From Bacteroidales bacterium (lineage in GTDB: Bacteria; Bacteroidota; Bacteroidia; Bacteroidales; VadinHA17), in the NCBI GenBank assembly GCA_016936695.1, contig JAFGXK010000248.1, positions 1 through 40,908 on the forward strand: a DNA stretch of 40,908 nucleotides, in the 5' to 3' direction. Positions within the stretch are counted from its first letter, which is position 1, and each line of letters starts with the position of its first letter. Below, in pieces: positions 1 through 40,908 of the stretch. Under the pieces are notes generated by a model. That model saw nothing but the letters and a program-made list of their open reading frames with translations. It had not been told where the DNA came from and made no database searches. A program made the position numbers and the translations under genes.

Positions 1-15
1 ATAATATTTATATAA

Positions 16-23
16 TATCTTTG
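16..23 (+). promoter_or_regulatory. Bacteroidota-type -7 promoter box (TATCTTTG) for padR, embedded in an AT-rich inverted repeat
   Basis: Exact TAnnTTTG match, 27 nt upstream of the ATG at 50. It sits between inverted heptamers TATATAA (9-15) and TTATATA (24-30), which could be a PadR auto-operator. The region is AT-rich and next to the window edge, so chance is possible. Confidence 0.4.
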
Positions 24-49
24 TTATATATAAGTAAATTTAATATACA

Positions 50-400
50 ATGAACGTAATATCCAATCAGCTTTACAGTGGATCGCTTAAGACGATAGTA
101 CTGAAATTATTGAAGGAAGAAGGTCAGATGCATGGATATGCGATGACCCGCCGGGTTGAAGAGATTACAGGAGGTAAAATAAAATTAACCTATGGAGCTC
201 TTTATCCTATCCTTCATAAGCTTGAACATGAGAAGGCAGTGGTTACTACTACGGGGATTCACAATAACCGTACGAGGGTATACTATTCGCTTACCCCCAG
301 GGGTGAATCGGTGGCGATCATGAAAATCAGGGAGCTGAAGGAGTTCATTGAGTCGCTTCAGAAGATTGTTGAACCGCAGGCCGGACTTAATTATGCCTGA
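50..400 (+). CDS. PadR-family transcriptional regulator
   Basis: 116-aa ORF with a PadR winged-helix signature (MHGYAMTRRVEEITGGKIKLTYGALYPILHKLEHEKAVV ... YYSLTPRG). The ATG at 50 lies 27 nt after an exact TAnnTTTG box. The stop (398-400) overlaps the ATG (393) of the next gene. Confidence 0.9.
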   Translation: MNVISNQLYSGSLKTIVLKLLKEEGQMHGYAMTRRVEEITGGKIKLTYGALYPILHKLEHEKAVVTTTGIHNNRTRVYYSLTPRGESVAIMKIRELKEFIESLQKIVEPQAGLNYA

Positions 401-1838
401 GCTTACCATATATGATATTGAAAGGATTGCAGGCGACGTAAGAAGCCAGGATATCATTTTCCCTCATCTTGCTGATGAACTTCTCGATCATATATGCTGT
501 GATGTGGAGTATGAGATGGATAATGGGCTGACTTTCGTTGAGGCCTATGCAAGGGTGAGGCAAAAGATAGGCAAAAGGCGGTTGAAGGAGATTCAGGAGG
601 AAACACTTTATGCTACAGACTCAAAATACAGAATCATGAAAACAACAATGAAGTTATCCGCAGTCGCGGGCACTATTTTGTTCGGCGTTGCCGCAATGTT
701 CAAGATCCAGCACTGGCCGGGTGCCGGGATAATGCTGACTCTCGGTGCGCTGATCCTGACATTTCTGTTCATGCCATCAGCCCTCGTTGTTCTCAGGAAA
801 GAAACAAGAAGCAGGAAAAGACTGATTCTGTTTATATCCGCTTTTCTGTCAGCAGGTCTTTTCATAACCGGGATACTTTTCAAGATCCAGCACTGGAACG
901 GAGCTGGTCCGTTACTAATACTGGCGGGCATTGTCGTGGTGTTTCTGTTAATTCCATCACTCCTGTCGGCTGCTTTACAGAATCCTGAAAACGCTTCCCT
1001 CAGACCTGTTTTTATAACAGGTGCAATTGGGATGGCAGCCTTTTTTACCGGATTTCTTTTCAAGATCATGCACTGGCATGGTGCCGGTATCCTTCTTCTG
1101 TGTGGATTATCGGTTATCTCCATTATCGTGCTGCCATGGTATACATGGTTGAAATGGAAGGATGAAAAGCATGTCAGGCCTGAATTCATTTTTCTGATAG
1201 CCGGATTGCTCTCAGTAATAATGCCTGCAGCGCTGTTGAACCTTAATCTCCAGCGTTCGTTTGATGAGGGTTACTTCACAAACCTTGAAGAGCAACAGGC
1301 TCTTTATAAGTGCATATTCCAGATCAAGGGTGAGTTACTGGCTTCTTACAGGGACTCTTCGGCCTATGAACTCATGAGGGAACTCGATTCAAGGACAGGC
1401 GGTCTGCTGGATGTTATAGCATCTGTCGAGAAGAAAATGGTGGCCCAAGCAGAGGGAGAACCCGGTAATCCTGTTGCTTATCCCTCACAGGTGGTACAGG
1501 CTGAAGCCGGCCCTGAGATCAGATTCCGCCAGCTTTCCTTCCCTTTTCATACTTCTCCGGTCCATGAATTTCTTGTGGCCGGAACTGAATCACGGGATGC
1601 CCTTGATAAAGCGATTCAGGAATACCGGTACTGGCTTTCAGCAAAAATCCCGGCTGACATCTGGAACGAGGTCGACAGGATGCTTGATATTTCAATGTTT
1701 CTCTCGGTTCCGGCTGGCAGGAATAAACGAAGCTCCATGCTTTCGGGACTGCATTCGCTGGCTGTCATGAAGAACAGTATTCTTACTGTTGAACAATATG
1801 CATTGAAAAAACTTGCAGAAAATGGTAATCCATTATAA
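393..1838 (+). CDS. 7-TM membrane protein of unknown function: soluble N-terminal head, 3 GldL-like TM-hairpin repeats, then a GldM-like anchor helix and C-terminal extracytoplasmic domain
   Basis: The ORF-track start at 348 is a TTG inside padR. The in-frame ATG at 393 (MPELTIYDIE...) overlaps the padR stop by 8 nt and is preferred. Three 60-aa modules each carry FKI[QM]HW[PNH]GAG between two hydrophobic helices. A seventh TM helix (FIFLIAGLLSVIMPAALLNLNL) is followed by about 190 aa without TM segments. Confidence 0.75.
   Translation: MPELTIYDIERIAGDVRSQDIIFPHLADELLDHICCDVEYEMDNGLTFVEAYARVRQKIGKRRLKEIQEETLYATDSKYRIMKTTMKLSAVAGTILFGVAAMFKIQHWPGAGIMLTLGALILTFLFMPSALVVLRKETRSRKRLILFISAFLSAGLFITGILFKIQHWNGAGPLLILAGIVVVFLLIPSLLSAALQNPENASLRPVFITGAIGMAAFFTGFLFKIMHWHGAGILLLCGLSVISIIVLPWYTWLKWKDEKHVRPEFIFLIAGLLSVIMPAALLNLNLQRSFDEGYFTNLEEQQALYKCIFQIKGELLASYRDSSAYELMRELDSRTGGLLDVIASVEKKMVAQAEGEPGNPVAYPSQVVQAEAGPEIRFRQLSFPFHTSPVHEFLVAGTESRDALDKAIQEYRYWLSAKIPADIWNEVDRMLDISMFLSVPAGRNKRSSMLSGLHSLAVMKNSILTVEQYALKKLAENGNPL
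636..1175 (+). repeat. Intragenic tandem repeat, 3 x 180 bp (60-aa TM-hairpin module)
   Basis: The core 18-mer TTCAAGATCCAGCACTGG occurs at 699 and 879, and the variant TTCAAGATCATGCACTGG at 1059. Spacing is exactly 180 bp each time. Protein-level alignment of the modules is clear. Confidence 0.85.
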
Positions 1839-1849
1839 ATCTTCCTTAC

Positions 1850-2209
1850 ATGAAACAAAAAATTTATATACTGGGACTGGCAACCGCAATAATTGTATTC
1901 CTTGGAACACTGTTCAAGGTCAATCACTGGCCGGGTGCTGCTATATTGCTTGTTAGTGGAATTTCAATACTGGTCTTTGTCTTTATGCCGCTGGCACTTG
2001 TCAGCAGCTATAAAGCTGAAGGCGATAAAGGTAAAAGGTTATTGTACATTGTAACCTGGCTTACATCCTTAGTGGTTTTTACGGCCATGCTAAGCAAGAT
2101 CCAGCACTGGCCTGGTTCGGGCTTGCTGATGCTGGTTTCCATTCCTTTCCCTTTTGTAGTTTTCCTGCCTGTCTTTCTGATGTCCCGGCGGGGAAACACA
2201 AAGGACAAT
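1850..2209 (+). repeat. Intragenic tandem repeat, 2 x 180 bp, same 60-aa TM-hairpin module family
   Basis: TTCAAGGTCAATCACTGG at 1913 and AGCAAGATCCAGCACTGG at 2093 are exactly 180 bp apart. Module starts resemble those of the previous gene (MKQKIYILGL and GKRLLYIVTW versus MKTTMKLSAV and KRLILFISAF). Confidence 0.85.
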
Positions 2210-2782
2210 ATTTACAATACAGTGAGTGTTTTGTTCCTCCTGATGATAATATCATGCTTCACCGGTCTTCTTGCCCTTAATGTTTCAAGGGACAAGATGG
2301 TCGATAGTTATACCGTTGTGCATAACTATTTCAGGTCGTCTGAAGCAGCTGAAAATCTTGAGATCAGCAGTCAGTCTCCTGCCGTTCAGCTGATTGATAA
2401 AATGATAATAATGACTCAGAAATACAGGGATTTGTATCCTGGTAATTCCGGTTATTCCCCCGACATGTGGAAAGGCGAACCGGGACCTTATCAGGGTTCC
2501 TGGTTATCTCAGAATAACATCATAAGGTTCGGGAAGGAAAAGGAGGACATTCATTCCGATTTGTTGTCAGGATTGGGGGATCTGGTTTCAATGCTTGAAA
2601 AAACCCCGGGTTGTGAGTCCCTCGCCGCCGCCGCTCCTTCTGTCTTCAACCTGAGAAAGACCCCCGGCGGAAATTACAACTGGGATTCTGATCTGATCCT
2701 GGCTCCGACTCACCCCTGGCTGCTGGTATATCTTACCGGACTTGAGAATAACCTACGGATGATGAAGGTGTCAGTAAAATGA
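1850..2782 (+). CDS. 5-TM membrane protein of unknown function: 2 GldL-like TM-hairpin repeats, then a GldM-like anchor helix and C-terminal domain; paralog of the preceding gene
   Basis: 310-aa ORF starting 11 nt after the previous stop. Two 60-aa modules carry FKVNHWPGAA and SKIQHWPGSG. A fifth TM helix ends ...FTGLLALNVSRDK, which resembles the GldM N-terminus ...AMLAMNVSKEV. About 165 aa of non-TM C-terminal domain follow. Confidence 0.75.
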   Translation: MKQKIYILGLATAIIVFLGTLFKVNHWPGAAILLVSGISILVFVFMPLALVSSYKAEGDKGKRLLYIVTWLTSLVVFTAMLSKIQHWPGSGLLMLVSIPFPFVVFLPVFLMSRRGNTKDNIYNTVSVLFLLMIISCFTGLLALNVSRDKMVDSYTVVHNYFRSSEAAENLEISSQSPAVQLIDKMIIMTQKYRDLYPGNSGYSPDMWKGEPGPYQGSWLSQNNIIRFGKEKEDIHSDLLSGLGDLVSMLEKTPGCESLAAAAPSVFNLRKTPGGNYNWDSDLILAPTHPWLLVYLTGLENNLRMMKVSVK

Positions 2783-2788
2783 ATTTCC

Positions 2789-2810
2789 CGGCATGCGATA
2801 GTTCATGCCG
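2789..2810 (+). terminator. Possible weak hairpin terminator or attenuator after the second hairpin-repeat gene
   Basis: CGGCATG-cgatagtt-CATGCCG is a 7-bp stem starting 7 nt after the stop. It is followed by tgttctgatttcg, which is only a poor T-tract. Confidence 0.3.
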
Positions 2811-2925
2811 TGTTCTGATTTCGTCCTGAAAGTATCCCTTTCCGTCGGGTAAAATGCCCGGTACTTCTATTTGATTTTCAGAGGCTGTCCTCCCTGGGTA
2901 CTTTTACGTCAAAAGTTTTATAACC

Positions 2926-4236
2926 ATGAAAAATGGAATAATGATTTTTGGCGTATTCTTCCTCCTGACAACCGCACTTCAGGCCCAGCAGGACAGTGTC
3001 TGGACACTGGAAGAATGCATCACCCATGCCCTGGAGAAGAATATCCAGGTAAGAAAGAGTGAAATCTCGAATGAGAGATACCAGTATTATGCCGATCAAT
3101 CAAGGGCCCAGCTGTTTCCTTCGGTAAATGCTTCGCTGTTACAGAATTACAACTGGAGCAAGGCGTCCGGCGGATCAGGGTACAATGGAATGAACGGTTC
3201 AAACGTGTCGATGAATTCATCGGTCACCGTTTTCAACGGATCGAGGCTGACGAACCAGATTAAGCAGGCTGAGCTTGATATTCAGGCAGGACAGTATTCG
3301 CTCGAGATCATTAAGGAATCTATCAGCCTCAGCATTATGAATGCCTATCTCCAGGTGCTCTATGCCGGTGAACAGGTGAGGAATACCGAAAGGCAGATTG
3401 AGTCGACCACGGGCCAGGTTGAGCTGGCTGCAGAAAGGCTGGCCATCAGGCTTATATCACAGGCCGACTATGCCCAGGTGAGATCGCAGCTTGCAAGTGA
3501 GAAGCTCAATCTGGCAAACGCCCGCAGCCAGCTTGCCATAGCCAGGGTGAACCTTGAACAGCTGATGGAACTTCCTGTCAGCGATGATTTCGAGATTGCT
3601 TTTCCTGATCCGGAAGAGATGGTTAACCAGAACCGGAAGCCTGATGTGGCTGAAGTATATATGACTGCCCTCGGAATAAAGCCCCAGGTAAAGAATGCAG
3701 AGATAAACAAGGAAATAGCAGCCCTGGATGAAAAGATAGCCAGAGCAGGATACTTTCCTGTTCTTTCGGCCAGCGCAGGAGCCGGCACCAGTTATTCGAG
3801 CATGATGACTGATCCTTATTTCGATCAGATCAACAACGGGATTACACCTTCGCTCGGTCTCTCTCTCTCCATCCCGATTTATCAGAGGAAGCAGGTCAGG
3901 ACCAGTGTTGCCGTTGCTCAGCTGAGTTACCAGGATGCAGGGCTGAGTGAGTTGAACACTCGTAATGAACTTAGGAAAAGCATTGAACAGGCCTGCCTTG
4001 ATGTAATTTCAGCTCAGGCCGATTATGAGGCAAGCGTCGAGAATTACCAGGCAACAAGCGAGTCGGCTGCTCTCTCCGATGAGAAGTTCAGACAGGGAAT
4101 AATCAACTCGGTCGATTACCTTGTCTCCAAAACAAACCTTATCCTGGCCGAGAGTAACCTGCTGCAGTCAAAGTATAATATGATATTCAGCTATAAGGTT
4201 CTCGATTTCTATTCAGGAATCCCATTGTCATTATAA
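2926..4236 (+). CDS. TolC-family outer-membrane efflux protein
   Basis: 436 aa with a signal peptide (MKNGIMIFGVFFLLTTALQAQQ). The opening (LTLEECITHALEKNIQVRKSE) is typical of OEP/TolC proteins. It has a two-repeat coiled architecture and ends YKVLDFYSG. Confidence 0.85.
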   Translation: MKNGIMIFGVFFLLTTALQAQQDSVWTLEECITHALEKNIQVRKSEISNERYQYYADQSRAQLFPSVNASLLQNYNWSKASGGSGYNGMNGSNVSMNSSVTVFNGSRLTNQIKQAELDIQAGQYSLEIIKESISLSIMNAYLQVLYAGEQVRNTERQIESTTGQVELAAERLAIRLISQADYAQVRSQLASEKLNLANARSQLAIARVNLEQLMELPVSDDFEIAFPDPEEMVNQNRKPDVAEVYMTALGIKPQVKNAEINKEIAALDEKIARAGYFPVLSASAGAGTSYSSMMTDPYFDQINNGITPSLGLSLSIPIYQRKQVRTSVAVAQLSYQDAGLSELNTRNELRKSIEQACLDVISAQADYEASVENYQATSESAALSDEKFRQGIINSVDYLVSKTNLILAESNLLQSKYNMIFSYKVLDFYSGIPLSL

Positions 4237-4258
4237 AATTAAAGTAATACTAAAACCA

Positions 4259-5512
4259 ATGAAGAAGAAGGCATTAATAACGGCAGGCCTTGTTGCAGCA
4301 ATCATACTTGTTTTGCTTTTCCTGAAACCTTTTCAGGCGAAAAAGGCCGGATACACTTTCGAAACAGTGAAGGTTGAGAAAGGCAACATAACCAATTCGG
4401 TTACAGCCACCGGAACTCTCGAAGCGATAACCACTGTTGTGGTAGGTACCCAGGTGTCGGGTATTATCGAACATGTATATGTCGATTTCAACGATAATGT
4501 AAAGCAGGGACAGGTTCTTGCCCGGCTCGACGAGACACCTCTCAGGGCCCAGGTTGAGCAAAGCCAGGCTTCAGTCGACCAGGCACAGGCTCAGATTAAT
4601 TACCAGGAGGCAACCTATAACAGGATGAAGGCCCTTTACGAGAAAAACCTGATAGCACAGGCCGACTACGATCAGGCTCTCTACAACTACCAGAATTCAA
4701 AGGCGTCGCTCAGTAACGCAAAGTCGGCTTTCGACCGCGCGAAGGTCAACCTTGCTTACGCAACAATCTATTCACCTATCGACGGGGTTGTCCTTAACAG
4801 AGCTGTTGAAGAGGGGCAGACAGTTGCCGCAAGTTTCAATACCCCGGAGATGTTCACAATTGCCAACGACCTTACCCGCATGGAGGTTCAGGCAAGCGTC
4901 GACGAAGCCGACATAGGCCAGGTAAAACTCGGTCAGAGGGTTCAGTTCACCGTCGATTCCTATCCGGATGACAAGTTTGATGGCGAAGTGTCGCAGATTA
5001 GGCTCAAACCCGTGACTACCAATAACGTTGTGACCTACGTAGTTATATTCAGTGCTCCTAATCCTGAGAAGAAACTTATGCCAGGCATGACGGCAAGCGC
5101 CACAATTTTTATCCAGGAGAAACAGAATACTCTTGTTCTCTCGGGCAAAGCCCTGCGGTTTACCCCCGATTCCGACTACATGATGGAGATGATGAAGGAA
5201 GTTATGAAAGATGGTTTTACCGATGGCATGCCGGCGCCTCCGGCAGGAACGGAAGCCAATGCAATTCAGGGTGAATTTCAGGCGTCTGGTGCCTTCCCTG
5301 CTCTTCCTGAAGGTGTTAAAAATGTCTGGCTCAAGGATGAGAATAACAAACTGAAACCGGCAATGGTTACTATCGGAGTTGAGAATGGTTCGAATGTGGA
5401 GATACTGTCGGGACTTAATGAGGGCGACGAGGTGGTTGTGGCAATGTCCAACCCTGACAAGAAATCATCTGCTGGAACAAGAGGCGGTCCGGGTGGTCCG
5501 ATGCCCTTTTAG
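4259..5512 (+). CDS. Efflux periplasmic adaptor (HlyD/MacA-type membrane fusion protein)
   Basis: 417 aa with an N-terminal TM anchor. It carries a lipoyl/hairpin/barrel pattern (VSGIIEHVYVDFNDNVKQGQVLARLD ... YATIYSPIDGVVLNR ... FTVDSYPD) and a Gly/Pro-rich tail. Confidence 0.85.
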   Translation: MKKKALITAGLVAAIILVLLFLKPFQAKKAGYTFETVKVEKGNITNSVTATGTLEAITTVVVGTQVSGIIEHVYVDFNDNVKQGQVLARLDETPLRAQVEQSQASVDQAQAQINYQEATYNRMKALYEKNLIAQADYDQALYNYQNSKASLSNAKSAFDRAKVNLAYATIYSPIDGVVLNRAVEEGQTVAASFNTPEMFTIANDLTRMEVQASVDEADIGQVKLGQRVQFTVDSYPDDKFDGEVSQIRLKPVTTNNVVTYVVIFSAPNPEKKLMPGMTASATIFIQEKQNTLVLSGKALRFTPDSDYMMEMMKEVMKDGFTDGMPAPPAGTEANAIQGEFQASGAFPALPEGVKNVWLKDENNKLKPAMVTIGVENGSNVEILSGLNEGDEVVVAMSNPDKKSSAGTRGGPGGPMPF

Positions 5513-5549
5513 CATGAAGCGACATGCATAACAATAAATTCAATATGTC

Positions 5550-6308
5550 ATGGACAGCTCAATAATAGAGATCAGGCAGCTCCGGAAGGACTATCATGTA
5601 GGTGAGATGGTAGTACATGCACTGAGGGGAGTCGACCTTCAGATAAGGGCGGGGGAATTTGTGGCTATAATGGGAATGAGCGGATCGGGTAAATCGACCA
5701 TGCTTAATATACTCGGATGCCTCGACCTGCCTACCGCAGGCGACTATTTCCTCGATGGTGTCAATGTGAACACGATGAACAGGGATGAACTGGCCCGGCT
5801 GAGGAACCGGAAACTGGGATTTGTTTTCCAGTCCTATAACCTTCTTCCCAGGACCACTGCCCTCGAGAATGTGGAACTGCCGCTGTTCTACAATCCAAAA
5901 ATGAAATCAAGGGAACGCCTCGAAAGGGCAGTCAACGCACTTGAAGCGGTGGGGCTCAAGGAAAGGATGGGTCATATGCCCAACCAGCTCTCCGGAGGTC
6001 AGCAGCAAAGGGTTGCCATAGCCCGGTCGCTTGTCAACGACCCGGTGCTGATACTCGCCGATGAACCTACGGGAAACCTCGATACCAGAACCTCGGTCGA
6101 GATCATGGAATTGTTTCAGTCTCTGAATGAAAAGGGAAGAACCATAGTATTCGTGACTCACGAACCCGATATCGCAAGGTTTGCAACCAGGAATGTTCTT
6201 TTCAGGGACGGTAAAATCCAGCGGGAACAGATGGTGAACGACCGTCTCTTTGCTACTGAAGTGCTGCTTACACTCCCGGTGGAAAACATTGAAGAATTGG
6301 AAAACTGA
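5550..6308 (+). CDS. ABC transporter ATP-binding protein, MacB/LolD-type
   Basis: Walker A GMSGSGKST, Q-loop, signature LSGGQQQRVAIARSL, Walker B ILADEPTGNLD and H-loop VTHE are all present. Confidence 0.95.
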   Translation: MDSSIIEIRQLRKDYHVGEMVVHALRGVDLQIRAGEFVAIMGMSGSGKSTMLNILGCLDLPTAGDYFLDGVNVNTMNRDELARLRNRKLGFVFQSYNLLPRTTALENVELPLFYNPKMKSRERLERAVNALEAVGLKERMGHMPNQLSGGQQQRVAIARSLVNDPVLILADEPTGNLDTRTSVEIMELFQSLNEKGRTIVFVTHEPDIARFATRNVLFRDGKIQREQMVNDRLFATEVLLTLPVENIEELEN

Positions 6309-6323
6309 TAAAAGGATCAGAAA

Positions 6324-7544
6324 ATGAATATCAAGAATCTGTTGAAAATAGCGGTCCGCGCACTTGTCAGGAACAAGCTCAGGGCTGTCCTCACCATGCT
6401 GGGGATCATTATCGGTGTGGCTTCGGTTATCGCAATGCTTGCAATAGGGGAAGGTTCCAAAAAGAATATCCAGGATCAGATGTCATCCATGGGAACCAAC
6501 CTGATAATGATAATGCCCAACATGCAGGCAAGGGGAGGGGTAAGCCTTGGCGCATCAAGCTCCATGGCGCTGAAAATGAGCGATGTAGAAACCCTGCGCA
6601 ATGAAGCCGTTTACCTTGCTGAAGTCTCGCCCCAGGTGACTGCCAGCGGACAGGTGATCTACGGTAACCAGAACACCCAGACCACCGTATACGGGGTGAG
6701 CGAGGAATACCTTGACATCAGGAAACTCGAGATCGGCACCGGAAGGTTATTCACCTCAAATGAGGTGAGAGGGATGTCAAAAGTTTGCATTCTTGGAACA
6801 ACTGTCGTGGAAAACCTCTTCGGCGAAGGTGCCGATCCTGTCGGGATTTCGATAAGGATCAAGAACCTTCCCTTTCAGGTGATCGGTGTTCTTGAAGACA
6901 AGGGGGAAAGCGGAATGGGACAGGACCAGGATGACCTGATTCTTGCCCCCTGGACAACTGTTCAGCGCCGGCTTGCTGCGATCGACTACATTAATGGAAT
7001 CTACGCATCTGCAGTAAGCGAGGAAAAAAGCACAGCTGCAGCCGACGAGGTTACGGAAATACTCCGCAGAACCCATAAACTGAAAGAGTCGGCAGAGGAT
7101 GACTTCAGGGTGATGTCGCAGTCAGAACTCCTTGAGACGGTTTCATCAATAACCGACATACTGACCTACCTGCTTGGAGCAATAGCAGGGATCTCACTGC
7201 TTGTGGGCGGAATAGGCATAATGAATATTATGTTTGTCTCGGTTACTGAACGAACCAGAGAGATAGGACTGAGAATGTCGATCGGCGGAAGAAGCCGCGA
7301 CATACTGAGGCAGTTTCTTGTTGAATCAATAATAATGAGTATATTAGGAGGAGCTCTCGGCGTGGTCTTCGGCTACCTGATCGCACAGGGAGCAGGCACA
7401 CTGATGAACAGTCCGGTTGTTGTTACAACACAATCTGTAGTGCTTGCATTTGCAGTGTGCTTCGTGATAGGAGTGTTCTTTGGCTGGTATCCCGCCCGCA
7501 AGGCAGCCAGCCTCAATCCGATTGATGCATTAAGGTATGAATGA
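6324..7544 (+). CDS. ABC transporter permease, MacB/FtsX-type (4 TM with a periplasmic domain)
   Basis: 406 aa. The N-terminus is LRNKLRAVLTMLGIIIGVASVIAM. A roughly 230-aa periplasmic domain is followed by a C-terminal FtsX region (GGIGIMNIMFVSVTERTREIGLRMSIG ... YPARKAASLNPIDALRYE). Confidence 0.9.
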   Translation: MNIKNLLKIAVRALVRNKLRAVLTMLGIIIGVASVIAMLAIGEGSKKNIQDQMSSMGTNLIMIMPNMQARGGVSLGASSSMALKMSDVETLRNEAVYLAEVSPQVTASGQVIYGNQNTQTTVYGVSEEYLDIRKLEIGTGRLFTSNEVRGMSKVCILGTTVVENLFGEGADPVGISIRIKNLPFQVIGVLEDKGESGMGQDQDDLILAPWTTVQRRLAAIDYINGIYASAVSEEKSTAAADEVTEILRRTHKLKESAEDDFRVMSQSELLETVSSITDILTYLLGAIAGISLLVGGIGIMNIMFVSVTERTREIGLRMSIGGRSRDILRQFLVESIIMSILGGALGVVFGYLIAQGAGTLMNSPVVVTTQSVVLAFAVCFVIGVFFGWYPARKAASLNPIDALRYE

Positions 7545-8664
7545 CGTCAGGACGAAACCTGGATTCTTCAGGACAAAAGCAATTAAGGTGATACTTCACC
7601 TTATTGTCTGGGCGATCTTTATCGGATTGCCTCTTTACTTCATTTCCAGATATCCCGTGGCAAAGGATTTCCTGTGGGTCTACTATATCAACGCACTTAT
7701 CTGGGGATCGATCTTTTACATAAACTACCTGTACCTGGTGCCTGTATATTTTTTCAGGGAGGGTAAATTAAGATATTATCTCTATGCTCTCCTTTTGCTT
7801 GTTGGTTTTTACGTGGTTTCAGACGTTTCAAACAGGATGGTCCTGAAGAACATACCTTCCATCAACCAGGAAGGCCGAAATGAGGTGGATGCTCCCCGGG
7901 GCGGCCCCGGCAATGAGCCGCCTCCGCCTCCTGGCAGACCATTCAGGGACCCTTTCAGAAGAGTTCATATTTTCAATTATTTCCCGACTGCGCTTTTTAT
8001 CATGTTCCTTTCGCTGGGGCTGAAAGTTCTTGAAAGACAGTCGCAGATAGAAGAGTTGAAGAAAGAGATAGAAAAGGAAAAGCTTAATTCGGAACTGGCT
8101 TTCCTGAAAAATCAGATAAGCCCCCATTTCTTTTTCAATACTCTCAATAATATCTATTCCCTGATCGGAATCAACCAGGATGATTCGCAGGCGGCGGTAC
8201 TGAAGCTGTCGAAGCTGATGAGATATCTGATCTATGATTCTGAAAAGGGAAATACGATGCTGAGCCATGAAATAGAATTCATGAACAACTACATCGATCT
8301 GATGAAACTCAGGATGAGCGACAGGGTTGACCTGAATGTACGCTTCCCCGAAGAATACAAAGACAGGATCATCCAGCCGCTGCTTTTCATCCCGTTCGTC
8401 GAGAATTCATTCAAGCACGGAATAAGCTACCGCGAAAAGTCATTCATTGAAATAAGTATGGAAGCGGAGGCGGATTCTATAGTATTCAAATGCTCCAACT
8501 CCCTGCACTCCGGCGGGGAGAAAGGGGCAGAATCCGATACCGGAGGCATTGGACTTGAGAACGTCAGGAAAAGACTGAACCTGCTCTTTCCCGGACATCA
8601 TGAACTCAGGATCAACAAATCGGATAAGCGCTTTGATGTATTCCTCGAAATAAAAACAGCCTGA
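7537..8664 (+). CDS. LytS/YehU-family sensor histidine kinase with a membrane-only sensing region
   Basis: 375 aa with four N-terminal TM helices and a Pro/Gly-rich linker (GGPGNEPPPPPGRPF). The His_kinase motif is FLKNQISPHFFFNTLNNI and a GHKL region follows (FVENSFKHG ... GGIGLENVRKRL). The ATG at 7537 overlaps the permease stop as ATGAATGA. Confidence 0.85.
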   Translation: MNDVRTKPGFFRTKAIKVILHLIVWAIFIGLPLYFISRYPVAKDFLWVYYINALIWGSIFYINYLYLVPVYFFREGKLRYYLYALLLLVGFYVVSDVSNRMVLKNIPSINQEGRNEVDAPRGGPGNEPPPPPGRPFRDPFRRVHIFNYFPTALFIMFLSLGLKVLERQSQIEELKKEIEKEKLNSELAFLKNQISPHFFFNTLNNIYSLIGINQDDSQAAVLKLSKLMRYLIYDSEKGNTMLSHEIEFMNNYIDLMKLRMSDRVDLNVRFPEEYKDRIIQPLLFIPFVENSFKHGISYREKSFIEISMEAEADSIVFKCSNSLHSGGEKGAESDTGGIGLENVRKRLNLLFPGHHELRINKSDKRFDVFLEIKTA

Positions 8665-9377
8665 TGATCAGGACAATTGCCGTTGATGATGAGCCTCTGG
8701 CGCTTCAGCTGGTGACCGGTTATATCAAAAAGACTCCGGGACTGGAGCTGGCAGGAAGCTTTGACAATCCTCAGGAAGCAATGGAGTTTGTGATGAATGA
8801 AAAAGTGGACCTCATATTCATCGATATCCAGATGCCCGACCTTACCGGTATTGAATTTACCAGAGCGCTTACCGGCGGACCCAGGGTCGTCTTTACAACA
8901 GCCTATGAAAAATACGCCCTCGAAGGATTCAAGCTCGATGTCGTGGATTATCTCCTGAAGCCTTTCAGCTATGAGGAATTCCTGAAGGCTGTCGGAAAGG
9001 CTGCCAGGCTTATCCGGATTGAACAGGGCGAACCGGAAAAGGTGGAATCAAACAGTGAGTTCCTGTTCCTGAAGTCGGATTACAAAATAAGACGGATCAA
9101 CTTCAACGATATACTCTATATTGAAGGACTGAAGGACTACGTGAAGGTTTACACGGCAGGCGAATCAAAGCCGTTGCTCTCCCTTATAACAATGAAACTT
9201 CTCGAAGCCAAGCTTCCGGCGGCAAAGTTCATGAGGGTGCACAGGTCATTCATCGTGAACCTCGAAAGAATAGAGACCATTGAAAGGAGCAGGATAGTCT
9301 TCGGGAAAACCTATATCCCGGTTAGTGAACAATACAAGGAAAAATTTCAGGAATTTCTTGATAAGAATTTTTTATAA
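8664..9377 (+). CDS. LytTR-family response regulator
   Basis: The receiver domain shows IAVDDEPLAL ... DLIFIDIQMPDLTG ... LKP. The C-terminal LytTR domain shows ILYIEGLKDYVKVYT ... FMRVHRSFIVNLERI. The start overlaps the kinase stop by 1 nt (TGATG). Confidence 0.9.
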   Translation: MIRTIAVDDEPLALQLVTGYIKKTPGLELAGSFDNPQEAMEFVMNEKVDLIFIDIQMPDLTGIEFTRALTGGPRVVFTTAYEKYALEGFKLDVVDYLLKPFSYEEFLKAVGKAARLIRIEQGEPEKVESNSEFLFLKSDYKIRRINFNDILYIEGLKDYVKVYTAGESKPLLSLITMKLLEAKLPAAKFMRVHRSFIVNLERIETIERSRIVFGKTYIPVSEQYKEKFQEFLDKNFL

Positions 9378-9390
9378 TGGCTAAGAAGAT

Positions 9391-9522
9391 ATTTAAACAC
9401 GGAGGGACACAGAGTAAAGACGGAGTTTCACGGAGTAAAGATGTAGTTTAACTTCATCAAGGGCTTTGTCTTCAGGTGTTTTTAACTCCGTGTTATTCCG
9501 TGGTTAAGCTCCGTGGTTTAAT
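9391..9522. repeat. About 132-bp imperfect inverted-repeat element built from CACGGAG/CTCCGTG heptamers (REP/MITE-like)
   Basis: Three forward copies are CACGGAG 9398, GACGGAG 9419 and CACGGAG 9429. Three reverse copies are CTCCGTG 9486, TTCCGTG 9496 and CTCCGTG 9509. The outer arms ATTTAAACACGGAG (9391-9404) and CTCCGTGGTTTAAT (9509-9522) are near-perfect reverse complements. Confidence 0.7.
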
Positions 9523-11406
9523 ATGCATTACAATCCCGTTATCCGGCCTGAGATTAACCGGAAAGACAGTACTCCTGTCGACCCTCATACTGTCAATTCT
9601 GACGTGAGTCCTGGTTTCGACTGACGGATCATCGGAATAGATTTTTGCTGAATATGCCTTTTCCGGATCCAGGAAAGAAAAATTTATATCAAGCTTTGTA
9701 GCGTTAACTCCGTTTATTCCGCCGATGAACCATTCATCACCCTTTTTCCTTGCTATCACCCCATATTCCCCGATTTTTGCATGCAATACCAGGGTTTCAT
9801 CCCAAACTGTCGGCACATTGTCGAAGAATTCGAGCTCTGGTTCGTTGCCAATGTAGTTGGTTTCACCCCACAGACCGTCATCCTTTTTAAGTGCCGGTGC
9901 GGCTTTGTCGTACCAGTACAGGAACTGCAGCGGACTGAAGATGCAAACTGCCTTTGCAAGCTGCGATGCATGTGATCCCATTTTATTCTCAACCCTTTCA
10001 TTGTAGTAGCAGATTGTATTGTCACCCTGACCGGCAAGCATCCTGGTAAACATGGTGATAAGGGTATGACTGTTTGAAGGGCTCTCCTCATCGCCGCGGA
10101 TACCTTCCATAGTAAGAAAGTTGGGATAAGTGCGCGAAAAGCCTGTCGGCCTGTATTCGTCATGGACGTCGACTACAAGCTTATACTCTGCAGCCTTCAT
10201 TATCGATTCGTGAAGCCATGCGGTTGCATCCTGAGTTCCCACCCTTACAAATCCGAACTTGATCCCGGCGATTCCCCAGTCGCGGTAAAGCGGAAGCAGC
10301 TCGTCAATCTGACGTTCGAGAGCTCTCCGGTTAACATAAAGGAGTATGCCGATGTCTTTTGAACGGGCATAGTCCAGAACCTCCTTCATGTCGAGAGGAC
10401 CTTTCGACCTTGCGGGATCGAGGTTTACGGCACGGGCATCCGATAGTTCATTGTTCTCGGGACCGTACCATCCTGCATCGAATTCGACATACTGCATGTT
10501 GTGTGAGGATGTGAAATCGATGGCTGCAATTGCCCCGGTTGTGGTCAGGGTCACTTCACGCAATACCTTGCCGGGTTTGATCCATGAAACATCGGGTATT
10601 GCGCAGGGATCATTCAGGTTAAGGATGAGATAATTATTCTCGAGCAGGTCGCCTGCATTTTTGCCGGTCATCACCACCCTCCAGGGTGTCTGGAACGGAA
10701 GAGCCTTTTTTACAGTGCCTTCAAGTTGTGTTATAACATTGTTATAACGTGTAGTATCCGGCTCAAATTTCATTCTGGCATAGTCAATCAGTTTTGCTTC
10801 TGCGAGCGCAATTGTGAGGACGGAGTCGATTTCAATTACCAGCGGCCGTTCGCAGCCGTTCTGGATTTTACTGAGCGGCACCCTTGAGTTAGGGGCCTGA
10901 GCCCTGTTTGCAGACCAGGCAGGGTGGTCGGCGGTGAAGCCGAATGATATCTGTTCCCCATTTATCAGTATTGAATCTATACCCTCCTGCTGCGGGAATT
11001 CAAGTGCGAAAGCAACACCTTCGTCATAAGCCCTGCAGATCAACGTTACTTCCAGGTCGTTATTTTCAAGCCGTATTCTGGCCTGGTTGTAATTGTCAGG
11101 GATCTCCTTCCTCTCGCCAAAATTATTTATCCACTGATCCCTCACCGACTCCTTTTTCACCTCCCTGATCCTGAAGTTTCCCCATAAGATACCTTCTGCA
11201 TTGAGCTTAACCGGTGAAGGCAAAATAACCTGGCGGTTCCCGTTTTCTAGTGAGAAGGCGGGATACTTGATTCCGTCCTGTTCAAATCCGGCTGTGAAGG
11301 TTAGTTTGTTGGAACCATCAGGTGAAAGCACTGTTATTTTTTTCCCGCTAAGGCAGCCGGGATTAAGAACAACGAGTAGTGCAAGAATTGCGATTTTGAA
11401 TTTCAT
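9493..11406 (-). CDS. Glycoside hydrolase family 97-like enzyme (alpha-glucosidase or alpha-galactosidase type), secreted
   Basis: 637 aa with a signal peptide (MKFKIAILALLVVLNPGC). The GH97-like catalytic-barrel stretch reads YVEFDAGWY ... WGIAGIKFGFV ... KLVVDVHDEYRPTGFSRTYPNFLTMEGIRGDE. The last 9 codons and the stop lie inside the CACGGAG repeat element. Confidence 0.7.
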   Translation of the reverse strand: MKFKIAILALLVVLNPGCLSGKKITVLSPDGSNKLTFTAGFEQDGIKYPAFSLENGNRQVILPSPVKLNAEGILWGNFRIREVKKESVRDQWINNFGERKEIPDNYNQARIRLENNDLEVTLICRAYDEGVAFALEFPQQEGIDSILINGEQISFGFTADHPAWSANRAQAPNSRVPLSKIQNGCERPLVIEIDSVLTIALAEAKLIDYARMKFEPDTTRYNNVITQLEGTVKKALPFQTPWRVVMTGKNAGDLLENNYLILNLNDPCAIPDVSWIKPGKVLREVTLTTTGAIAAIDFTSSHNMQYVEFDAGWYGPENNELSDARAVNLDPARSKGPLDMKEVLDYARSKDIGILLYVNRRALERQIDELLPLYRDWGIAGIKFGFVRVGTQDATAWLHESIMKAAEYKLVVDVHDEYRPTGFSRTYPNFLTMEGIRGDEESPSNSHTLITMFTRMLAGQGDNTICYYNERVENKMGSHASQLAKAVCIFSPLQFLYWYDKAAPALKKDDGLWGETNYIGNEPELEFFDNVPTVWDETLVLHAKIGEYGVIARKKGDEWFIGGINGVNATKLDINFSFLDPEKAYSAKIYSDDPSVETRTHVRIDSMRVDRSTVFPVNLRPDNGIVMHIKPRSLTTE

Positions 11407-11458
11407 GGTCCCTGAATATTAAATGTCACTTATGAAAATACGGTTCCCGGAAGAATAT

Positions 11459-11466
11459 CAAAAGTA
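11459..11466 (-). promoter_or_regulatory. Bacteroidota-type -7 promoter box (TACTTTTG on the minus strand) for the GH97 gene
   Basis: Exact TAnnTTTG match, 53 nt upstream of the ATG at 11406 and just downstream of the hcp terminator. Confidence 0.45.
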
Positions 11467-11486
11467 GCTCGTTTTTTCCAAAACAG

Positions 11487-11514
11487 AAAGGGCGTTGCAT
11501 GCAACGCCCTTTTT
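11487..11514 (-). terminator. Rho-independent terminator after hcp (bidirectional palindrome)
   Basis: AAAGGGCGTTGC-AT-GCAACGCCCTTTT forms a perfect 9-bp GC-rich stem with A/T runs on both sides. It lies 21 nt downstream of the hcp stop. Confidence 0.8.
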
Positions 11515-11534
11515 AGTATATCCATGGATAATAG

Positions 11535-13187
11535 TTAGCTTAAAAACAGCTTGATATCGTCTTCAACAGTACCGATACCGGTAATTCCGAATTTTTCCAC
11601 AATGACTTTTGCCACATTCGGGGAGAGGAATCCGGGAAGTGTCGGGCCGAGGTGGATATTCTTGACTCCAAGATAAAGGAGAGCAAGAAGCACTATCACG
11701 GCCTTCTGCTCGTACCAGGCGATATTATATGCGATAGGCAGTTCGTTGATATCATTCAGATTGAATACCTCTTTCAGTTTCAGAGCTATCACTGCAAGAG
11801 AATAAGAATCGTTGCACTGGCCTGCATCAAGGACTCTGGGTATGCCTCCTATATCACCGAGCTGAAGCTTATTGTAGCGGTATTTTGCACATCCTGCTGT
11901 CATGATAACAGTGTCTTTGGGAAGTGCCTGTGCAAATTCAGTATAATAGCTGCGTTGTTTGAACCTTCCGTCGCATCCGGCCATAACGAAGAATTTCCTG
12001 ATGGCGCCTGATTTGACTGCTTCAACAACCTTATCGGCGAGGGCAACAACCTGATTATGGGCAAATCCACCGACTATCTCTCCTTTTTCAATTTCGACAG
12101 GTGGTTTGCAAAGCTTTGCATGCTCAATTATCTCAGAGAAATCCTTACGGCCGCCTGCAGGTCTTTCAGGGATATGCTTGAAACCGGTGAATCCCGATGA
12201 CCCCGTGGTATAGACTTTGTCGAAGTAGGAAGCACCCGCTTTCGGGGGAACTATGCAATTGGTGGTAAAAAGTATGGGGCCGTTGAAAGTTTCGAATTCC
12301 TCTTTCTGCTGCCACCATGAGCCGCCGTAGTTACCAACGAAATGTTTGTATTTTTTGAATGCCGGATAGTAATTTGCAGGTAGCATCTCACTGTGGGTGT
12401 AAACATCGACTCCTGTGCCTTCGGTCTGCACCAGAAGATCTTCCATGTCTCTCAGGTCGTGTCCGCTGATAAGAATACCCGGGTTGTTCCTTACGCCGAT
12501 GTTAACCTTTGTGATCTCAGGATTCCCGTAGGTTGTGGTATTGGCTTTGTCGAGCAGTGCCATGGCCGAGACTCCGAATTTGCCTGTTTCCATAACCAGT
12601 GCTACCAGCTGATCGGCATTCAGGCTGTCGTTTGTGGTTGCAACAAGTGCTTCCTGAATGAACTTGTGGATTGACTTATCCTCAAAACCCAGGTTATTGG
12701 CATGCTCGGTATAGGCAGCAATCCCCTTGAGGCCATATATTACCAGTTCTCTCAGCGACCTTATGTCTTCATTTTTGGTAGCAAGAACGCCGATCGATAT
12801 GTTTTTGGCCTCAAATTCTTCCACAGTATGGCCGGTCCAGGTTGCCGATTCATGAACATCGGCAGGCACGCTGCCACCTGCTTTCAAATACTTTTCCTTC
12901 AGTTCATCCCTGAGCTTCAGGCCTTCCCTGACCTTTGCCACGAACCTGTCGAAATCGAAGTTCGCGTTGGTGATGGTCATGAACAGACTGTCGACAATGA
13001 ACTTATCGGCTTCGTCGGTTTCAACGCCAAGTTTCCTCAGCCCGTTGGTGAAAAATGATATTCCCTTTGTTATGAAAATAAGAAGGTCCTGCATATTGGC
13101 AACATTGTCCTTCTTGCCGCAAACACCCACAAGGGTGCAGCCGGTCCCTTTGGCCGTCTCCTGACACTGATAACAAAACATACTCAT
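11535..13187 (-). CDS. hcp: Hybrid-cluster protein / hydroxylamine reductase
   Basis: 550 aa with the hallmark N-terminal Cys motif [23 protein letters not shown], and full-length resemblance to Hcp. The true start may be the third codon, the ATG at 13181. Confidence 0.95.
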
Positions 13188-13299
13188 GATATTACTGTTT
13201 TATGTAAATAATTAATAAATGACTTTTTCAACACTCAATAAGTCTGCATTTTGCAAGATCAAAATTTACACAAAAAAACTGAATCCGGCTCATTAAAAA

Positions 13300-13315
13300 T
13301 GTAACATATGTTACA
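13300..13315. promoter_or_regulatory. Perfect 16-bp palindrome TGTAAC-ATAT-GTTACA; candidate CRP/FNR-family (HcpR-like) operator upstream of hcp
   Basis: The perfect inverted repeat has 6-4-6 geometry and is centred about 120 bp upstream of the hcp start, inside an AT-rich divergent intergenic region. From memory, GTAAC-N4-GTTAC is the motif predicted for HcpR regulators in Bacteroidetes and Clostridia. Confidence 0.55.
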
Positions 13316-13416
13316 AAAAGTGTCTTTTTTAAAAAATAAGCACATGTCAGACCGTATTGAGTTAATAATCGTTCAACTTTAGTTTTCCGGCTTGTGTCCT
13401 TGTTCATTCTTTTTAT

Positions 13417-13424
13417 TATATTTG
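13417..13424 (+). promoter_or_regulatory. Bacteroidota-type -7 promoter box (TATATTTG) for comM/yifB
   Basis: Exact TAnnTTTG match, 36 nt upstream of the ATG at 13460. Confidence 0.45.
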
Positions 13425-13459
13425 GTATTGTGTTTCGCTAATCGTGCAAGTATAGAATT

Positions 13460-14998
13460 ATGTTGGTAAGGACATTCGGCAGTGCCGTGGCAGGTATTGA
13501 TGCGGTCACTGTAACCATTGAAGTCAATGTATCGAGGGGGATACGCTTTTTCCTGGTAGGTCTGCCCGATGTGGCGGTGAAGGAGAGTCAGCAGAGGATC
13601 GAGTCGTCGCTTCGGGCCCTGGGGTTCAGATGGCCGGGTAAGCAGGTGCTTATTAACATGGCACCGGCCGATATCAGAAAGGAGGGGTCATCATATGATC
13701 TTCCCCTGGCGGTGGGCATTCTGGCTGCAGATGAGAATATCTCCCCGGGTCGTATCGAATCGTATGTCATGATGGGAGAACTGTCGCTCGACGGAACCCT
13801 GCAGCCTGTAAAGGGAGTCCTTCCGATAGCTCTGAGGGCCAGGGAGGAGGGTTTCAAAGGAGTGATAGTGCCTGTAAAAAATGCCCGGGAGGCAGCTGTT
13901 GTCTCCGGACTTGATGTCTATGGCATGGAGAAGCTTGGCGACGTGATTGATTTTTTCAACAGCTCCCGGCAGTTTGAGCCGGTAAAGGTCGATATTGAGG
14001 GGTTGTTCAGGGGAGAAGCCAATAAATATGACGTCGATTTTTCTGACGTCCGAGGTCAGGAAAATGTTAAAAGAGCCCTCGAAGTTGCAGCCGCGGGGCA
14101 CCATAATCTGCTGATGATCGGTCCACCCGGGGCAGGAAAGACCATGCTTGCGAAAAGGGTGTCCACCATAATGCCCCCTCTCACACTGGAGGAGGCTCTT
14201 GAAACCACTAAAATTCATTCGGTGGCAGGCAAAATCGACGACCATATGGCGCTGATGACCAAACGGCCTTTCAGGAGTCCCCACCATACTATTTCAGATG
14301 TAGCACTGGTCGGAGGGGGTACATTTCCCCAGCCAGGGGAAATTTCCCTCGGACATAACGGAGTGCTGTTTCTCGACGAACTGCCTGAGTTCAAGCGAAC
14401 CGTGCTGGAGGTGATGAGACAACCCCTCGAAGACCGGATAATAACCATTTCCAGGGCAAAATCAACCTGCGATTACCCGGCAAGCTTCATGTTGATAGCC
14501 TCAATGAACCCCTGCCCCTGCGGATACCATAACCACCCTGAGAAAGAATGTATGTGCACCGCCGGAATGAGGCAGAAATATCTGAACCGGATCTCCGGAC
14601 CGCTGCTCGACAGAATAGATATTCATATCGAAGTTGTTCCGGTGAAATACGACAAGCTTACGGATTCTGCTAAAACGGAGCGATCAGATTTAGTAAGGGA
14701 GAGAGTCGTTAAGGCAAGGGAGATACAGGCCAGGCGTTTTGCATCTGTAAAGGGGATTCACGCGAACGCCCAGATGACGTCATCGATGCAGAGAAGATAC
14801 TGTCAACTCGATGAGGCCGGCGGAACACTGCTCCGCACAGCCATGGACCTAAGAGGCCTTTCAGCCAGGGCTTACGACAGGATTCTAAAGGTGGCACGGA
14901 CTATTGCCGATCTCGGGGAGTCGGAGAACATAAGCGTCGAACATATCTCGGAAGCGATCAATTACAGGAACCTCGACCGCGAGGGATGGGCCGGATGA
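13460..14998 (+). CDS. comM: YifB/ComM-family Mg-chelatase-like AAA+ ATPase
   Basis: 512 aa. An N-terminal Lon-protease-like (ChlI) domain is followed by Walker A GPPGAGKTMLAKR and Walker B VLFLDELPEF. A Cys-rich insert (NPCPCGYHNHPEKECMCT) and a C-terminal Mg-chelatase subunit ChlI-like end are present. Confidence 0.92.
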   Translation: MLVRTFGSAVAGIDAVTVTIEVNVSRGIRFFLVGLPDVAVKESQQRIESSLRALGFRWPGKQVLINMAPADIRKEGSSYDLPLAVGILAADENISPGRIESYVMMGELSLDGTLQPVKGVLPIALRAREEGFKGVIVPVKNAREAAVVSGLDVYGMEKLGDVIDFFNSSRQFEPVKVDIEGLFRGEANKYDVDFSDVRGQENVKRALEVAAAGHHNLLMIGPPGAGKTMLAKRVSTIMPPLTLEEALETTKIHSVAGKIDDHMALMTKRPFRSPHHTISDVALVGGGTFPQPGEISLGHNGVLFLDELPEFKRTVLEVMRQPLEDRIITISRAKSTCDYPASFMLIASMNPCPCGYHNHPEKECMCTAGMRQKYLNRISGPLLDRIDIHIEVVPVKYDKLTDSAKTERSDLVRERVVKAREIQARRFASVKGIHANAQMTSSMQRRYCQLDEAGGTLLRTAMDLRGLSARAYDRILKVARTIADLGESENISVEHISEAINYRNLDREGWAG

Positions 14999-15002
14999 GC
15001 AG

Positions 15003-15962
15003 TTATTCGAGAAGAAGGGCTGCAGCCCCGATCAGACCGGCATCTGCTCCTGCCTCTGACCTTACAATGGCTATCGGGTCGTAGATCATATCCCGTGCAA
15101 GTTCATGGAACTTTTCCAGTATCCTGTTGAAATACAAGTCACCAAGATTCATAAGCCCGCCGCCAAGGATGATCAGCGGAGGATTGAACACCTGGAAAAT
15201 ATTATATATTCCTATTCCAATGTAATCGGCACAATCCCTTACAATTTCCATACTGACAGGATCACCCGCTTCGAGCCCCTGCAGGATAAGCTGACCATCG
15301 ACCCTGCTGTAGTCAAAATCCCCGGGAAGTGGCAGACTGGTCTGCATGCCGTCTTCAATCTTTTTTCTGAACCTCGCGGGAAGGGTTAGTCCGCAGGCAC
15401 ATCCCATGAGACAGCCCCTGTTCCCGCAGGTACAAATGAAATCGCTGTCCGGATCGACAATCGTATGCCCGAACTCGCCTGCAGTTCCCGTCATTCCCCG
15501 GTATATCTTCCTGTTCAGGACTATTCCGGCCCCGATGCCTGAACTGACTGTAAGGAATATCAGATCGTCGTAGCCTTTTCCTGCTCCGAATTTAAGCTCA
15601 CAGAATGCCTGTGCGTTGGCATCATTGTCGAGCCTTACCGGAATCCTGAAGTTTCCGGCAAGAGTATCACGAAGGGGATAGCTCTTGAATCCCTTCAGGT
15701 TTGAAGTGGTTATTGTGTAACCATCCCTGTAGCGCACATGACCGGGGAAGCCCACTCCAATTCCCTCCAGATCCGTTTCATTCAACCCATTGGACGAAAT
15801 AAGCTGCTTGATAATCAGTGTTATATAATTAACAATCCCCTCCTCATCGAGTGCAACATGATCGTACACCACTGATTTACCGAGGATCCTTCCGTCGGGA
15901 TAAACCAGTCCGGCAGAAAGCTTGGTGCCTCCAAGGTCGACTCCGCAAAGTATCTTTTCCAT
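15003..15962 (-). CDS. ROK-family sugar kinase (no HTH domain)
   Basis: The ORF-track start at 15992 is a TTG overlapping the upstream gene. The ATG at 15962 gives MEKILCGVDLGGTKL, a typical ROK/glucokinase N-terminus. The ROK zinc motif is GHTIVDPDSDFICTCGNRGCLMGC. The gene starts 4 nt after the GRE stop. Confidence 0.85.
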   Translation of the reverse strand: MEKILCGVDLGGTKLSAGLVYPDGRILGKSVVYDHVALDEEGIVNYITLIIKQLISSNGLNETDLEGIGVGFPGHVRYRDGYTITTSNLKGFKSYPLRDTLAGNFRIPVRLDNDANAQAFCELKFGAGKGYDDLIFLTVSSGIGAGIVLNRKIYRGMTGTAGEFGHTIVDPDSDFICTCGNRGCLMGCACGLTLPARFRKKIEDGMQTSLPLPGDFDYSRVDGQLILQGLEAGDPVSMEIVRDCADYIGIGIYNIFQVFNPPLIILGGGLMNLGDLYFNRILEKFHELARDMIYDPIAIVRSEAGADAGLIGAAALLLE

Positions 15963-15966
15963 ATTA

Positions 15967-18381
15967 TTAAAGTGATTGTTCGGTTCGTGCAATTATATCA
16001 TCCTGGGTGTCGGGTGAAAGGGTGGTGAAAAAAGCTGAGTAACCTGCCACACGAACAACCAGGTCCCGGTGATTCTCAGGATTCTTTTTTGCGTCGAGCA
16101 GGGTTGCCCTCGATACGATATTGTACTGGACATGCCAGCCTTTGAGGGTTGCAAAGAAGGTTCTCAGAATCGAAATGAGTTTTTGTTTTTGTGTCTCATT
16201 TGAAAGCGAGGAGGGTGACAGTTTCTGATTGAGCAGAACACCACCGAGTATTTTCTCCGTAGGTAGTTTCGAGACTGACTTGAAAACTGCAGTAGGGCCG
16301 AGGCTGTCGGTGCCCGATGTGGGAGAACAGCCTTCGGCAACCGGGGTGAAGGCCTTTCTTCCGTCAGGCGTTGCCGGGACAACCGACCCGGAAGGGACAT
16401 TTGCTGAGATGCTTGATGTACCTGCATAATAGCCGCAGCCTGCCGGACCTCTGCCAAAACGGGTGGTGTGGTATTTTTCCAGCTCTTCAATGTAGCACAT
16501 ATAGGCCTCTGCGAGCAGGTTGTCGACATAATCGTCGTCGTTGCCGTACTTTGGAGCGAAATTCAGCAGCGTCTGCCTTATCCTCTCGCCATCGTGCCCT
16601 TCAAAGTCGTTCCGTATATAATTCATCAGATCCGCCTTGCTGATCCTGTTCTCCTCAAAGACAAGCTTTTTGATTGCGGCCATCGAATTGCCAAGATTTG
16701 CTATTCCGACCTGGAGGCCTGATATGAAATCGTAAACCGAGCCTCCCTCCTTGATAGTCTTTCCCCGGGTAATGCAGTCGTCGACAAAGGCGGAGCAAAG
16801 GATATCGGGAACAAGTTCCTCAAGAGCCAGATCGGCGGCTGTGTCGATTTCCACCGAAGCTTTTGTATAAAGGCTCACCTGCTGTTTCCAGGCCGACATC
16901 AGGTCGCTGAAGTTCGTGAAATCCTCAAACTGCCCTGTGCCGGGGAAGAAGGTCTTGCCCGACATGGTGTCGAGACCATTGTTCATCGCCGCCAGGAAAA
17001 CACGCATGAAGTTCAGGAAACTCATACCGGTGCACCTGTAACCCCATTTACCGGGAACGGCGATTTCAATACAGCCGATCGCAGAATAGTTGTATGCATC
17101 CTCCTTCGCCACTCCGAGACCTATAAGTGAAGGGATCACAATTTCGTCGTTATTGAAGGCAGGCATGCCGAATCCCTTTCCTATAACGTCGATACAGCGA
17201 CTAAGAAATTCTGGGTTGATATTTTTATGGAACCTGACCGACAGATTGGGCTGGGTGAGTTTCATCCGGCCAACAGAATCAAGTATCAGGAAGCTGAGCT
17301 CATTTACGGCATCGTGTCCGTCAGTCGTCTGGCCGCCTATTGTCACGTTCTGGTACAGGGGCCCACCAGCTGAGAACCGGGTGTGAGACCACGATCTTAT
17401 CTTGTTGACCGACAGAAGTTTCAGCCAGGTGTTCTCAAAAAGTTCAAGGGCAAAATCAGAGGTAATCCTGCCTGCTGCCTTATCTTCCTCGTAAAACTTC
17501 AGCAGGTACTGGTCCATCCTTCCAAGCGAAACCGAATGTCCGTTGCTTTCGATCTGCAGGACAAGCTGAACAAACCAGGTAAGCTGAAGAGCTTCATAAA
17601 AACCTGAAGGGGGATTGTTTTTTATGTTCCTGCAGAAAGCGCTGATCTTCATAAGTTCTGATTTTCTGTCAGGGCTGGTGGCATGAATGGAGAGGTCCGA
17701 TGCAAGCCGTTCGTATCTTTGAATGAAAGACTGGAAGGACCTTATTCCCGTAGTCAGGGCACTGTAGAAATTCCTCTTTCTGATATATTCTTCGTCTGCT
17801 TCCGAAAGCTTCGATTCAGCCTTTACGATCTCTTCAAGGTATCCTTTCAGTCCGATTGCAAGAATTTTCTCAAGATTAACTGCAATATGTGCATCTCCCG
17901 AGGTCAGGTTTCCTTCAGCCCTGATGATTCCCGCATCATGTATTTCCCTGTTAAGCGGCGACATAAGGGAATATCCCTTTTCAATAAGTGTTTTTCCTTC
18001 CCAGTAAAGGCAGAGCTCACGCAATTCTTTCTTCTGTTCCTCAGAGACAAAAAAGGAATCACCCGGTCGTTTGTCAAATTCATCCAGTTCCTTTATGATC
18101 CATGCAGTGACGTATTCGGGGAAAATGGGAGCGGCCCTTAAAGCTGATGACTGGTTCCCAACAATAAGTTCGCCATCGTCGATGAAGATGGTCATCTCTT
18201 TCAGGGTTCTCTCCAGCGCATATGCCCGTTTCAGGATAACCGGTGTATCTTCATGTTCTCTGTATACTTCCGTATATATCCTGGCGCGTTCGGTGCAGAT
18301 AGTCGATCCGGACGAAAGAATCTTTTCTTTCAGTCCCGCAATCCTCCGGGTAATAATGGGCGATTCGGCAATTATTGTCAT
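15967..18381 (-). CDS. Glycyl radical enzyme, PFL2/'eliminase' class, substrate unknown
   Basis: 804 aa. The C-terminal glycyl-radical loop reads LVVRVAGYSAFFTTLSPDTQDDIIARTEQSL. The thiyl loop YSAIGCIEIAVPG has Cys-x-Glu rather than the Cys-Cys of PFL. The N-terminus is typical of PFL2 proteins (ICTERARIYTEVYREHEDTPVILKRAYALE). Confidence 0.9.
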   Translation of the reverse strand: MTIIAESPIITRRIAGLKEKILSSGSTICTERARIYTEVYREHEDTPVILKRAYALERTLKEMTIFIDDGELIVGNQSSALRAAPIFPEYVTAWIIKELDEFDKRPGDSFFVSEEQKKELRELCLYWEGKTLIEKGYSLMSPLNREIHDAGIIRAEGNLTSGDAHIAVNLEKILAIGLKGYLEEIVKAESKLSEADEEYIRKRNFYSALTTGIRSFQSFIQRYERLASDLSIHATSPDRKSELMKISAFCRNIKNNPPSGFYEALQLTWFVQLVLQIESNGHSVSLGRMDQYLLKFYEEDKAAGRITSDFALELFENTWLKLLSVNKIRSWSHTRFSAGGPLYQNVTIGGQTTDGHDAVNELSFLILDSVGRMKLTQPNLSVRFHKNINPEFLSRCIDVIGKGFGMPAFNNDEIVIPSLIGLGVAKEDAYNYSAIGCIEIAVPGKWGYRCTGMSFLNFMRVFLAAMNNGLDTMSGKTFFPGTGQFEDFTNFSDLMSAWKQQVSLYTKASVEIDTAADLALEELVPDILCSAFVDDCITRGKTIKEGGSVYDFISGLQVGIANLGNSMAAIKKLVFEENRISKADLMNYIRNDFEGHDGERIRQTLLNFAPKYGNDDDYVDNLLAEAYMCYIEELEKYHTTRFGRGPAGCGYYAGTSSISANVPSGSVVPATPDGRKAFTPVAEGCSPTSGTDSLGPTAVFKSVSKLPTEKILGGVLLNQKLSPSSLSNETQKQKLISILRTFFATLKGWHVQYNIVSRATLLDAKKNPENHRDLVVRVAGYSAFFTTLSPDTQDDIIARTEQSL

Positions 18382-18382
18382 T

Positions 18383-19279
18383 TCAATTCATTATTTTGGC
18401 TGTCAGACCTTTGTGTTCAGCATATTCAACACAGGGTGCAATTTCGGATTTCTCAACATTCCGTGCATTACCAAAAACATAGTCTTTCCCGAGAAACAGG
18501 TATTTTTCCTTTGCAAGCGAATGGAAGGGGATGAAATGGATCTCACTTGAATTATTAAGGTCAGATGCAAAATCAATAATGGAACGGATCTCGGGTTCGG
18601 AGAAATTGAAATCAGGAACGACGGGCACCCTGATCACGAATTGCGCTCCGCTGGCATCAAGCTTTCTGAAGTTTTCCATTACCAGTCCTGCATTGCCTCC
18701 GGTAAAGAAGGAAAACTTTTCAGGATCGGTGTGTTTCAGGTCGGCAAGAAAGACATCCACCAGTCCAAGGCATTTTTCGATGTTTTCCCATGGCACATGA
18801 AGAGATGTCTCGGCCGATATATGGATATCCTTTTTTTTCAGTTCTGCAAGCAATTCAATCAGTTCGCCGTCCTGGGCAAAAGGTTCGCCGCCTGAAAGGG
18901 TGACTCCGCCACCGCTCATTTCGTAGAACGGAATGTCCTTTTCAATTTCGCTCATTATACTGTTGATGCTCATGTTCTCACCTGTAATAGTCAGGGCTCT
19001 CGACGGACAAATATCCCTTAGCGCATCAAAGCATGTGATGTTTTCCCTGTCAATCACCAGACCGTCTCCCTCCGGCCTTATGCTGCCGCCGCTGTTCTTT
19101 ATGCAATCTCCGAACTTATGGCAAAGCCTGCTGTCAAACATTATTGAAGGGAAGGGATCAATGCTTTCGGGATTGTTGCACCACAAACACCTGAGCGGGC
19201 ACCCCTTGAAGAAAATGTTGGTCCGGACCCCAAGGCCATCGTGCAGGCAGAATCGTTGTATGTTAAAAACAGTCAGCAA
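18383..19279 (-). CDS. Glycyl-radical enzyme activating protein (radical SAM)
   Basis: 298 aa. The N-terminus is VFNIQRFCLHDGLGVRTNIFFKGCPLRCLWCNNPE (CxxxCxxC). A SAM-binding GGVTLSGGEP motif is present. The ferredoxin-like insert has only four Cys. The start appears to be the TTG at 19279, because there is no in-frame ATG upstream of the conserved N-terminus. Its stop is 1 nt from the GRE start. Confidence 0.9.
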   Translation of the reverse strand: MLTVFNIQRFCLHDGLGVRTNIFFKGCPLRCLWCNNPESIDPFPSIMFDSRLCHKFGDCIKNSGGSIRPEGDGLVIDRENITCFDALRDICPSRALTITGENMSINSIMSEIEKDIPFYEMSGGGVTLSGGEPFAQDGELIELLAELKKKDIHISAETSLHVPWENIEKCLGLVDVFLADLKHTDPEKFSFFTGGNAGLVMENFRKLDASGAQFVIRVPVVPDFNFSEPEIRSIIDFASDLNNSSEIHFIPFHSLAKEKYLFLGKDYVFGNARNVEKSEIAPCVEYAEHKGLTAKIMN

Positions 19280-19442
19280 AATGGGAATGATTAACCTGTC
19301 AGTATTTAAAGGGTAAAAGATACTTAAAAATTCAAATAATAAATTATCATCCGGGTGTTTCAGACAATGGTTAAAGATAAATATTTAGATAAAATAAAAG
19401 ATTTAGTTTATTTTGCCGTTATATAGACACGGATTTTTTGGC

Positions 19443-20579
19443 ATGGATATTACAAATACGATTCACGATAAAATCAGGCGGGAGCACCTTTTGTTTGTTT
19501 TCAGGGGGGAGATAACGGAGAAGAATTCCCTTCCTTTGCTTACCCTGCTTGAAAATGAAATGAAGGAGGACTCTTACGACCTTTCGGGGCGAAAGAGACT
19601 CTTCATGTATGTTCTCGAAAGTCTTCAGAATATTGTAAAGCATGGCGATCAAAAAGGCCATGCCGTTATGCCGCTTGTTTCTTATTCAAAAACTGATGAC
19701 GGTTACACGATAACAACAGGGAACGTGATCACGGAAGAACAATCCGGCTTACTCAGGGACAAGCTTGAAAAGGTCAATTCACTTGATGCCATTGATATCA
19801 AGGCTCTTTACAGGCAGATACTTGAAACAACCGGATTCAGTGAAAAAGGGGGAGCAGGTCTCGGTCTGCTGGAGATGGCCCTGAAAACAGGAAACAGGCT
19901 GGATTTTGATTTCATTCCGATAGGAGGAGGATTGTCTTATTTCGTTCTGAGCAAGACAGTCGATTCTTCGGGACTTGGCAGGACCAACGGCAGCGCCCGG
20001 GAAAAATTTGACGGCAGTCCGGTGCTGGAGTTTGAACGACTTCTGGCCCGGAACAATGTTCACATGACCTGGTCGGGTCATATAACATCCGGGATTGGGG
20101 ATGATGTACTGTCAATCACCGAGGCCAGACTTTCGGATGAGGATGTGGATGCACGAATCAGGAGAAAGGTATTTAATATTATGGTGGAGATCCTTGAAAA
20201 TGTTTCAAGATACAACCCGGGCAAAGAAGCTGAGGAGAAATATGGATTACCTCTTGCAATGGTACGATTCGAGAGTGGCAGGTTTGTCCTGACTACAGGA
20301 AATCTGATATCAGGATTGATGATCGGAGAACTTAAGCAAAAATTAGACAACATAAACAGTTTCAGCCAGGGCGAACTCAAGACCTTGTTTTTCGCATCAT
20401 TATCGGCCCAGTCGATAGAAACCGACAGTACCGGAAATATGGGACTGATTTCCATGGCAAGGAAATCGGGGGGCAAGCTGGAATACCAGTTTAAAAAGGT
20501 AAATGAGGAGTACTCTTATTTCATGCTCACGGTAAGAGTTGAGAATACAAGCGGATCACCTGAAGCTCTTCAGATATAG
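19443..20579 (+). CDS. Tandem-duplicated SiaB-like (DUF6272 / GHKL anti-sigma-kinase-like) protein
   Basis: The ORF-track start at 19413 is a TTG, and the ATG at 19443 (MDITNTIHDK) is preferred. The two halves align to each other. Examples are LLFVFRGEIT/VHMTWSGHIT, RKRLFMYVLESLQNIVKHG/RRKVFNIMVEILENVSRYN, YTITTGNVI/FVLTTGNLI and GGAGLGLLEMALKTGNRLDFDF/STGNMGLISMARKSGGKLEYQF. The family assignment is from memory of SiaB-type sequences. Confidence 0.55.
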   Translation: MDITNTIHDKIRREHLLFVFRGEITEKNSLPLLTLLENEMKEDSYDLSGRKRLFMYVLESLQNIVKHGDQKGHAVMPLVSYSKTDDGYTITTGNVITEEQSGLLRDKLEKVNSLDAIDIKALYRQILETTGFSEKGGAGLGLLEMALKTGNRLDFDFIPIGGGLSYFVLSKTVDSSGLGRTNGSAREKFDGSPVLEFERLLARNNVHMTWSGHITSGIGDDVLSITEARLSDEDVDARIRRKVFNIMVEILENVSRYNPGKEAEEKYGLPLAMVRFESGRFVLTTGNLISGLMIGELKQKLDNINSFSQGELKTLFFASLSAQSIETDSTGNMGLISMARKSGGKLEYQFKKVNEEYSYFMLTVRVENTSGSPEALQI

Positions 20580-21302
20580 GCCATTGCCGTCCCATTCGGC
20601 ATAGCTTCCATCGCTGAACCAGTCGCCAAGGAAGATTATCCTGCCATTACTGCCGTTATTGAATGTCATAGGCAGGTGACGGTGACCGAAAATGAAATAA
20701 TCTATATTGTCTTTTTTCATTACCGACCGTGAATACCTGATAAGGTCTTCTCTGTCTTCACCCATGAAATCCTGTGTTATTCCCTTTGCAAACCGCGAAT
20801 GTTGCGACCAGTTCTGGCCTATACCGATTCCGATCCTGGGGTGGAGCATTGAATAAAGAACACGTAAGGATTTGTTTCTGAAGATCCAGAGAAGAATCCT
20901 GTATCCGGTGCTTTTGCTTCCAAGTCCTTCTCCATGGGCAATATGGAACTTTTTTCCATCAATGTTGCAGGTATAGGGGGATGTATGAACAATCATCCCG
21001 CATTCGGCCGACAGGTAGTCTCTGACCCACATGTCGTGGTTTCCCGTGAAAAAGTGGACCGGTATACCTGAATCTGTAATCGAGGATACGGTTCCCAGGA
21101 ACCTTGTGAATCCGCGGGGGACAACCAGCTTGTATTCCCACCAGAAATCAAAGATGTCACCCACCAGGTAAATCTCCCTTGCTTCAGGTGCGACGGTGGT
21201 GAGCCACCGGACAACCATCTTTTCCCTCACGGCAGGATCCTTTCCCGCCTTCAGCCCGAGATGAAAATCGGAAGCAAAGAATATTTTTCCTGTTTCTTTC
21301 AA
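20556..21302 (-). CDS. lpxH: UDP-2,3-diacylglucosamine diphosphatase
   Basis: 248 aa with calcineurin-like metallophosphoesterase motifs in the LpxH arrangement (FFASDFHLG ... YLVGDIFDFWWEY ... FTGNHDMW ... FGHRH). The start is the TTG at 21302, overlapping the upstream stop as ATTGA. The 3' end overlaps the convergent SiaB-like gene by 24 bp. Confidence 0.85.
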   Translation of the reverse strand: MKETGKIFFASDFHLGLKAGKDPAVREKMVVRWLTTVAPEAREIYLVGDIFDFWWEYKLVVPRGFTRFLGTVSSITDSGIPVHFFTGNHDMWVRDYLSAECGMIVHTSPYTCNIDGKKFHIAHGEGLGSKSTGYRILLWIFRNKSLRVLYSMLHPRIGIGIGQNWSQHSRFAKGITQDFMGEDREDLIRYSRSVMKKDNIDYFIFGHRHLPMTFNNGSNGRIIFLGDWFSDGSYAEWDGNGLYLKSFR

Positions 21303-22477
21303 TTACCGGCCGGATTGTTAAACAACTGGTTAAGTTTTATCTGAAGGGATCTTCCGTGGAGATTGGTACCAATAATTGTACCGTCACGGTCGAACAGGTA
21401 GTTGGCCGGCAGTGTCTGGACGTTGAATAAGCGAACGTTTTCCAGGACGTTCGGATCATCTTCCCTTGTGCTTATCCAGGGCAGTTCATCGAAGCGGACA
21501 GCCTGCTTCCATTTGTCTTCATCCTCGTCGATGTTGATCTGATAAATCTCGAATCCCTTGTTCTTATATATTTTGTAGAATTCTTTAAGCTGGATGTTCT
21601 CCGCGAGCGATTCCCTTGAATTGACTGACCAGAAGGTGAGCAGCACTACTTTTCCCCTGAGCGACGACAAAGCTATCCTTTTACCATTGACATCCAGGAG
21701 ATTCGGGTCGAGTTTGATCTCGGGCGAAGTGCTGGCAATACTCTGAATATGCCTTGCAACCAACTGATTCATTTCTTTTTTCACATCCTCGGCAAGAGCC
21801 CTGACATTCTTCGATTCAGGATAATGACGGCCGAGGGAATCGGAGACTATTTTCAGGTACTGGAGGTCGCGGGGATCGTAAAGAACATAAGTGTTTTCGT
21901 CAATCCTCTGGTAAACGGCTTTCAGGGAAGCCATGGATGAGGGATAAGTGACAATGTATTCAATGTTCTTCTTCCGGAGATCCTTCAATATTGCAGTGAA
22001 TTCTTCCTCCAGCCGGCTTCTTTCGGGATCGGAGTCCGCATTCGCCGGAAAATTGTCGTATATGACCCTGAGGGAATCGAGCTTTCTTTTTCCTGCAGCG
22101 AGCCTGAGGTCGAGTATCCTCACATCTTCCGATCCTTTTGATCCCGAAACCTCATAATCGCCCGACGTATTTTTTCCGTTAAAGGTGAGACTTATTTTTT
22201 CACCGGGACCTGCAAGGAGTGTGATGAAATCCGTATCGGAATAGCCGATCTGGTAAAAATCGGTTGCTTCTGTCTTAACCCTTAATTTGAAACTGCCCTT
22301 GCCGTTCAGTCTGGCCGAATCAACAAAAATCAGCCTGTCGACTTCAAACTTGTTGAGCACGACGCTATTCTTCTGCGGGTCGCTTATATGTCCGGAGACA
22401 GTGAAGGAATCCTTGCTGCGACATCCGGAAAGGATAAGTGCAGGGATAATTATTACCAATATCTTTTTCATCATCAA
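21299..22477 (-). CDS. TlpA/thioredoxin-fold lipoprotein with a DUF4369-like N-domain; CXXC motif absent
   Basis: 392 aa with the lipobox ALILSGC. The architecture matches the upstream paralog, but the active-site position reads FWSVNSRES (21617-21634) instead of W-C-x-x-C. Confidence 0.7.
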   Translation of the reverse strand: MMMKKILVIIIPALILSGCRSKDSFTVSGHISDPQKNSVVLNKFEVDRLIFVDSARLNGKGSFKLRVKTEATDFYQIGYSDTDFITLLAGPGEKISLTFNGKNTSGDYEVSGSKGSEDVRILDLRLAAGKRKLDSLRVIYDNFPANADSDPERSRLEEEFTAILKDLRKKNIEYIVTYPSSMASLKAVYQRIDENTYVLYDPRDLQYLKIVSDSLGRHYPESKNVRALAEDVKKEMNQLVARHIQSIASTSPEIKLDPNLLDVNGKRIALSSLRGKVVLLTFWSVNSRESLAENIQLKEFYKIYKNKGFEIYQINIDEDEDKWKQAVRFDELPWISTREDDPNVLENVRLFNVQTLPANYLFDRDGTIIGTNLHGRSLQIKLNQLFNNPAGN

Positions 22478-22510
22478 ACAAAATTTCCGTTCAGGTGCAG
22501 TGGTATAAGG

Positions 22511-23674
22511 TTATTTGAACAGTTCAGCGAGTTTTCTCTGCAAAGCATCTCCCCTCAGGTTGGTGTCGATTATCCGGCCATCTTTGTCGAGGAGGTAGTT
22601 AGCCGGAATGGATTCGATTTTGTAAAGCGGAATCACAGAAGAATTCCAGTATCCAAGATCGCTCACATGGATCCACCTGCCCAGTCCGTCATCCTCGATT
22701 CCCTTCACCCAGGCCTCGCGTGTTTTGTCGAGAGAAACCTGAAAAATCTGAAATCCTCTGCCATGGTATTGATTCCAGGCATTGACGAGGTTGGGATTTT
22801 CCGCCCTGCATGGAGGGCACCAGGCAGCCCAGAAGTCAAGAAGGACATAACTGCCTTTTGTGGATGAGAGTTTTATCGTGTCCCCTTTAGGGCTGGGAAG
22901 AGCTATTTCAGGTGCTTCCATTTTTTCATCGCCTGAGGCATTTGACGTATTGGCTGTCTCGAACCAGGTAACCATTTCTTCTATCTGGTTGTGAAGATCA
23001 ATCACAGGGCCGTACTCAGGATACTTGCCGTACAATGATGAATCGACCTTCAGGAACCAGGCAAGGTCTTTCTGCGGATCGAGGACATAAAGCTCCGGTG
23101 TCAGCATTGAGTACAGAACCGGGATTGTGGCAAGGGATGAAACATTCTCTTCGATGAATTTTTTGGCGTAGCTGTTAATTTCATTCAGGTAACCGTCGCC
23201 CAGCCTGTCGAGCGAATCAATAAAAGTCGCCATGTCAGCCCTGCCTGAATTAGTGTCGAAAAGATCGTTCAGACCCCTGATATTGTTTCTTGTCCTTAGA
23301 AGTTCCTTGTTGAAGCCGGCTATCAGTTCCGTGCCTGATGACCCGGTTACAACGACAGGATAATTGAGCGAATCATAGTGAGAAGTCATTTTTATTTTCT
23401 CTCCGGGCTCAACAAGCATTGTCAGAAAGTTATTTTGATTAATTTTGAGCAGATAAAAAGACGGGAATTTAACCTTCCTTTTGAACTCGAACCTACCATC
23501 ATCCGAAACTATGGCGGAATCAACATTTAGAAGCTCGTTTGGTTTAAGCTCCTGCAGGAATACATATTGCCCCGGTAAAGGTTGTTCCAATATTCCGGAG
23601 ATTTCGACATTGTTCTTTTGGCAGCCCGCAAGCATGAGGGCGGTCGACAGGAAGAAAGCCAGTTTTCTGTTCAT
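22511..23674 (-). CDS. TlpA-family thiol:disulfide oxidoreductase lipoprotein with a DUF4369-like N-domain
   Basis: The start is moved to the ATG at 23674 (MNRKLAFFLSTALMLAGCQ, a lipoprotein signal). A -7 box at 23717-23724 lies inside the longer ORF. The redox motif FWAAWCPPCRAENP is intact. Confidence 0.8.
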   Translation of the reverse strand: MNRKLAFFLSTALMLAGCQKNNVEISGILEQPLPGQYVFLQELKPNELLNVDSAIVSDDGRFEFKRKVKFPSFYLLKINQNNFLTMLVEPGEKIKMTSHYDSLNYPVVVTGSSGTELIAGFNKELLRTRNNIRGLNDLFDTNSGRADMATFIDSLDRLGDGYLNEINSYAKKFIEENVSSLATIPVLYSMLTPELYVLDPQKDLAWFLKVDSSLYGKYPEYGPVIDLHNQIEEMVTWFETANTSNASGDEKMEAPEIALPSPKGDTIKLSSTKGSYVLLDFWAAWCPPCRAENPNLVNAWNQYHGRGFQIFQVSLDKTREAWVKGIEDDGLGRWIHVSDLGYWNSSVIPLYKIESIPANYLLDKDGRIIDTNLRGDALQRKLAELFK

Positions 23675-23716
23675 GCAGAGAAGGTTGTTTGTTAATTGGT
23701 TCGTTTTATTGAGATG

Positions 23717-23724
23717 CAAAGTTA
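23717..23724 (-). promoter_or_regulatory. Bacteroidota-type -7 promoter box (TAACTTTG on the minus strand) for the tlpA-tlpA'-lpxH operon
   Basis: Exact TAnnTTTG match, 43 nt upstream of the ATG at 23674. Confidence 0.45.
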
Positions 23725-23839
23725 TTCTTTTTTTTTTCAGGCAGAGCCGTAAGCTTATTTTATACCCTTGCCTTTGCTTGGTTCAATAAAATGAAGTATC
23801 TTAAAAGACTTTTTAGTGATAGATTAAAAAGATTTGTTT

Positions 23840-25792
23840 ATGAGTTACATTAAGTTCGAAAAGGGTCAGATTGTAAACCTCGAGTTCTCACTTTCGAGGG
23901 AGGTCATCAGAACCAACCGTGCTGGTTCATATTCCTCAACCACAATTGTCGGGTGTAATACCAGGAAATACCACGGCCTTCTTGTTTGCCCGATTGATGC
24001 ATTCGGCGGGGAGAGGCATGTGCTGCTCTCATCGATGGATGCGACAGTTGTTAATCACGACAAGAGTTTTAATACTGGGATCAGGAAATACAGGGGTGAT
24101 TACTACAGCCCAAAGGGGCACAAATATATAGAGGAGCTCGAGATGGAAGGAATTCCCTCGAGAATTTACAGGGTTGGGGGTGTCAGGCTTAAGCACGAAA
24201 GACTTCTTACTCATTATGAGGAACAATACATGGCAAGGTTCACTATCCTTGAGGCATCGGAACCCATGAAGCTTCAAATACGTCCATTCCTGGCTTTCAG
24301 GAATATACATGAGCTTACCCATGCAAATCTTGCAGCCAACACCAAAGTTGAGTTCATACCCAACGGAATAAAAATGAAGCTTTATGAAGGATTCCCCTTC
24401 CTTCACATGCAATTCTCAACAAATGCCGAATTTGTTCACGTACCAGACTGGTATCTGGGTGTGGAGTATATCGAGGAACAGAAAAGAGGCTATGACTATT
24501 CCGAGGATCTTTTTGCCCCGGGGTTCTTTGAAGTAGAGGCCAGTGAGGGGGATGTAATTGTTTTCTCGGCTTCAACAAAGGAAGAGAAGCCATCTGGTTT
24601 CAAAACCAAGTTCACCAGGACTGTCAGCGGGAAGATCCCGAGAAGCAATTTCTCAAACTGTTTGAGAAATGCTGCCCAGCAGTTTATCGAAAGTCGTCAT
24701 GGCAAAACACTTGTGATTGCAGGGTATCCCTGGTTCGGATCATGGGGAAGGGATACATTTATCGCACTTCCCGGTCTGGCAACTGCCAGGCCTGCAAAAA
24801 AGCTTCATCTCTACCGTGAAGTACTCGATACCCAGGTTGGGAGCATGAAGGACGGATTGTTCCCCAATATGGGTAATGCCGACAATCCTGCTTTCAATTC
24901 GGTTGATGCTCCGCTATGGTTCTTCTGGGCTGTGCAGCAGTACCTGGAGAACGGGGGAACAGATGCATGGGAACGTTACGGCGGACCCATGATATCAGTA
25001 CTCAATGCATACCGGTCAGGAACTGGGTTCAATATAGGAATGAGGGAAAACGGACTGATTTATGCAGATGCACCGGGAAAATCGCTTACATGGATGGATG
25101 CCGTAGTCCATGGTGTTCCTATTACGCCAAGGAACGGATATGCGGTGGAAATCAACGCATTGTGGTACAATGCTGTATGTTTTACCCTCGATCTGGCAAG
25201 GCAGAACAAGGAACGGAAGTTCGTAAAGGAATATGAAGAACTTCCAGAACTGATAAACCTTTCCTTCCATGAACTGTTCTGTGATCATGCAAAGGGATAC
25301 CTGGCCGACTATGTCAACGATAAGGAGGGCAAGAACTACTTCGTGAGGCCTAATATGCTAATCGCTGTGTCTCTTCCATATTCGATGCTGTCAAAGGATC
25401 AGATGAAAAGAGTGCTCGACATAACCGACAAGGAGCTGCTTACACCCCGGGGACTGCGTACCCTGTCGCCGGGCAATCCTCTTTACAAGGGAACATATTT
25501 CGGGAGCCAGGAGGAGAGAGACAAAGCCTACCATAACGGGACAGTCTGGCCATGGCTGATCGGGCCATTCTGCGAGGGATGGCTGAAAGTGTACGGCCTG
25601 CAGGGTGTGCAAAGGGTTAAAAAGCTTATATGGGGATTCGAGGAGGTGATGAGTGAACATGGTGTCAGCACTGTCTCCGAGATCCACGACGGCGATCCTC
25701 CTCATGCTCCGAACGGTGCTATTTCGCAGGCATGGAGCGTCGGGGAAATCCTGAGGATTATGGATCTGCTTGAAAACAAATATTCTTTATAA
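23840..25792 (+). CDS. Glycogen debranching enzyme family protein (amylo-alpha-1,6-glucosidase, GDE_N/GDE_C type)
   Basis: The start is moved from the TTG at 23834 to the ATG at 23840. Motifs are NTRKYHGLLV, VIAGYPWFGSWGRDTFIALPGL, WMDAVV, YHNGTVWPWLIGPF and AISQAWSVGE. Confidence 0.8.
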   Translation: MSYIKFEKGQIVNLEFSLSREVIRTNRAGSYSSTTIVGCNTRKYHGLLVCPIDAFGGERHVLLSSMDATVVNHDKSFNTGIRKYRGDYYSPKGHKYIEELEMEGIPSRIYRVGGVRLKHERLLTHYEEQYMARFTILEASEPMKLQIRPFLAFRNIHELTHANLAANTKVEFIPNGIKMKLYEGFPFLHMQFSTNAEFVHVPDWYLGVEYIEEQKRGYDYSEDLFAPGFFEVEASEGDVIVFSASTKEEKPSGFKTKFTRTVSGKIPRSNFSNCLRNAAQQFIESRHGKTLVIAGYPWFGSWGRDTFIALPGLATARPAKKLHLYREVLDTQVGSMKDGLFPNMGNADNPAFNSVDAPLWFFWAVQQYLENGGTDAWERYGGPMISVLNAYRSGTGFNIGMRENGLIYADAPGKSLTWMDAVVHGVPITPRNGYAVEINALWYNAVCFTLDLARQNKERKFVKEYEELPELINLSFHELFCDHAKGYLADYVNDKEGKNYFVRPNMLIAVSLPYSMLSKDQMKRVLDITDKELLTPRGLRTLSPGNPLYKGTYFGSQEERDKAYHNGTVWPWLIGPFCEGWLKVYGLQGVQRVKKLIWGFEEVMSEHGVSTVSEIHDGDPPHAPNGAISQAWSVGEILRIMDLLENKYSL

Positions 25793-25808
25793 TAAAAACA
25801 GGTGTGAT

Positions 25809-27107
25809 ATGCGCGTATTAATGTTCGGTTGGGAGTTTCCGCCACATATTTCGGGCGGGCTGGGTACAGCCAGTTTTGGCCTGACAAAAGGTATGTCGAC
25901 ACTGGAGGACCTGGAGGTGATCTTTGTTGTCCCGAAGTCCTGGGGAGATGAGGATCAGACAAAGGTAAGGCTTATCGGGGCCAACAAGGTGCCTGTTGCA
26001 TTCAAGCAGATTCACTACAAGGGATTCAGGCGCCCCCTTGAACAGATTGAAATATCCTCAAGGATTGTCCCGTATACCGATCCTGAAGAATTCTGGGAAA
26101 GAATAAGCTCAGAGTCCTCAGGATACAAACTCATTGTGCAGACCAACAAGGAAGGCACAATCGATTTTTCGGGAAAATACGGCGGTGAACTGATGGATGA
26201 AATATATAAGTACTCAGTTGTCGCTTCTGTAATAGCCGAAGAAAACGAATTTGACATAATCCATGCCCACGACTGGCTTGCTTATCCTGCGGGAATAGCA
26301 GCTATGGAGGTCTCGGGCAAACCACTGGTAATACATGTCCATGCAACCGATTTTGACCGCAGCGGGGGAAATGTCAACCCCGATGTCTACCGGATTGAAA
26401 AACTCGGAATGGACGCTGCATCCAAGATTGTTACGGTAAGCAATCTAACAAGGGATATTGTTATTAATAAATACAACATTGATCCTGAGAAGGTTGAAAC
26501 TGTATACAATGCTGTGGAGCCGGTCAAGATGGCGCAGGACCCTTCTGTGAAAAAAGGATTTGATGACAAAGTGGTCACTTTCCTTGGGAGGATAACCCTC
26601 CAGAAGGGACCGGAATATTTCATTGAGGCTGCATACAAAGTTCTTAAAGTTATGCCCGACGTAAGATTTGTGATGGCAGGATCGGGAGATATGATGGAAA
26701 GGATGATGCGAAGAGCTGCCGCCCTGAATATTACCGACCGTTTCCACTTTACCGGATTCCTGAAAGGGAAGGATGTGTTTACCATGCTTAAAATGAGTGA
26801 TGTTTACATTATGCCTTCAGTCTCTGAACCCTTCGGAATATCGCCCCTCGAAGCAATGCAGTCGAACGTTCCTGTGATAATCAGCAAACAGTCGGGAGTG
26901 TCGGAAATTCTTACCCACGCAGTTAAAACCGATTTCTGGGATATTGACGCAATGGCTGATGCAATCTACGGGATACTTAATTATCCTGCCCTTTCCAAAA
27001 TGTTCATTAAGAACGGAAAGGAAGAGGTGGTAAGACTGAAATGGGATAATTCGGCAAGGCATGTCAGGGATATTTATTACAGAGTGATTTGGCAAAACAA
27101 GAACTAG
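25809..27107 (+). CDS. Glycosyltransferase family 4 (GT-B, retaining; glycogen-synthase-like)
   Basis: The ATG at 25809 gives MRVLMFGWEFPPHISGGLG. The C-terminal nucleotide-sugar motif is MPSVSEPFGISPLEAMQSNVPVIISKQSG (E-x7-E). Confidence 0.85.
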   Translation: MRVLMFGWEFPPHISGGLGTASFGLTKGMSTLEDLEVIFVVPKSWGDEDQTKVRLIGANKVPVAFKQIHYKGFRRPLEQIEISSRIVPYTDPEEFWERISSESSGYKLIVQTNKEGTIDFSGKYGGELMDEIYKYSVVASVIAEENEFDIIHAHDWLAYPAGIAAMEVSGKPLVIHVHATDFDRSGGNVNPDVYRIEKLGMDAASKIVTVSNLTRDIVINKYNIDPEKVETVYNAVEPVKMAQDPSVKKGFDDKVVTFLGRITLQKGPEYFIEAAYKVLKVMPDVRFVMAGSGDMMERMMRRAAALNITDRFHFTGFLKGKDVFTMLKMSDVYIMPSVSEPFGISPLEAMQSNVPVIISKQSGVSEILTHAVKTDFWDIDAMADAIYGILNYPALSKMFIKNGKEEVVRLKWDNSARHVRDIYYRVIWQNKN

Positions 27108-27109
27108 AT

Positions 27110-28540
27110 ATGAGTTTAACAGGCAAAAAAGCTATATGCTTTTATTTTCAGGTGCATCAGCCTTTCAGGCTAAAAAGATACAGGTTCTTTGACCTGGGGC
27201 ATGATCATTATTATTATGACGATTTCACAAATGAATCGATCATGAGAAAGGTGGCGGATAACTGTTATCTGCCTGCCAACGAGATCATCCTCGACCAGAT
27301 TCTGAAGAACAAGGGGAAATTCAAGGTGACTTACTCGCTGACCGGTCTTGTGATAAAGCAGTTTCAGCTCTATGCCCCGGAAGTCCTCGAATCATTCAGG
27401 AAACTTGCTGAGACGGGAATGGTGGAATTCCTCGCCGAGACCGAATCGCACTCGCTGGTGTCGATAAAAACCCGAAGCGAATTTGAACACCAGGTCAATG
27501 ACCACAGGGAAATGATCAGGGAATTCCTTGGCTATGAGACCACATCTTTCAGGAATACGGAACTTATCTATTCCGATCAGATAGGGTCGTGGGTTGCCGA
27601 CATGGGATTCAAGTCGATGCTTACAGAAGGCGCTAAGCACGTCCTGGGATGGAAAAGTCCCAACTTCCTGTATTGTAATTCGATTAATCCAAGGCTTAAA
27701 GTCCTGCTGAGGAATTTCGTCCTCAGCGATGATATAGCCTTCAGGTTCTCAAACAAGGGATGGGCTGAGTGGCCCCTGACAACCGATAAATATACCGCGT
27801 GGCTTTCCAAAATCGCTTCCAAGAGTGAACTTGTGAATGTTTTCCTTGATTATGAAACCTTCGGGGAACATAATCATAAGGATACAGGTATATTTGACTT
27901 CCTCGAACACCTTCCCTCAGCGATCCTGAAGAAGACACCATACAAATTCATGACTCCTACGGAGGTTGCATCTTACCTGCAGCCGGTTTCAGCAATAAGC
28001 ATTCCATCGCCTATCTCATGGGCCGACGAGGAACGTGACATCACCGCCTGGCACGGTAATGAACTGCAGGTTGCAGCCCTGGAAAAACTTTACAACCTTA
28101 CGGATAAAGTCAACCGCTGCGAGGATATCCAGATTAAAAAAGACTGGAAATACCTCCAGGCAAGTGACCATTTCTACTATATGGCCACAAAGTTCTTCTC
28201 CGACGGTGCCGTGCATGCTTACTTCAACCCTTATGATACACCTTACGACGCTTTTATGAACTATATGAACGTCCTGAGCGATTTCGAGATCAGGGTTAAC
28301 CGTTTTGTCCCTGACAGGGATACCCATACCGAGATTTCAAAACTTAATGATCTTATTAAGGAAAAGGAATCCATTATCGAACAGCAGACGGCACAGATCG
28401 ATGAACTGAGGAAAAAGTCCGGAACCAAAAACAAAACAGCTCCGGCTACCGCTCTTTTCTCAGGAGAAAGGACAAAATCGCTGACCGGCAGGAAGACAAC
28501 TTCAAGGAAAACTTCAGGGAAAAGAAAATCTTCCAGGTAA
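27110..28540 (+). CDS. Glycoside hydrolase family 57 protein with a C-terminal coiled-coil and basic tail
   Basis: The ATG at 27110 lies 2 nt after the GT4 stop. GH57 regions are recognisable: FQVHQPFR, GMVEFLAE, FRNTELIYS (candidate nucleophile Glu) and VFLDYETFGEH (candidate acid/base Asp). The tail reads IEQQTAQIDELRKKSGTKNK...GRKTTSRKTSGKRKSSR. Confidence 0.75.
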   Translation: MSLTGKKAICFYFQVHQPFRLKRYRFFDLGHDHYYYDDFTNESIMRKVADNCYLPANEIILDQILKNKGKFKVTYSLTGLVIKQFQLYAPEVLESFRKLAETGMVEFLAETESHSLVSIKTRSEFEHQVNDHREMIREFLGYETTSFRNTELIYSDQIGSWVADMGFKSMLTEGAKHVLGWKSPNFLYCNSINPRLKVLLRNFVLSDDIAFRFSNKGWAEWPLTTDKYTAWLSKIASKSELVNVFLDYETFGEHNHKDTGIFDFLEHLPSAILKKTPYKFMTPTEVASYLQPVSAISIPSPISWADEERDITAWHGNELQVAALEKLYNLTDKVNRCEDIQIKKDWKYLQASDHFYYMATKFFSDGAVHAYFNPYDTPYDAFMNYMNVLSDFEIRVNRFVPDRDTHTEISKLNDLIKEKESIIEQQTAQIDELRKKSGTKNKTAPATALFSGERTKSLTGRKTTSRKTSGKRKSSR

Positions 28541-28597
28541 TTCTGAGTTATTATCTAAACCAGTAACGAGTAAAAATCAGAACCAATATATTGTATA

Positions 28598-31500
28598 ATG
28601 AATGTTGAACTAATTTTTGAGACCAGTTGGGAAGTATGCAACAAGGTCGGAGGTATTCATACGGTAATTTCAACAAAAGCATTGAATATAAAAAATGAGC
28701 TTGGAGACAATTATATTACCATTGGCCCCGATGTATGGAGAGAAGAAGTCACAAATCCTGAATTTATACCCGATGATTCATTATTCCCTGAATGGATGGC
28801 AGTAGCGGCCACTGAGGGACTCAGAGTAAAGATCGGACGCTGGAACATTGCCGGGAAACCAATAGTTTTTCTGCTTGATTTCACCCCTTACTTCGGACAA
28901 CAGAATGAGATATTTGCAAAGTTCTGGGAAACATATAAACTCGACAGCATAACCGGTCAGTGGGATTATGTTGAACCTGCACTGTTCGGATATGCTGCGG
29001 GAAAAGTCATTGAAAGCTTTACATCATACTATCACGAGCGTCATAATATCATTGCTCAGTTTCACGAATGGATGACCGGGACCGGGATTCTGTATCTCGA
29101 AAAATACGCTCCATGGATTGCCACGGCATTCACAACCCATGCAACTGTACTGGGACGATCAATTGCCGGAAACAGCAGACCTCTTTACGGGAAACTTAAA
29201 GATTACAACCCCGTTCAGATATCCAGGGAATTCAACGTGGTAGCAAAACAATCGCTTGAAAAGATTTCAGCTGCCGAGGCAGATGTCTTTACTACCGTGA
29301 GCGAAATCACTGCCAAAGAGTGTGCTTATTTCCTGGGCAAGAATGTAGACCTGGTTACCCCTAACGGTTTTGAAGATTCCTTTGTCCCTCCGCCGGAAGA
29401 ATTCGGGAAGAAACAGCAGGCGGCCAGGGATAAACTGAGGAGTGTCGCGGAGGCTGTTCTCGGCTATAAGCTGAAAGATGACTGCACGTTCATTGCAAAC
29501 AGCGGAAGATATGAATTCCGTAACAAGGGCGTCGATATTCTAATCGATTCACTTGGGGAACTGAACAAAGAGGAAAGCCTCGCACGTGAATGCGTGGCTT
29601 TTATCCTGATGCCTGCCTATCACAAAGGGCCCCGCCAGGATCTGATCGACATTCTCTATCATAATGGCCCGGTTAACGGCATTGACCGCTACCTTACACA
29701 TTGTTTGCATTATCCTTCAAGCGATCCGGTGCTTCACCGCATCGCTCAAAACGGACTAACCAATGACCGGAATGAAAAGGTTAAGATAGTTTTTGTGCCA
29801 TCATATCTCAACGGGAACGACGGAATCTTTAACCTCGCCTATTATGATCTTCTCATAGGATTCGACCTGTCGGTATTCCCTTCATACTACGAACCCTGGG
29901 GTTATACCCCGCTCGAAAGCCTTATGTTCTCCATTCCTACTGTAACCACCTCGCTGTCGGGGTTCGGCCTATGGGTTAAAGAATACTTCAGGGACCACGG
30001 TAACGGAATTGCAGTCATCGAAAGGACTGATGACAATGAAAAGAGTGTGGTCAGCGAGATGAGGGATTTTATAAAAAAATATGTAGGCCTTTCGGAAGCA
30101 GAGATCAGGGAAGCAAGGTTCAAGGCTCATGAGATCTCAAGGATTGCAATGTGGGACAACCTGGTAAAACACTATTTTGAGGCTTATGAAATAGCTCTGG
30201 AACAGAGCAGTATGAGGAGAGATGAACCAAGAGAGTTTACTCAGTTTGTTGAGGCCCCCGGCAGGGAAATAAGGAAACCTCATCAGATACCGGTCTGGAA
30301 GGATATTTATGTGCAAAGCGACGTTCCCGACAAGCTTTCATCGCTCAAGGAACTCGCCAACAACCTTTGGTGGTCGTGGAACACCGAAGCTGAATCACTT
30401 TTCAGGAGAATGGATCCTTCCCTCTGGGAAAAGGTGAAGCATAACCCGAAACTACTTCTCGAGAAGATCGACTATAAACGACTCCTGGTTCTTGAGGATG
30501 ACGAGGATTTTATCGCAGATCTTGAGAATGTAATGAAGGCTTTCAGGGATTATATCAACAGACCGCAGGATAATGAAAAACCATCAGTCGCCTACTTCAG
30601 CATGGAGTTTGGAATACATCCCTGCCTGAAAATCTACTCAGGAGGTCTTGGTATTCTTGCAGGCGATTACCTCAAGGAAGCAAGCGATTCCAATGTCCAC
30701 ATAACGGGTATAGGACTTCTCTACAGGTTCGGTTATTTCAAGCAAAAGCTTGGACTTAAGGGAGAACAGCTTACCATTTATGAAGCTGAGGAATTTTCGC
30801 GGCTGCCTATTAATCCGGTGAAGGATGCTGAGGGAAAACAGCGGACGGTAAACATCGTCTGGCCGGGAAGAACTGTGAAGATCCGGATATGGGAAGCAAA
30901 AATAGGTAAAGTGCCGCTCCTGCTTCTTGATACCGATTTTGAGGATAACCTGCCTGAAGACCGCTCAATAACACATTACCTGTATGGAGGGGATCATGAG
31001 AACAGGCTTAAACAGGAACTTATCCTTGGCATAGGAGGCATAAGAGCCCTTAACGAATTGGGGATCAAACCCGATCTTTATCATAGCAACGAAGGCCATT
31101 CGGCATTCATCAGCCTTGAAAGGATACGCTTACTTATTCAGGATTACCATCTTACTTTCGATCAGGCCATCGAGGTAATCAGACCGTCCACCCTGTTCAC
31201 AACACATACACCGGTTCCTGCAGGACATGACGCCTTCGAGGAAGATCTTCTGAGAAAATATATTTCCCATTATCATACCAGACTTAACATTGACTGGGAT
31301 GAGCTAATGGATCTTGGCCGCTGCCCGGGGGATGCCGACAGGAAATTCAACATGAGTTTCCTGGCTACCCATATGTCGCAGGAGCTGAATGGCGTGAGCA
31401 AGCTTCACGGAGAGGTTACTCAGGGGCTCTTTAATAAACTCTGGCCCGGTTACCTGAAAGAGGAACTTTTTATCGGATATGTCACAAACGGTGTTCATTA

Positions 31501-32821
31501 TCCTACATGGATTGCCCCGGAGTGGCAGGAGGTTTATAAAAAGCTTCTTGGGACCGCCAATTTCGACCAGACCGACAGAAGCCTGTGGGAAAAGCTGTAT
31601 TCACTTGACGATAAGAAGGTGTACGAAGTCAAGACTGACCTGAAAAGGAAACTCTTCGTGAATATCCGCAAGAGACTGCAGTCAGATATGCTCGACAAGC
31701 ATGTCAGCCCGCGCACACTGCTTAATATAAGCACTCATTTGAACGATAAGGCCCTTACGATCGGATTTGCGCGAAGGTTTGCAACCTATAAAAGGGCTTC
31801 ATTACTTTTCAGGGATCTCGACCGGCTTTCGCGGATCGTCAATGATCCTGACAGACCGGTGCAATTCATTTATGCCGGGAAAGCTCATCCACATGATGGC
31901 GGAGGCCAGGATCTCATTAAACGAATAGTTGAGATATCACAGATGCCGCAGTTTACCGGCAAGGTGATCTTCCTTGAGAACTACGACATAGAACTGGCAA
32001 AGCAGCTGGTCAGGGGGGTTGACATCTGGCTTAATACCCCGACAAGACCCCTTGAAGCATCAGGTACCAGCGGAGAAAAAGCCGTAATGAATGGTACAAT
32101 ACATTTCAGCGTCCTCGACGGATGGTGGGTAGAAGGTTACCGTGCCTATGCCGGATGGGCCCTTCCCAAAAAGAAATCTTTCACTAACCAGGATCTTCAG
32201 GACGACGTCGATGCTGAAACAATCTATAATATGCTGGAATATGAAATCATACCTGCATATTATTCTTCTGATGACAACGGTGTGCCGGTTGAATGGATTA
32301 GCCATATCAAGAATACCATGGTGAAGATCGCCCCGGAATTTACCATGCGCAGGATGCTGGATGACTACATCGAAAGGTATTACATGAAACTGTGGCCGAG
32401 AAGTAAATATTTCAATGCCAACTACTTTGAAAAAGCCAAGGAAATGGCTTACTGGAAAGACACCATGAGACAGGAGTGGGATAATATTGAAGTCCTGAAT
32501 TACAGCTTCGAACAGCCTCATGAAAATGTATATCATTCAGGCCATGATTACCGGGCGGAAATTGCTCTGGATATCAAGAAAATCCCAAAGGAAAACGTTG
32601 GCGTCGAATTCGTTTTCACCCATCTTAACAAGAATGGAGAATATGAATTTGTTGACAGCCAGGAGTTCAAACTGGTAAGCAATAAGAACGGGAAATGTCT
32701 TTACAGGGCAAACCTGGTGCCGGAAAAAGCGGGCACCTTCTTTTATGGAATAAGGATATATCCCAGGCATATAGATCTTCCGCATAAACAGGATTTCTAC
32801 CTGCTCAGGTGGATTGACTAG
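28598..32821 (+). CDS. Fusion protein: N-terminal GT3 (eukaryote-type) glycogen synthase plus C-terminal GT35 alpha-glucan phosphorylase
   Basis: A single 1407-aa ORF. The N-terminal part (about 28598-30200) reads FETSWEVCNKVGGIHTVISTKA ... FHEWMTG ... FPSYYEPWGYTPLES. The linker is about 30200-30290. The C-terminal part starts with LANNLWWSWN (DUF3417-type) and continues YFSMEFG ... SGGLGILAGD ... HSNEGHSAF ... EASGTSGEKAVMNG, with the putative PLP Lys codon at 32078-32080. Confidence 0.88.
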   Translation: MNVELIFETSWEVCNKVGGIHTVISTKALNIKNELGDNYITIGPDVWREEVTNPEFIPDDSLFPEWMAVAATEGLRVKIGRWNIAGKPIVFLLDFTPYFGQQNEIFAKFWETYKLDSITGQWDYVEPALFGYAAGKVIESFTSYYHERHNIIAQFHEWMTGTGILYLEKYAPWIATAFTTHATVLGRSIAGNSRPLYGKLKDYNPVQISREFNVVAKQSLEKISAAEADVFTTVSEITAKECAYFLGKNVDLVTPNGFEDSFVPPPEEFGKKQQAARDKLRSVAEAVLGYKLKDDCTFIANSGRYEFRNKGVDILIDSLGELNKEESLARECVAFILMPAYHKGPRQDLIDILYHNGPVNGIDRYLTHCLHYPSSDPVLHRIAQNGLTNDRNEKVKIVFVPSYLNGNDGIFNLAYYDLLIGFDLSVFPSYYEPWGYTPLESLMFSIPTVTTSLSGFGLWVKEYFRDHGNGIAVIERTDDNEKSVVSEMRDFIKKYVGLSEAEIREARFKAHEISRIAMWDNLVKHYFEAYEIALEQSSMRRDEPREFTQFVEAPGREIRKPHQIPVWKDIYVQSDVPDKLSSLKELANNLWWSWNTEAESLFRRMDPSLWEKVKHNPKLLLEKIDYKRLLVLEDDEDFIADLENVMKAFRDYINRPQDNEKPSVAYFSMEFGIHPCLKIYSGGLGILAGDYLKEASDSNVHITGIGLLYRFGYFKQKLGLKGEQLTIYEAEEFSRLPINPVKDAEGKQRTVNIVWPGRTVKIRIWEAKIGKVPLLLLDTDFEDNLPEDRSITHYLYGGDHENRLKQELILGIGGIRALNELGIKPDLYHSNEGHSAFISLERIRLLIQDYHLTFDQAIEVIRPSTLFTTHTPVPAGHDAFEEDLLRKYISHYHTRLNIDWDELMDLGRCPGDADRKFNMSFLATHMSQELNGVSKLHGEVTQGLFNKLWPGYLKEELFIGYVTNGVHYPTWIAPEWQEVYKKLLGTANFDQTDRSLWEKLYSLDDKKVYEVKTDLKRKLFVNIRKRLQSDMLDKHVSPRTLLNISTHLNDKALTIGFARRFATYKRASLLFRDLDRLSRIVNDPDRPVQFIYAGKAHPHDGGGQDLIKRIVEISQMPQFTGKVIFLENYDIELAKQLVRGVDIWLNTPTRPLEASGTSGEKAVMNGTIHFSVLDGWWVEGYRAYAGWALPKKKSFTNQDLQDDVDAETIYNMLEYEIIPAYYSSDDNGVPVEWISHIKNTMVKIAPEFTMRRMLDDYIERYYMKLWPRSKYFNANYFEKAKEMAYWKDTMRQEWDNIEVLNYSFEQPHENVYHSGHDYRAEIALDIKKIPKENVGVEFVFTHLNKNGEYEFVDSQEFKLVSNKNGKCLYRANLVPEKAGTFFYGIRIYPRHIDLPHKQDFYLLRWID

Positions 32822-34845
32822 ATATCGGTTGCCCTCTTTACCTGTTCACGTTTAAGGACAAGACCTGTCCGCGAAGGCAGATACAGATACAGGAAGAAAG
32901 GCTGGTCGAGTGTCTGCCTTTGGGTTTTTCTTATCGAGGTATAGCTGACTGTCCTTCTTACTCTGTCAAATCCGCCGAATTCGGGATCATCAGTATCGAC
33001 GGTTATCCGGAATTTTCCTTTTAGGGGTATACCGTAATCGGTAAAGGAATTGTTCGGATGAAAGTTGAAAACCATAAGGAAATCACCCCTGGTGAAGGCG
33101 ATCACCTTGTCATGATTGTTTTCGTAGATCCTGTTCACTGACATGTCGTCGAGTATCCGGTGTTCCTTATGCAGTCTGACCATTGCATTGTCGAATTTCA
33201 TCAGGAACGAATACTTCAGGTCTTCATTAAGGGCAAGATCCCACTGGCGCCTGGCAAACTTGTAACTCCAGTTGTTGCCTTCGCGGGGAAAATCGATCCA
33301 TTCGGGGTGCCCGAATTCATTACCCATGAAGTTAAGGTAGCCTCCCCCAGAGGAGCAGAAAGTGATAAGCCTTATCATTTTATGAAGTGCTATTGCACGA
33401 TCGACGGTCAGACTGTGATGCGACTTCGACATCCCGGTGTACATTTCTGCGTCAATCATCCTGAATATGAGTGTTTTATCGCCAACAAGAGCCTGGTCGT
33501 GCGATTCACAGTATGATACGATCTTTTCTTCGGGCCTGTGCTGGCTGAGCTCGTGGATGAGCTGCCCCATGTCCCAGGCCTCGTCAGGAGTATCCTTTAC
33601 AAGCTTTATCCAGTAATCGGGAACTCCCATTGAGAGCCTGTAATCGAAGCCAAAACCTTTTCTTGAAAGAGGGGCAGCAATTCCCGGCATACCGCTCATC
33701 TCCTCAGCTACGGTGAGGGCCTCCGGCCTGAACTGGTGTATAGTAAGGTTGGCGAGATAGATGTAGATGAGGGCATCAATATCCTGGCCTCCATCGAAGT
33801 AATCTTCGTACCGGGTGAAGTTTTTCTCCAGGCCGTGATTGTAATAGATCATACTGGTGACTCCGTCGAACCTGAAACCGTCAAATTTATATTCCTCGAG
33901 CCAGTACCTGCAGTTGGAAAGAAGGAAATGCAGGACATGGTCTTTCCCGTAATCGAAGCAGAGCGAATCCCATGCAACATGGTTCCTCCTTATCCCTTCG
34001 TGAAAATAGAGCCCCGATGATCCGTCAAACAACCCAAGCCCTTCCACTACATTCTTTACCGAATGTGAATGGACCAGGTCCATTATAACCCTTATCCCAT
34101 ATTCATGGGCCCTGTCGATCAGATGCTTCAGATCCTCAGGAGTGCCGAAACGCGATGAGGCAGCAAAAAAGCTGGAAACATGATAGCCGAATGAGCCATA
34201 AAACGGATGTTCCTGAATAGCCATCAGCTGTATGGTGTTGTATCCCGATTTTGCGATTATCGGAAGCACGTTTTCCGCAAATTCACTGTAAGTTCCAACC
34301 TTCTCATGGGGAGTCGACATTCCGATATGGGCCTCATAGATCACCGGAGCAGTAGAATCAGGAATGAATTCCCTGACCTTCCACTCATACGCCTTTTCGG
34401 GACACCATACCTGGGCAGAAAATATCTTGGTTGTTTCGTCCTGAGCGAGCCTTGTTGCATATGAAGGTATACGCTCTCCCTGGCCCCCGCTCCAGTGAAC
34501 GGAAAGCTTATAAAAGTCACCATGATTCATAGCTTCGGGGGGCAGTTTTATCTCCCAGTCGCCGGACTGGCTGATCCTCTTCATCTTATATGCTGACCTT
34601 TCCTTCCATCCGTTAAATACACCTGTCAGAAAAATCTTTTCCGCATTCGGGGCGTATTCCCTGAAGACCCAACCTTCCTTGTCGCGGTGAAGCCCGTAAT
34701 AGAAATGCCCCATTGCAAACTCCATAAGCTTCCCGTCCCCGGCAAGCTCAGCTTCTTTCACCTGACACTTTTTTATCCGGCTATTGATAATTCCTCTGAA
34801 GGGCTCAAGCCAGGGATCAGACAAATAAAATTCTGCAGGATTCAT
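32818..34845 (-). CDS. glgB: 1,4-alpha-glucan branching enzyme (GH13, eukaryote-like subfamily)
   Basis: 675 aa with GH13 regions DLVHSH, GFRFDGVTSM, AEEMSGMP and YCESHDQ. The N-terminal CBM48-like region reads YKLSVHW. Its stop shares the CTAG tetranucleotide with the convergent fusion gene. Confidence 0.88.
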   Translation of the reverse strand: MNPAEFYLSDPWLEPFRGIINSRIKKCQVKEAELAGDGKLMEFAMGHFYYGLHRDKEGWVFREYAPNAEKIFLTGVFNGWKERSAYKMKRISQSGDWEIKLPPEAMNHGDFYKLSVHWSGGQGERIPSYATRLAQDETTKIFSAQVWCPEKAYEWKVREFIPDSTAPVIYEAHIGMSTPHEKVGTYSEFAENVLPIIAKSGYNTIQLMAIQEHPFYGSFGYHVSSFFAASSRFGTPEDLKHLIDRAHEYGIRVIMDLVHSHSVKNVVEGLGLFDGSSGLYFHEGIRRNHVAWDSLCFDYGKDHVLHFLLSNCRYWLEEYKFDGFRFDGVTSMIYYNHGLEKNFTRYEDYFDGGQDIDALIYIYLANLTIHQFRPEALTVAEEMSGMPGIAAPLSRKGFGFDYRLSMGVPDYWIKLVKDTPDEAWDMGQLIHELSQHRPEEKIVSYCESHDQALVGDKTLIFRMIDAEMYTGMSKSHHSLTVDRAIALHKMIRLITFCSSGGGYLNFMGNEFGHPEWIDFPREGNNWSYKFARRQWDLALNEDLKYSFLMKFDNAMVRLHKEHRILDDMSVNRIYENNHDKVIAFTRGDFLMVFNFHPNNSFTDYGIPLKGKFRITVDTDDPEFGGFDRVRRTVSYTSIRKTQRQTLDQPFFLYLYLPSRTGLVLKREQVKRATDI

Positions 34846-34922
34846 GATAATTTATTAAGGGATAGTCTCTATAAAAATACAAAATCTAAATCACTTAATT
34901 ACTCCGTTTTAAAAGGCTTTCT

Positions 34923-34930
34923 TATTTTTG
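34923..34930 (+). promoter_or_regulatory. Bacteroidota-type -7 promoter box (TATTTTTG) for ribF
   Basis: Exact TAnnTTTG match, 22 nt upstream of the ATG at 34952. It overlaps the TTG used by the ORF track, which argues for the ATG start. Confidence 0.45.
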
Positions 34931-34951
34931 CTGCGGTATAGCGAAAACACC

Positions 34952-35878
34952 ATGATAATTCATTTTGGCAATGACTACCCTTCGCTGAAAAATCCGTACG
35001 TAACGGTAGGGGTTTTTGACGGAGTTCACCTTGGACACAGGGCACTTCTCAATCAGTTGGTTCTGAAAGCAGGAAATGCAGGCAGGGAGTCGGTGGTCAT
35101 AACCTTTGAGCCTCATCCGAAACTTGTACTTCCCGGTAATAAAAGCAACCTGTCATTCCTGTCAACACCCGAAGAGAAAAAGGAACTCCTTGGGAAGTCG
35201 GGGATCGATCATCTTATCATTATGCCCTTTACAAGTGAACTTGCAGAAATGGGAGCAGGACAGTTCATCCGAGAAATCCTTGTACAGAAAATTGGCGCAG
35301 GATATCTCCTGGTTGGATATGACAACCATTTAGGGAAAGGAAGGGATGCTGATTTCAAAAGCATAAGAGAACATGCCCTGATATACGGCATGGAAACCGA
35401 ACAGGTCGAAGGCATTAAAAGCCCTGAAGGGTTTATAAGCTCAACCTCAATCCGAAATGCACTTCTGAGCGGAAATCTCGATGAGGCAAATGCCTGTCTG
35501 GGGTACTCCTATTCGCTTACGGGTGAAGTGGTGCCGGGGAAAAATTTGGGCCATCTGCTTGGGTTCCCTACAGCTAATATAATGGCTCCGAAAAACAAGC
35601 TTGTGCCTGCTGATGGAGTTTATGCAGTTGATACTATTATCGGAAACGATAAATATAATGGGATGCTCAGCATTGGTGTCAACCCGACCGTTAACAAAGA
35701 CCGGAAAATCAGATCGGTTGAGGTTAATATTTTCGGCTTCGACGGGTATCTTTACGGGCAGACAATCAAAGTAGTTTTCAGATACTGGTTGAGGGAAGAG
35801 AAAAATTTTGCAAACACCGGACAGCTTTCAGATCAGATGAAACTCGACAAGATTGAGGCACTGAGATTGCTTACCTGA
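34952..35878 (+). CDS. ribF: Bifunctional riboflavin kinase / FAD synthetase
   Basis: The FAD-synthetase motif is VTVGVFDGVHLGHRALL. The riboflavin-kinase part reads GKNLGHLLGFPTANI ... GVYAV ... GMLSIGVNPT ... VEVNIFGFDGYLYGQ. Confidence 0.92.
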   Translation: MIIHFGNDYPSLKNPYVTVGVFDGVHLGHRALLNQLVLKAGNAGRESVVITFEPHPKLVLPGNKSNLSFLSTPEEKKELLGKSGIDHLIIMPFTSELAEMGAGQFIREILVQKIGAGYLLVGYDNHLGKGRDADFKSIREHALIYGMETEQVEGIKSPEGFISSTSIRNALLSGNLDEANACLGYSYSLTGEVVPGKNLGHLLGFPTANIMAPKNKLVPADGVYAVDTIIGNDKYNGMLSIGVNPTVNKDRKIRSVEVNIFGFDGYLYGQTIKVVFRYWLREEKNFANTGQLSDQMKLDKIEALRLLT

Positions 35879-35900
35879 ACAACACCATTGATTTTATTGT

Positions 35901-35908
35901 TAACTTTG
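35901..35908 (+). promoter_or_regulatory. Bacteroidota-type -7 promoter box (TAACTTTG) for ahcY
   Basis: Exact TAnnTTTG match, 26 nt upstream of the ATG at 35934. Confidence 0.45.
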
Positions 35909-35933
35909 CGGATAATAATAATAAACTTACTAA

Positions 35934-37349
35934 ATGAACCAGATGGTTACTGTTGAAAATTACCGGGTTAAGGATATTTCCCTGGCTGCCTTCGGAAGAA
36001 CGGAAATCGAAATTGCTGAAAAGGAAATGCCGGGTCTGCTGGCAATAAGAAAGAAATATTCATCGCAGAAGCCATTGAAGGGAGCAAGAATAACCGGTTC
36101 ACTTCATATGACTATACAGACAGCCGTGCTGATTGAAACTCTTGTAGAGCTTGGAGCCGATGTCAGATGGGCCAGCTGTAACATATTCTCGACTCAGGAT
36201 CATGCTGCAGCTGTAATAGCTGAAAGAGGGATACCTGTTTTTGCATTCAAGGGCGAATCACTCGAAGAATACTGGCACTTTACGGCAAAGGCACTTTCAT
36301 TTCCCGGAGGAAAAGGACCCAACCTGATTGTTGATGACGGCGGCGACGCTTCACTTCTTGTCCACCTGGGATATAAAGCCGAGAATGATCCCGGAATTCT
36401 TGACGTAAAAGCCTCCAGCAGGGAGCAAGCCATACTCTTCGACACCCTAAAGGAGATTCAAAAGAAGGAACCGGGGAAATGGCACAGGGTTGTTACTGAG
36501 CTGAAGGGTATTTCAGAGGAAACCACTACCGGAGTCCACAGGCTGTATCAGATGATGGAGAAAGGTGAGTTGCTGGCACCAGCCATCAATGTTAATGATT
36601 CAGTAACAAAATCAAAATTCGATAATCTTTACGGGTGCCGTGAATCTCTGGCCGATGGCCTCAAACGGGCACTCGATGTTATGATAGCAGGTAAGGTTGT
36701 TGTTGTGTGTGGCTACGGTGATGTGGGGAAGGGGTCTGCCAAATCGATGAGGGCCTACGGAGCAAGGGTTATAGTAACCGAAATCGACCCGATATGCGCC
36801 CTTCAGGCCTCCATGGAGGGGTTCGAAGTCAAGACTGTTGAGGATGCTCTTGGAGAAGCCAATATTTTCGTCACGGCAACCGGCAGCAGGGACGTGCTTA
36901 CCCTCGAACATATGATGAAGATGAAGGATCAGGCTATTGTCTGCAATATAGGCCATTTTGACAATGAGATTCAGGTTGACAGGCTGAACGACATGACTGA
37001 TATCAGAAGGGTTAACATCAAACCTCAGGTTGACAAGTATGTGTTCCCCGACGGCCACTCAATCTTCCTTCTTGCAGAAGGCAGGCTGGTGAACCTTGGA
37101 TGCGCAACCGGACATCCATCATTCGTCATGAGCAACTCATTCAGCAACCAGACGCTGGCACAGATTGAGCTCTGGACAAAACCCTATGAGATTGACGTTT
37201 ACAGGCTTCCCAAGCATCTCGATGAAGAGGTGGCAAGGCTCCATCTCGATCAGCTTGGAGTTAAGTTGACAAAGTTGTCAGGGGAACAGGCCGACTATAT
37301 CGGAGTTGACCCGAACGGTCCTTTTAAACCCGACCATTACAGGTATTGA
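35934..37349 (+). CDS. ahcY: Adenosylhomocysteinase (S-adenosyl-L-homocysteine hydrolase)
   Basis: 471 aa. Motifs are [54 protein letters not shown], the NAD site [20 protein letters not shown], and the end PDHYRY. Confidence 0.97.
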
Positions 37350-37374
37350 TCTGACCGGCAATAACACTGTTGTT

Positions 37375-37860
37375 TCACTTCTTTCGCCCGTTCCAGACCT
37401 CTATATACCGGTTTTGATCAAAACTGGTGGCATAATTCTTTAAAGGGTATTTGCCAGGACCTGATATAGGGGTCCCGTATGCTGAAAGGGCATACCTGGT
37501 TCCGCATTCCGGACATTCAGCAATGGAGGCCATGTCGGTCTTTATCTTCACGCTGAGACCGTTGACCGCAAAATCGTGGGGACAGGTCCTGTCATAGGCA
37601 TTGTAATCATCAGGACCGCTGTAAATAATTATTCCGTTATCGTCATAACCCGCTGACCTGAATCCCCAGTTGTTTGTTGAAGAGTCAACCGTATCTGAAA
37701 CCCCGATCACCAGAAGACTTGAAAACTGCGGATCCATAAGGTCTATTGTGAAATCGACGTAAACATCAGGTATAACATCATCATTCTCCCTGCTGCATGA
37801 ACCAGCCGCCAACATTGTTAACAGTAACTGGAAAAAAAGTGTCTTCTTAAGATATGCCAT
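37375..37860 (-). CDS. Lipoprotein with a Rieske-fold-like C-terminal domain (CxH...CxxC variant), function unknown
   Basis: The ATG at 37860 gives MAYLKKTLFFQLLLTMLAAGSCS, a lipobox. A -7 box at 37891-37898 lies inside the longer ORF-track version. The C-terminal pattern CPHDFAVNG-x15-CPECGTRYAL..G.PISGPG..PLKNY resembles a Rieske domain in which the second His is replaced by Cys. Confidence 0.6.
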   Translation of the reverse strand: MAYLKKTLFFQLLLTMLAAGSCSRENDDVIPDVYVDFTIDLMDPQFSSLLVIGVSDTVDSSTNNWGFRSAGYDDNGIIIYSGPDDYNAYDRTCPHDFAVNGLSVKIKTDMASIAECPECGTRYALSAYGTPISGPGKYPLKNYATSFDQNRYIEVWNGRKK

Positions 37861-37890
37861 AATTAATTTCTGCGTTATTAAATAACGGCA

Positions 37891-37898
37891 CAAAATTA
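37891..37898 (-). promoter_or_regulatory. Bacteroidota-type -7 promoter box (TAATTTTG on the minus strand) for the Rieske-like lipoprotein gene
   Basis: Exact TAnnTTTG match, 31 nt upstream of the ATG at 37860. Confidence 0.45.
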
Positions 37899-37955
37899 GC
37901 ATTAGAGTTGTTAATTGAGCAAATTTGAAAGGTAATTACAAATAATCAGCAGGAA

Positions 37956-38342
37956 ATGAATTTTTTGTCATTCAGAAGACTGTTGTCTCTTTTTCTGATA
38001 ATGTTTTGCACCATTTCAATATGCGAAGCTCAGAGATCCAAGCGGAGTATCCGGAATCCCGAAAGGGAACTCTTTGGCAAGAGCCTTAATACCAAAAGAG
38101 TAAAATACAGAGAATCCCCAAGCGTGGTGAGGGCTAAAAAAAAGCAGGCAGCCAACCAGGAGAAACTGAAGAAGGATTACGCCGAATATGTGAAGAACGA
38201 AAGGAAAAGGGCAGTGGAGATACAGTCGCCCGAAGTCCGTGAGCGGATGACTGCCAACCGCAAGGAGGCTGACCTTAAATACAAGGAGAAAAAGAAGAAA
38301 AGGACTGCTGATACCAAAAAAGCCCGCAGAAAATTCAGGTAG
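37956..38342 (+). CDS. Small secreted, extremely Lys/Arg-rich protein, function unknown
   Basis: 128 aa with a signal peptide (MNFLSFRRLLSLFLIMFCTISICEA). The remainder is highly basic and predicted helical (KKKQAANQEKLKKDYAEYVKNERKR ... KYKEKKKKRTADTKKARRKFR). I recognise no family. Confidence 0.5.
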   Translation: MNFLSFRRLLSLFLIMFCTISICEAQRSKRSIRNPERELFGKSLNTKRVKYRESPSVVRAKKKQAANQEKLKKDYAEYVKNERKRAVEIQSPEVRERMTANRKEADLKYKEKKKKRTADTKKARRKFR

Positions 38343-38357
38343 AAGAATAATTCAGGT

Positions 38358-38490
38358 GCTTGTTGCTTGTTGCTGCGATGCGCGGTAAGGGGTATGCGGT
38401 GCGCGGTAAGAGGTGCTGGCGCCTCACACCTCACGCCTCACGCCTTGACTTCCTGCCAACTGCCTGCTCCTAACTGCCAACTTCCTGTTT
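38358..38490. repeat. Patchwork of short 7-nt and 21-nt periodic direct repeats in the 3' flank of the basic-protein gene
   Basis: GCTTGTT occurs twice (38358-38371). TGCGCGGTAAG[G/A]GGT occurs at 38379 and 38400 (period 21). CCTCAC[A/G] occurs three times (38422-38442). CTGCCAAC occurs at 38453 and 38474 (period 21). A T8 run follows at about 38498. Confidence 0.7.
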
Positions 38491-38526
38491 TAACCTGTTT
38501 TTTTTGGTAATTTGCCAAATGTTTAG

Positions 38527-38534
38527 TATATTTG
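38527..38534 (+). promoter_or_regulatory. Bacteroidota-type -7 promoter box (TATATTTG) for greA
   Basis: Exact TAnnTTTG match, 62 nt upstream of the ATG at 38596. Confidence 0.4.
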
Positions 38535-38595
38535 TTACTGAAGAGTTCCGGGATTCCCGGGATTCTTCTTGTTTTTTAACTGCAAGAGAAATATA

Positions 38596-39066
38596 ATGTC
38601 AGATAATGTTTACATAACGGAAGATGGTCTTCAAAAACTCAGGGAGGAGATTGATGAACTCAGGCTTGTTGAGAGGCCGAAAATCTCCAGAATGATTGCG
38701 GAAGCCAGGGACAAGGGCGACCTTTCAGAGAATGCCGAATATGCTGCTGCAAAGGAAGCTCAGGGTATGCTTGAAATGAAAATCTCAAGACTGGAGGATA
38801 TTCTCTCCCGCTCAAGGGTTCTCGATGAATCTAAAATCGATACCTCAACGGTAAGAATACTCAACAAGGTTAAGATCAAGAATAAATCGAACAATTATGT
38901 GATGGAGTACCAGATAGTGCCCGAAAGCGAGGCCAATGTGAAACTGGGTAAAATTGCCGTCAATTCTCCCATTGCAATGGGACTGATCGGTAAAAAGGTT
39001 GGCGACACTGTCAACATAAAAGTACCTTCGGGGCTTATGACCTTCGAAATACTCTTCATATCATAA
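38596..39066 (+). CDS. greA: Transcription elongation factor GreA
   Basis: The ATG at 38596 gives MSDNVYITEDGLQKLREEIDEL... The sequence includes ARDKGDLSENAEYAAAKEAQ and the C-terminal domain INSPIAMGLIGKKVGD. The ORF-track start at 38569 is a TTG. Confidence 0.95.
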   Translation: MSDNVYITEDGLQKLREEIDELRLVERPKISRMIAEARDKGDLSENAEYAAAKEAQGMLEMKISRLEDILSRSRVLDESKIDTSTVRILNKVKIKNKSNNYVMEYQIVPESEANVKLGKIAVNSPIAMGLIGKKVGDTVNIKVPSGLMTFEILFIS

Positions 39067-39081
39067 TAATTTACTGGTGCT

Positions 39082-39480
39082 ATGGCAACTATATTCACTA
39101 AAATCATCAGGGGTGAAATACCCTGCTACAAGGTAGCCGAGAGTGAAAAATACTTCGCTTTTCTCGATATAAACCCGCTGACAGCCGGTCATACTTTGGT
39201 GGTACCTAAAAAGGAAACAGACTATATTTTCGACCTCGGCGATGATGATTATTCAGGACTAATGCTTTTTGCAAAAAAGATTGCTCTCGGCATCGAAAAG
39301 GCAATCCCCTGCGCCAGGATTGGTGTGGCCGTAGTTGGCCTTGAAGTGCCCCATACCCATATCCACCTGGTGCCCATAAATGCAATCTCGGACCTGAATT
39401 TCGCAAATCCCAAAATGAAGATGACGCATGATGAGTTTGAAAAAATTGCCTTAAGGATAAGTGAAAAAATAATCCTCTGA
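39082..39480 (+). CDS. HIT-family (histidine triad) nucleotide hydrolase/transferase
   Basis: 132 aa. The sequence reads IFTKIIRGEIPCYKVAESEKYFAFLDINPLTAGHTLVVPK, and the triad is HTHIHLVP. Confidence 0.92.
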   Translation: MATIFTKIIRGEIPCYKVAESEKYFAFLDINPLTAGHTLVVPKKETDYIFDLGDDDYSGLMLFAKKIALGIEKAIPCARIGVAVVGLEVPHTHIHLVPINAISDLNFANPKMKMTHDEFEKIALRISEKIIL

Positions 39481-39548
39481 TTTTTCACACACTGCTTTTT
39501 CCCTTTCTTTTCATTTTATAACTTTACAGGTACAATTCTGCCCGCTGC

Positions 39549-40250
39549 ATGAATTACCTGTACGATCTGTGGGATGACGTCATAAGTCTTCTTCTTCCCA
39601 GGCTTTGCCATGGTTGTGGCAATCAGCTCCTGAGAAATGAGAAGGTAATATGCACTGAATGTTATGTGCTTATGCCCAGGACTAACTTTCATCTGATCCC
39701 TGATAATCCGGTTGAAAAACTCTTCTGGGGCAGATGCCTGGTAGAGAGGGCCGCGGCATTTTCGTATTATACCCACGACAGCAGAATCAGGAGATTGATA
39801 CATCATCTGAAGTATAAGGGCGCTGCTGAAATTGGAACCGAACTCGGGAGGATTTATGGAAATTCACTGAAGGACTCAGACTTTCTCAATGGAATAGATT
39901 TGATAATACCGGTTCCTCTTCACCCGTCCAAAAAACGACAAAGAGGGTATAACCAGAGTGATCTCATTTCAATTGGCATCTCTGTTGCTGCGGGAATACC
40001 AGTTGACACGGAGATATTAAAAAGAATGACGTTTACCGGCACTCAGACGAGGAAATCGAGATACGACAGATGGACTAATGTGAATGACATTTTCCGGGTT
40101 ACTGATCGCCAGAGGCTCGAGGGGAAGCACGTCCTTATAGTGGATGATGTAATAACTACGGGATCGACCATTGAGGCTTGTGCCGATGCTTTACTTAAAG
40201 AAGGGAATACAAAGGTCAGCGTCGCTGCGCTTGCCTTTTCAGCAATCTGA
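39549..40250 (+). CDS. ComF-family protein (phosphoribosyltransferase-like)
   Basis: 233 aa. An N-terminal 4-Cys zinc motif (CHGCG ... CTEC) is followed by a C-terminal PRTase motif (VLIVDDVITTGSTIEA). Confidence 0.85.
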   Translation: MNYLYDLWDDVISLLLPRLCHGCGNQLLRNEKVICTECYVLMPRTNFHLIPDNPVEKLFWGRCLVERAAAFSYYTHDSRIRRLIHHLKYKGAAEIGTELGRIYGNSLKDSDFLNGIDLIIPVPLHPSKKRQRGYNQSDLISIGISVAAGIPVDTEILKRMTFTGTQTRKSRYDRWTNVNDIFRVTDRQRLEGKHVLIVDDVITTGSTIEACADALLKEGNTKVSVAALAFSAI

Positions 40251-40254
40251 CTGC

Positions 40255-40821
40255 CTATTGCTTTTTAATCCTGCGTGGGTTCTTGCTGATGAAGTCTTTC
40301 CAGCTGTTGAAGCTCTTGTCCTGAACCGGATTATTGGTCTGATAAAAGTGACATAATGCTGCAGCCAGTCCGTCGGTGGCATCAAGCCTTACTTCTATCC
40401 TGTCGAACTTAAGAATCTTCATTAGCATGGCTGCAACCTGTTCCTTTGATGCCGAGCCTCTCCCGGTTATCGACATCTTGATTTTCCTGGGAGCATATTC
40501 AGATACGGGAACGGAGCGGCTCAGCGCTGCCGCAATTGCTGCCCCCTGAGCCCTGCCGAGCTTCAGCATCGACTGGACATTCTTGCCGTAAAAGGGGGCT
40601 TCTATTGCCAGCTCGTCGGGGTGGTATTCCTCGATGATGCCAATGGTGCGCTCGAAAATATGCTTGATTTTCAGGAAGTGATCGTCAAATTTCGACAGGT
40701 CGATCGAACCTATGGTAACAAGCTCGGGATCCCTGCCCGATATTCTTATTATTCCATATCCGGTTATGCTTGTTCCGGGGTCAATCCCCAGTATGATCCT
40801 TTCACTTTTGATCTTTTTCAA
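40255..40821 (-). CDS. ruvC: Crossover junction endodeoxyribonuclease RuvC
   Basis: 188 aa. Motifs are RIILGIDPGTSITGYGII, LAIEAPFYGKNVQSMLKLGRAQG and ATDGLAAALCH. There is no in-frame ATG near the conserved N-terminus, so the start is probably the TTG at 40821. Confidence 0.9.
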   Translation of the reverse strand: MKKIKSERIILGIDPGTSITGYGIIRISGRDPELVTIGSIDLSKFDDHFLKIKHIFERTIGIIEEYHPDELAIEAPFYGKNVQSMLKLGRAQGAAIAAALSRSVPVSEYAPRKIKMSITGRGSASKEQVAAMLMKILKFDRIEVRLDATDGLAAALCHFYQTNNPVQDKSFNSWKDFISKNPRRIKKQ

Positions 40822-40889
40822 TCAGTTCCGTTGTTTTGCATTATTAAGGCATAGTTCCCTGCATCCATATTTGTACTTCGCCTGAAGTG

Positions 40890-40897
40890 CAAAGATA
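40890..40897 (-). promoter_or_regulatory. Bacteroidota-type -7 promoter box (TATCTTTG on the minus strand) for ruvC
   Basis: Exact TAnnTTTG match, 69 nt upstream of the ruvC start. Confidence 0.35.
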
Positions 40898-40908
40898 GCT
40901 GATTAAGC

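Follow-up and report, generated by a model that had tools for sequence, protein, structure and literature searches.

A padR-linked gene pair of Bacteroidales with GldL-type hairpins and GldM-type anchors, a proposed HAAS-PadR-type signalling unit

Organisation of the padR-P1-P2 locus

The window, that is, the whole 40,908-nucleotide stretch of a Bacteroidales contig that was analysed, opens with three genes on the forward strand. These are padR (50-400), the gene for a 481-aa membrane protein, P1 (ATG at 393, end at 1838), and the gene for a 310-aa membrane protein, P2 (1850-2782). The features around the two membrane protein genes were as follows.

1..49, forward strand: AT-rich promoter/leader upstream of padR, from the sequence; the window begins here, at the contig end
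50..400, forward strand: padR, 116-aa PadR-family winged-helix transcription factor (Pfam PadR PF03551, E 7.6e-18)
393..400, forward strand: 8-nt padR/P1 overlap, ATGCCTGA (padR stop at 398-400, P1 start at 393)
2789..2810 (with T-rich tail) and 2844..2862, forward strand: two terminator-like hairpins after P2, from a consensus scan only
2926..9377, forward strand: TolC-like OEP, HlyD-type adaptor, ABC ATPase, MacB_PCD/FtsX permease, LytS-type histidine kinase and LytTR response regulator (Pfam)

A candidate for the Bacteroidetes-type -7 box (TAnnTTTG), TATCTTTG, was found at 16-23 upstream of padR. Nearly every related locus keeps the element ...ATATCTTTGTTATATATAAG... ahead of padR, and we take it to be a -7 box by the Bacteroidetes promoter consensus. 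No copy of this element was found before the efflux operon, and no PadR operator was identified. Comparison of loci upheld the link between P1 and PadR proposed in an earlier, sequence-only reading of this DNA: of 85 loci, 80 have padR immediately 5' of P1, and 75 of these 80 share the -8 spacing, an overlap indicating translational coupling of the two genes. The terminator scan returned 4 sites against 2.7 expected, and the padR-P1-P2 operon probably ends at the hairpins at 2789..2862.

Genes of the efflux operon stand 3' of P2 in ~42 of the 85 loci, and unrelated genes are found there in the others; the efflux/LytS/LytTR gene order of the window recurs in loci L001-L004. These neighbours (2926..9377) appear to lie outside the core unit and may or may not be its regulatory target. 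The operon next door is MacAB-TolC-like in about half of the loci. The best NCBIfam match of the window PadR was an acidobacterial PadR paralog model.

GldL-type hairpins in P1 and P2

A hydropathy scan gave seven TM segments in P1 and five in P2, and most of these fall into five hairpins.

636..809, forward strand: P1 hairpin 1 (aa 82-139), GldL_N TM hairpin, loop FKIQHWPGAG (PF22827, motif, hydropathy, PDB profile match)
816..989, forward strand: P1 hairpin 2 (aa 142-199), loop FKIQHWNGAG (PF22827, motif, hydropathy)
996..1169, forward strand: P1 hairpin 3 (aa 202-259), loop FKIMHWHGAG (PF22827, motif, hydropathy)
1850..2023, forward strand: P2 hairpin 1 (aa 1-58), loop FKVNHWPGAA (PF22827, motif, hydropathy)
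2030..2203, forward strand: P2 hairpin 2 (aa 61-118), loop SKIQHWPGSG (PF22827, motif, hydropathy)

The loop motif [FS]K[IV]xHWxG[AS][GA] was located exactly at nucleotides 699, 879, 1059, 1913 and 2093, with a spacing of 60 aa within each protein. Pfam GldL_N (PF22827) matched three stretches of P1 (E 8.5e-17, 61.5 bits) and two of P2 (E 3.3e-11, 43.7 bits), both proteins being above its cut-off of 24 bits, and the hairpin positions and the count of 3+2 read earlier from the letters are thereby borne out. When a hairpin profile was compared with the PDB, the best matches were all five solved GldL/PorL chains (E 3.7e-8 to 0.02); the GldL loop motif quoted in the earlier reading agrees with the sequence of GldL in 6ys8, GALFKITHFEIGPL. 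The full-length GldL equivalog TIGR03513 scored 36.7 and 25.9 bits, below its cut-off of 68.3, and aligned over profile positions ~6-49 of 247 only; the hairpins run into further hairpins without the cytoplasmic C-terminal domain of GldL. These matches support the view that the P1 and P2 hairpins are true GldL N-terminal domains. Each of the five positions has its own conserved signature, and the topology predicted from sequence puts the basic linkers on the cytoplasmic side. The segment MSRRGNTKD, previously given as an inter-hairpin linker, in fact joins P2 hairpin 2 to the anchor helix; the inter-hairpin linker of P2 is SSYKAEGDKGKR.

GldM-type anchor and periplasmic domain

The last hairpin of each protein is followed by one further TM helix, here called the anchor, and a helical domain.

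1179..1250, forward strand: seventh TM helix of P1 (aa 263-286, ...AALLNLNLQ), counterpart of the GldM TM helix (hydropathy, hhalign, Foldseek)
1251..1838, forward strand: periplasmic helical domain of P1 (aa 287-481) and stop, divergent GldM domain 1 (Foldseek, BLASTP chain, profile)
2207..2287, forward strand: fifth TM helix of P2 (aa 120-146, ...GLLALNVS), counterpart of the GldM TM helix (hydropathy, HMM match, hhalign)
2288..2782, forward strand: periplasmic helical domain of P2 (aa 147-310) and stop, divergent GldM domain 1 (hhalign, Foldseek, profile)

Neither window protein matched Pfam GldM_N (PF12081) directly at E<=1, nor an HMM of true GldM at E<=10, and support for the relationship came by other routes. 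In hhalign, the anchor and C-terminus of the P2 family aligned with GldM_N over 170 collinear columns, the whole domain (P 3e-5, prob 73%). The P1 family gave a collinear alignment beginning at its seventh TM helix, at a probability of only 1.2%. The P2 anchor also matched the TM segment of GldM 7sau_A in an HMM comparison (SvfsaLLaLnVske / LVLTALLALNISKD), a match that is weak alone (E 1). Foldseek placed GldM 7saz_A first for the P2 model, and the six best matches of the P1 model were all GldM/PorM (E 0.03-0.2, prob 1.00, target TM-score 0.29-0.63), including chains with the TM helix.

Intermediate sequences linked the families further. P1 of the window is 34% identical to P0371 over its full length (BLASTP, E 1e-94), and residues 291-473 of P0371 score above the Pfam PF12081 cut-off (E 1.1e-16, 61.9 bits). 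PF12081 is likewise passed by the P1-like proteins P0384, P0415 and P0454 and by the P2-like proteins P0432 and P0469. The C-terminal profiles of the window families matched all six of these proteins except P0384, the P2-family profile matching P0432 and P0469 over full length, and the proteins common to the window-family profiles and the true-GldM HMM numbered 40 + 15 (the 40 with the P1-family profile). Profile-profile comparison, the top Foldseek matches and the intermediates passing PF12081 agree, and they support homology between what follows the last hairpin and the TM helix plus periplasmic domain 1 (D1) of GldM. The profile searches thus reached GldL_N directly and GldM_N through hhalign, Foldseek and intermediates instead of a direct Pfam match. 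The resemblance first put forward for the anchors alone goes beyond that claim, spanning the TM helix and domain 1, and the GldM motif then quoted was correct (...FIAMLAMNVSKEV). GldM and PorM begin with a single TM helix that ends ...LA[LM]N[VI]SKE, and the all-helical D1 comes next. P1 ends 194 residues and P2 163 residues past the anchor helix, with one helical domain only in the models; domains D2-D4, which in GldM reach the outer-membrane ring, are absent. In GldM, the TM helix together with D1 is the unit that dimerises (PDB 6ys8, 6ey4).

HAAS-like N-terminus of P1 and class of the unit

The seven TM helices of P1 are preceded by a small domain.

393..620, forward strand: P1 aa 1-76, cytoplasmic three-helix HAAS-like domain with the motif D-H-[IV]-C-C-D-x-E-x-E (invariant columns, NCBIfam, AF2)

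The columns D32, H33, C35, C36, D37, E39 and E41 are invariant in the P1 family. The AF2 model has helices at 6-18, 24-43 and 48-75, and the helix at 77-105 follows the last of these almost directly. The NCBIfam model perm_prefix_1 (NF038403) was the top match in 8 of 10 members (E 6e-4 to 0.07), at scores below its cut-off (13-19.5 against 30 bits). Pfam models of the DUF1700/HAAS type gave nothing at E<=1, and the strict GxP motif is not conserved in the P1 family, where the consensus is G-x-R-R.

In the HAAS-PadR dyad, a stand-alone gene for a PadR-like wHTH protein adjoins the gene for a HAAS protein, in which HAAS is fused to the N-terminus of a sensor module (PMC11237479, mSystems 2024). 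HAAS is described there as a three-helix domain whose third helix is kinked and which carries a GxP motif, like Pfam DUF1700/DUF1129/DUF1048, and as fused to many unrelated multi-TM modules, including 'various uncharacterized 6TM, 4TM, and 2TM domains'. The HAAS-like N-terminus of P1, assigned from sub-threshold matches, and the 8-nt padR overlap in 75/80 loci place padR-P1-P2 in this signalling class as far as sequence can tell. The PadR coupling of P1 is therefore not new in kind; the new part is the sensor module, which is undescribed for the class.

Conservation of the gene pair and its relatives

The same P1/P2 architecture was present in 83 of 83 complete related loci, with P1 and P2 adjacent in all. 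Since it recurs in every one of these loci, the repeat is, judged from the gene architectures, no chance feature. Adjacency was also seen in the divergent loci L118, L119 and L121 and on the contig of P0384, and a P1-like gene without a P2-like gene was never seen where the contig allows judgement. All loci of this type complete enough to judge (88/88) had 3+2 hairpins and 1+1 anchors.

PadR also adjoins type A and B relatives, and hairpin numbers differ in the sister families. At least 14 loci have PadR with a single gene for two hairpins and one GldM_N, without a partner (none within 5 kb in 7 long loci); in 6 loci PadR accompanies a protein of about 200 aa that has HAAS and two hairpins but lacks a GldM part; and one relative has four hairpins and a TM helix. 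With 2 or 4 hairpins in these families, five is no rule of the superfamily, and PadR-HAAS proteins of 2+1 or 2+0 composition argue that a five-around-two arrangement is not required for such signalling. The predicted constancy of five hairpins and two anchors therefore holds within the gene-pair family and fails in the wider one.

In GldL, the loop Lys and His contact the periplasmic domain of GldM (bioRxiv 10.1101/2020.05.11.089193, where a role of GldL Y13 is described too). Among 1408 hairpins the corresponding K23 is kept in 1386 and H26 in 1384 (about 98%).

The variable hairpin number of the PadR-HAAS relatives, and the fusion of HAAS to many unrelated modules (PMC11237479), would suit a rival account. 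In it there is no ring-plus-core, and the hairpins are a generic membrane sensing module, for example for lipid or membrane stress, used in any number, with P2 as an accessory or paralogous sensor beside P1. We regard this account as possible but the less likely one, given that deeply divergent loci strictly keep the 3+2 pairing, each hairpin position keeps its own signature, the loop residues that contact GldM D1 are retained, and P1 and P2 both keep the TM helix and D1 through which GldM dimerises.

Action of the pair on the cell's own GldLM/PorLM motor is very unlikely. As a decoy or regulator, for example, the pair could mix with GldL or GldM subunits, and it would then report or control type IX secretion or gliding. 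The shared folds and retained GldL-loop interface residues are all that such a role could draw on, but no T9SS or gliding genes were found in the 40.9-kb window or beside the pair in related loci, and the pair supplies its own GldM-like partners, so that no external one is needed.

Loss of the proton path and motor residues

Glu49 of GldL is an invariant, essential TM2 residue and the proton carrier, and in GldM Arg9 is conserved and Tyr17 invariant, both being needed for motor function (bioRxiv 10.1101/2020.05.11.089193). At the column aligned to Glu49, an acidic residue was found in 0 of 1408 hairpins, the column being L, P, G, I or V. No TM helix has a conserved acidic residue, and the TM cores are almost charge-free; the second helices of all five window hairpins contain no Asp or Glu, as had been noticed earlier. 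Neither anchor has an equivalent of GldM Arg9 or Tyr17 at the positions placed by counting back from the NVS/NLQ motif on the family consensus lines, these positions being hydrophobic or variable in both families. The HVRPEF segment of P1 is not conserved in the P1 family. A linker of ~10-15 residues connects each anchor with the hairpin before it.

Without the GldL Glu and the GldM Arg, and with the "rotor" held to the "stator" by a covalent tether, continuous rotation driven by the proton path of GldLM is unlikely. That the two polypeptides make up a truly ion-driven rotary stator of 5:2 plan, doing mechanical work as GldLM, MotAB or ExbBD do, is very improbable: both parts are homologous to GldL and GldM and the 3+2 and 1+1 arithmetic is kept, but Glu49, Arg9, Tyr17 and the GldL cytoplasmic domain are all lost, the anchor-hairpin linker would forbid continuous rotation, and the proteins end after D1, with no D2-D4 shaft to deliver work to the outer membrane. 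Given the loss of the proton-carrying residues, P1 and P2 are most likely a receptor for signalling, not a motor, in line with the caveat of the sequence-only reading that the device may be a non-rotary sensor or scaffold.

Proposed receptor mechanism and comparison with known systems

On balance, we consider it probable that the three genes padR, P1 and P2 form a signalling unit of the HAAS-PadR type, whose membrane sensor is assembled from GldLM (PorLM) parts and acts as a receptor. A GldLM-like heterodimer of 12 helices is plausible. In it, the D1-like domains would bring P1 and P2 together in the way that GldM forms its dimer, with the two anchor helices packed inside the set of five hairpins or against it. 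The resulting total of 12 TM helices would equal that of GldL5M2. With each anchor joined covalently to its hairpins and every ion-carrying residue lost, such an assembly could not turn continuously. An envelope or periplasmic cue on the D1-like heterodimer may displace the anchor helices against the hairpins. Hairpin 1, with a first helix predicted to be almost continuous with the last HAAS helix, could transmit this shift, and the hold of HAAS on PadR, and with it transcription of the PadR regulon, would then be altered.

P1 and P2 resemble GldLM/PorLM (PDB 6ys8, 7sat, 7sau, 7sax, 7saz) in the TM hairpin with its F-K-x-x-H-[WF] periplasmic loop, homologous to the GldL N-terminus and keeping the Lys and His that touch GldM, in the TM helix ending LxLNVS with its helical periplasmic domain, homologous to GldM TM and D1, and in a total of 10+2 TM helices. 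Unlike GldLM/PorLM, they carry the hairpins in tandem on two chains, with the GldM-like part joined on covalently; they lack Glu49, Arg9 and Tyr17, the GldL cytoplasmic domain and GldM D2-D4; the P1 unit adds the HAAS-like domain and a coupled PadR gene; and there is no link to T9SS genes. With the other 5:2 ion-driven units MotAB, ExbBD, TolQR and ZorAB only the possible 5-around-2 helix count is shared, and no sequence relationship is claimed; those systems, in contrast, are made of separate polypeptides, with an essential inner-helix Asp and free rotation.

The unit shares with the HAAS-PadR systems (PMC11237479) a stand-alone PadR gene immediately upstream of, and translationally coupled to, the membrane protein gene, a small helical cytoplasmic N-terminus followed by multiple TM segments, and the same proposed logic, in which the sensor alters the hold of HAAS on PadR. 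It differs in its sensor of GldL hairpins and GldM TM-D1, which is not named in PMC11237479, and in having the second, HAAS-less subunit P2 as an obligatory neighbour. ADOP-type FtsX permeases with 'permease prefix domain 1' beside PadR (NF038403, TIGR03433) provide the only consistent family match of the P1 N-terminus, at sub-threshold scores, whereas their membrane part is unrelated, being FtsX/MacB where P1 has GldL/GldM.

Three adjacent genes and a GldL-type hairpin repeat

The unit analysed here comprises three genes:

padR, positions 50-400, same direction as P1 and P2, open reading frame
P1, positions 393-1838, same direction as padR and P2, 481 aa counted from the ATG at 393
P2, positions 1850-2782, same direction as padR and P1, 310 aa

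The padR stop and the P1 start overlap by 8 nt. Hydropathy analysis gave seven TM segments for P1 and five for P2. The motif [FS]K[IV]xHWxG[AS][GA] was found at nt 699, 879 and 1059 in P1 and at nt 1913 and 2093 in P2, with a spacing of 60 residues within each protein, exactly as claimed in the sequence-only reading, and none of the five second hairpin helices contains an acidic residue. The sequence-level observation was confirmed, save that MSRRGNTKD, which had been taken for an inter-hairpin linker, connects the last hairpin of P2 to its anchor helix.

The proposal that these hairpins resemble GldL, the hairpin subunit of the Bacteroidota gliding/T9SS motor, was borne out. The Pfam family GldL_N (PF22827) matched three stretches of P1 (E 8.5e-17) and two of P2 (E 3.3e-11), both over threshold, and a profile built from 48 hairpins of the P1 and P2 families placed the five solved GldL/PorL chains at the top of its PDB matches (E 3.7e-8 to 0.02). 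On these matches, the hairpins of P1 and P2 are GldL N-terminal domains.

The anchor and periplasmic region are homologous to the GldM N-terminus

The TM helix that follows the last hairpin of each protein had been read as a GldM-like anchor. Pfam and NCBIfam scans of the window P1 and P2 returned nothing for GldM at E<=1, and an HMM of true GldM gave no direct match to either protein. When an HMM of the P2-family C-terminus was searched against PDB sequences, GldM was matched only at E 1 and over the TM segment alone; the top matches of that search, designed helical repeats, were judged compositional. GldM_N was then represented by an alignment that combined GldM/PorM chains of known structure with GldM fragments annotated by Pfam. 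Using hhalign, the P2-family anchor and C-terminus aligned with it over 170 collinear columns, from LALNVSKE through the last helix (P 3e-5, probability 73%). The P1-family C-terminus was also collinear with GldM_N, at a probability of only 1.2%, and because this alignment is too weak, P1 was linked to GldM through intermediate sequences and fold comparison. An hhalign match between the P1-family and P2-family C-termini covered only 19 columns and was rejected as spurious.

AF2 models of P1 (pLDDT 81) and P2 (pLDDT 79) were searched against 350,542 PDB chains. The six top matches of the P1 model were all GldM/PorM and the top match of the P2 model was GldM, with modest E values (0.03 to 0.4 over both searches). 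Searching the whole library with the hairpin profile as an HMM brought out more divergent P1-like and P2-like proteins. An HMM built from true GldM only matched 59 family proteins (best E 5e-27), 40 of which were also matched by the window-family P1 C-terminal profile and 15 by the P2 C-terminal profile, many of these matches spanning the full length. The cut-off of PF12081 ('GldM N-terminal domain') was passed by the P1-like proteins P0371, P0384, P0415 and P0454 and by the P2-like proteins P0432 and P0469; P0371 is 34% identical to the window P1 along its entire length (E 1e-94). Pfam already annotates both GldL_N and GldM_N on less divergent members.

By these four independent lines (profile-profile alignment, fold search, intermediate sequences and PF12081), what follows the last hairpin in P1 and P2 is the GldM TM helix plus domain 1 (D1). 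The anchor reading is therefore right even though the window proteins have no direct GldM match, and it applies to all of the periplasmic domain; at the C-terminus of each protein, the 'amphipathic stretch' corresponds to the final helix of GldM D1. The domain-level interpretation was in this way confirmed and strengthened.

P1 also carries a periplasmic insert (window ~1446-1568, P1 aa ~352-392) with the conserved pattern ESEGEPGxPV...QTExGPEI..LSxPFH..PV, partly predicted as short beta-strands and absent from the ~439-aa homologues P0041 and P0085. A ligand or a partner may bind at this insert.

Conservation and gene neighbourhood

One genome per species was scanned, and 300 relatives were found among these species-representative genomes; the best 80 of the 300 were all from Bacteroidales/Bacteroidota MAGs, and the window is likewise an NCBI contig of a Bacteroidales MAG. 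In the hairpin-profile search of the whole library, the top matches alone formed ~145 clusters at 50% identity. The hairpin HMM counted three hairpins in the first gene and two in the next in 83 of 85 loci, the two exceptions being truncated at contig ends. The proposed coupling of padR to P1 was upheld: PadR lies directly before P1 in 80 of the 85 loci, with the identical 8-nt overlap in 75. Divergent members (the P0384 contig and loci L118, L119 and L121) again had the 3+2 arrangement, with recognisable GldM_N in both genes.

Downstream of P2 the window contains two terminator-like hairpins, and genes for an OEP, an HlyD-type adaptor, an ABC ATPase, a MacB/FtsX permease, a histidine kinase and a LytTR protein come after P2. 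This efflux/two-component operon was considered as a core part of the system and rejected, as only ~42 of the 85 loci, about half, have the same gene set 3' of P2, with unrelated genes (apparent trp, amt-glnK and others) elsewhere. The conserved unit is therefore padR-P1-P2, and its association with the efflux operon is clade-specific at most.

The P1 N-terminus and coupling to PadR

AF2 predicted three helices for P1 residues 1-76. For the N-terminus of the P1 family, the NCBIfam model 'permease prefix domain 1' was the top match in 8 of 10 members, every one below threshold. This domain is found in PadR-associated FtsX permeases. The signalling class has been described as the HAAS-PadR dyad, in which a small helical cytoplasmic domain (HAAS) is N-terminal on assorted multi-TM sensors and always next to a stand-alone PadR; the proposal was that the dyad offers an alternative to two-component systems (PMC11237479). 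The sensors of this class include 'various uncharacterized 6TM, 4TM, and 2TM domains', and GldL and GldM are unnamed there (PMC11237479). The padR-P1-P2 unit shares with the dyad the stand-alone PadR and the N-terminal helical domain on a multi-TM sensor, and differs in that the sensor is GldL/GldM-derived. The PadR link places padR-P1-P2 in this already described signalling class, with an unexpected sensor ancestry.

The cytoplasmic N-terminal domain contains an invariant D-H-[IV]-C-C-D-x-E-x-E motif (window 486-515, P1 aa 32-41). Two adjacent Cys near His, Asp and Glu suggest a putative metal or redox site, which could itself be one signal input.

Related architectures

Other architectures were found by the search of representatives, which was followed by contig look-ups and a metagenome scan.

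Architectures of PadR loci with a HAAS-like domain and GldL-type hairpins
Type A: PadR and one ~200-aa protein with HAAS and 2 hairpins, no more; 6 loci (L107-L112)
Type B: PadR and one ~425-aa protein with HAAS, 2 GldL hairpins and a clear GldM_N (E 1e-10 to 3e-27); at least 14 loci (L085, L092-L105)
Type C: the kind in the window, 3+2 hairpins and 1+1 anchors; all 88 judgeable loci
Type D: one 355-aa protein with HAAS, 4 hairpins and one TM helix, next to PadR (L086)

In seven long type B loci, no second hairpin gene was present within 5 kb. Conserved totals of five hairpins and two anchors had been predicted across loci; the totals are invariant within type C (88/88) but are no rule for the superfamily, as types A, B and D differ. 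If type B proteins dimerise through D1 as GldM does, a 4:2 assembly would result. 'HAAS-less' three-hairpin proteins were rejected as a separate architecture, the sequences being cut by contig ends or a scaffold gap.

The DH[IL]CC part of the cytoplasmic motif is also retained in type A and type B relatives. In type B proteins the true-GldM_N HMM gave a weak second match, over the HAAS region (residues ~6-66 in L085 and relatives), probably an artefact of helical composition.

Motor or sensor

In the GldLM membrane core, GldL Glu49 and Tyr13 and GldM Arg9 and Tyr17 are essential, and the Lys and His of the GldL loop, both invariant, touch the GldM periplasmic domain (bioRxiv 10.1101/2020.05.11.089193). 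A survey of 1408 hairpins from 554 family proteins found the loop Lys and His retained in 98%. The lack of acidic residues seen in the window extends to the family: the column aligned to the GldL Glu was acidic in 0/1408 hairpins, and the TM cores were essentially without charge. In the anchors, neither Arg nor Tyr is conserved at the corresponding GldM positions; each anchor is tethered to the preceding hairpin by ~10-15 residues, and P1 and P2 stop after D1. The GldL-GldM periplasmic interface appears to be preserved. P1/P2 are very unlikely to undergo continuous ion-driven rotation or to pass work on to the outer membrane, because the proton-path residues are missing, the anchors are tethered and there is no part beyond D1.

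The mechanism that we consider most probable is a signalling one. P1 and P2 would pair through their D1-like domains, their anchors packed with the five hairpins, giving an assembly of 12 TM helices like that of GldL5M2. A periplasmic or envelope cue would alter the D1 heterodimer and move the anchors relative to the hairpins, and the change would pass via hairpin 1 to the HAAS-like domain; in the AF2 model the last helix of that domain (48-75) is followed nearly unbroken by the first helix of hairpin 1 (77-105). PadR would then be freed or re-configured, as in the published model (PMC11237479).

A 5:2 complex from two polypeptides is a reasonable proposal, strengthened because 3+2 is strict in type C and weakened because relatives with 2+1 and 2+0 exist. 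We regard as tentative, and on balance doubtful, the fuller reading of P1 and P2 as a pseudo-symmetric, covalently concatenated GldL5M2 TM core (five distinct hairpins round two distinct anchors, capped by a D1-like heterodimer), a motor turned receptor in which a periplasmic cue would cause a limited-angle twist of the axle inside the ring, reversing the energy flow of the motor, and HAAS would read the twist to hold or release PadR.

Upstream element and search for an operator

Positions 1-49, before padR, form a strongly conserved AT-rich element that recurs in almost all related loci. It includes TATCTTTG at positions 16-23, which we take to be a Bacteroidetes-type -7 box. A PadR operator may lie within the element. 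No clear palindrome was found in it, and within the window no second copy precedes the efflux operon; a quick inverted-repeat scan of the window for a PadR operator returned one imperfect 10-nt pair only.

Significance

Our literature search found no publication on GldL-GldM fusion proteins or their PadR link, nor on GldL-like, GldM-like or GldLM homologues of this kind. Both core parts of the gliding/T9SS motor occur here outside the motor, fused, repeated, coupled to a transcription factor and lacking the proton path, in a family widespread in uncultured Bacteroidales. For HAAS-PadR systems, whose multi-TM sensors had been termed 'uncharacterised', a concrete structural ancestry is supplied, and the system is a simple test case for reuse of the 5:2 architecture in signalling. 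If the concatenated receptor reading is true, P1 and P2 would represent the first co-option of a 5:2 rotary unit for signal transduction. If the heterodimer truly copies the 5:2 core, every ring position would be distinct in sequence, offering an asymmetric model, suited to single-particle work, of axle-versus-ring motion in 5:2 motors; if it does not, P1 and P2 would still be a new family of envelope-signalling sensors in Bacteroidota, beside a MacAB-TolC-like efflux operon in about half of the loci.

Other genes in the window

A row of genes on the minus strand (15003-19279) encodes a ROK-family protein, a PFL-like glycyl-radical enzyme (804 aa) and its radical-SAM activase. A 388-aa protein in which DUF6272, a domain of unknown function, occurs twice is encoded at 19413-20579, and two tandem paralogues, each with DUF4369 and a thioredoxin-like (AhpC/TSA, TlpA-type) domain, at 21299-23719. 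Within a glycogen cluster (23834-34845; debranching enzyme, GT4, GH57 and branching enzyme), positions 28598-32821 encode a 1407-aa fusion of a glycogen-synthase domain, DUF3417 and an alpha-glucan phosphorylase domain.

Follow-up and report, generated by a model that had tools for sequence, protein, structure and literature searches.

A glycyl radical enzyme operon with a ROK sugar kinase in a Bacteroidales bacterium: a predicted PTS-independent variant of anhydroglycolysis

Introduction

A 40,908-nucleotide stretch of DNA from a Bacteroidales bacterium (GCA_016936695.1, JAFGXK010000248.1:1-40908; hereafter the window) carries a glycyl radical enzyme (GRE) gene packed between the genes of its activase and of a ROK-family sugar kinase, which raises the question of what substrate this GRE acts on and what the kinase contributes to it. 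The original prediction, made from the sequence alone, described the locus as an orphan 'eliminase' operon for a phosphorylated sugar or anhydro-sugar, and pointed in this context to the PflD/YbiW-type GREs of Escherichia coli. YbiW has been identified as a 1,5-anhydroglucitol-6-phosphate (AG6P) C-O lyase (Ma et al., JACS 2024, summarised in PMC13450708 and PMC12441222). Both YbiW and PflD are isomerases: as C-O lyases they open the sugar ring and yield 1-deoxyfructose-6-phosphate (PMC13450708), and in E. coli the anhydro-sugar is phosphorylated by the PTS (PMC12441222).

Our best reading is that the Bacteroidales module is a kinase-fed version of this recently described sugar pathway, with all functions predicted from sequence. 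The three genes would constitute one operon for a PTS-independent variant of the entry steps of 'anhydroglycolysis', in which AG6P would come from the kinase and be isomerised to 1-deoxyfructose-6-phosphate by the GRE; we assign this reading a probability of about 0.72.

Results

The three genes lie on the minus strand in the order activase, GRE, ROK kinase (Table 1), as established from the ORF listing and by direct reading of the junctions, and they are as tightly packed as originally described. The TGA of the activase ends at 18383 and is followed by a single base (18382) before the GRE ATG at 18381, while the TAA of the GRE, ending at 15967, is separated from the kinase ATG at 15962 by the four bases 'taat'. 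The activase starts with TTG, an in-frame ATG being absent. The mechanical ORF of the kinase reaches a TTG at 15992, but its homologues align from the ATG instead. All the motifs that had been quoted (GCIE, RVAGYSAFF, CxxxCxxC, DLGGTK and the zinc motif) are present in the translations. The operon is flanked by a convergent YifB/ComM gene and a divergent SiaB-family kinase gene. Sites found in a sigma-70 and terminator scan, which does not cover Bacteroidota promoters, are no more common than in shuffled sequence, and no riboswitch or other RNA element was detected in the window or around the operon at the Rfam gathering thresholds, the single match being at chance level (E = 0.5).

Table 1 Features of the GRE operon, with positions counted from the first nucleotide of the window
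Feature	Position	Strand	Basis
GRE-activating enzyme, radical SAM, YbiY-like, 298 aa, TTG start	18383..19279	-	TIGR02494, Pfam
Radical-SAM cluster motif CPLRCLWC (C27, C31, C34)	19178..19201	-	Translation
Reduced ferredoxin-like insert CHKFGDC ... C-x7-CP (C53, C59, C83, C91)	19007..19123	-	Translation, alignment
YbiW-family GRE, predicted AG6P ring-opening C-O lyase, 804 aa	15967..18381	-	PFL-like and Gly_radical, TIGR01774, YbiW identity
Thiyl (Cys) loop GCIE, residues 436-439	17065..17076	-	Translation; C437/E439 align with YbiW C441/E443
Glycyl radical loop RVAGYSAFF, residues 777-785, G780	16027..16053	-	Translation; same as YbiW loop
ROK-family sugar kinase, 319 aa, no HTH; predicted 6-kinase for an anhydro-sugar	15003..15962	-	Pfam ROK
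ATP-binding DxGxT motif DLGGTK, residues 9-14	15921..15938	-	Translation
ROK zinc motif GH-x10-CTCGNRGC-L-M (H166, C177, C179, C184; Met186)	15405..15470	-	Translation, alignment
Presumed promoter region of the operon, AT-rich 133-bp divergent intergenic	19280..19412	.	Inferred only, weak consensus matches

As originally observed, no aldolase or transporter gene adjoins the operon; neither of these, nor homologues of DeoR, Gfo/Idh/MocA or GMC proteins, were found beside it or within the 40.9-kb window, from which FSA aldolase (tblastn with FsaA and FsaB), GldA and the YbiV phosphatase are likewise absent. There are no PTS genes in the window either, the position of the partner being filled by the ROK kinase, and no microcompartment, aldehyde dehydrogenase or 1,3-propanediol dehydrogenase genes occur close to the operon.

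Judged by its sequence, the GRE is of the YbiW type, and YbiW is its closest counterpart among characterised GREs over the full length. The protein matches the Pfam families PFL-like (PF02901, E = 2.7e-201) and Gly_radical (PF01228, E = 2.8e-32), and TIGR01774, the PFL2/glycerol dehydratase subfamily of NCBIfam, with 992 bits. A phmmer search against the PDB gave 977 bits for E. coli YbiW (8id7, 8yjn) and 982 bits for the YbiW-like 6xs4, with far lower scores for glycerol dehydratase (GDH, 620), PD (563), PflD (516), CutC (~445), HypD (405) and IslA (347), so that tight clustering with a non-sugar enzyme such as HypD or CutC can be set aside. Full-length identity is 56-57% to YbiW, 40% to GDH and 38% to PflD. 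Since the GRE belongs to a family with a characterised orthologue, the term 'orphan' does not apply to it. The value for YbiW is high, but it is not proof of an identical substrate. In a neighbour-joining tree YbiW is the sister of a 72-sequence clade and is not nested inside it, with PflD and GDH outside, and identity across the ROK-linked clade ranges from 54 to 61%. Eighty-four columns are conserved in the clade yet different in both PflD and GDH, and YbiW shares 74 of these 84.

The catalytic pair of YbiW, C441/E443 (PMC13450708), has its equivalents in the Cys loop of the GRE (Table 1). We also compared nine pocket positions, which are generic GRE positions mapped from GDH and not the AG6P contacts of 8ID7. 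The GDH columns H164/H281/S282/Y339/C433/E435/D447/S448/Y640 read H/H/S/Y/C/E/C/T/S in the GRE of the operon, which equals YbiW at 9/9 positions, with five differences from PflD and three from GDH. The PflD differences are H281 to S and Y339 to G, plus the C/T and S positions. The columns of GDH D447, S448 and Y640 are occupied by C450, T451 and S656, as in YbiW, and a GDH-type pocket is thus absent. Within seven residues on either side of six generic pocket anchors, the GRE shares 83% of its residues with YbiW, 41% with GDH and 36% with PflD, and the YbiW-type insertions WGYRCTG and RFGRGPAGC are missing from GDH. A scan for conserved Arg or Lys residues common to YbiW and PflD, as phosphate-binding candidates, was not decisive. 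Taken with the tree, these data support the proposal that the GRE is of the YbiW/PflD type and has a phosphorylated 1,5-anhydrohexitol as its substrate. The 'eliminase' or dehydratase chemistry originally put forward has to be replaced, YbiW and PflD being isomerases.

The kinase matches Pfam ROK (E = 1.1e-62) over residues 6-318 of 319, which leaves no N-terminal HTH or winged helix of the kind found in ROK repressors, in agreement with its original description as an enzyme. Besides the ATP-binding and zinc motifs it has ExGH (GEFGH) and the catalytic Asp in DNDAN. The zinc site had been recognised correctly, but the canonical ROK signature, given as GHx9-11CxCGx2G(C/H)xE (PMC2742894) or CxCGxxGCx(E/D) (PMC5458393), is incomplete at its end in the kinase: Met186 takes the place of the terminal Glu, a conserved residue that takes part in sugar coordination (PMC2742894, PMC5458393). 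In the alignment, the column of Met186 holds Glu in 3vgk, 2qm1 and 3vov, and in the human ManNAc kinase GNE (E588). The replacement is found in 61 of 62 GRE-linked ROKs (GC[LWIVF]-M), the remaining one (L061) having Ile. Among the best 150 representatives from a search of 1.84 billion proteins, Met is present in 16 of the top 27 and in 4 of the other 123. The best solved relatives of the kinase are the ROK glucokinases 3vgk and 2qm1 (~172 bits), and its top NCBIfam match is the glucokinase model TIGR00744, at 206.8 bits against a cut-off of 260.35. On the evidence of this sub-threshold score and the loss of the sugar-binding Glu, this is no plain glucokinase. Most likely the protein is a specialised sugar kinase that makes the phosphorylated GRE substrate, and we infer that the Glu to Met change is an adaptation to a 1-deoxy sugar.

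The activase is assigned by TIGR02494 (304 bits, cut-off 174) and by Radical_SAM and Fer4_12 in Pfam; its identity to the E. coli activases is 44% for YbiY and 32% for PflC. The columns of C27, C31 and C34 are 92-98% Cys in 65 aligned activases. GRE activases normally have eight Cys in the ferredoxin-like insert, which bind two auxiliary [4Fe-4S] clusters (PMC13450708), whereas this insert contains exactly four. The count of four had been given before and is correct; it can now be refined, as C53, C59 and C91 are family-conserved (98%) and C83 is present in only ~6% of the homologues. The ancestral CxxCxxC has lost its middle Cys to Phe in 44 of 63 relatives, and reads CxxFGDC in the activase of the operon. 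A low number of Cys in the insert is not peculiar to this activase, as had been implied, but a trait common to YbiY and PflC, which have six and four Cys, respectively, in the same region. With one ligand gone from its auxiliary cluster motif, the family offers a natural experiment in the biochemistry of GRE activases.

Our survey of the GRE neighbourhood covered 77 related loci, which represent at least six phyla. In 58 of them the GRE is followed directly by the ROK gene on the same strand, and 66 have the ROK gene somewhere in the locus; the activase is directly upstream of the GRE in 59. The GRE-ROK linkage holds in 42 of 46 assessable Bacteroidota loci, and is also seen in Spirochaetota, Bacillota, Victivallales and Planctomycetota, where the operon is flanked by unrelated genes. 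Identities to the three proteins of the operon co-vary across loci (r = 0.93 for GRE and ROK, r = 0.97 for GRE and activase), and natural fusions of a Met-type ROK with an activase occur in two representative proteins (P0137 and P0145). The idea that the kinase substitutes for the PTS is supported by this linkage, by the co-variation and by the Glu to Met change.

Other genes accompany the module less regularly. The three-gene set described originally is correct for this locus, but most relatives have a fourth gene, a DeoR regulator, which follows the kinase in 35 of 77 loci, is present in 42, and is missing from the subclade of the operon, where it was lost or never acquired. A TAL_FSA aldolase was matched in only one of 80 related loci (tblastn with FsaA and FsaB), that of a Victivallales member (L050), where it is directly upstream of the operon; of the 77 loci surveyed, 76 are without it. 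Gfo/Idh/MocA oxidoreductases, which have levoglucosan dehydrogenase and 1,5-anhydrofructose reductase among their solved relatives, occur in 15 loci, in 12 of them no more than four genes from the GRE, and GMC oxidoreductases are embedded in several Spirochaetota operons. No conserved transporter was found beside the operon among the Bacteroidota loci. We also considered whether the operon is functionally tied to the glycogen cluster, GH97 and Hcp genes in its vicinity, and rejected this because their synteny with the operon is confined to the closest Bacteroidales relatives (~11-17 of 77 loci).

Discussion

In the pathway that we propose, the ROK kinase would use ATP to phosphorylate an imported 1,5-anhydrohexitol, most likely 1,5-anhydro-D-glucitol (1-deoxyglucose), at O6. 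The activase, with its radical-SAM [4Fe-4S] cluster and SAM, would generate the radical on Gly780 of the GRE, which would then act as YbiW does: the Cys437 thiyl would take a hydrogen from C2 of the sugar phosphate, Glu439 would deprotonate the C2 hydroxyl, the ring C1-O5 bond would break and the hydrogen would be given back, yielding 1-deoxyfructose-6-phosphate. An aldolase of the FSA/TalC type, presumably encoded elsewhere in the genome, could cleave this product to glyceraldehyde-3-phosphate and hydroxyacetone.

The closest known system is YbiW-YbiY of E. coli, with FsaA (8ID7, 8YJN), which shares with the operon the register of the Cys loop, an identical Gly loop, the high GRE identity, the adjacency of activase and GRE, and an insert with fewer than eight Cys. 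The two differ in that the E. coli ybiW locus has fsaA beside ybiY and the ybiV phosphatase, whereas the operon has neither aldolase nor phosphatase, and in that phosphorylation by the PTS is replaced by a ROK kinase gene after the GRE. Furthermore, most relatives of the operon add the DeoR regulator, its activase has lost the middle Cys of the auxiliary motif, and the host is an uncultured environmental Bacteroidales member and not an enterobacterium. The PflD-PflC system of E. coli (with the FrwCBD PTS, FsaB and GldA), a 1,5-anhydromannitol-6-phosphate C-O lyase system, resembles the operon in the isomerase class of its GRE, the CxE loop, the logic of a 6-phospho-anhydrohexitol and the short activase insert, but is set apart by the low GRE identity, the five differing mapped positions and a PTS-rich locus.

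The alternative that deserves the most attention, though we consider it unlikely, keeps the family and the radical ring-opening or C-O cleavage but assigns them to a different phosphorylated sugar, selected by the altered pocket of the kinase, such as 1,5-anhydromannitol, another anhydro- or deoxy-hexitol, or a product of the Gfo or GMC oxidoreductases. The position of YbiW as a sister of the ROK-linked clade and not a member of it, with its 54-61% range of identity, is compatible with such a shift, as are the distinctive Glu to Met change in the kinase subfamily and the presence in some loci of Gfo/Idh/MocA and GMC genes, which have no counterpart at the E. coli ybiW locus. Against it stand the complete match to YbiW at the mapped generic pocket positions and the 83% identity of their surroundings, the divergence of the mannitol-specific PflD at five of the nine, and the glucokinases as nearest solved relatives of the kinase, which fits a gluco-configured substrate. 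A combination of the Met-type kinase, the three-Cys site of the activase and the Gfo or GMC genes of some operons could, doubtful as we find it, mark a radical pathway whose phosphorylated substrate is an anhydro- or deoxy-sugar different from 1,5-anhydroglucitol. If true, both the GRE substrate and the specificity of the kinase would be new, and widespread among Bacteroidales and Spirochaetota of the environment.

That the ROK protein is a housekeeping glucokinase merely adjoining the GRE, whose substrate would be phosphorylated by something else, could be argued from its glucokinase relatives, from TIGR00744 as its top NCBIfam match and from a glycogen gene cluster ~4.5 kb away in the window. 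We regard this as very improbable, in view of the score of 207 against a cut-off of 260, the 4-nt gap on the same strand, the adjacency to the GRE in most loci across phyla with differing flanking genes, the co-variation, the ROK-activase fusions, and the confinement of the Glu to Met signature to the nearest relatives. Harder still to accept is a classical 1,2-elimination by the GRE, in the manner of glycerol or propanediol dehydratase, with a small or phosphorylated diol as the substrate. Clostridium butyricum B12-independent GDH (1R8W/1R9D) does belong to the same TIGR01774 subfamily, is the next-best solved relative after YbiW, and has in common with the GRE the Cys-x-Glu loop and the H164, H281/S282 and Y339 equivalents. 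Its identity of 40% is nevertheless well below that of YbiW, its D447/S448 and Y640 are replaced in the GRE exactly as in YbiW, it catalyses an elimination and not the isomerisation of YbiW-type enzymes (PMC13450708), and the genes expected around such a dehydratase do not occur nearby.

With AG6P as the favoured substrate, the kinase would be, as far as we could find, the first bacterial kinase dedicated to 1,5-anhydroglucitol, recognisable by GC-x-Met in place of GC-x-Glu. It shares with the ROK glucokinases of Streptomyces griseus (GlkA, 3VGK), Enterococcus faecalis (2QM1) and Thermus (3VOV) the fold family, the lack of an HTH, and the DxGxT, catalytic Asp, ExGH and His/Cys3 zinc elements, but they conserve the Glu after the zinc motif that the GRE-linked subfamily has exchanged. 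We found no report combining anhydroglucitol with ROK, or a glycyl radical with a sugar kinase, deoxyfructose or anhydrofructose, in the open-text literature; Ma et al. (2024) might mention a ROK-linked variant. If correct, our reading extends radical 'anhydroglycolysis' from gut enterobacteria equipped with a PTS to PTS-poor anaerobes of the environment, here Bacteroidales, Cytophagales, Spirochaetota, Victivallales and Planctomycetota. It would overturn nothing, and for a GRE specialist would be a logical extension of known work.

The proposal would also supply an annotation rule for a large GRE family and for the ROK gene linked to it. Most of the GRE relatives in the collection searched are unnamed, and those with a name are called 'formate C-acetyltransferase', 'pyruvate formate-lyase' or a generic PFL/glycerol dehydratase-family enzyme.

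Operon organization

The ORF listing and direct reading of the junctions bear out the original prediction of three packed minus-strand genes with gaps of 1 and 4 nt: the junction of the activase with the glycyl radical enzyme (GRE) reads ...AAT TGA a ATG ACA... and that of the GRE with the ROK kinase ...CTT TAA taat ATG GAA... A convergent YifB gene lies 4 nt from the ROK stop. All motifs quoted in that prediction are present on translation, namely GCIE (GRE residues 436-439), RVAGYSAFF (777-785), CPLRCLWC in the activase and four Cys in its insert (CHKFGDC ... C-x7-CP), and, in the ROK protein, DLGGTK and GH-x10-CTCGNRGC. The three proteins fall into the expected families with very strong Pfam and NCBIfam scores, and the ROK domain spans the entire kinase, which therefore has no HTH, as had been claimed. 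No in-frame ATG occurs close to the 5' end of the activase ORF, and the sole plausible start is a TTG at 19279, giving MLTVFNIQRF..., which aligns with MIFNIQRY of YbiY, the activase paired with the E. coli GRE YbiW.

Coordinates of the operon and of other features in the window
Feature	Coordinates	Strand	Remarks
Multi-pass membrane protein	348-1838	+	GldL_N-like segments
Multi-pass membrane protein	1850-2782	+	GldL_N-like segments
Hybrid-cluster protein	11535-13187	-	hydroxylamine/NO reductase type
ROK kinase	15003-15962	-	319 aa counted from ATG
GRE	15967-18381	-	804 aa
GRE-activating enzyme	18383-19279	-	298 aa
Activase auxiliary-cluster motif	19007-19123	-	conserved Cys: C53, C59, C91
Tandem SiaB-family kinase / DUF6272 domains	19413-20579	+	divergent from the GRE operon
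GDE	23834-25792		glycogen cluster
GT4/GT5	25770-27107		glycogen cluster
GH57	27089-28540		glycogen cluster
Fusion ORF	28598-32821	+	1407 aa; within glycogen cluster
GH13 branching enzyme	32818-34845		glycogen cluster

Relationship of the GRE to YbiW

Compared with all PDB sequences, the GRE finds its best match in 6xs4 (982 bits) and scores 977 bits with YbiW (8id7/8yjn), both near full length, followed by glycerol dehydratase (GDH, 620 bits), propanediol dehydratase (563 bits), PflD (516 bits), CutC (about 445 bits), HypD (405 bits) and IslA (347 bits). Against the genes of the annotated E. coli K-12 genome, the GRE shares 57% identity with YbiW and 38% with PflD, and the activase 44% with YbiY and 32% with PflC, the partner of PflD. 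According to Ma et al. (JACS 146:26187, 2024), as relayed in PMC13450708 and PMC12441222, YbiW and PflD are ring-opening C-O lyases of 1,5-anhydroglucitol-6-phosphate (AG6P) and 1,5-anhydromannitol-6-phosphate, respectively, and both yield 1-deoxyfructose-6-phosphate, which FsaA/FsaB convert to glyceraldehyde-3-phosphate and hydroxyacetone. Both enzymes count as GRE isomerases in a 2026 review, which gives Cys441 and Glu443 as the catalytic pair of YbiW (PMC13450708).

The window GRE and 71 relatives were aligned with YbiW, PflD and GDH, the latter sequence being taken from a printed alignment. C437 and E439 align on C441 and E443 of YbiW. At the GDH columns H164, H281, S282, Y339, D447, S448 and Y640 the window enzyme has H, H, S, Y, C, T and S, the same residues as YbiW, with little or no variation across the clade; those of PflD are H, S, S, G, L, H and Y. 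Over seven residues either side of six anchors, the window enzyme is 83% identical to YbiW, 36% to PflD and 41% to GDH, and segments specific to YbiW, such as GKWGYRCTGMSF and YYAGTSSISANVP, are common to both proteins. YbiW also has 74 of the 84 columns whose conservation in the clade is 95% or more and that differ in both PflD and GDH, and in a neighbour-joining tree it is sister to the entire clade, with PflD and GDH outside. The GRE thus joins the known YbiW family as a new member; the comparisons support, short of proof, that it catalyses the YbiW reaction, probably on the same substrate.

Linkage to the kinase

A one-genome-per-species scan gave 569 relatives, and the best 80 loci, with 60-93% identity, were taken forward; after ORF calling and clustering, a usable GRE was found in 77 of these. 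The activase is directly upstream of the GRE on the same strand in 59/77 loci. The kinase co-occurrence among orthologs that the original interpretation implied was found, a ROK homologue being directly downstream of the GRE in 58/77 loci and somewhere in the locus in 66/77. The linkage holds in 42 of the 46 assessable loci of Bacteroidota and 12 of the 19 of Spirochaetota (15/19 with a ROK gene anywhere in the locus), and extends to Bacillota, Victivallales and Planctomycetota, the flanking genes being otherwise unrelated. GRE identity to the window co-varies with that of the ROK protein (r = 0.93) and of the activase (r = 0.97), which indicates that the three genes travelled as a unit. In addition, a full HMMER search that used the ROK protein as query and covered 1.84 billion representatives revealed two natural fusions (P0137, 663 aa; P0145, 674 aa) of an N-terminal Met-type ROK domain and a C-terminal radical-SAM GRE activase, as assigned by Pfam, which constitute a Rosetta-stone link between kinase and GRE system.

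The ROK signature, GHx9-11CxCGx2G(C/H)xE (PMC2742894) or CxCGxxGCx(E/D) (PMC5458393), ends in an acidic residue that is one of the conserved sugar-coordinating residues (PMC2742894, PMC5458393). In the window kinase this position is Met186, which aligns with a Glu in 3vgk, 2qm1, 3vov and human GNE (E588). Met ends the signature in 61 of the 62 GRE-linked ROKs (the exception, L061, has Ile), and, among the best 150 representatives, in 16 of the top 27 and 4 of the other 123, nearly all of which have Glu. The lost hydrogen-bonding carboxylate would fit a 1-deoxy sugar, e.g. 1,5-anhydroglucitol. Tandem ROK-ROK fusions of about 650 aa (P0126, P0131, P0134, P0135, P0143), whose two zinc motifs both have the canonical Glu, also rank among the kinase's nearest relatives.

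Other genes of the related loci

The commonest fourth gene is a DeoR-family regulator (HTH_DeoR + DeoRC), present in 42 loci and right after the kinase in 35 (e.g. L017, 13385-14128). It is missing from the Bacteroidales subclade of the window (L001-L016, L021, L069, L077, L080), YifB takes its place on the opposite strand in the window and its closest relatives, and no DeoR homologue was found across the whole window. In a Victivallales locus (L050, 8379-9023, OZ245791.1), activase-GRE-ROK-DeoR is immediately preceded on the same strand by a gene for a TAL_FSA-family aldolase, alone among the best 80 loci, as no aldolase was found in the flanks of the others; the placement of this gene matches the E. 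coli logic. Gfo/Idh/MocA oxidoreductases, whose solved relatives include levoglucosan dehydrogenase, the C-glycoside 3-oxidase DgpA and 1,5-anhydrofructose reductase, occur in 15 loci (L007, 7638-8831; also L013, L014, L028 and others), of which 12 have them at most four genes from the GRE, and several Spirochaetota operons contain GMC oxidoreductases (L061, L062, L070, L072, L073). These two families may be a hint of redox reactions of anhydro-sugars upstream in the pathway. ABC sugar-transporter genes are found in a subset of loci; none of these three gene types was found within the window.

Proposed pathway and alternatives

The genes and their linkage are read directly from sequence; every chemical step is taken by analogy from YbiW, and the pathway would run as follows. 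Some transporter would import a 1,5-anhydrohexitol, which the Met-type ROK kinase would phosphorylate at O6 with ATP, and the activase would generate the Gly780 radical. The Cys437 thiyl radical would then take H from C2 as Glu439 deprotonates the C2-OH, and ring C-O cleavage with return of the H would give 1-deoxyfructose-6-phosphate, to be split by a distal aldolase. In contrast to the E. coli pathway, the operon has a kinase instead of a PTS, this kinase belongs to a subfamily with a distinctive substitution, the auxiliary-cluster motif of the activase is degenerate and there is no linked aldolase. The operon is best read, at the level of sequence, as a variant of the known pathway. Only the PTS route is described in the accessible literature (PMC12441222), where we found no description of the ROK-linked form; Ma et al. 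2024 lies outside that scope. The finding extends a recent discovery in a logical and testable way; it is useful for annotation and unsurprising to a specialist.

The pocket residues shared with YbiW would favour its substrate, and the use of a different anhydro- or deoxy-sugar seems unlikely. That the ROK protein is a housekeeping glucokinase, adjacent by accident, is a good deal less credible: its closest solved structures are glucokinases, but its score of 207 is under the NCBIfam ROK-glucokinase cut-off of 260, and conservation, co-variation, the fusion proteins and the Met signature contradict this explanation. We give still less credence to a classical eliminase, against which both the pocket comparison and the overall similarity speak. 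The original interpretation is supported overall, except for two labels: with 977 bits and 57% identity to YbiW the GRE is no "orphan", and "eliminase" does not suit an enzyme whose nearest characterised relative is a GRE isomerase.

The activase auxiliary-cluster motif

Most GRE activases have a ferredoxin-like domain with eight Cys (PMC13450708). YbiY has six in the insert region, including Cx3Cx2C...C, and PflC has CxxCxxC...C, so that fewer than eight insert Cys is a family trait. In the ROK-linked clade, 44/63 activases, including that of the window, have CxxFG(D/E)C, in which Phe stands in place of the middle Cys of CxxCxxC; 16/63 retain CxxCxxC. The only conserved insert Cys are C53, C59 and C91, the fourth Cys of the window protein (C83) being restricted to its nearest relatives. 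The motif has a conserved Asp/Glu before its last Cys, which Asp/Glu might, speculatively, serve as a replacement ligand.

Genomic surroundings

The window is 90-93% identical in nucleotide sequence to the Bacteroidales MAGs UBA6117 and MFD04716.bin.1.69 over 13-19 kb. Synteny of the flanks (SiaB-like kinase, LpxH-like protein, thioredoxin-like lipoproteins, glycogen genes, YifB) is confined to close relatives, and these genes are therefore not read as functionally linked. The same confinement makes the hybrid-cluster protein, two genes from the GRE operon, probably a coincidence, although nitric oxide reportedly inhibits GREs, going by the title of a preprint. The tandem SiaB-family gene is likewise syntenic only in close relatives. 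No Rfam elements were found in the window. The fusion ORF of the glycogen cluster joins an N-terminal eukaryote-type glycogen synthase (PF05693), DUF3417 and an alpha-glucan phosphorylase (PF00343) in a single frame, and the GldL_N-like segments of the adjacent membrane proteins are repeated, with a recurring 'KIQHWPGAG' motif.
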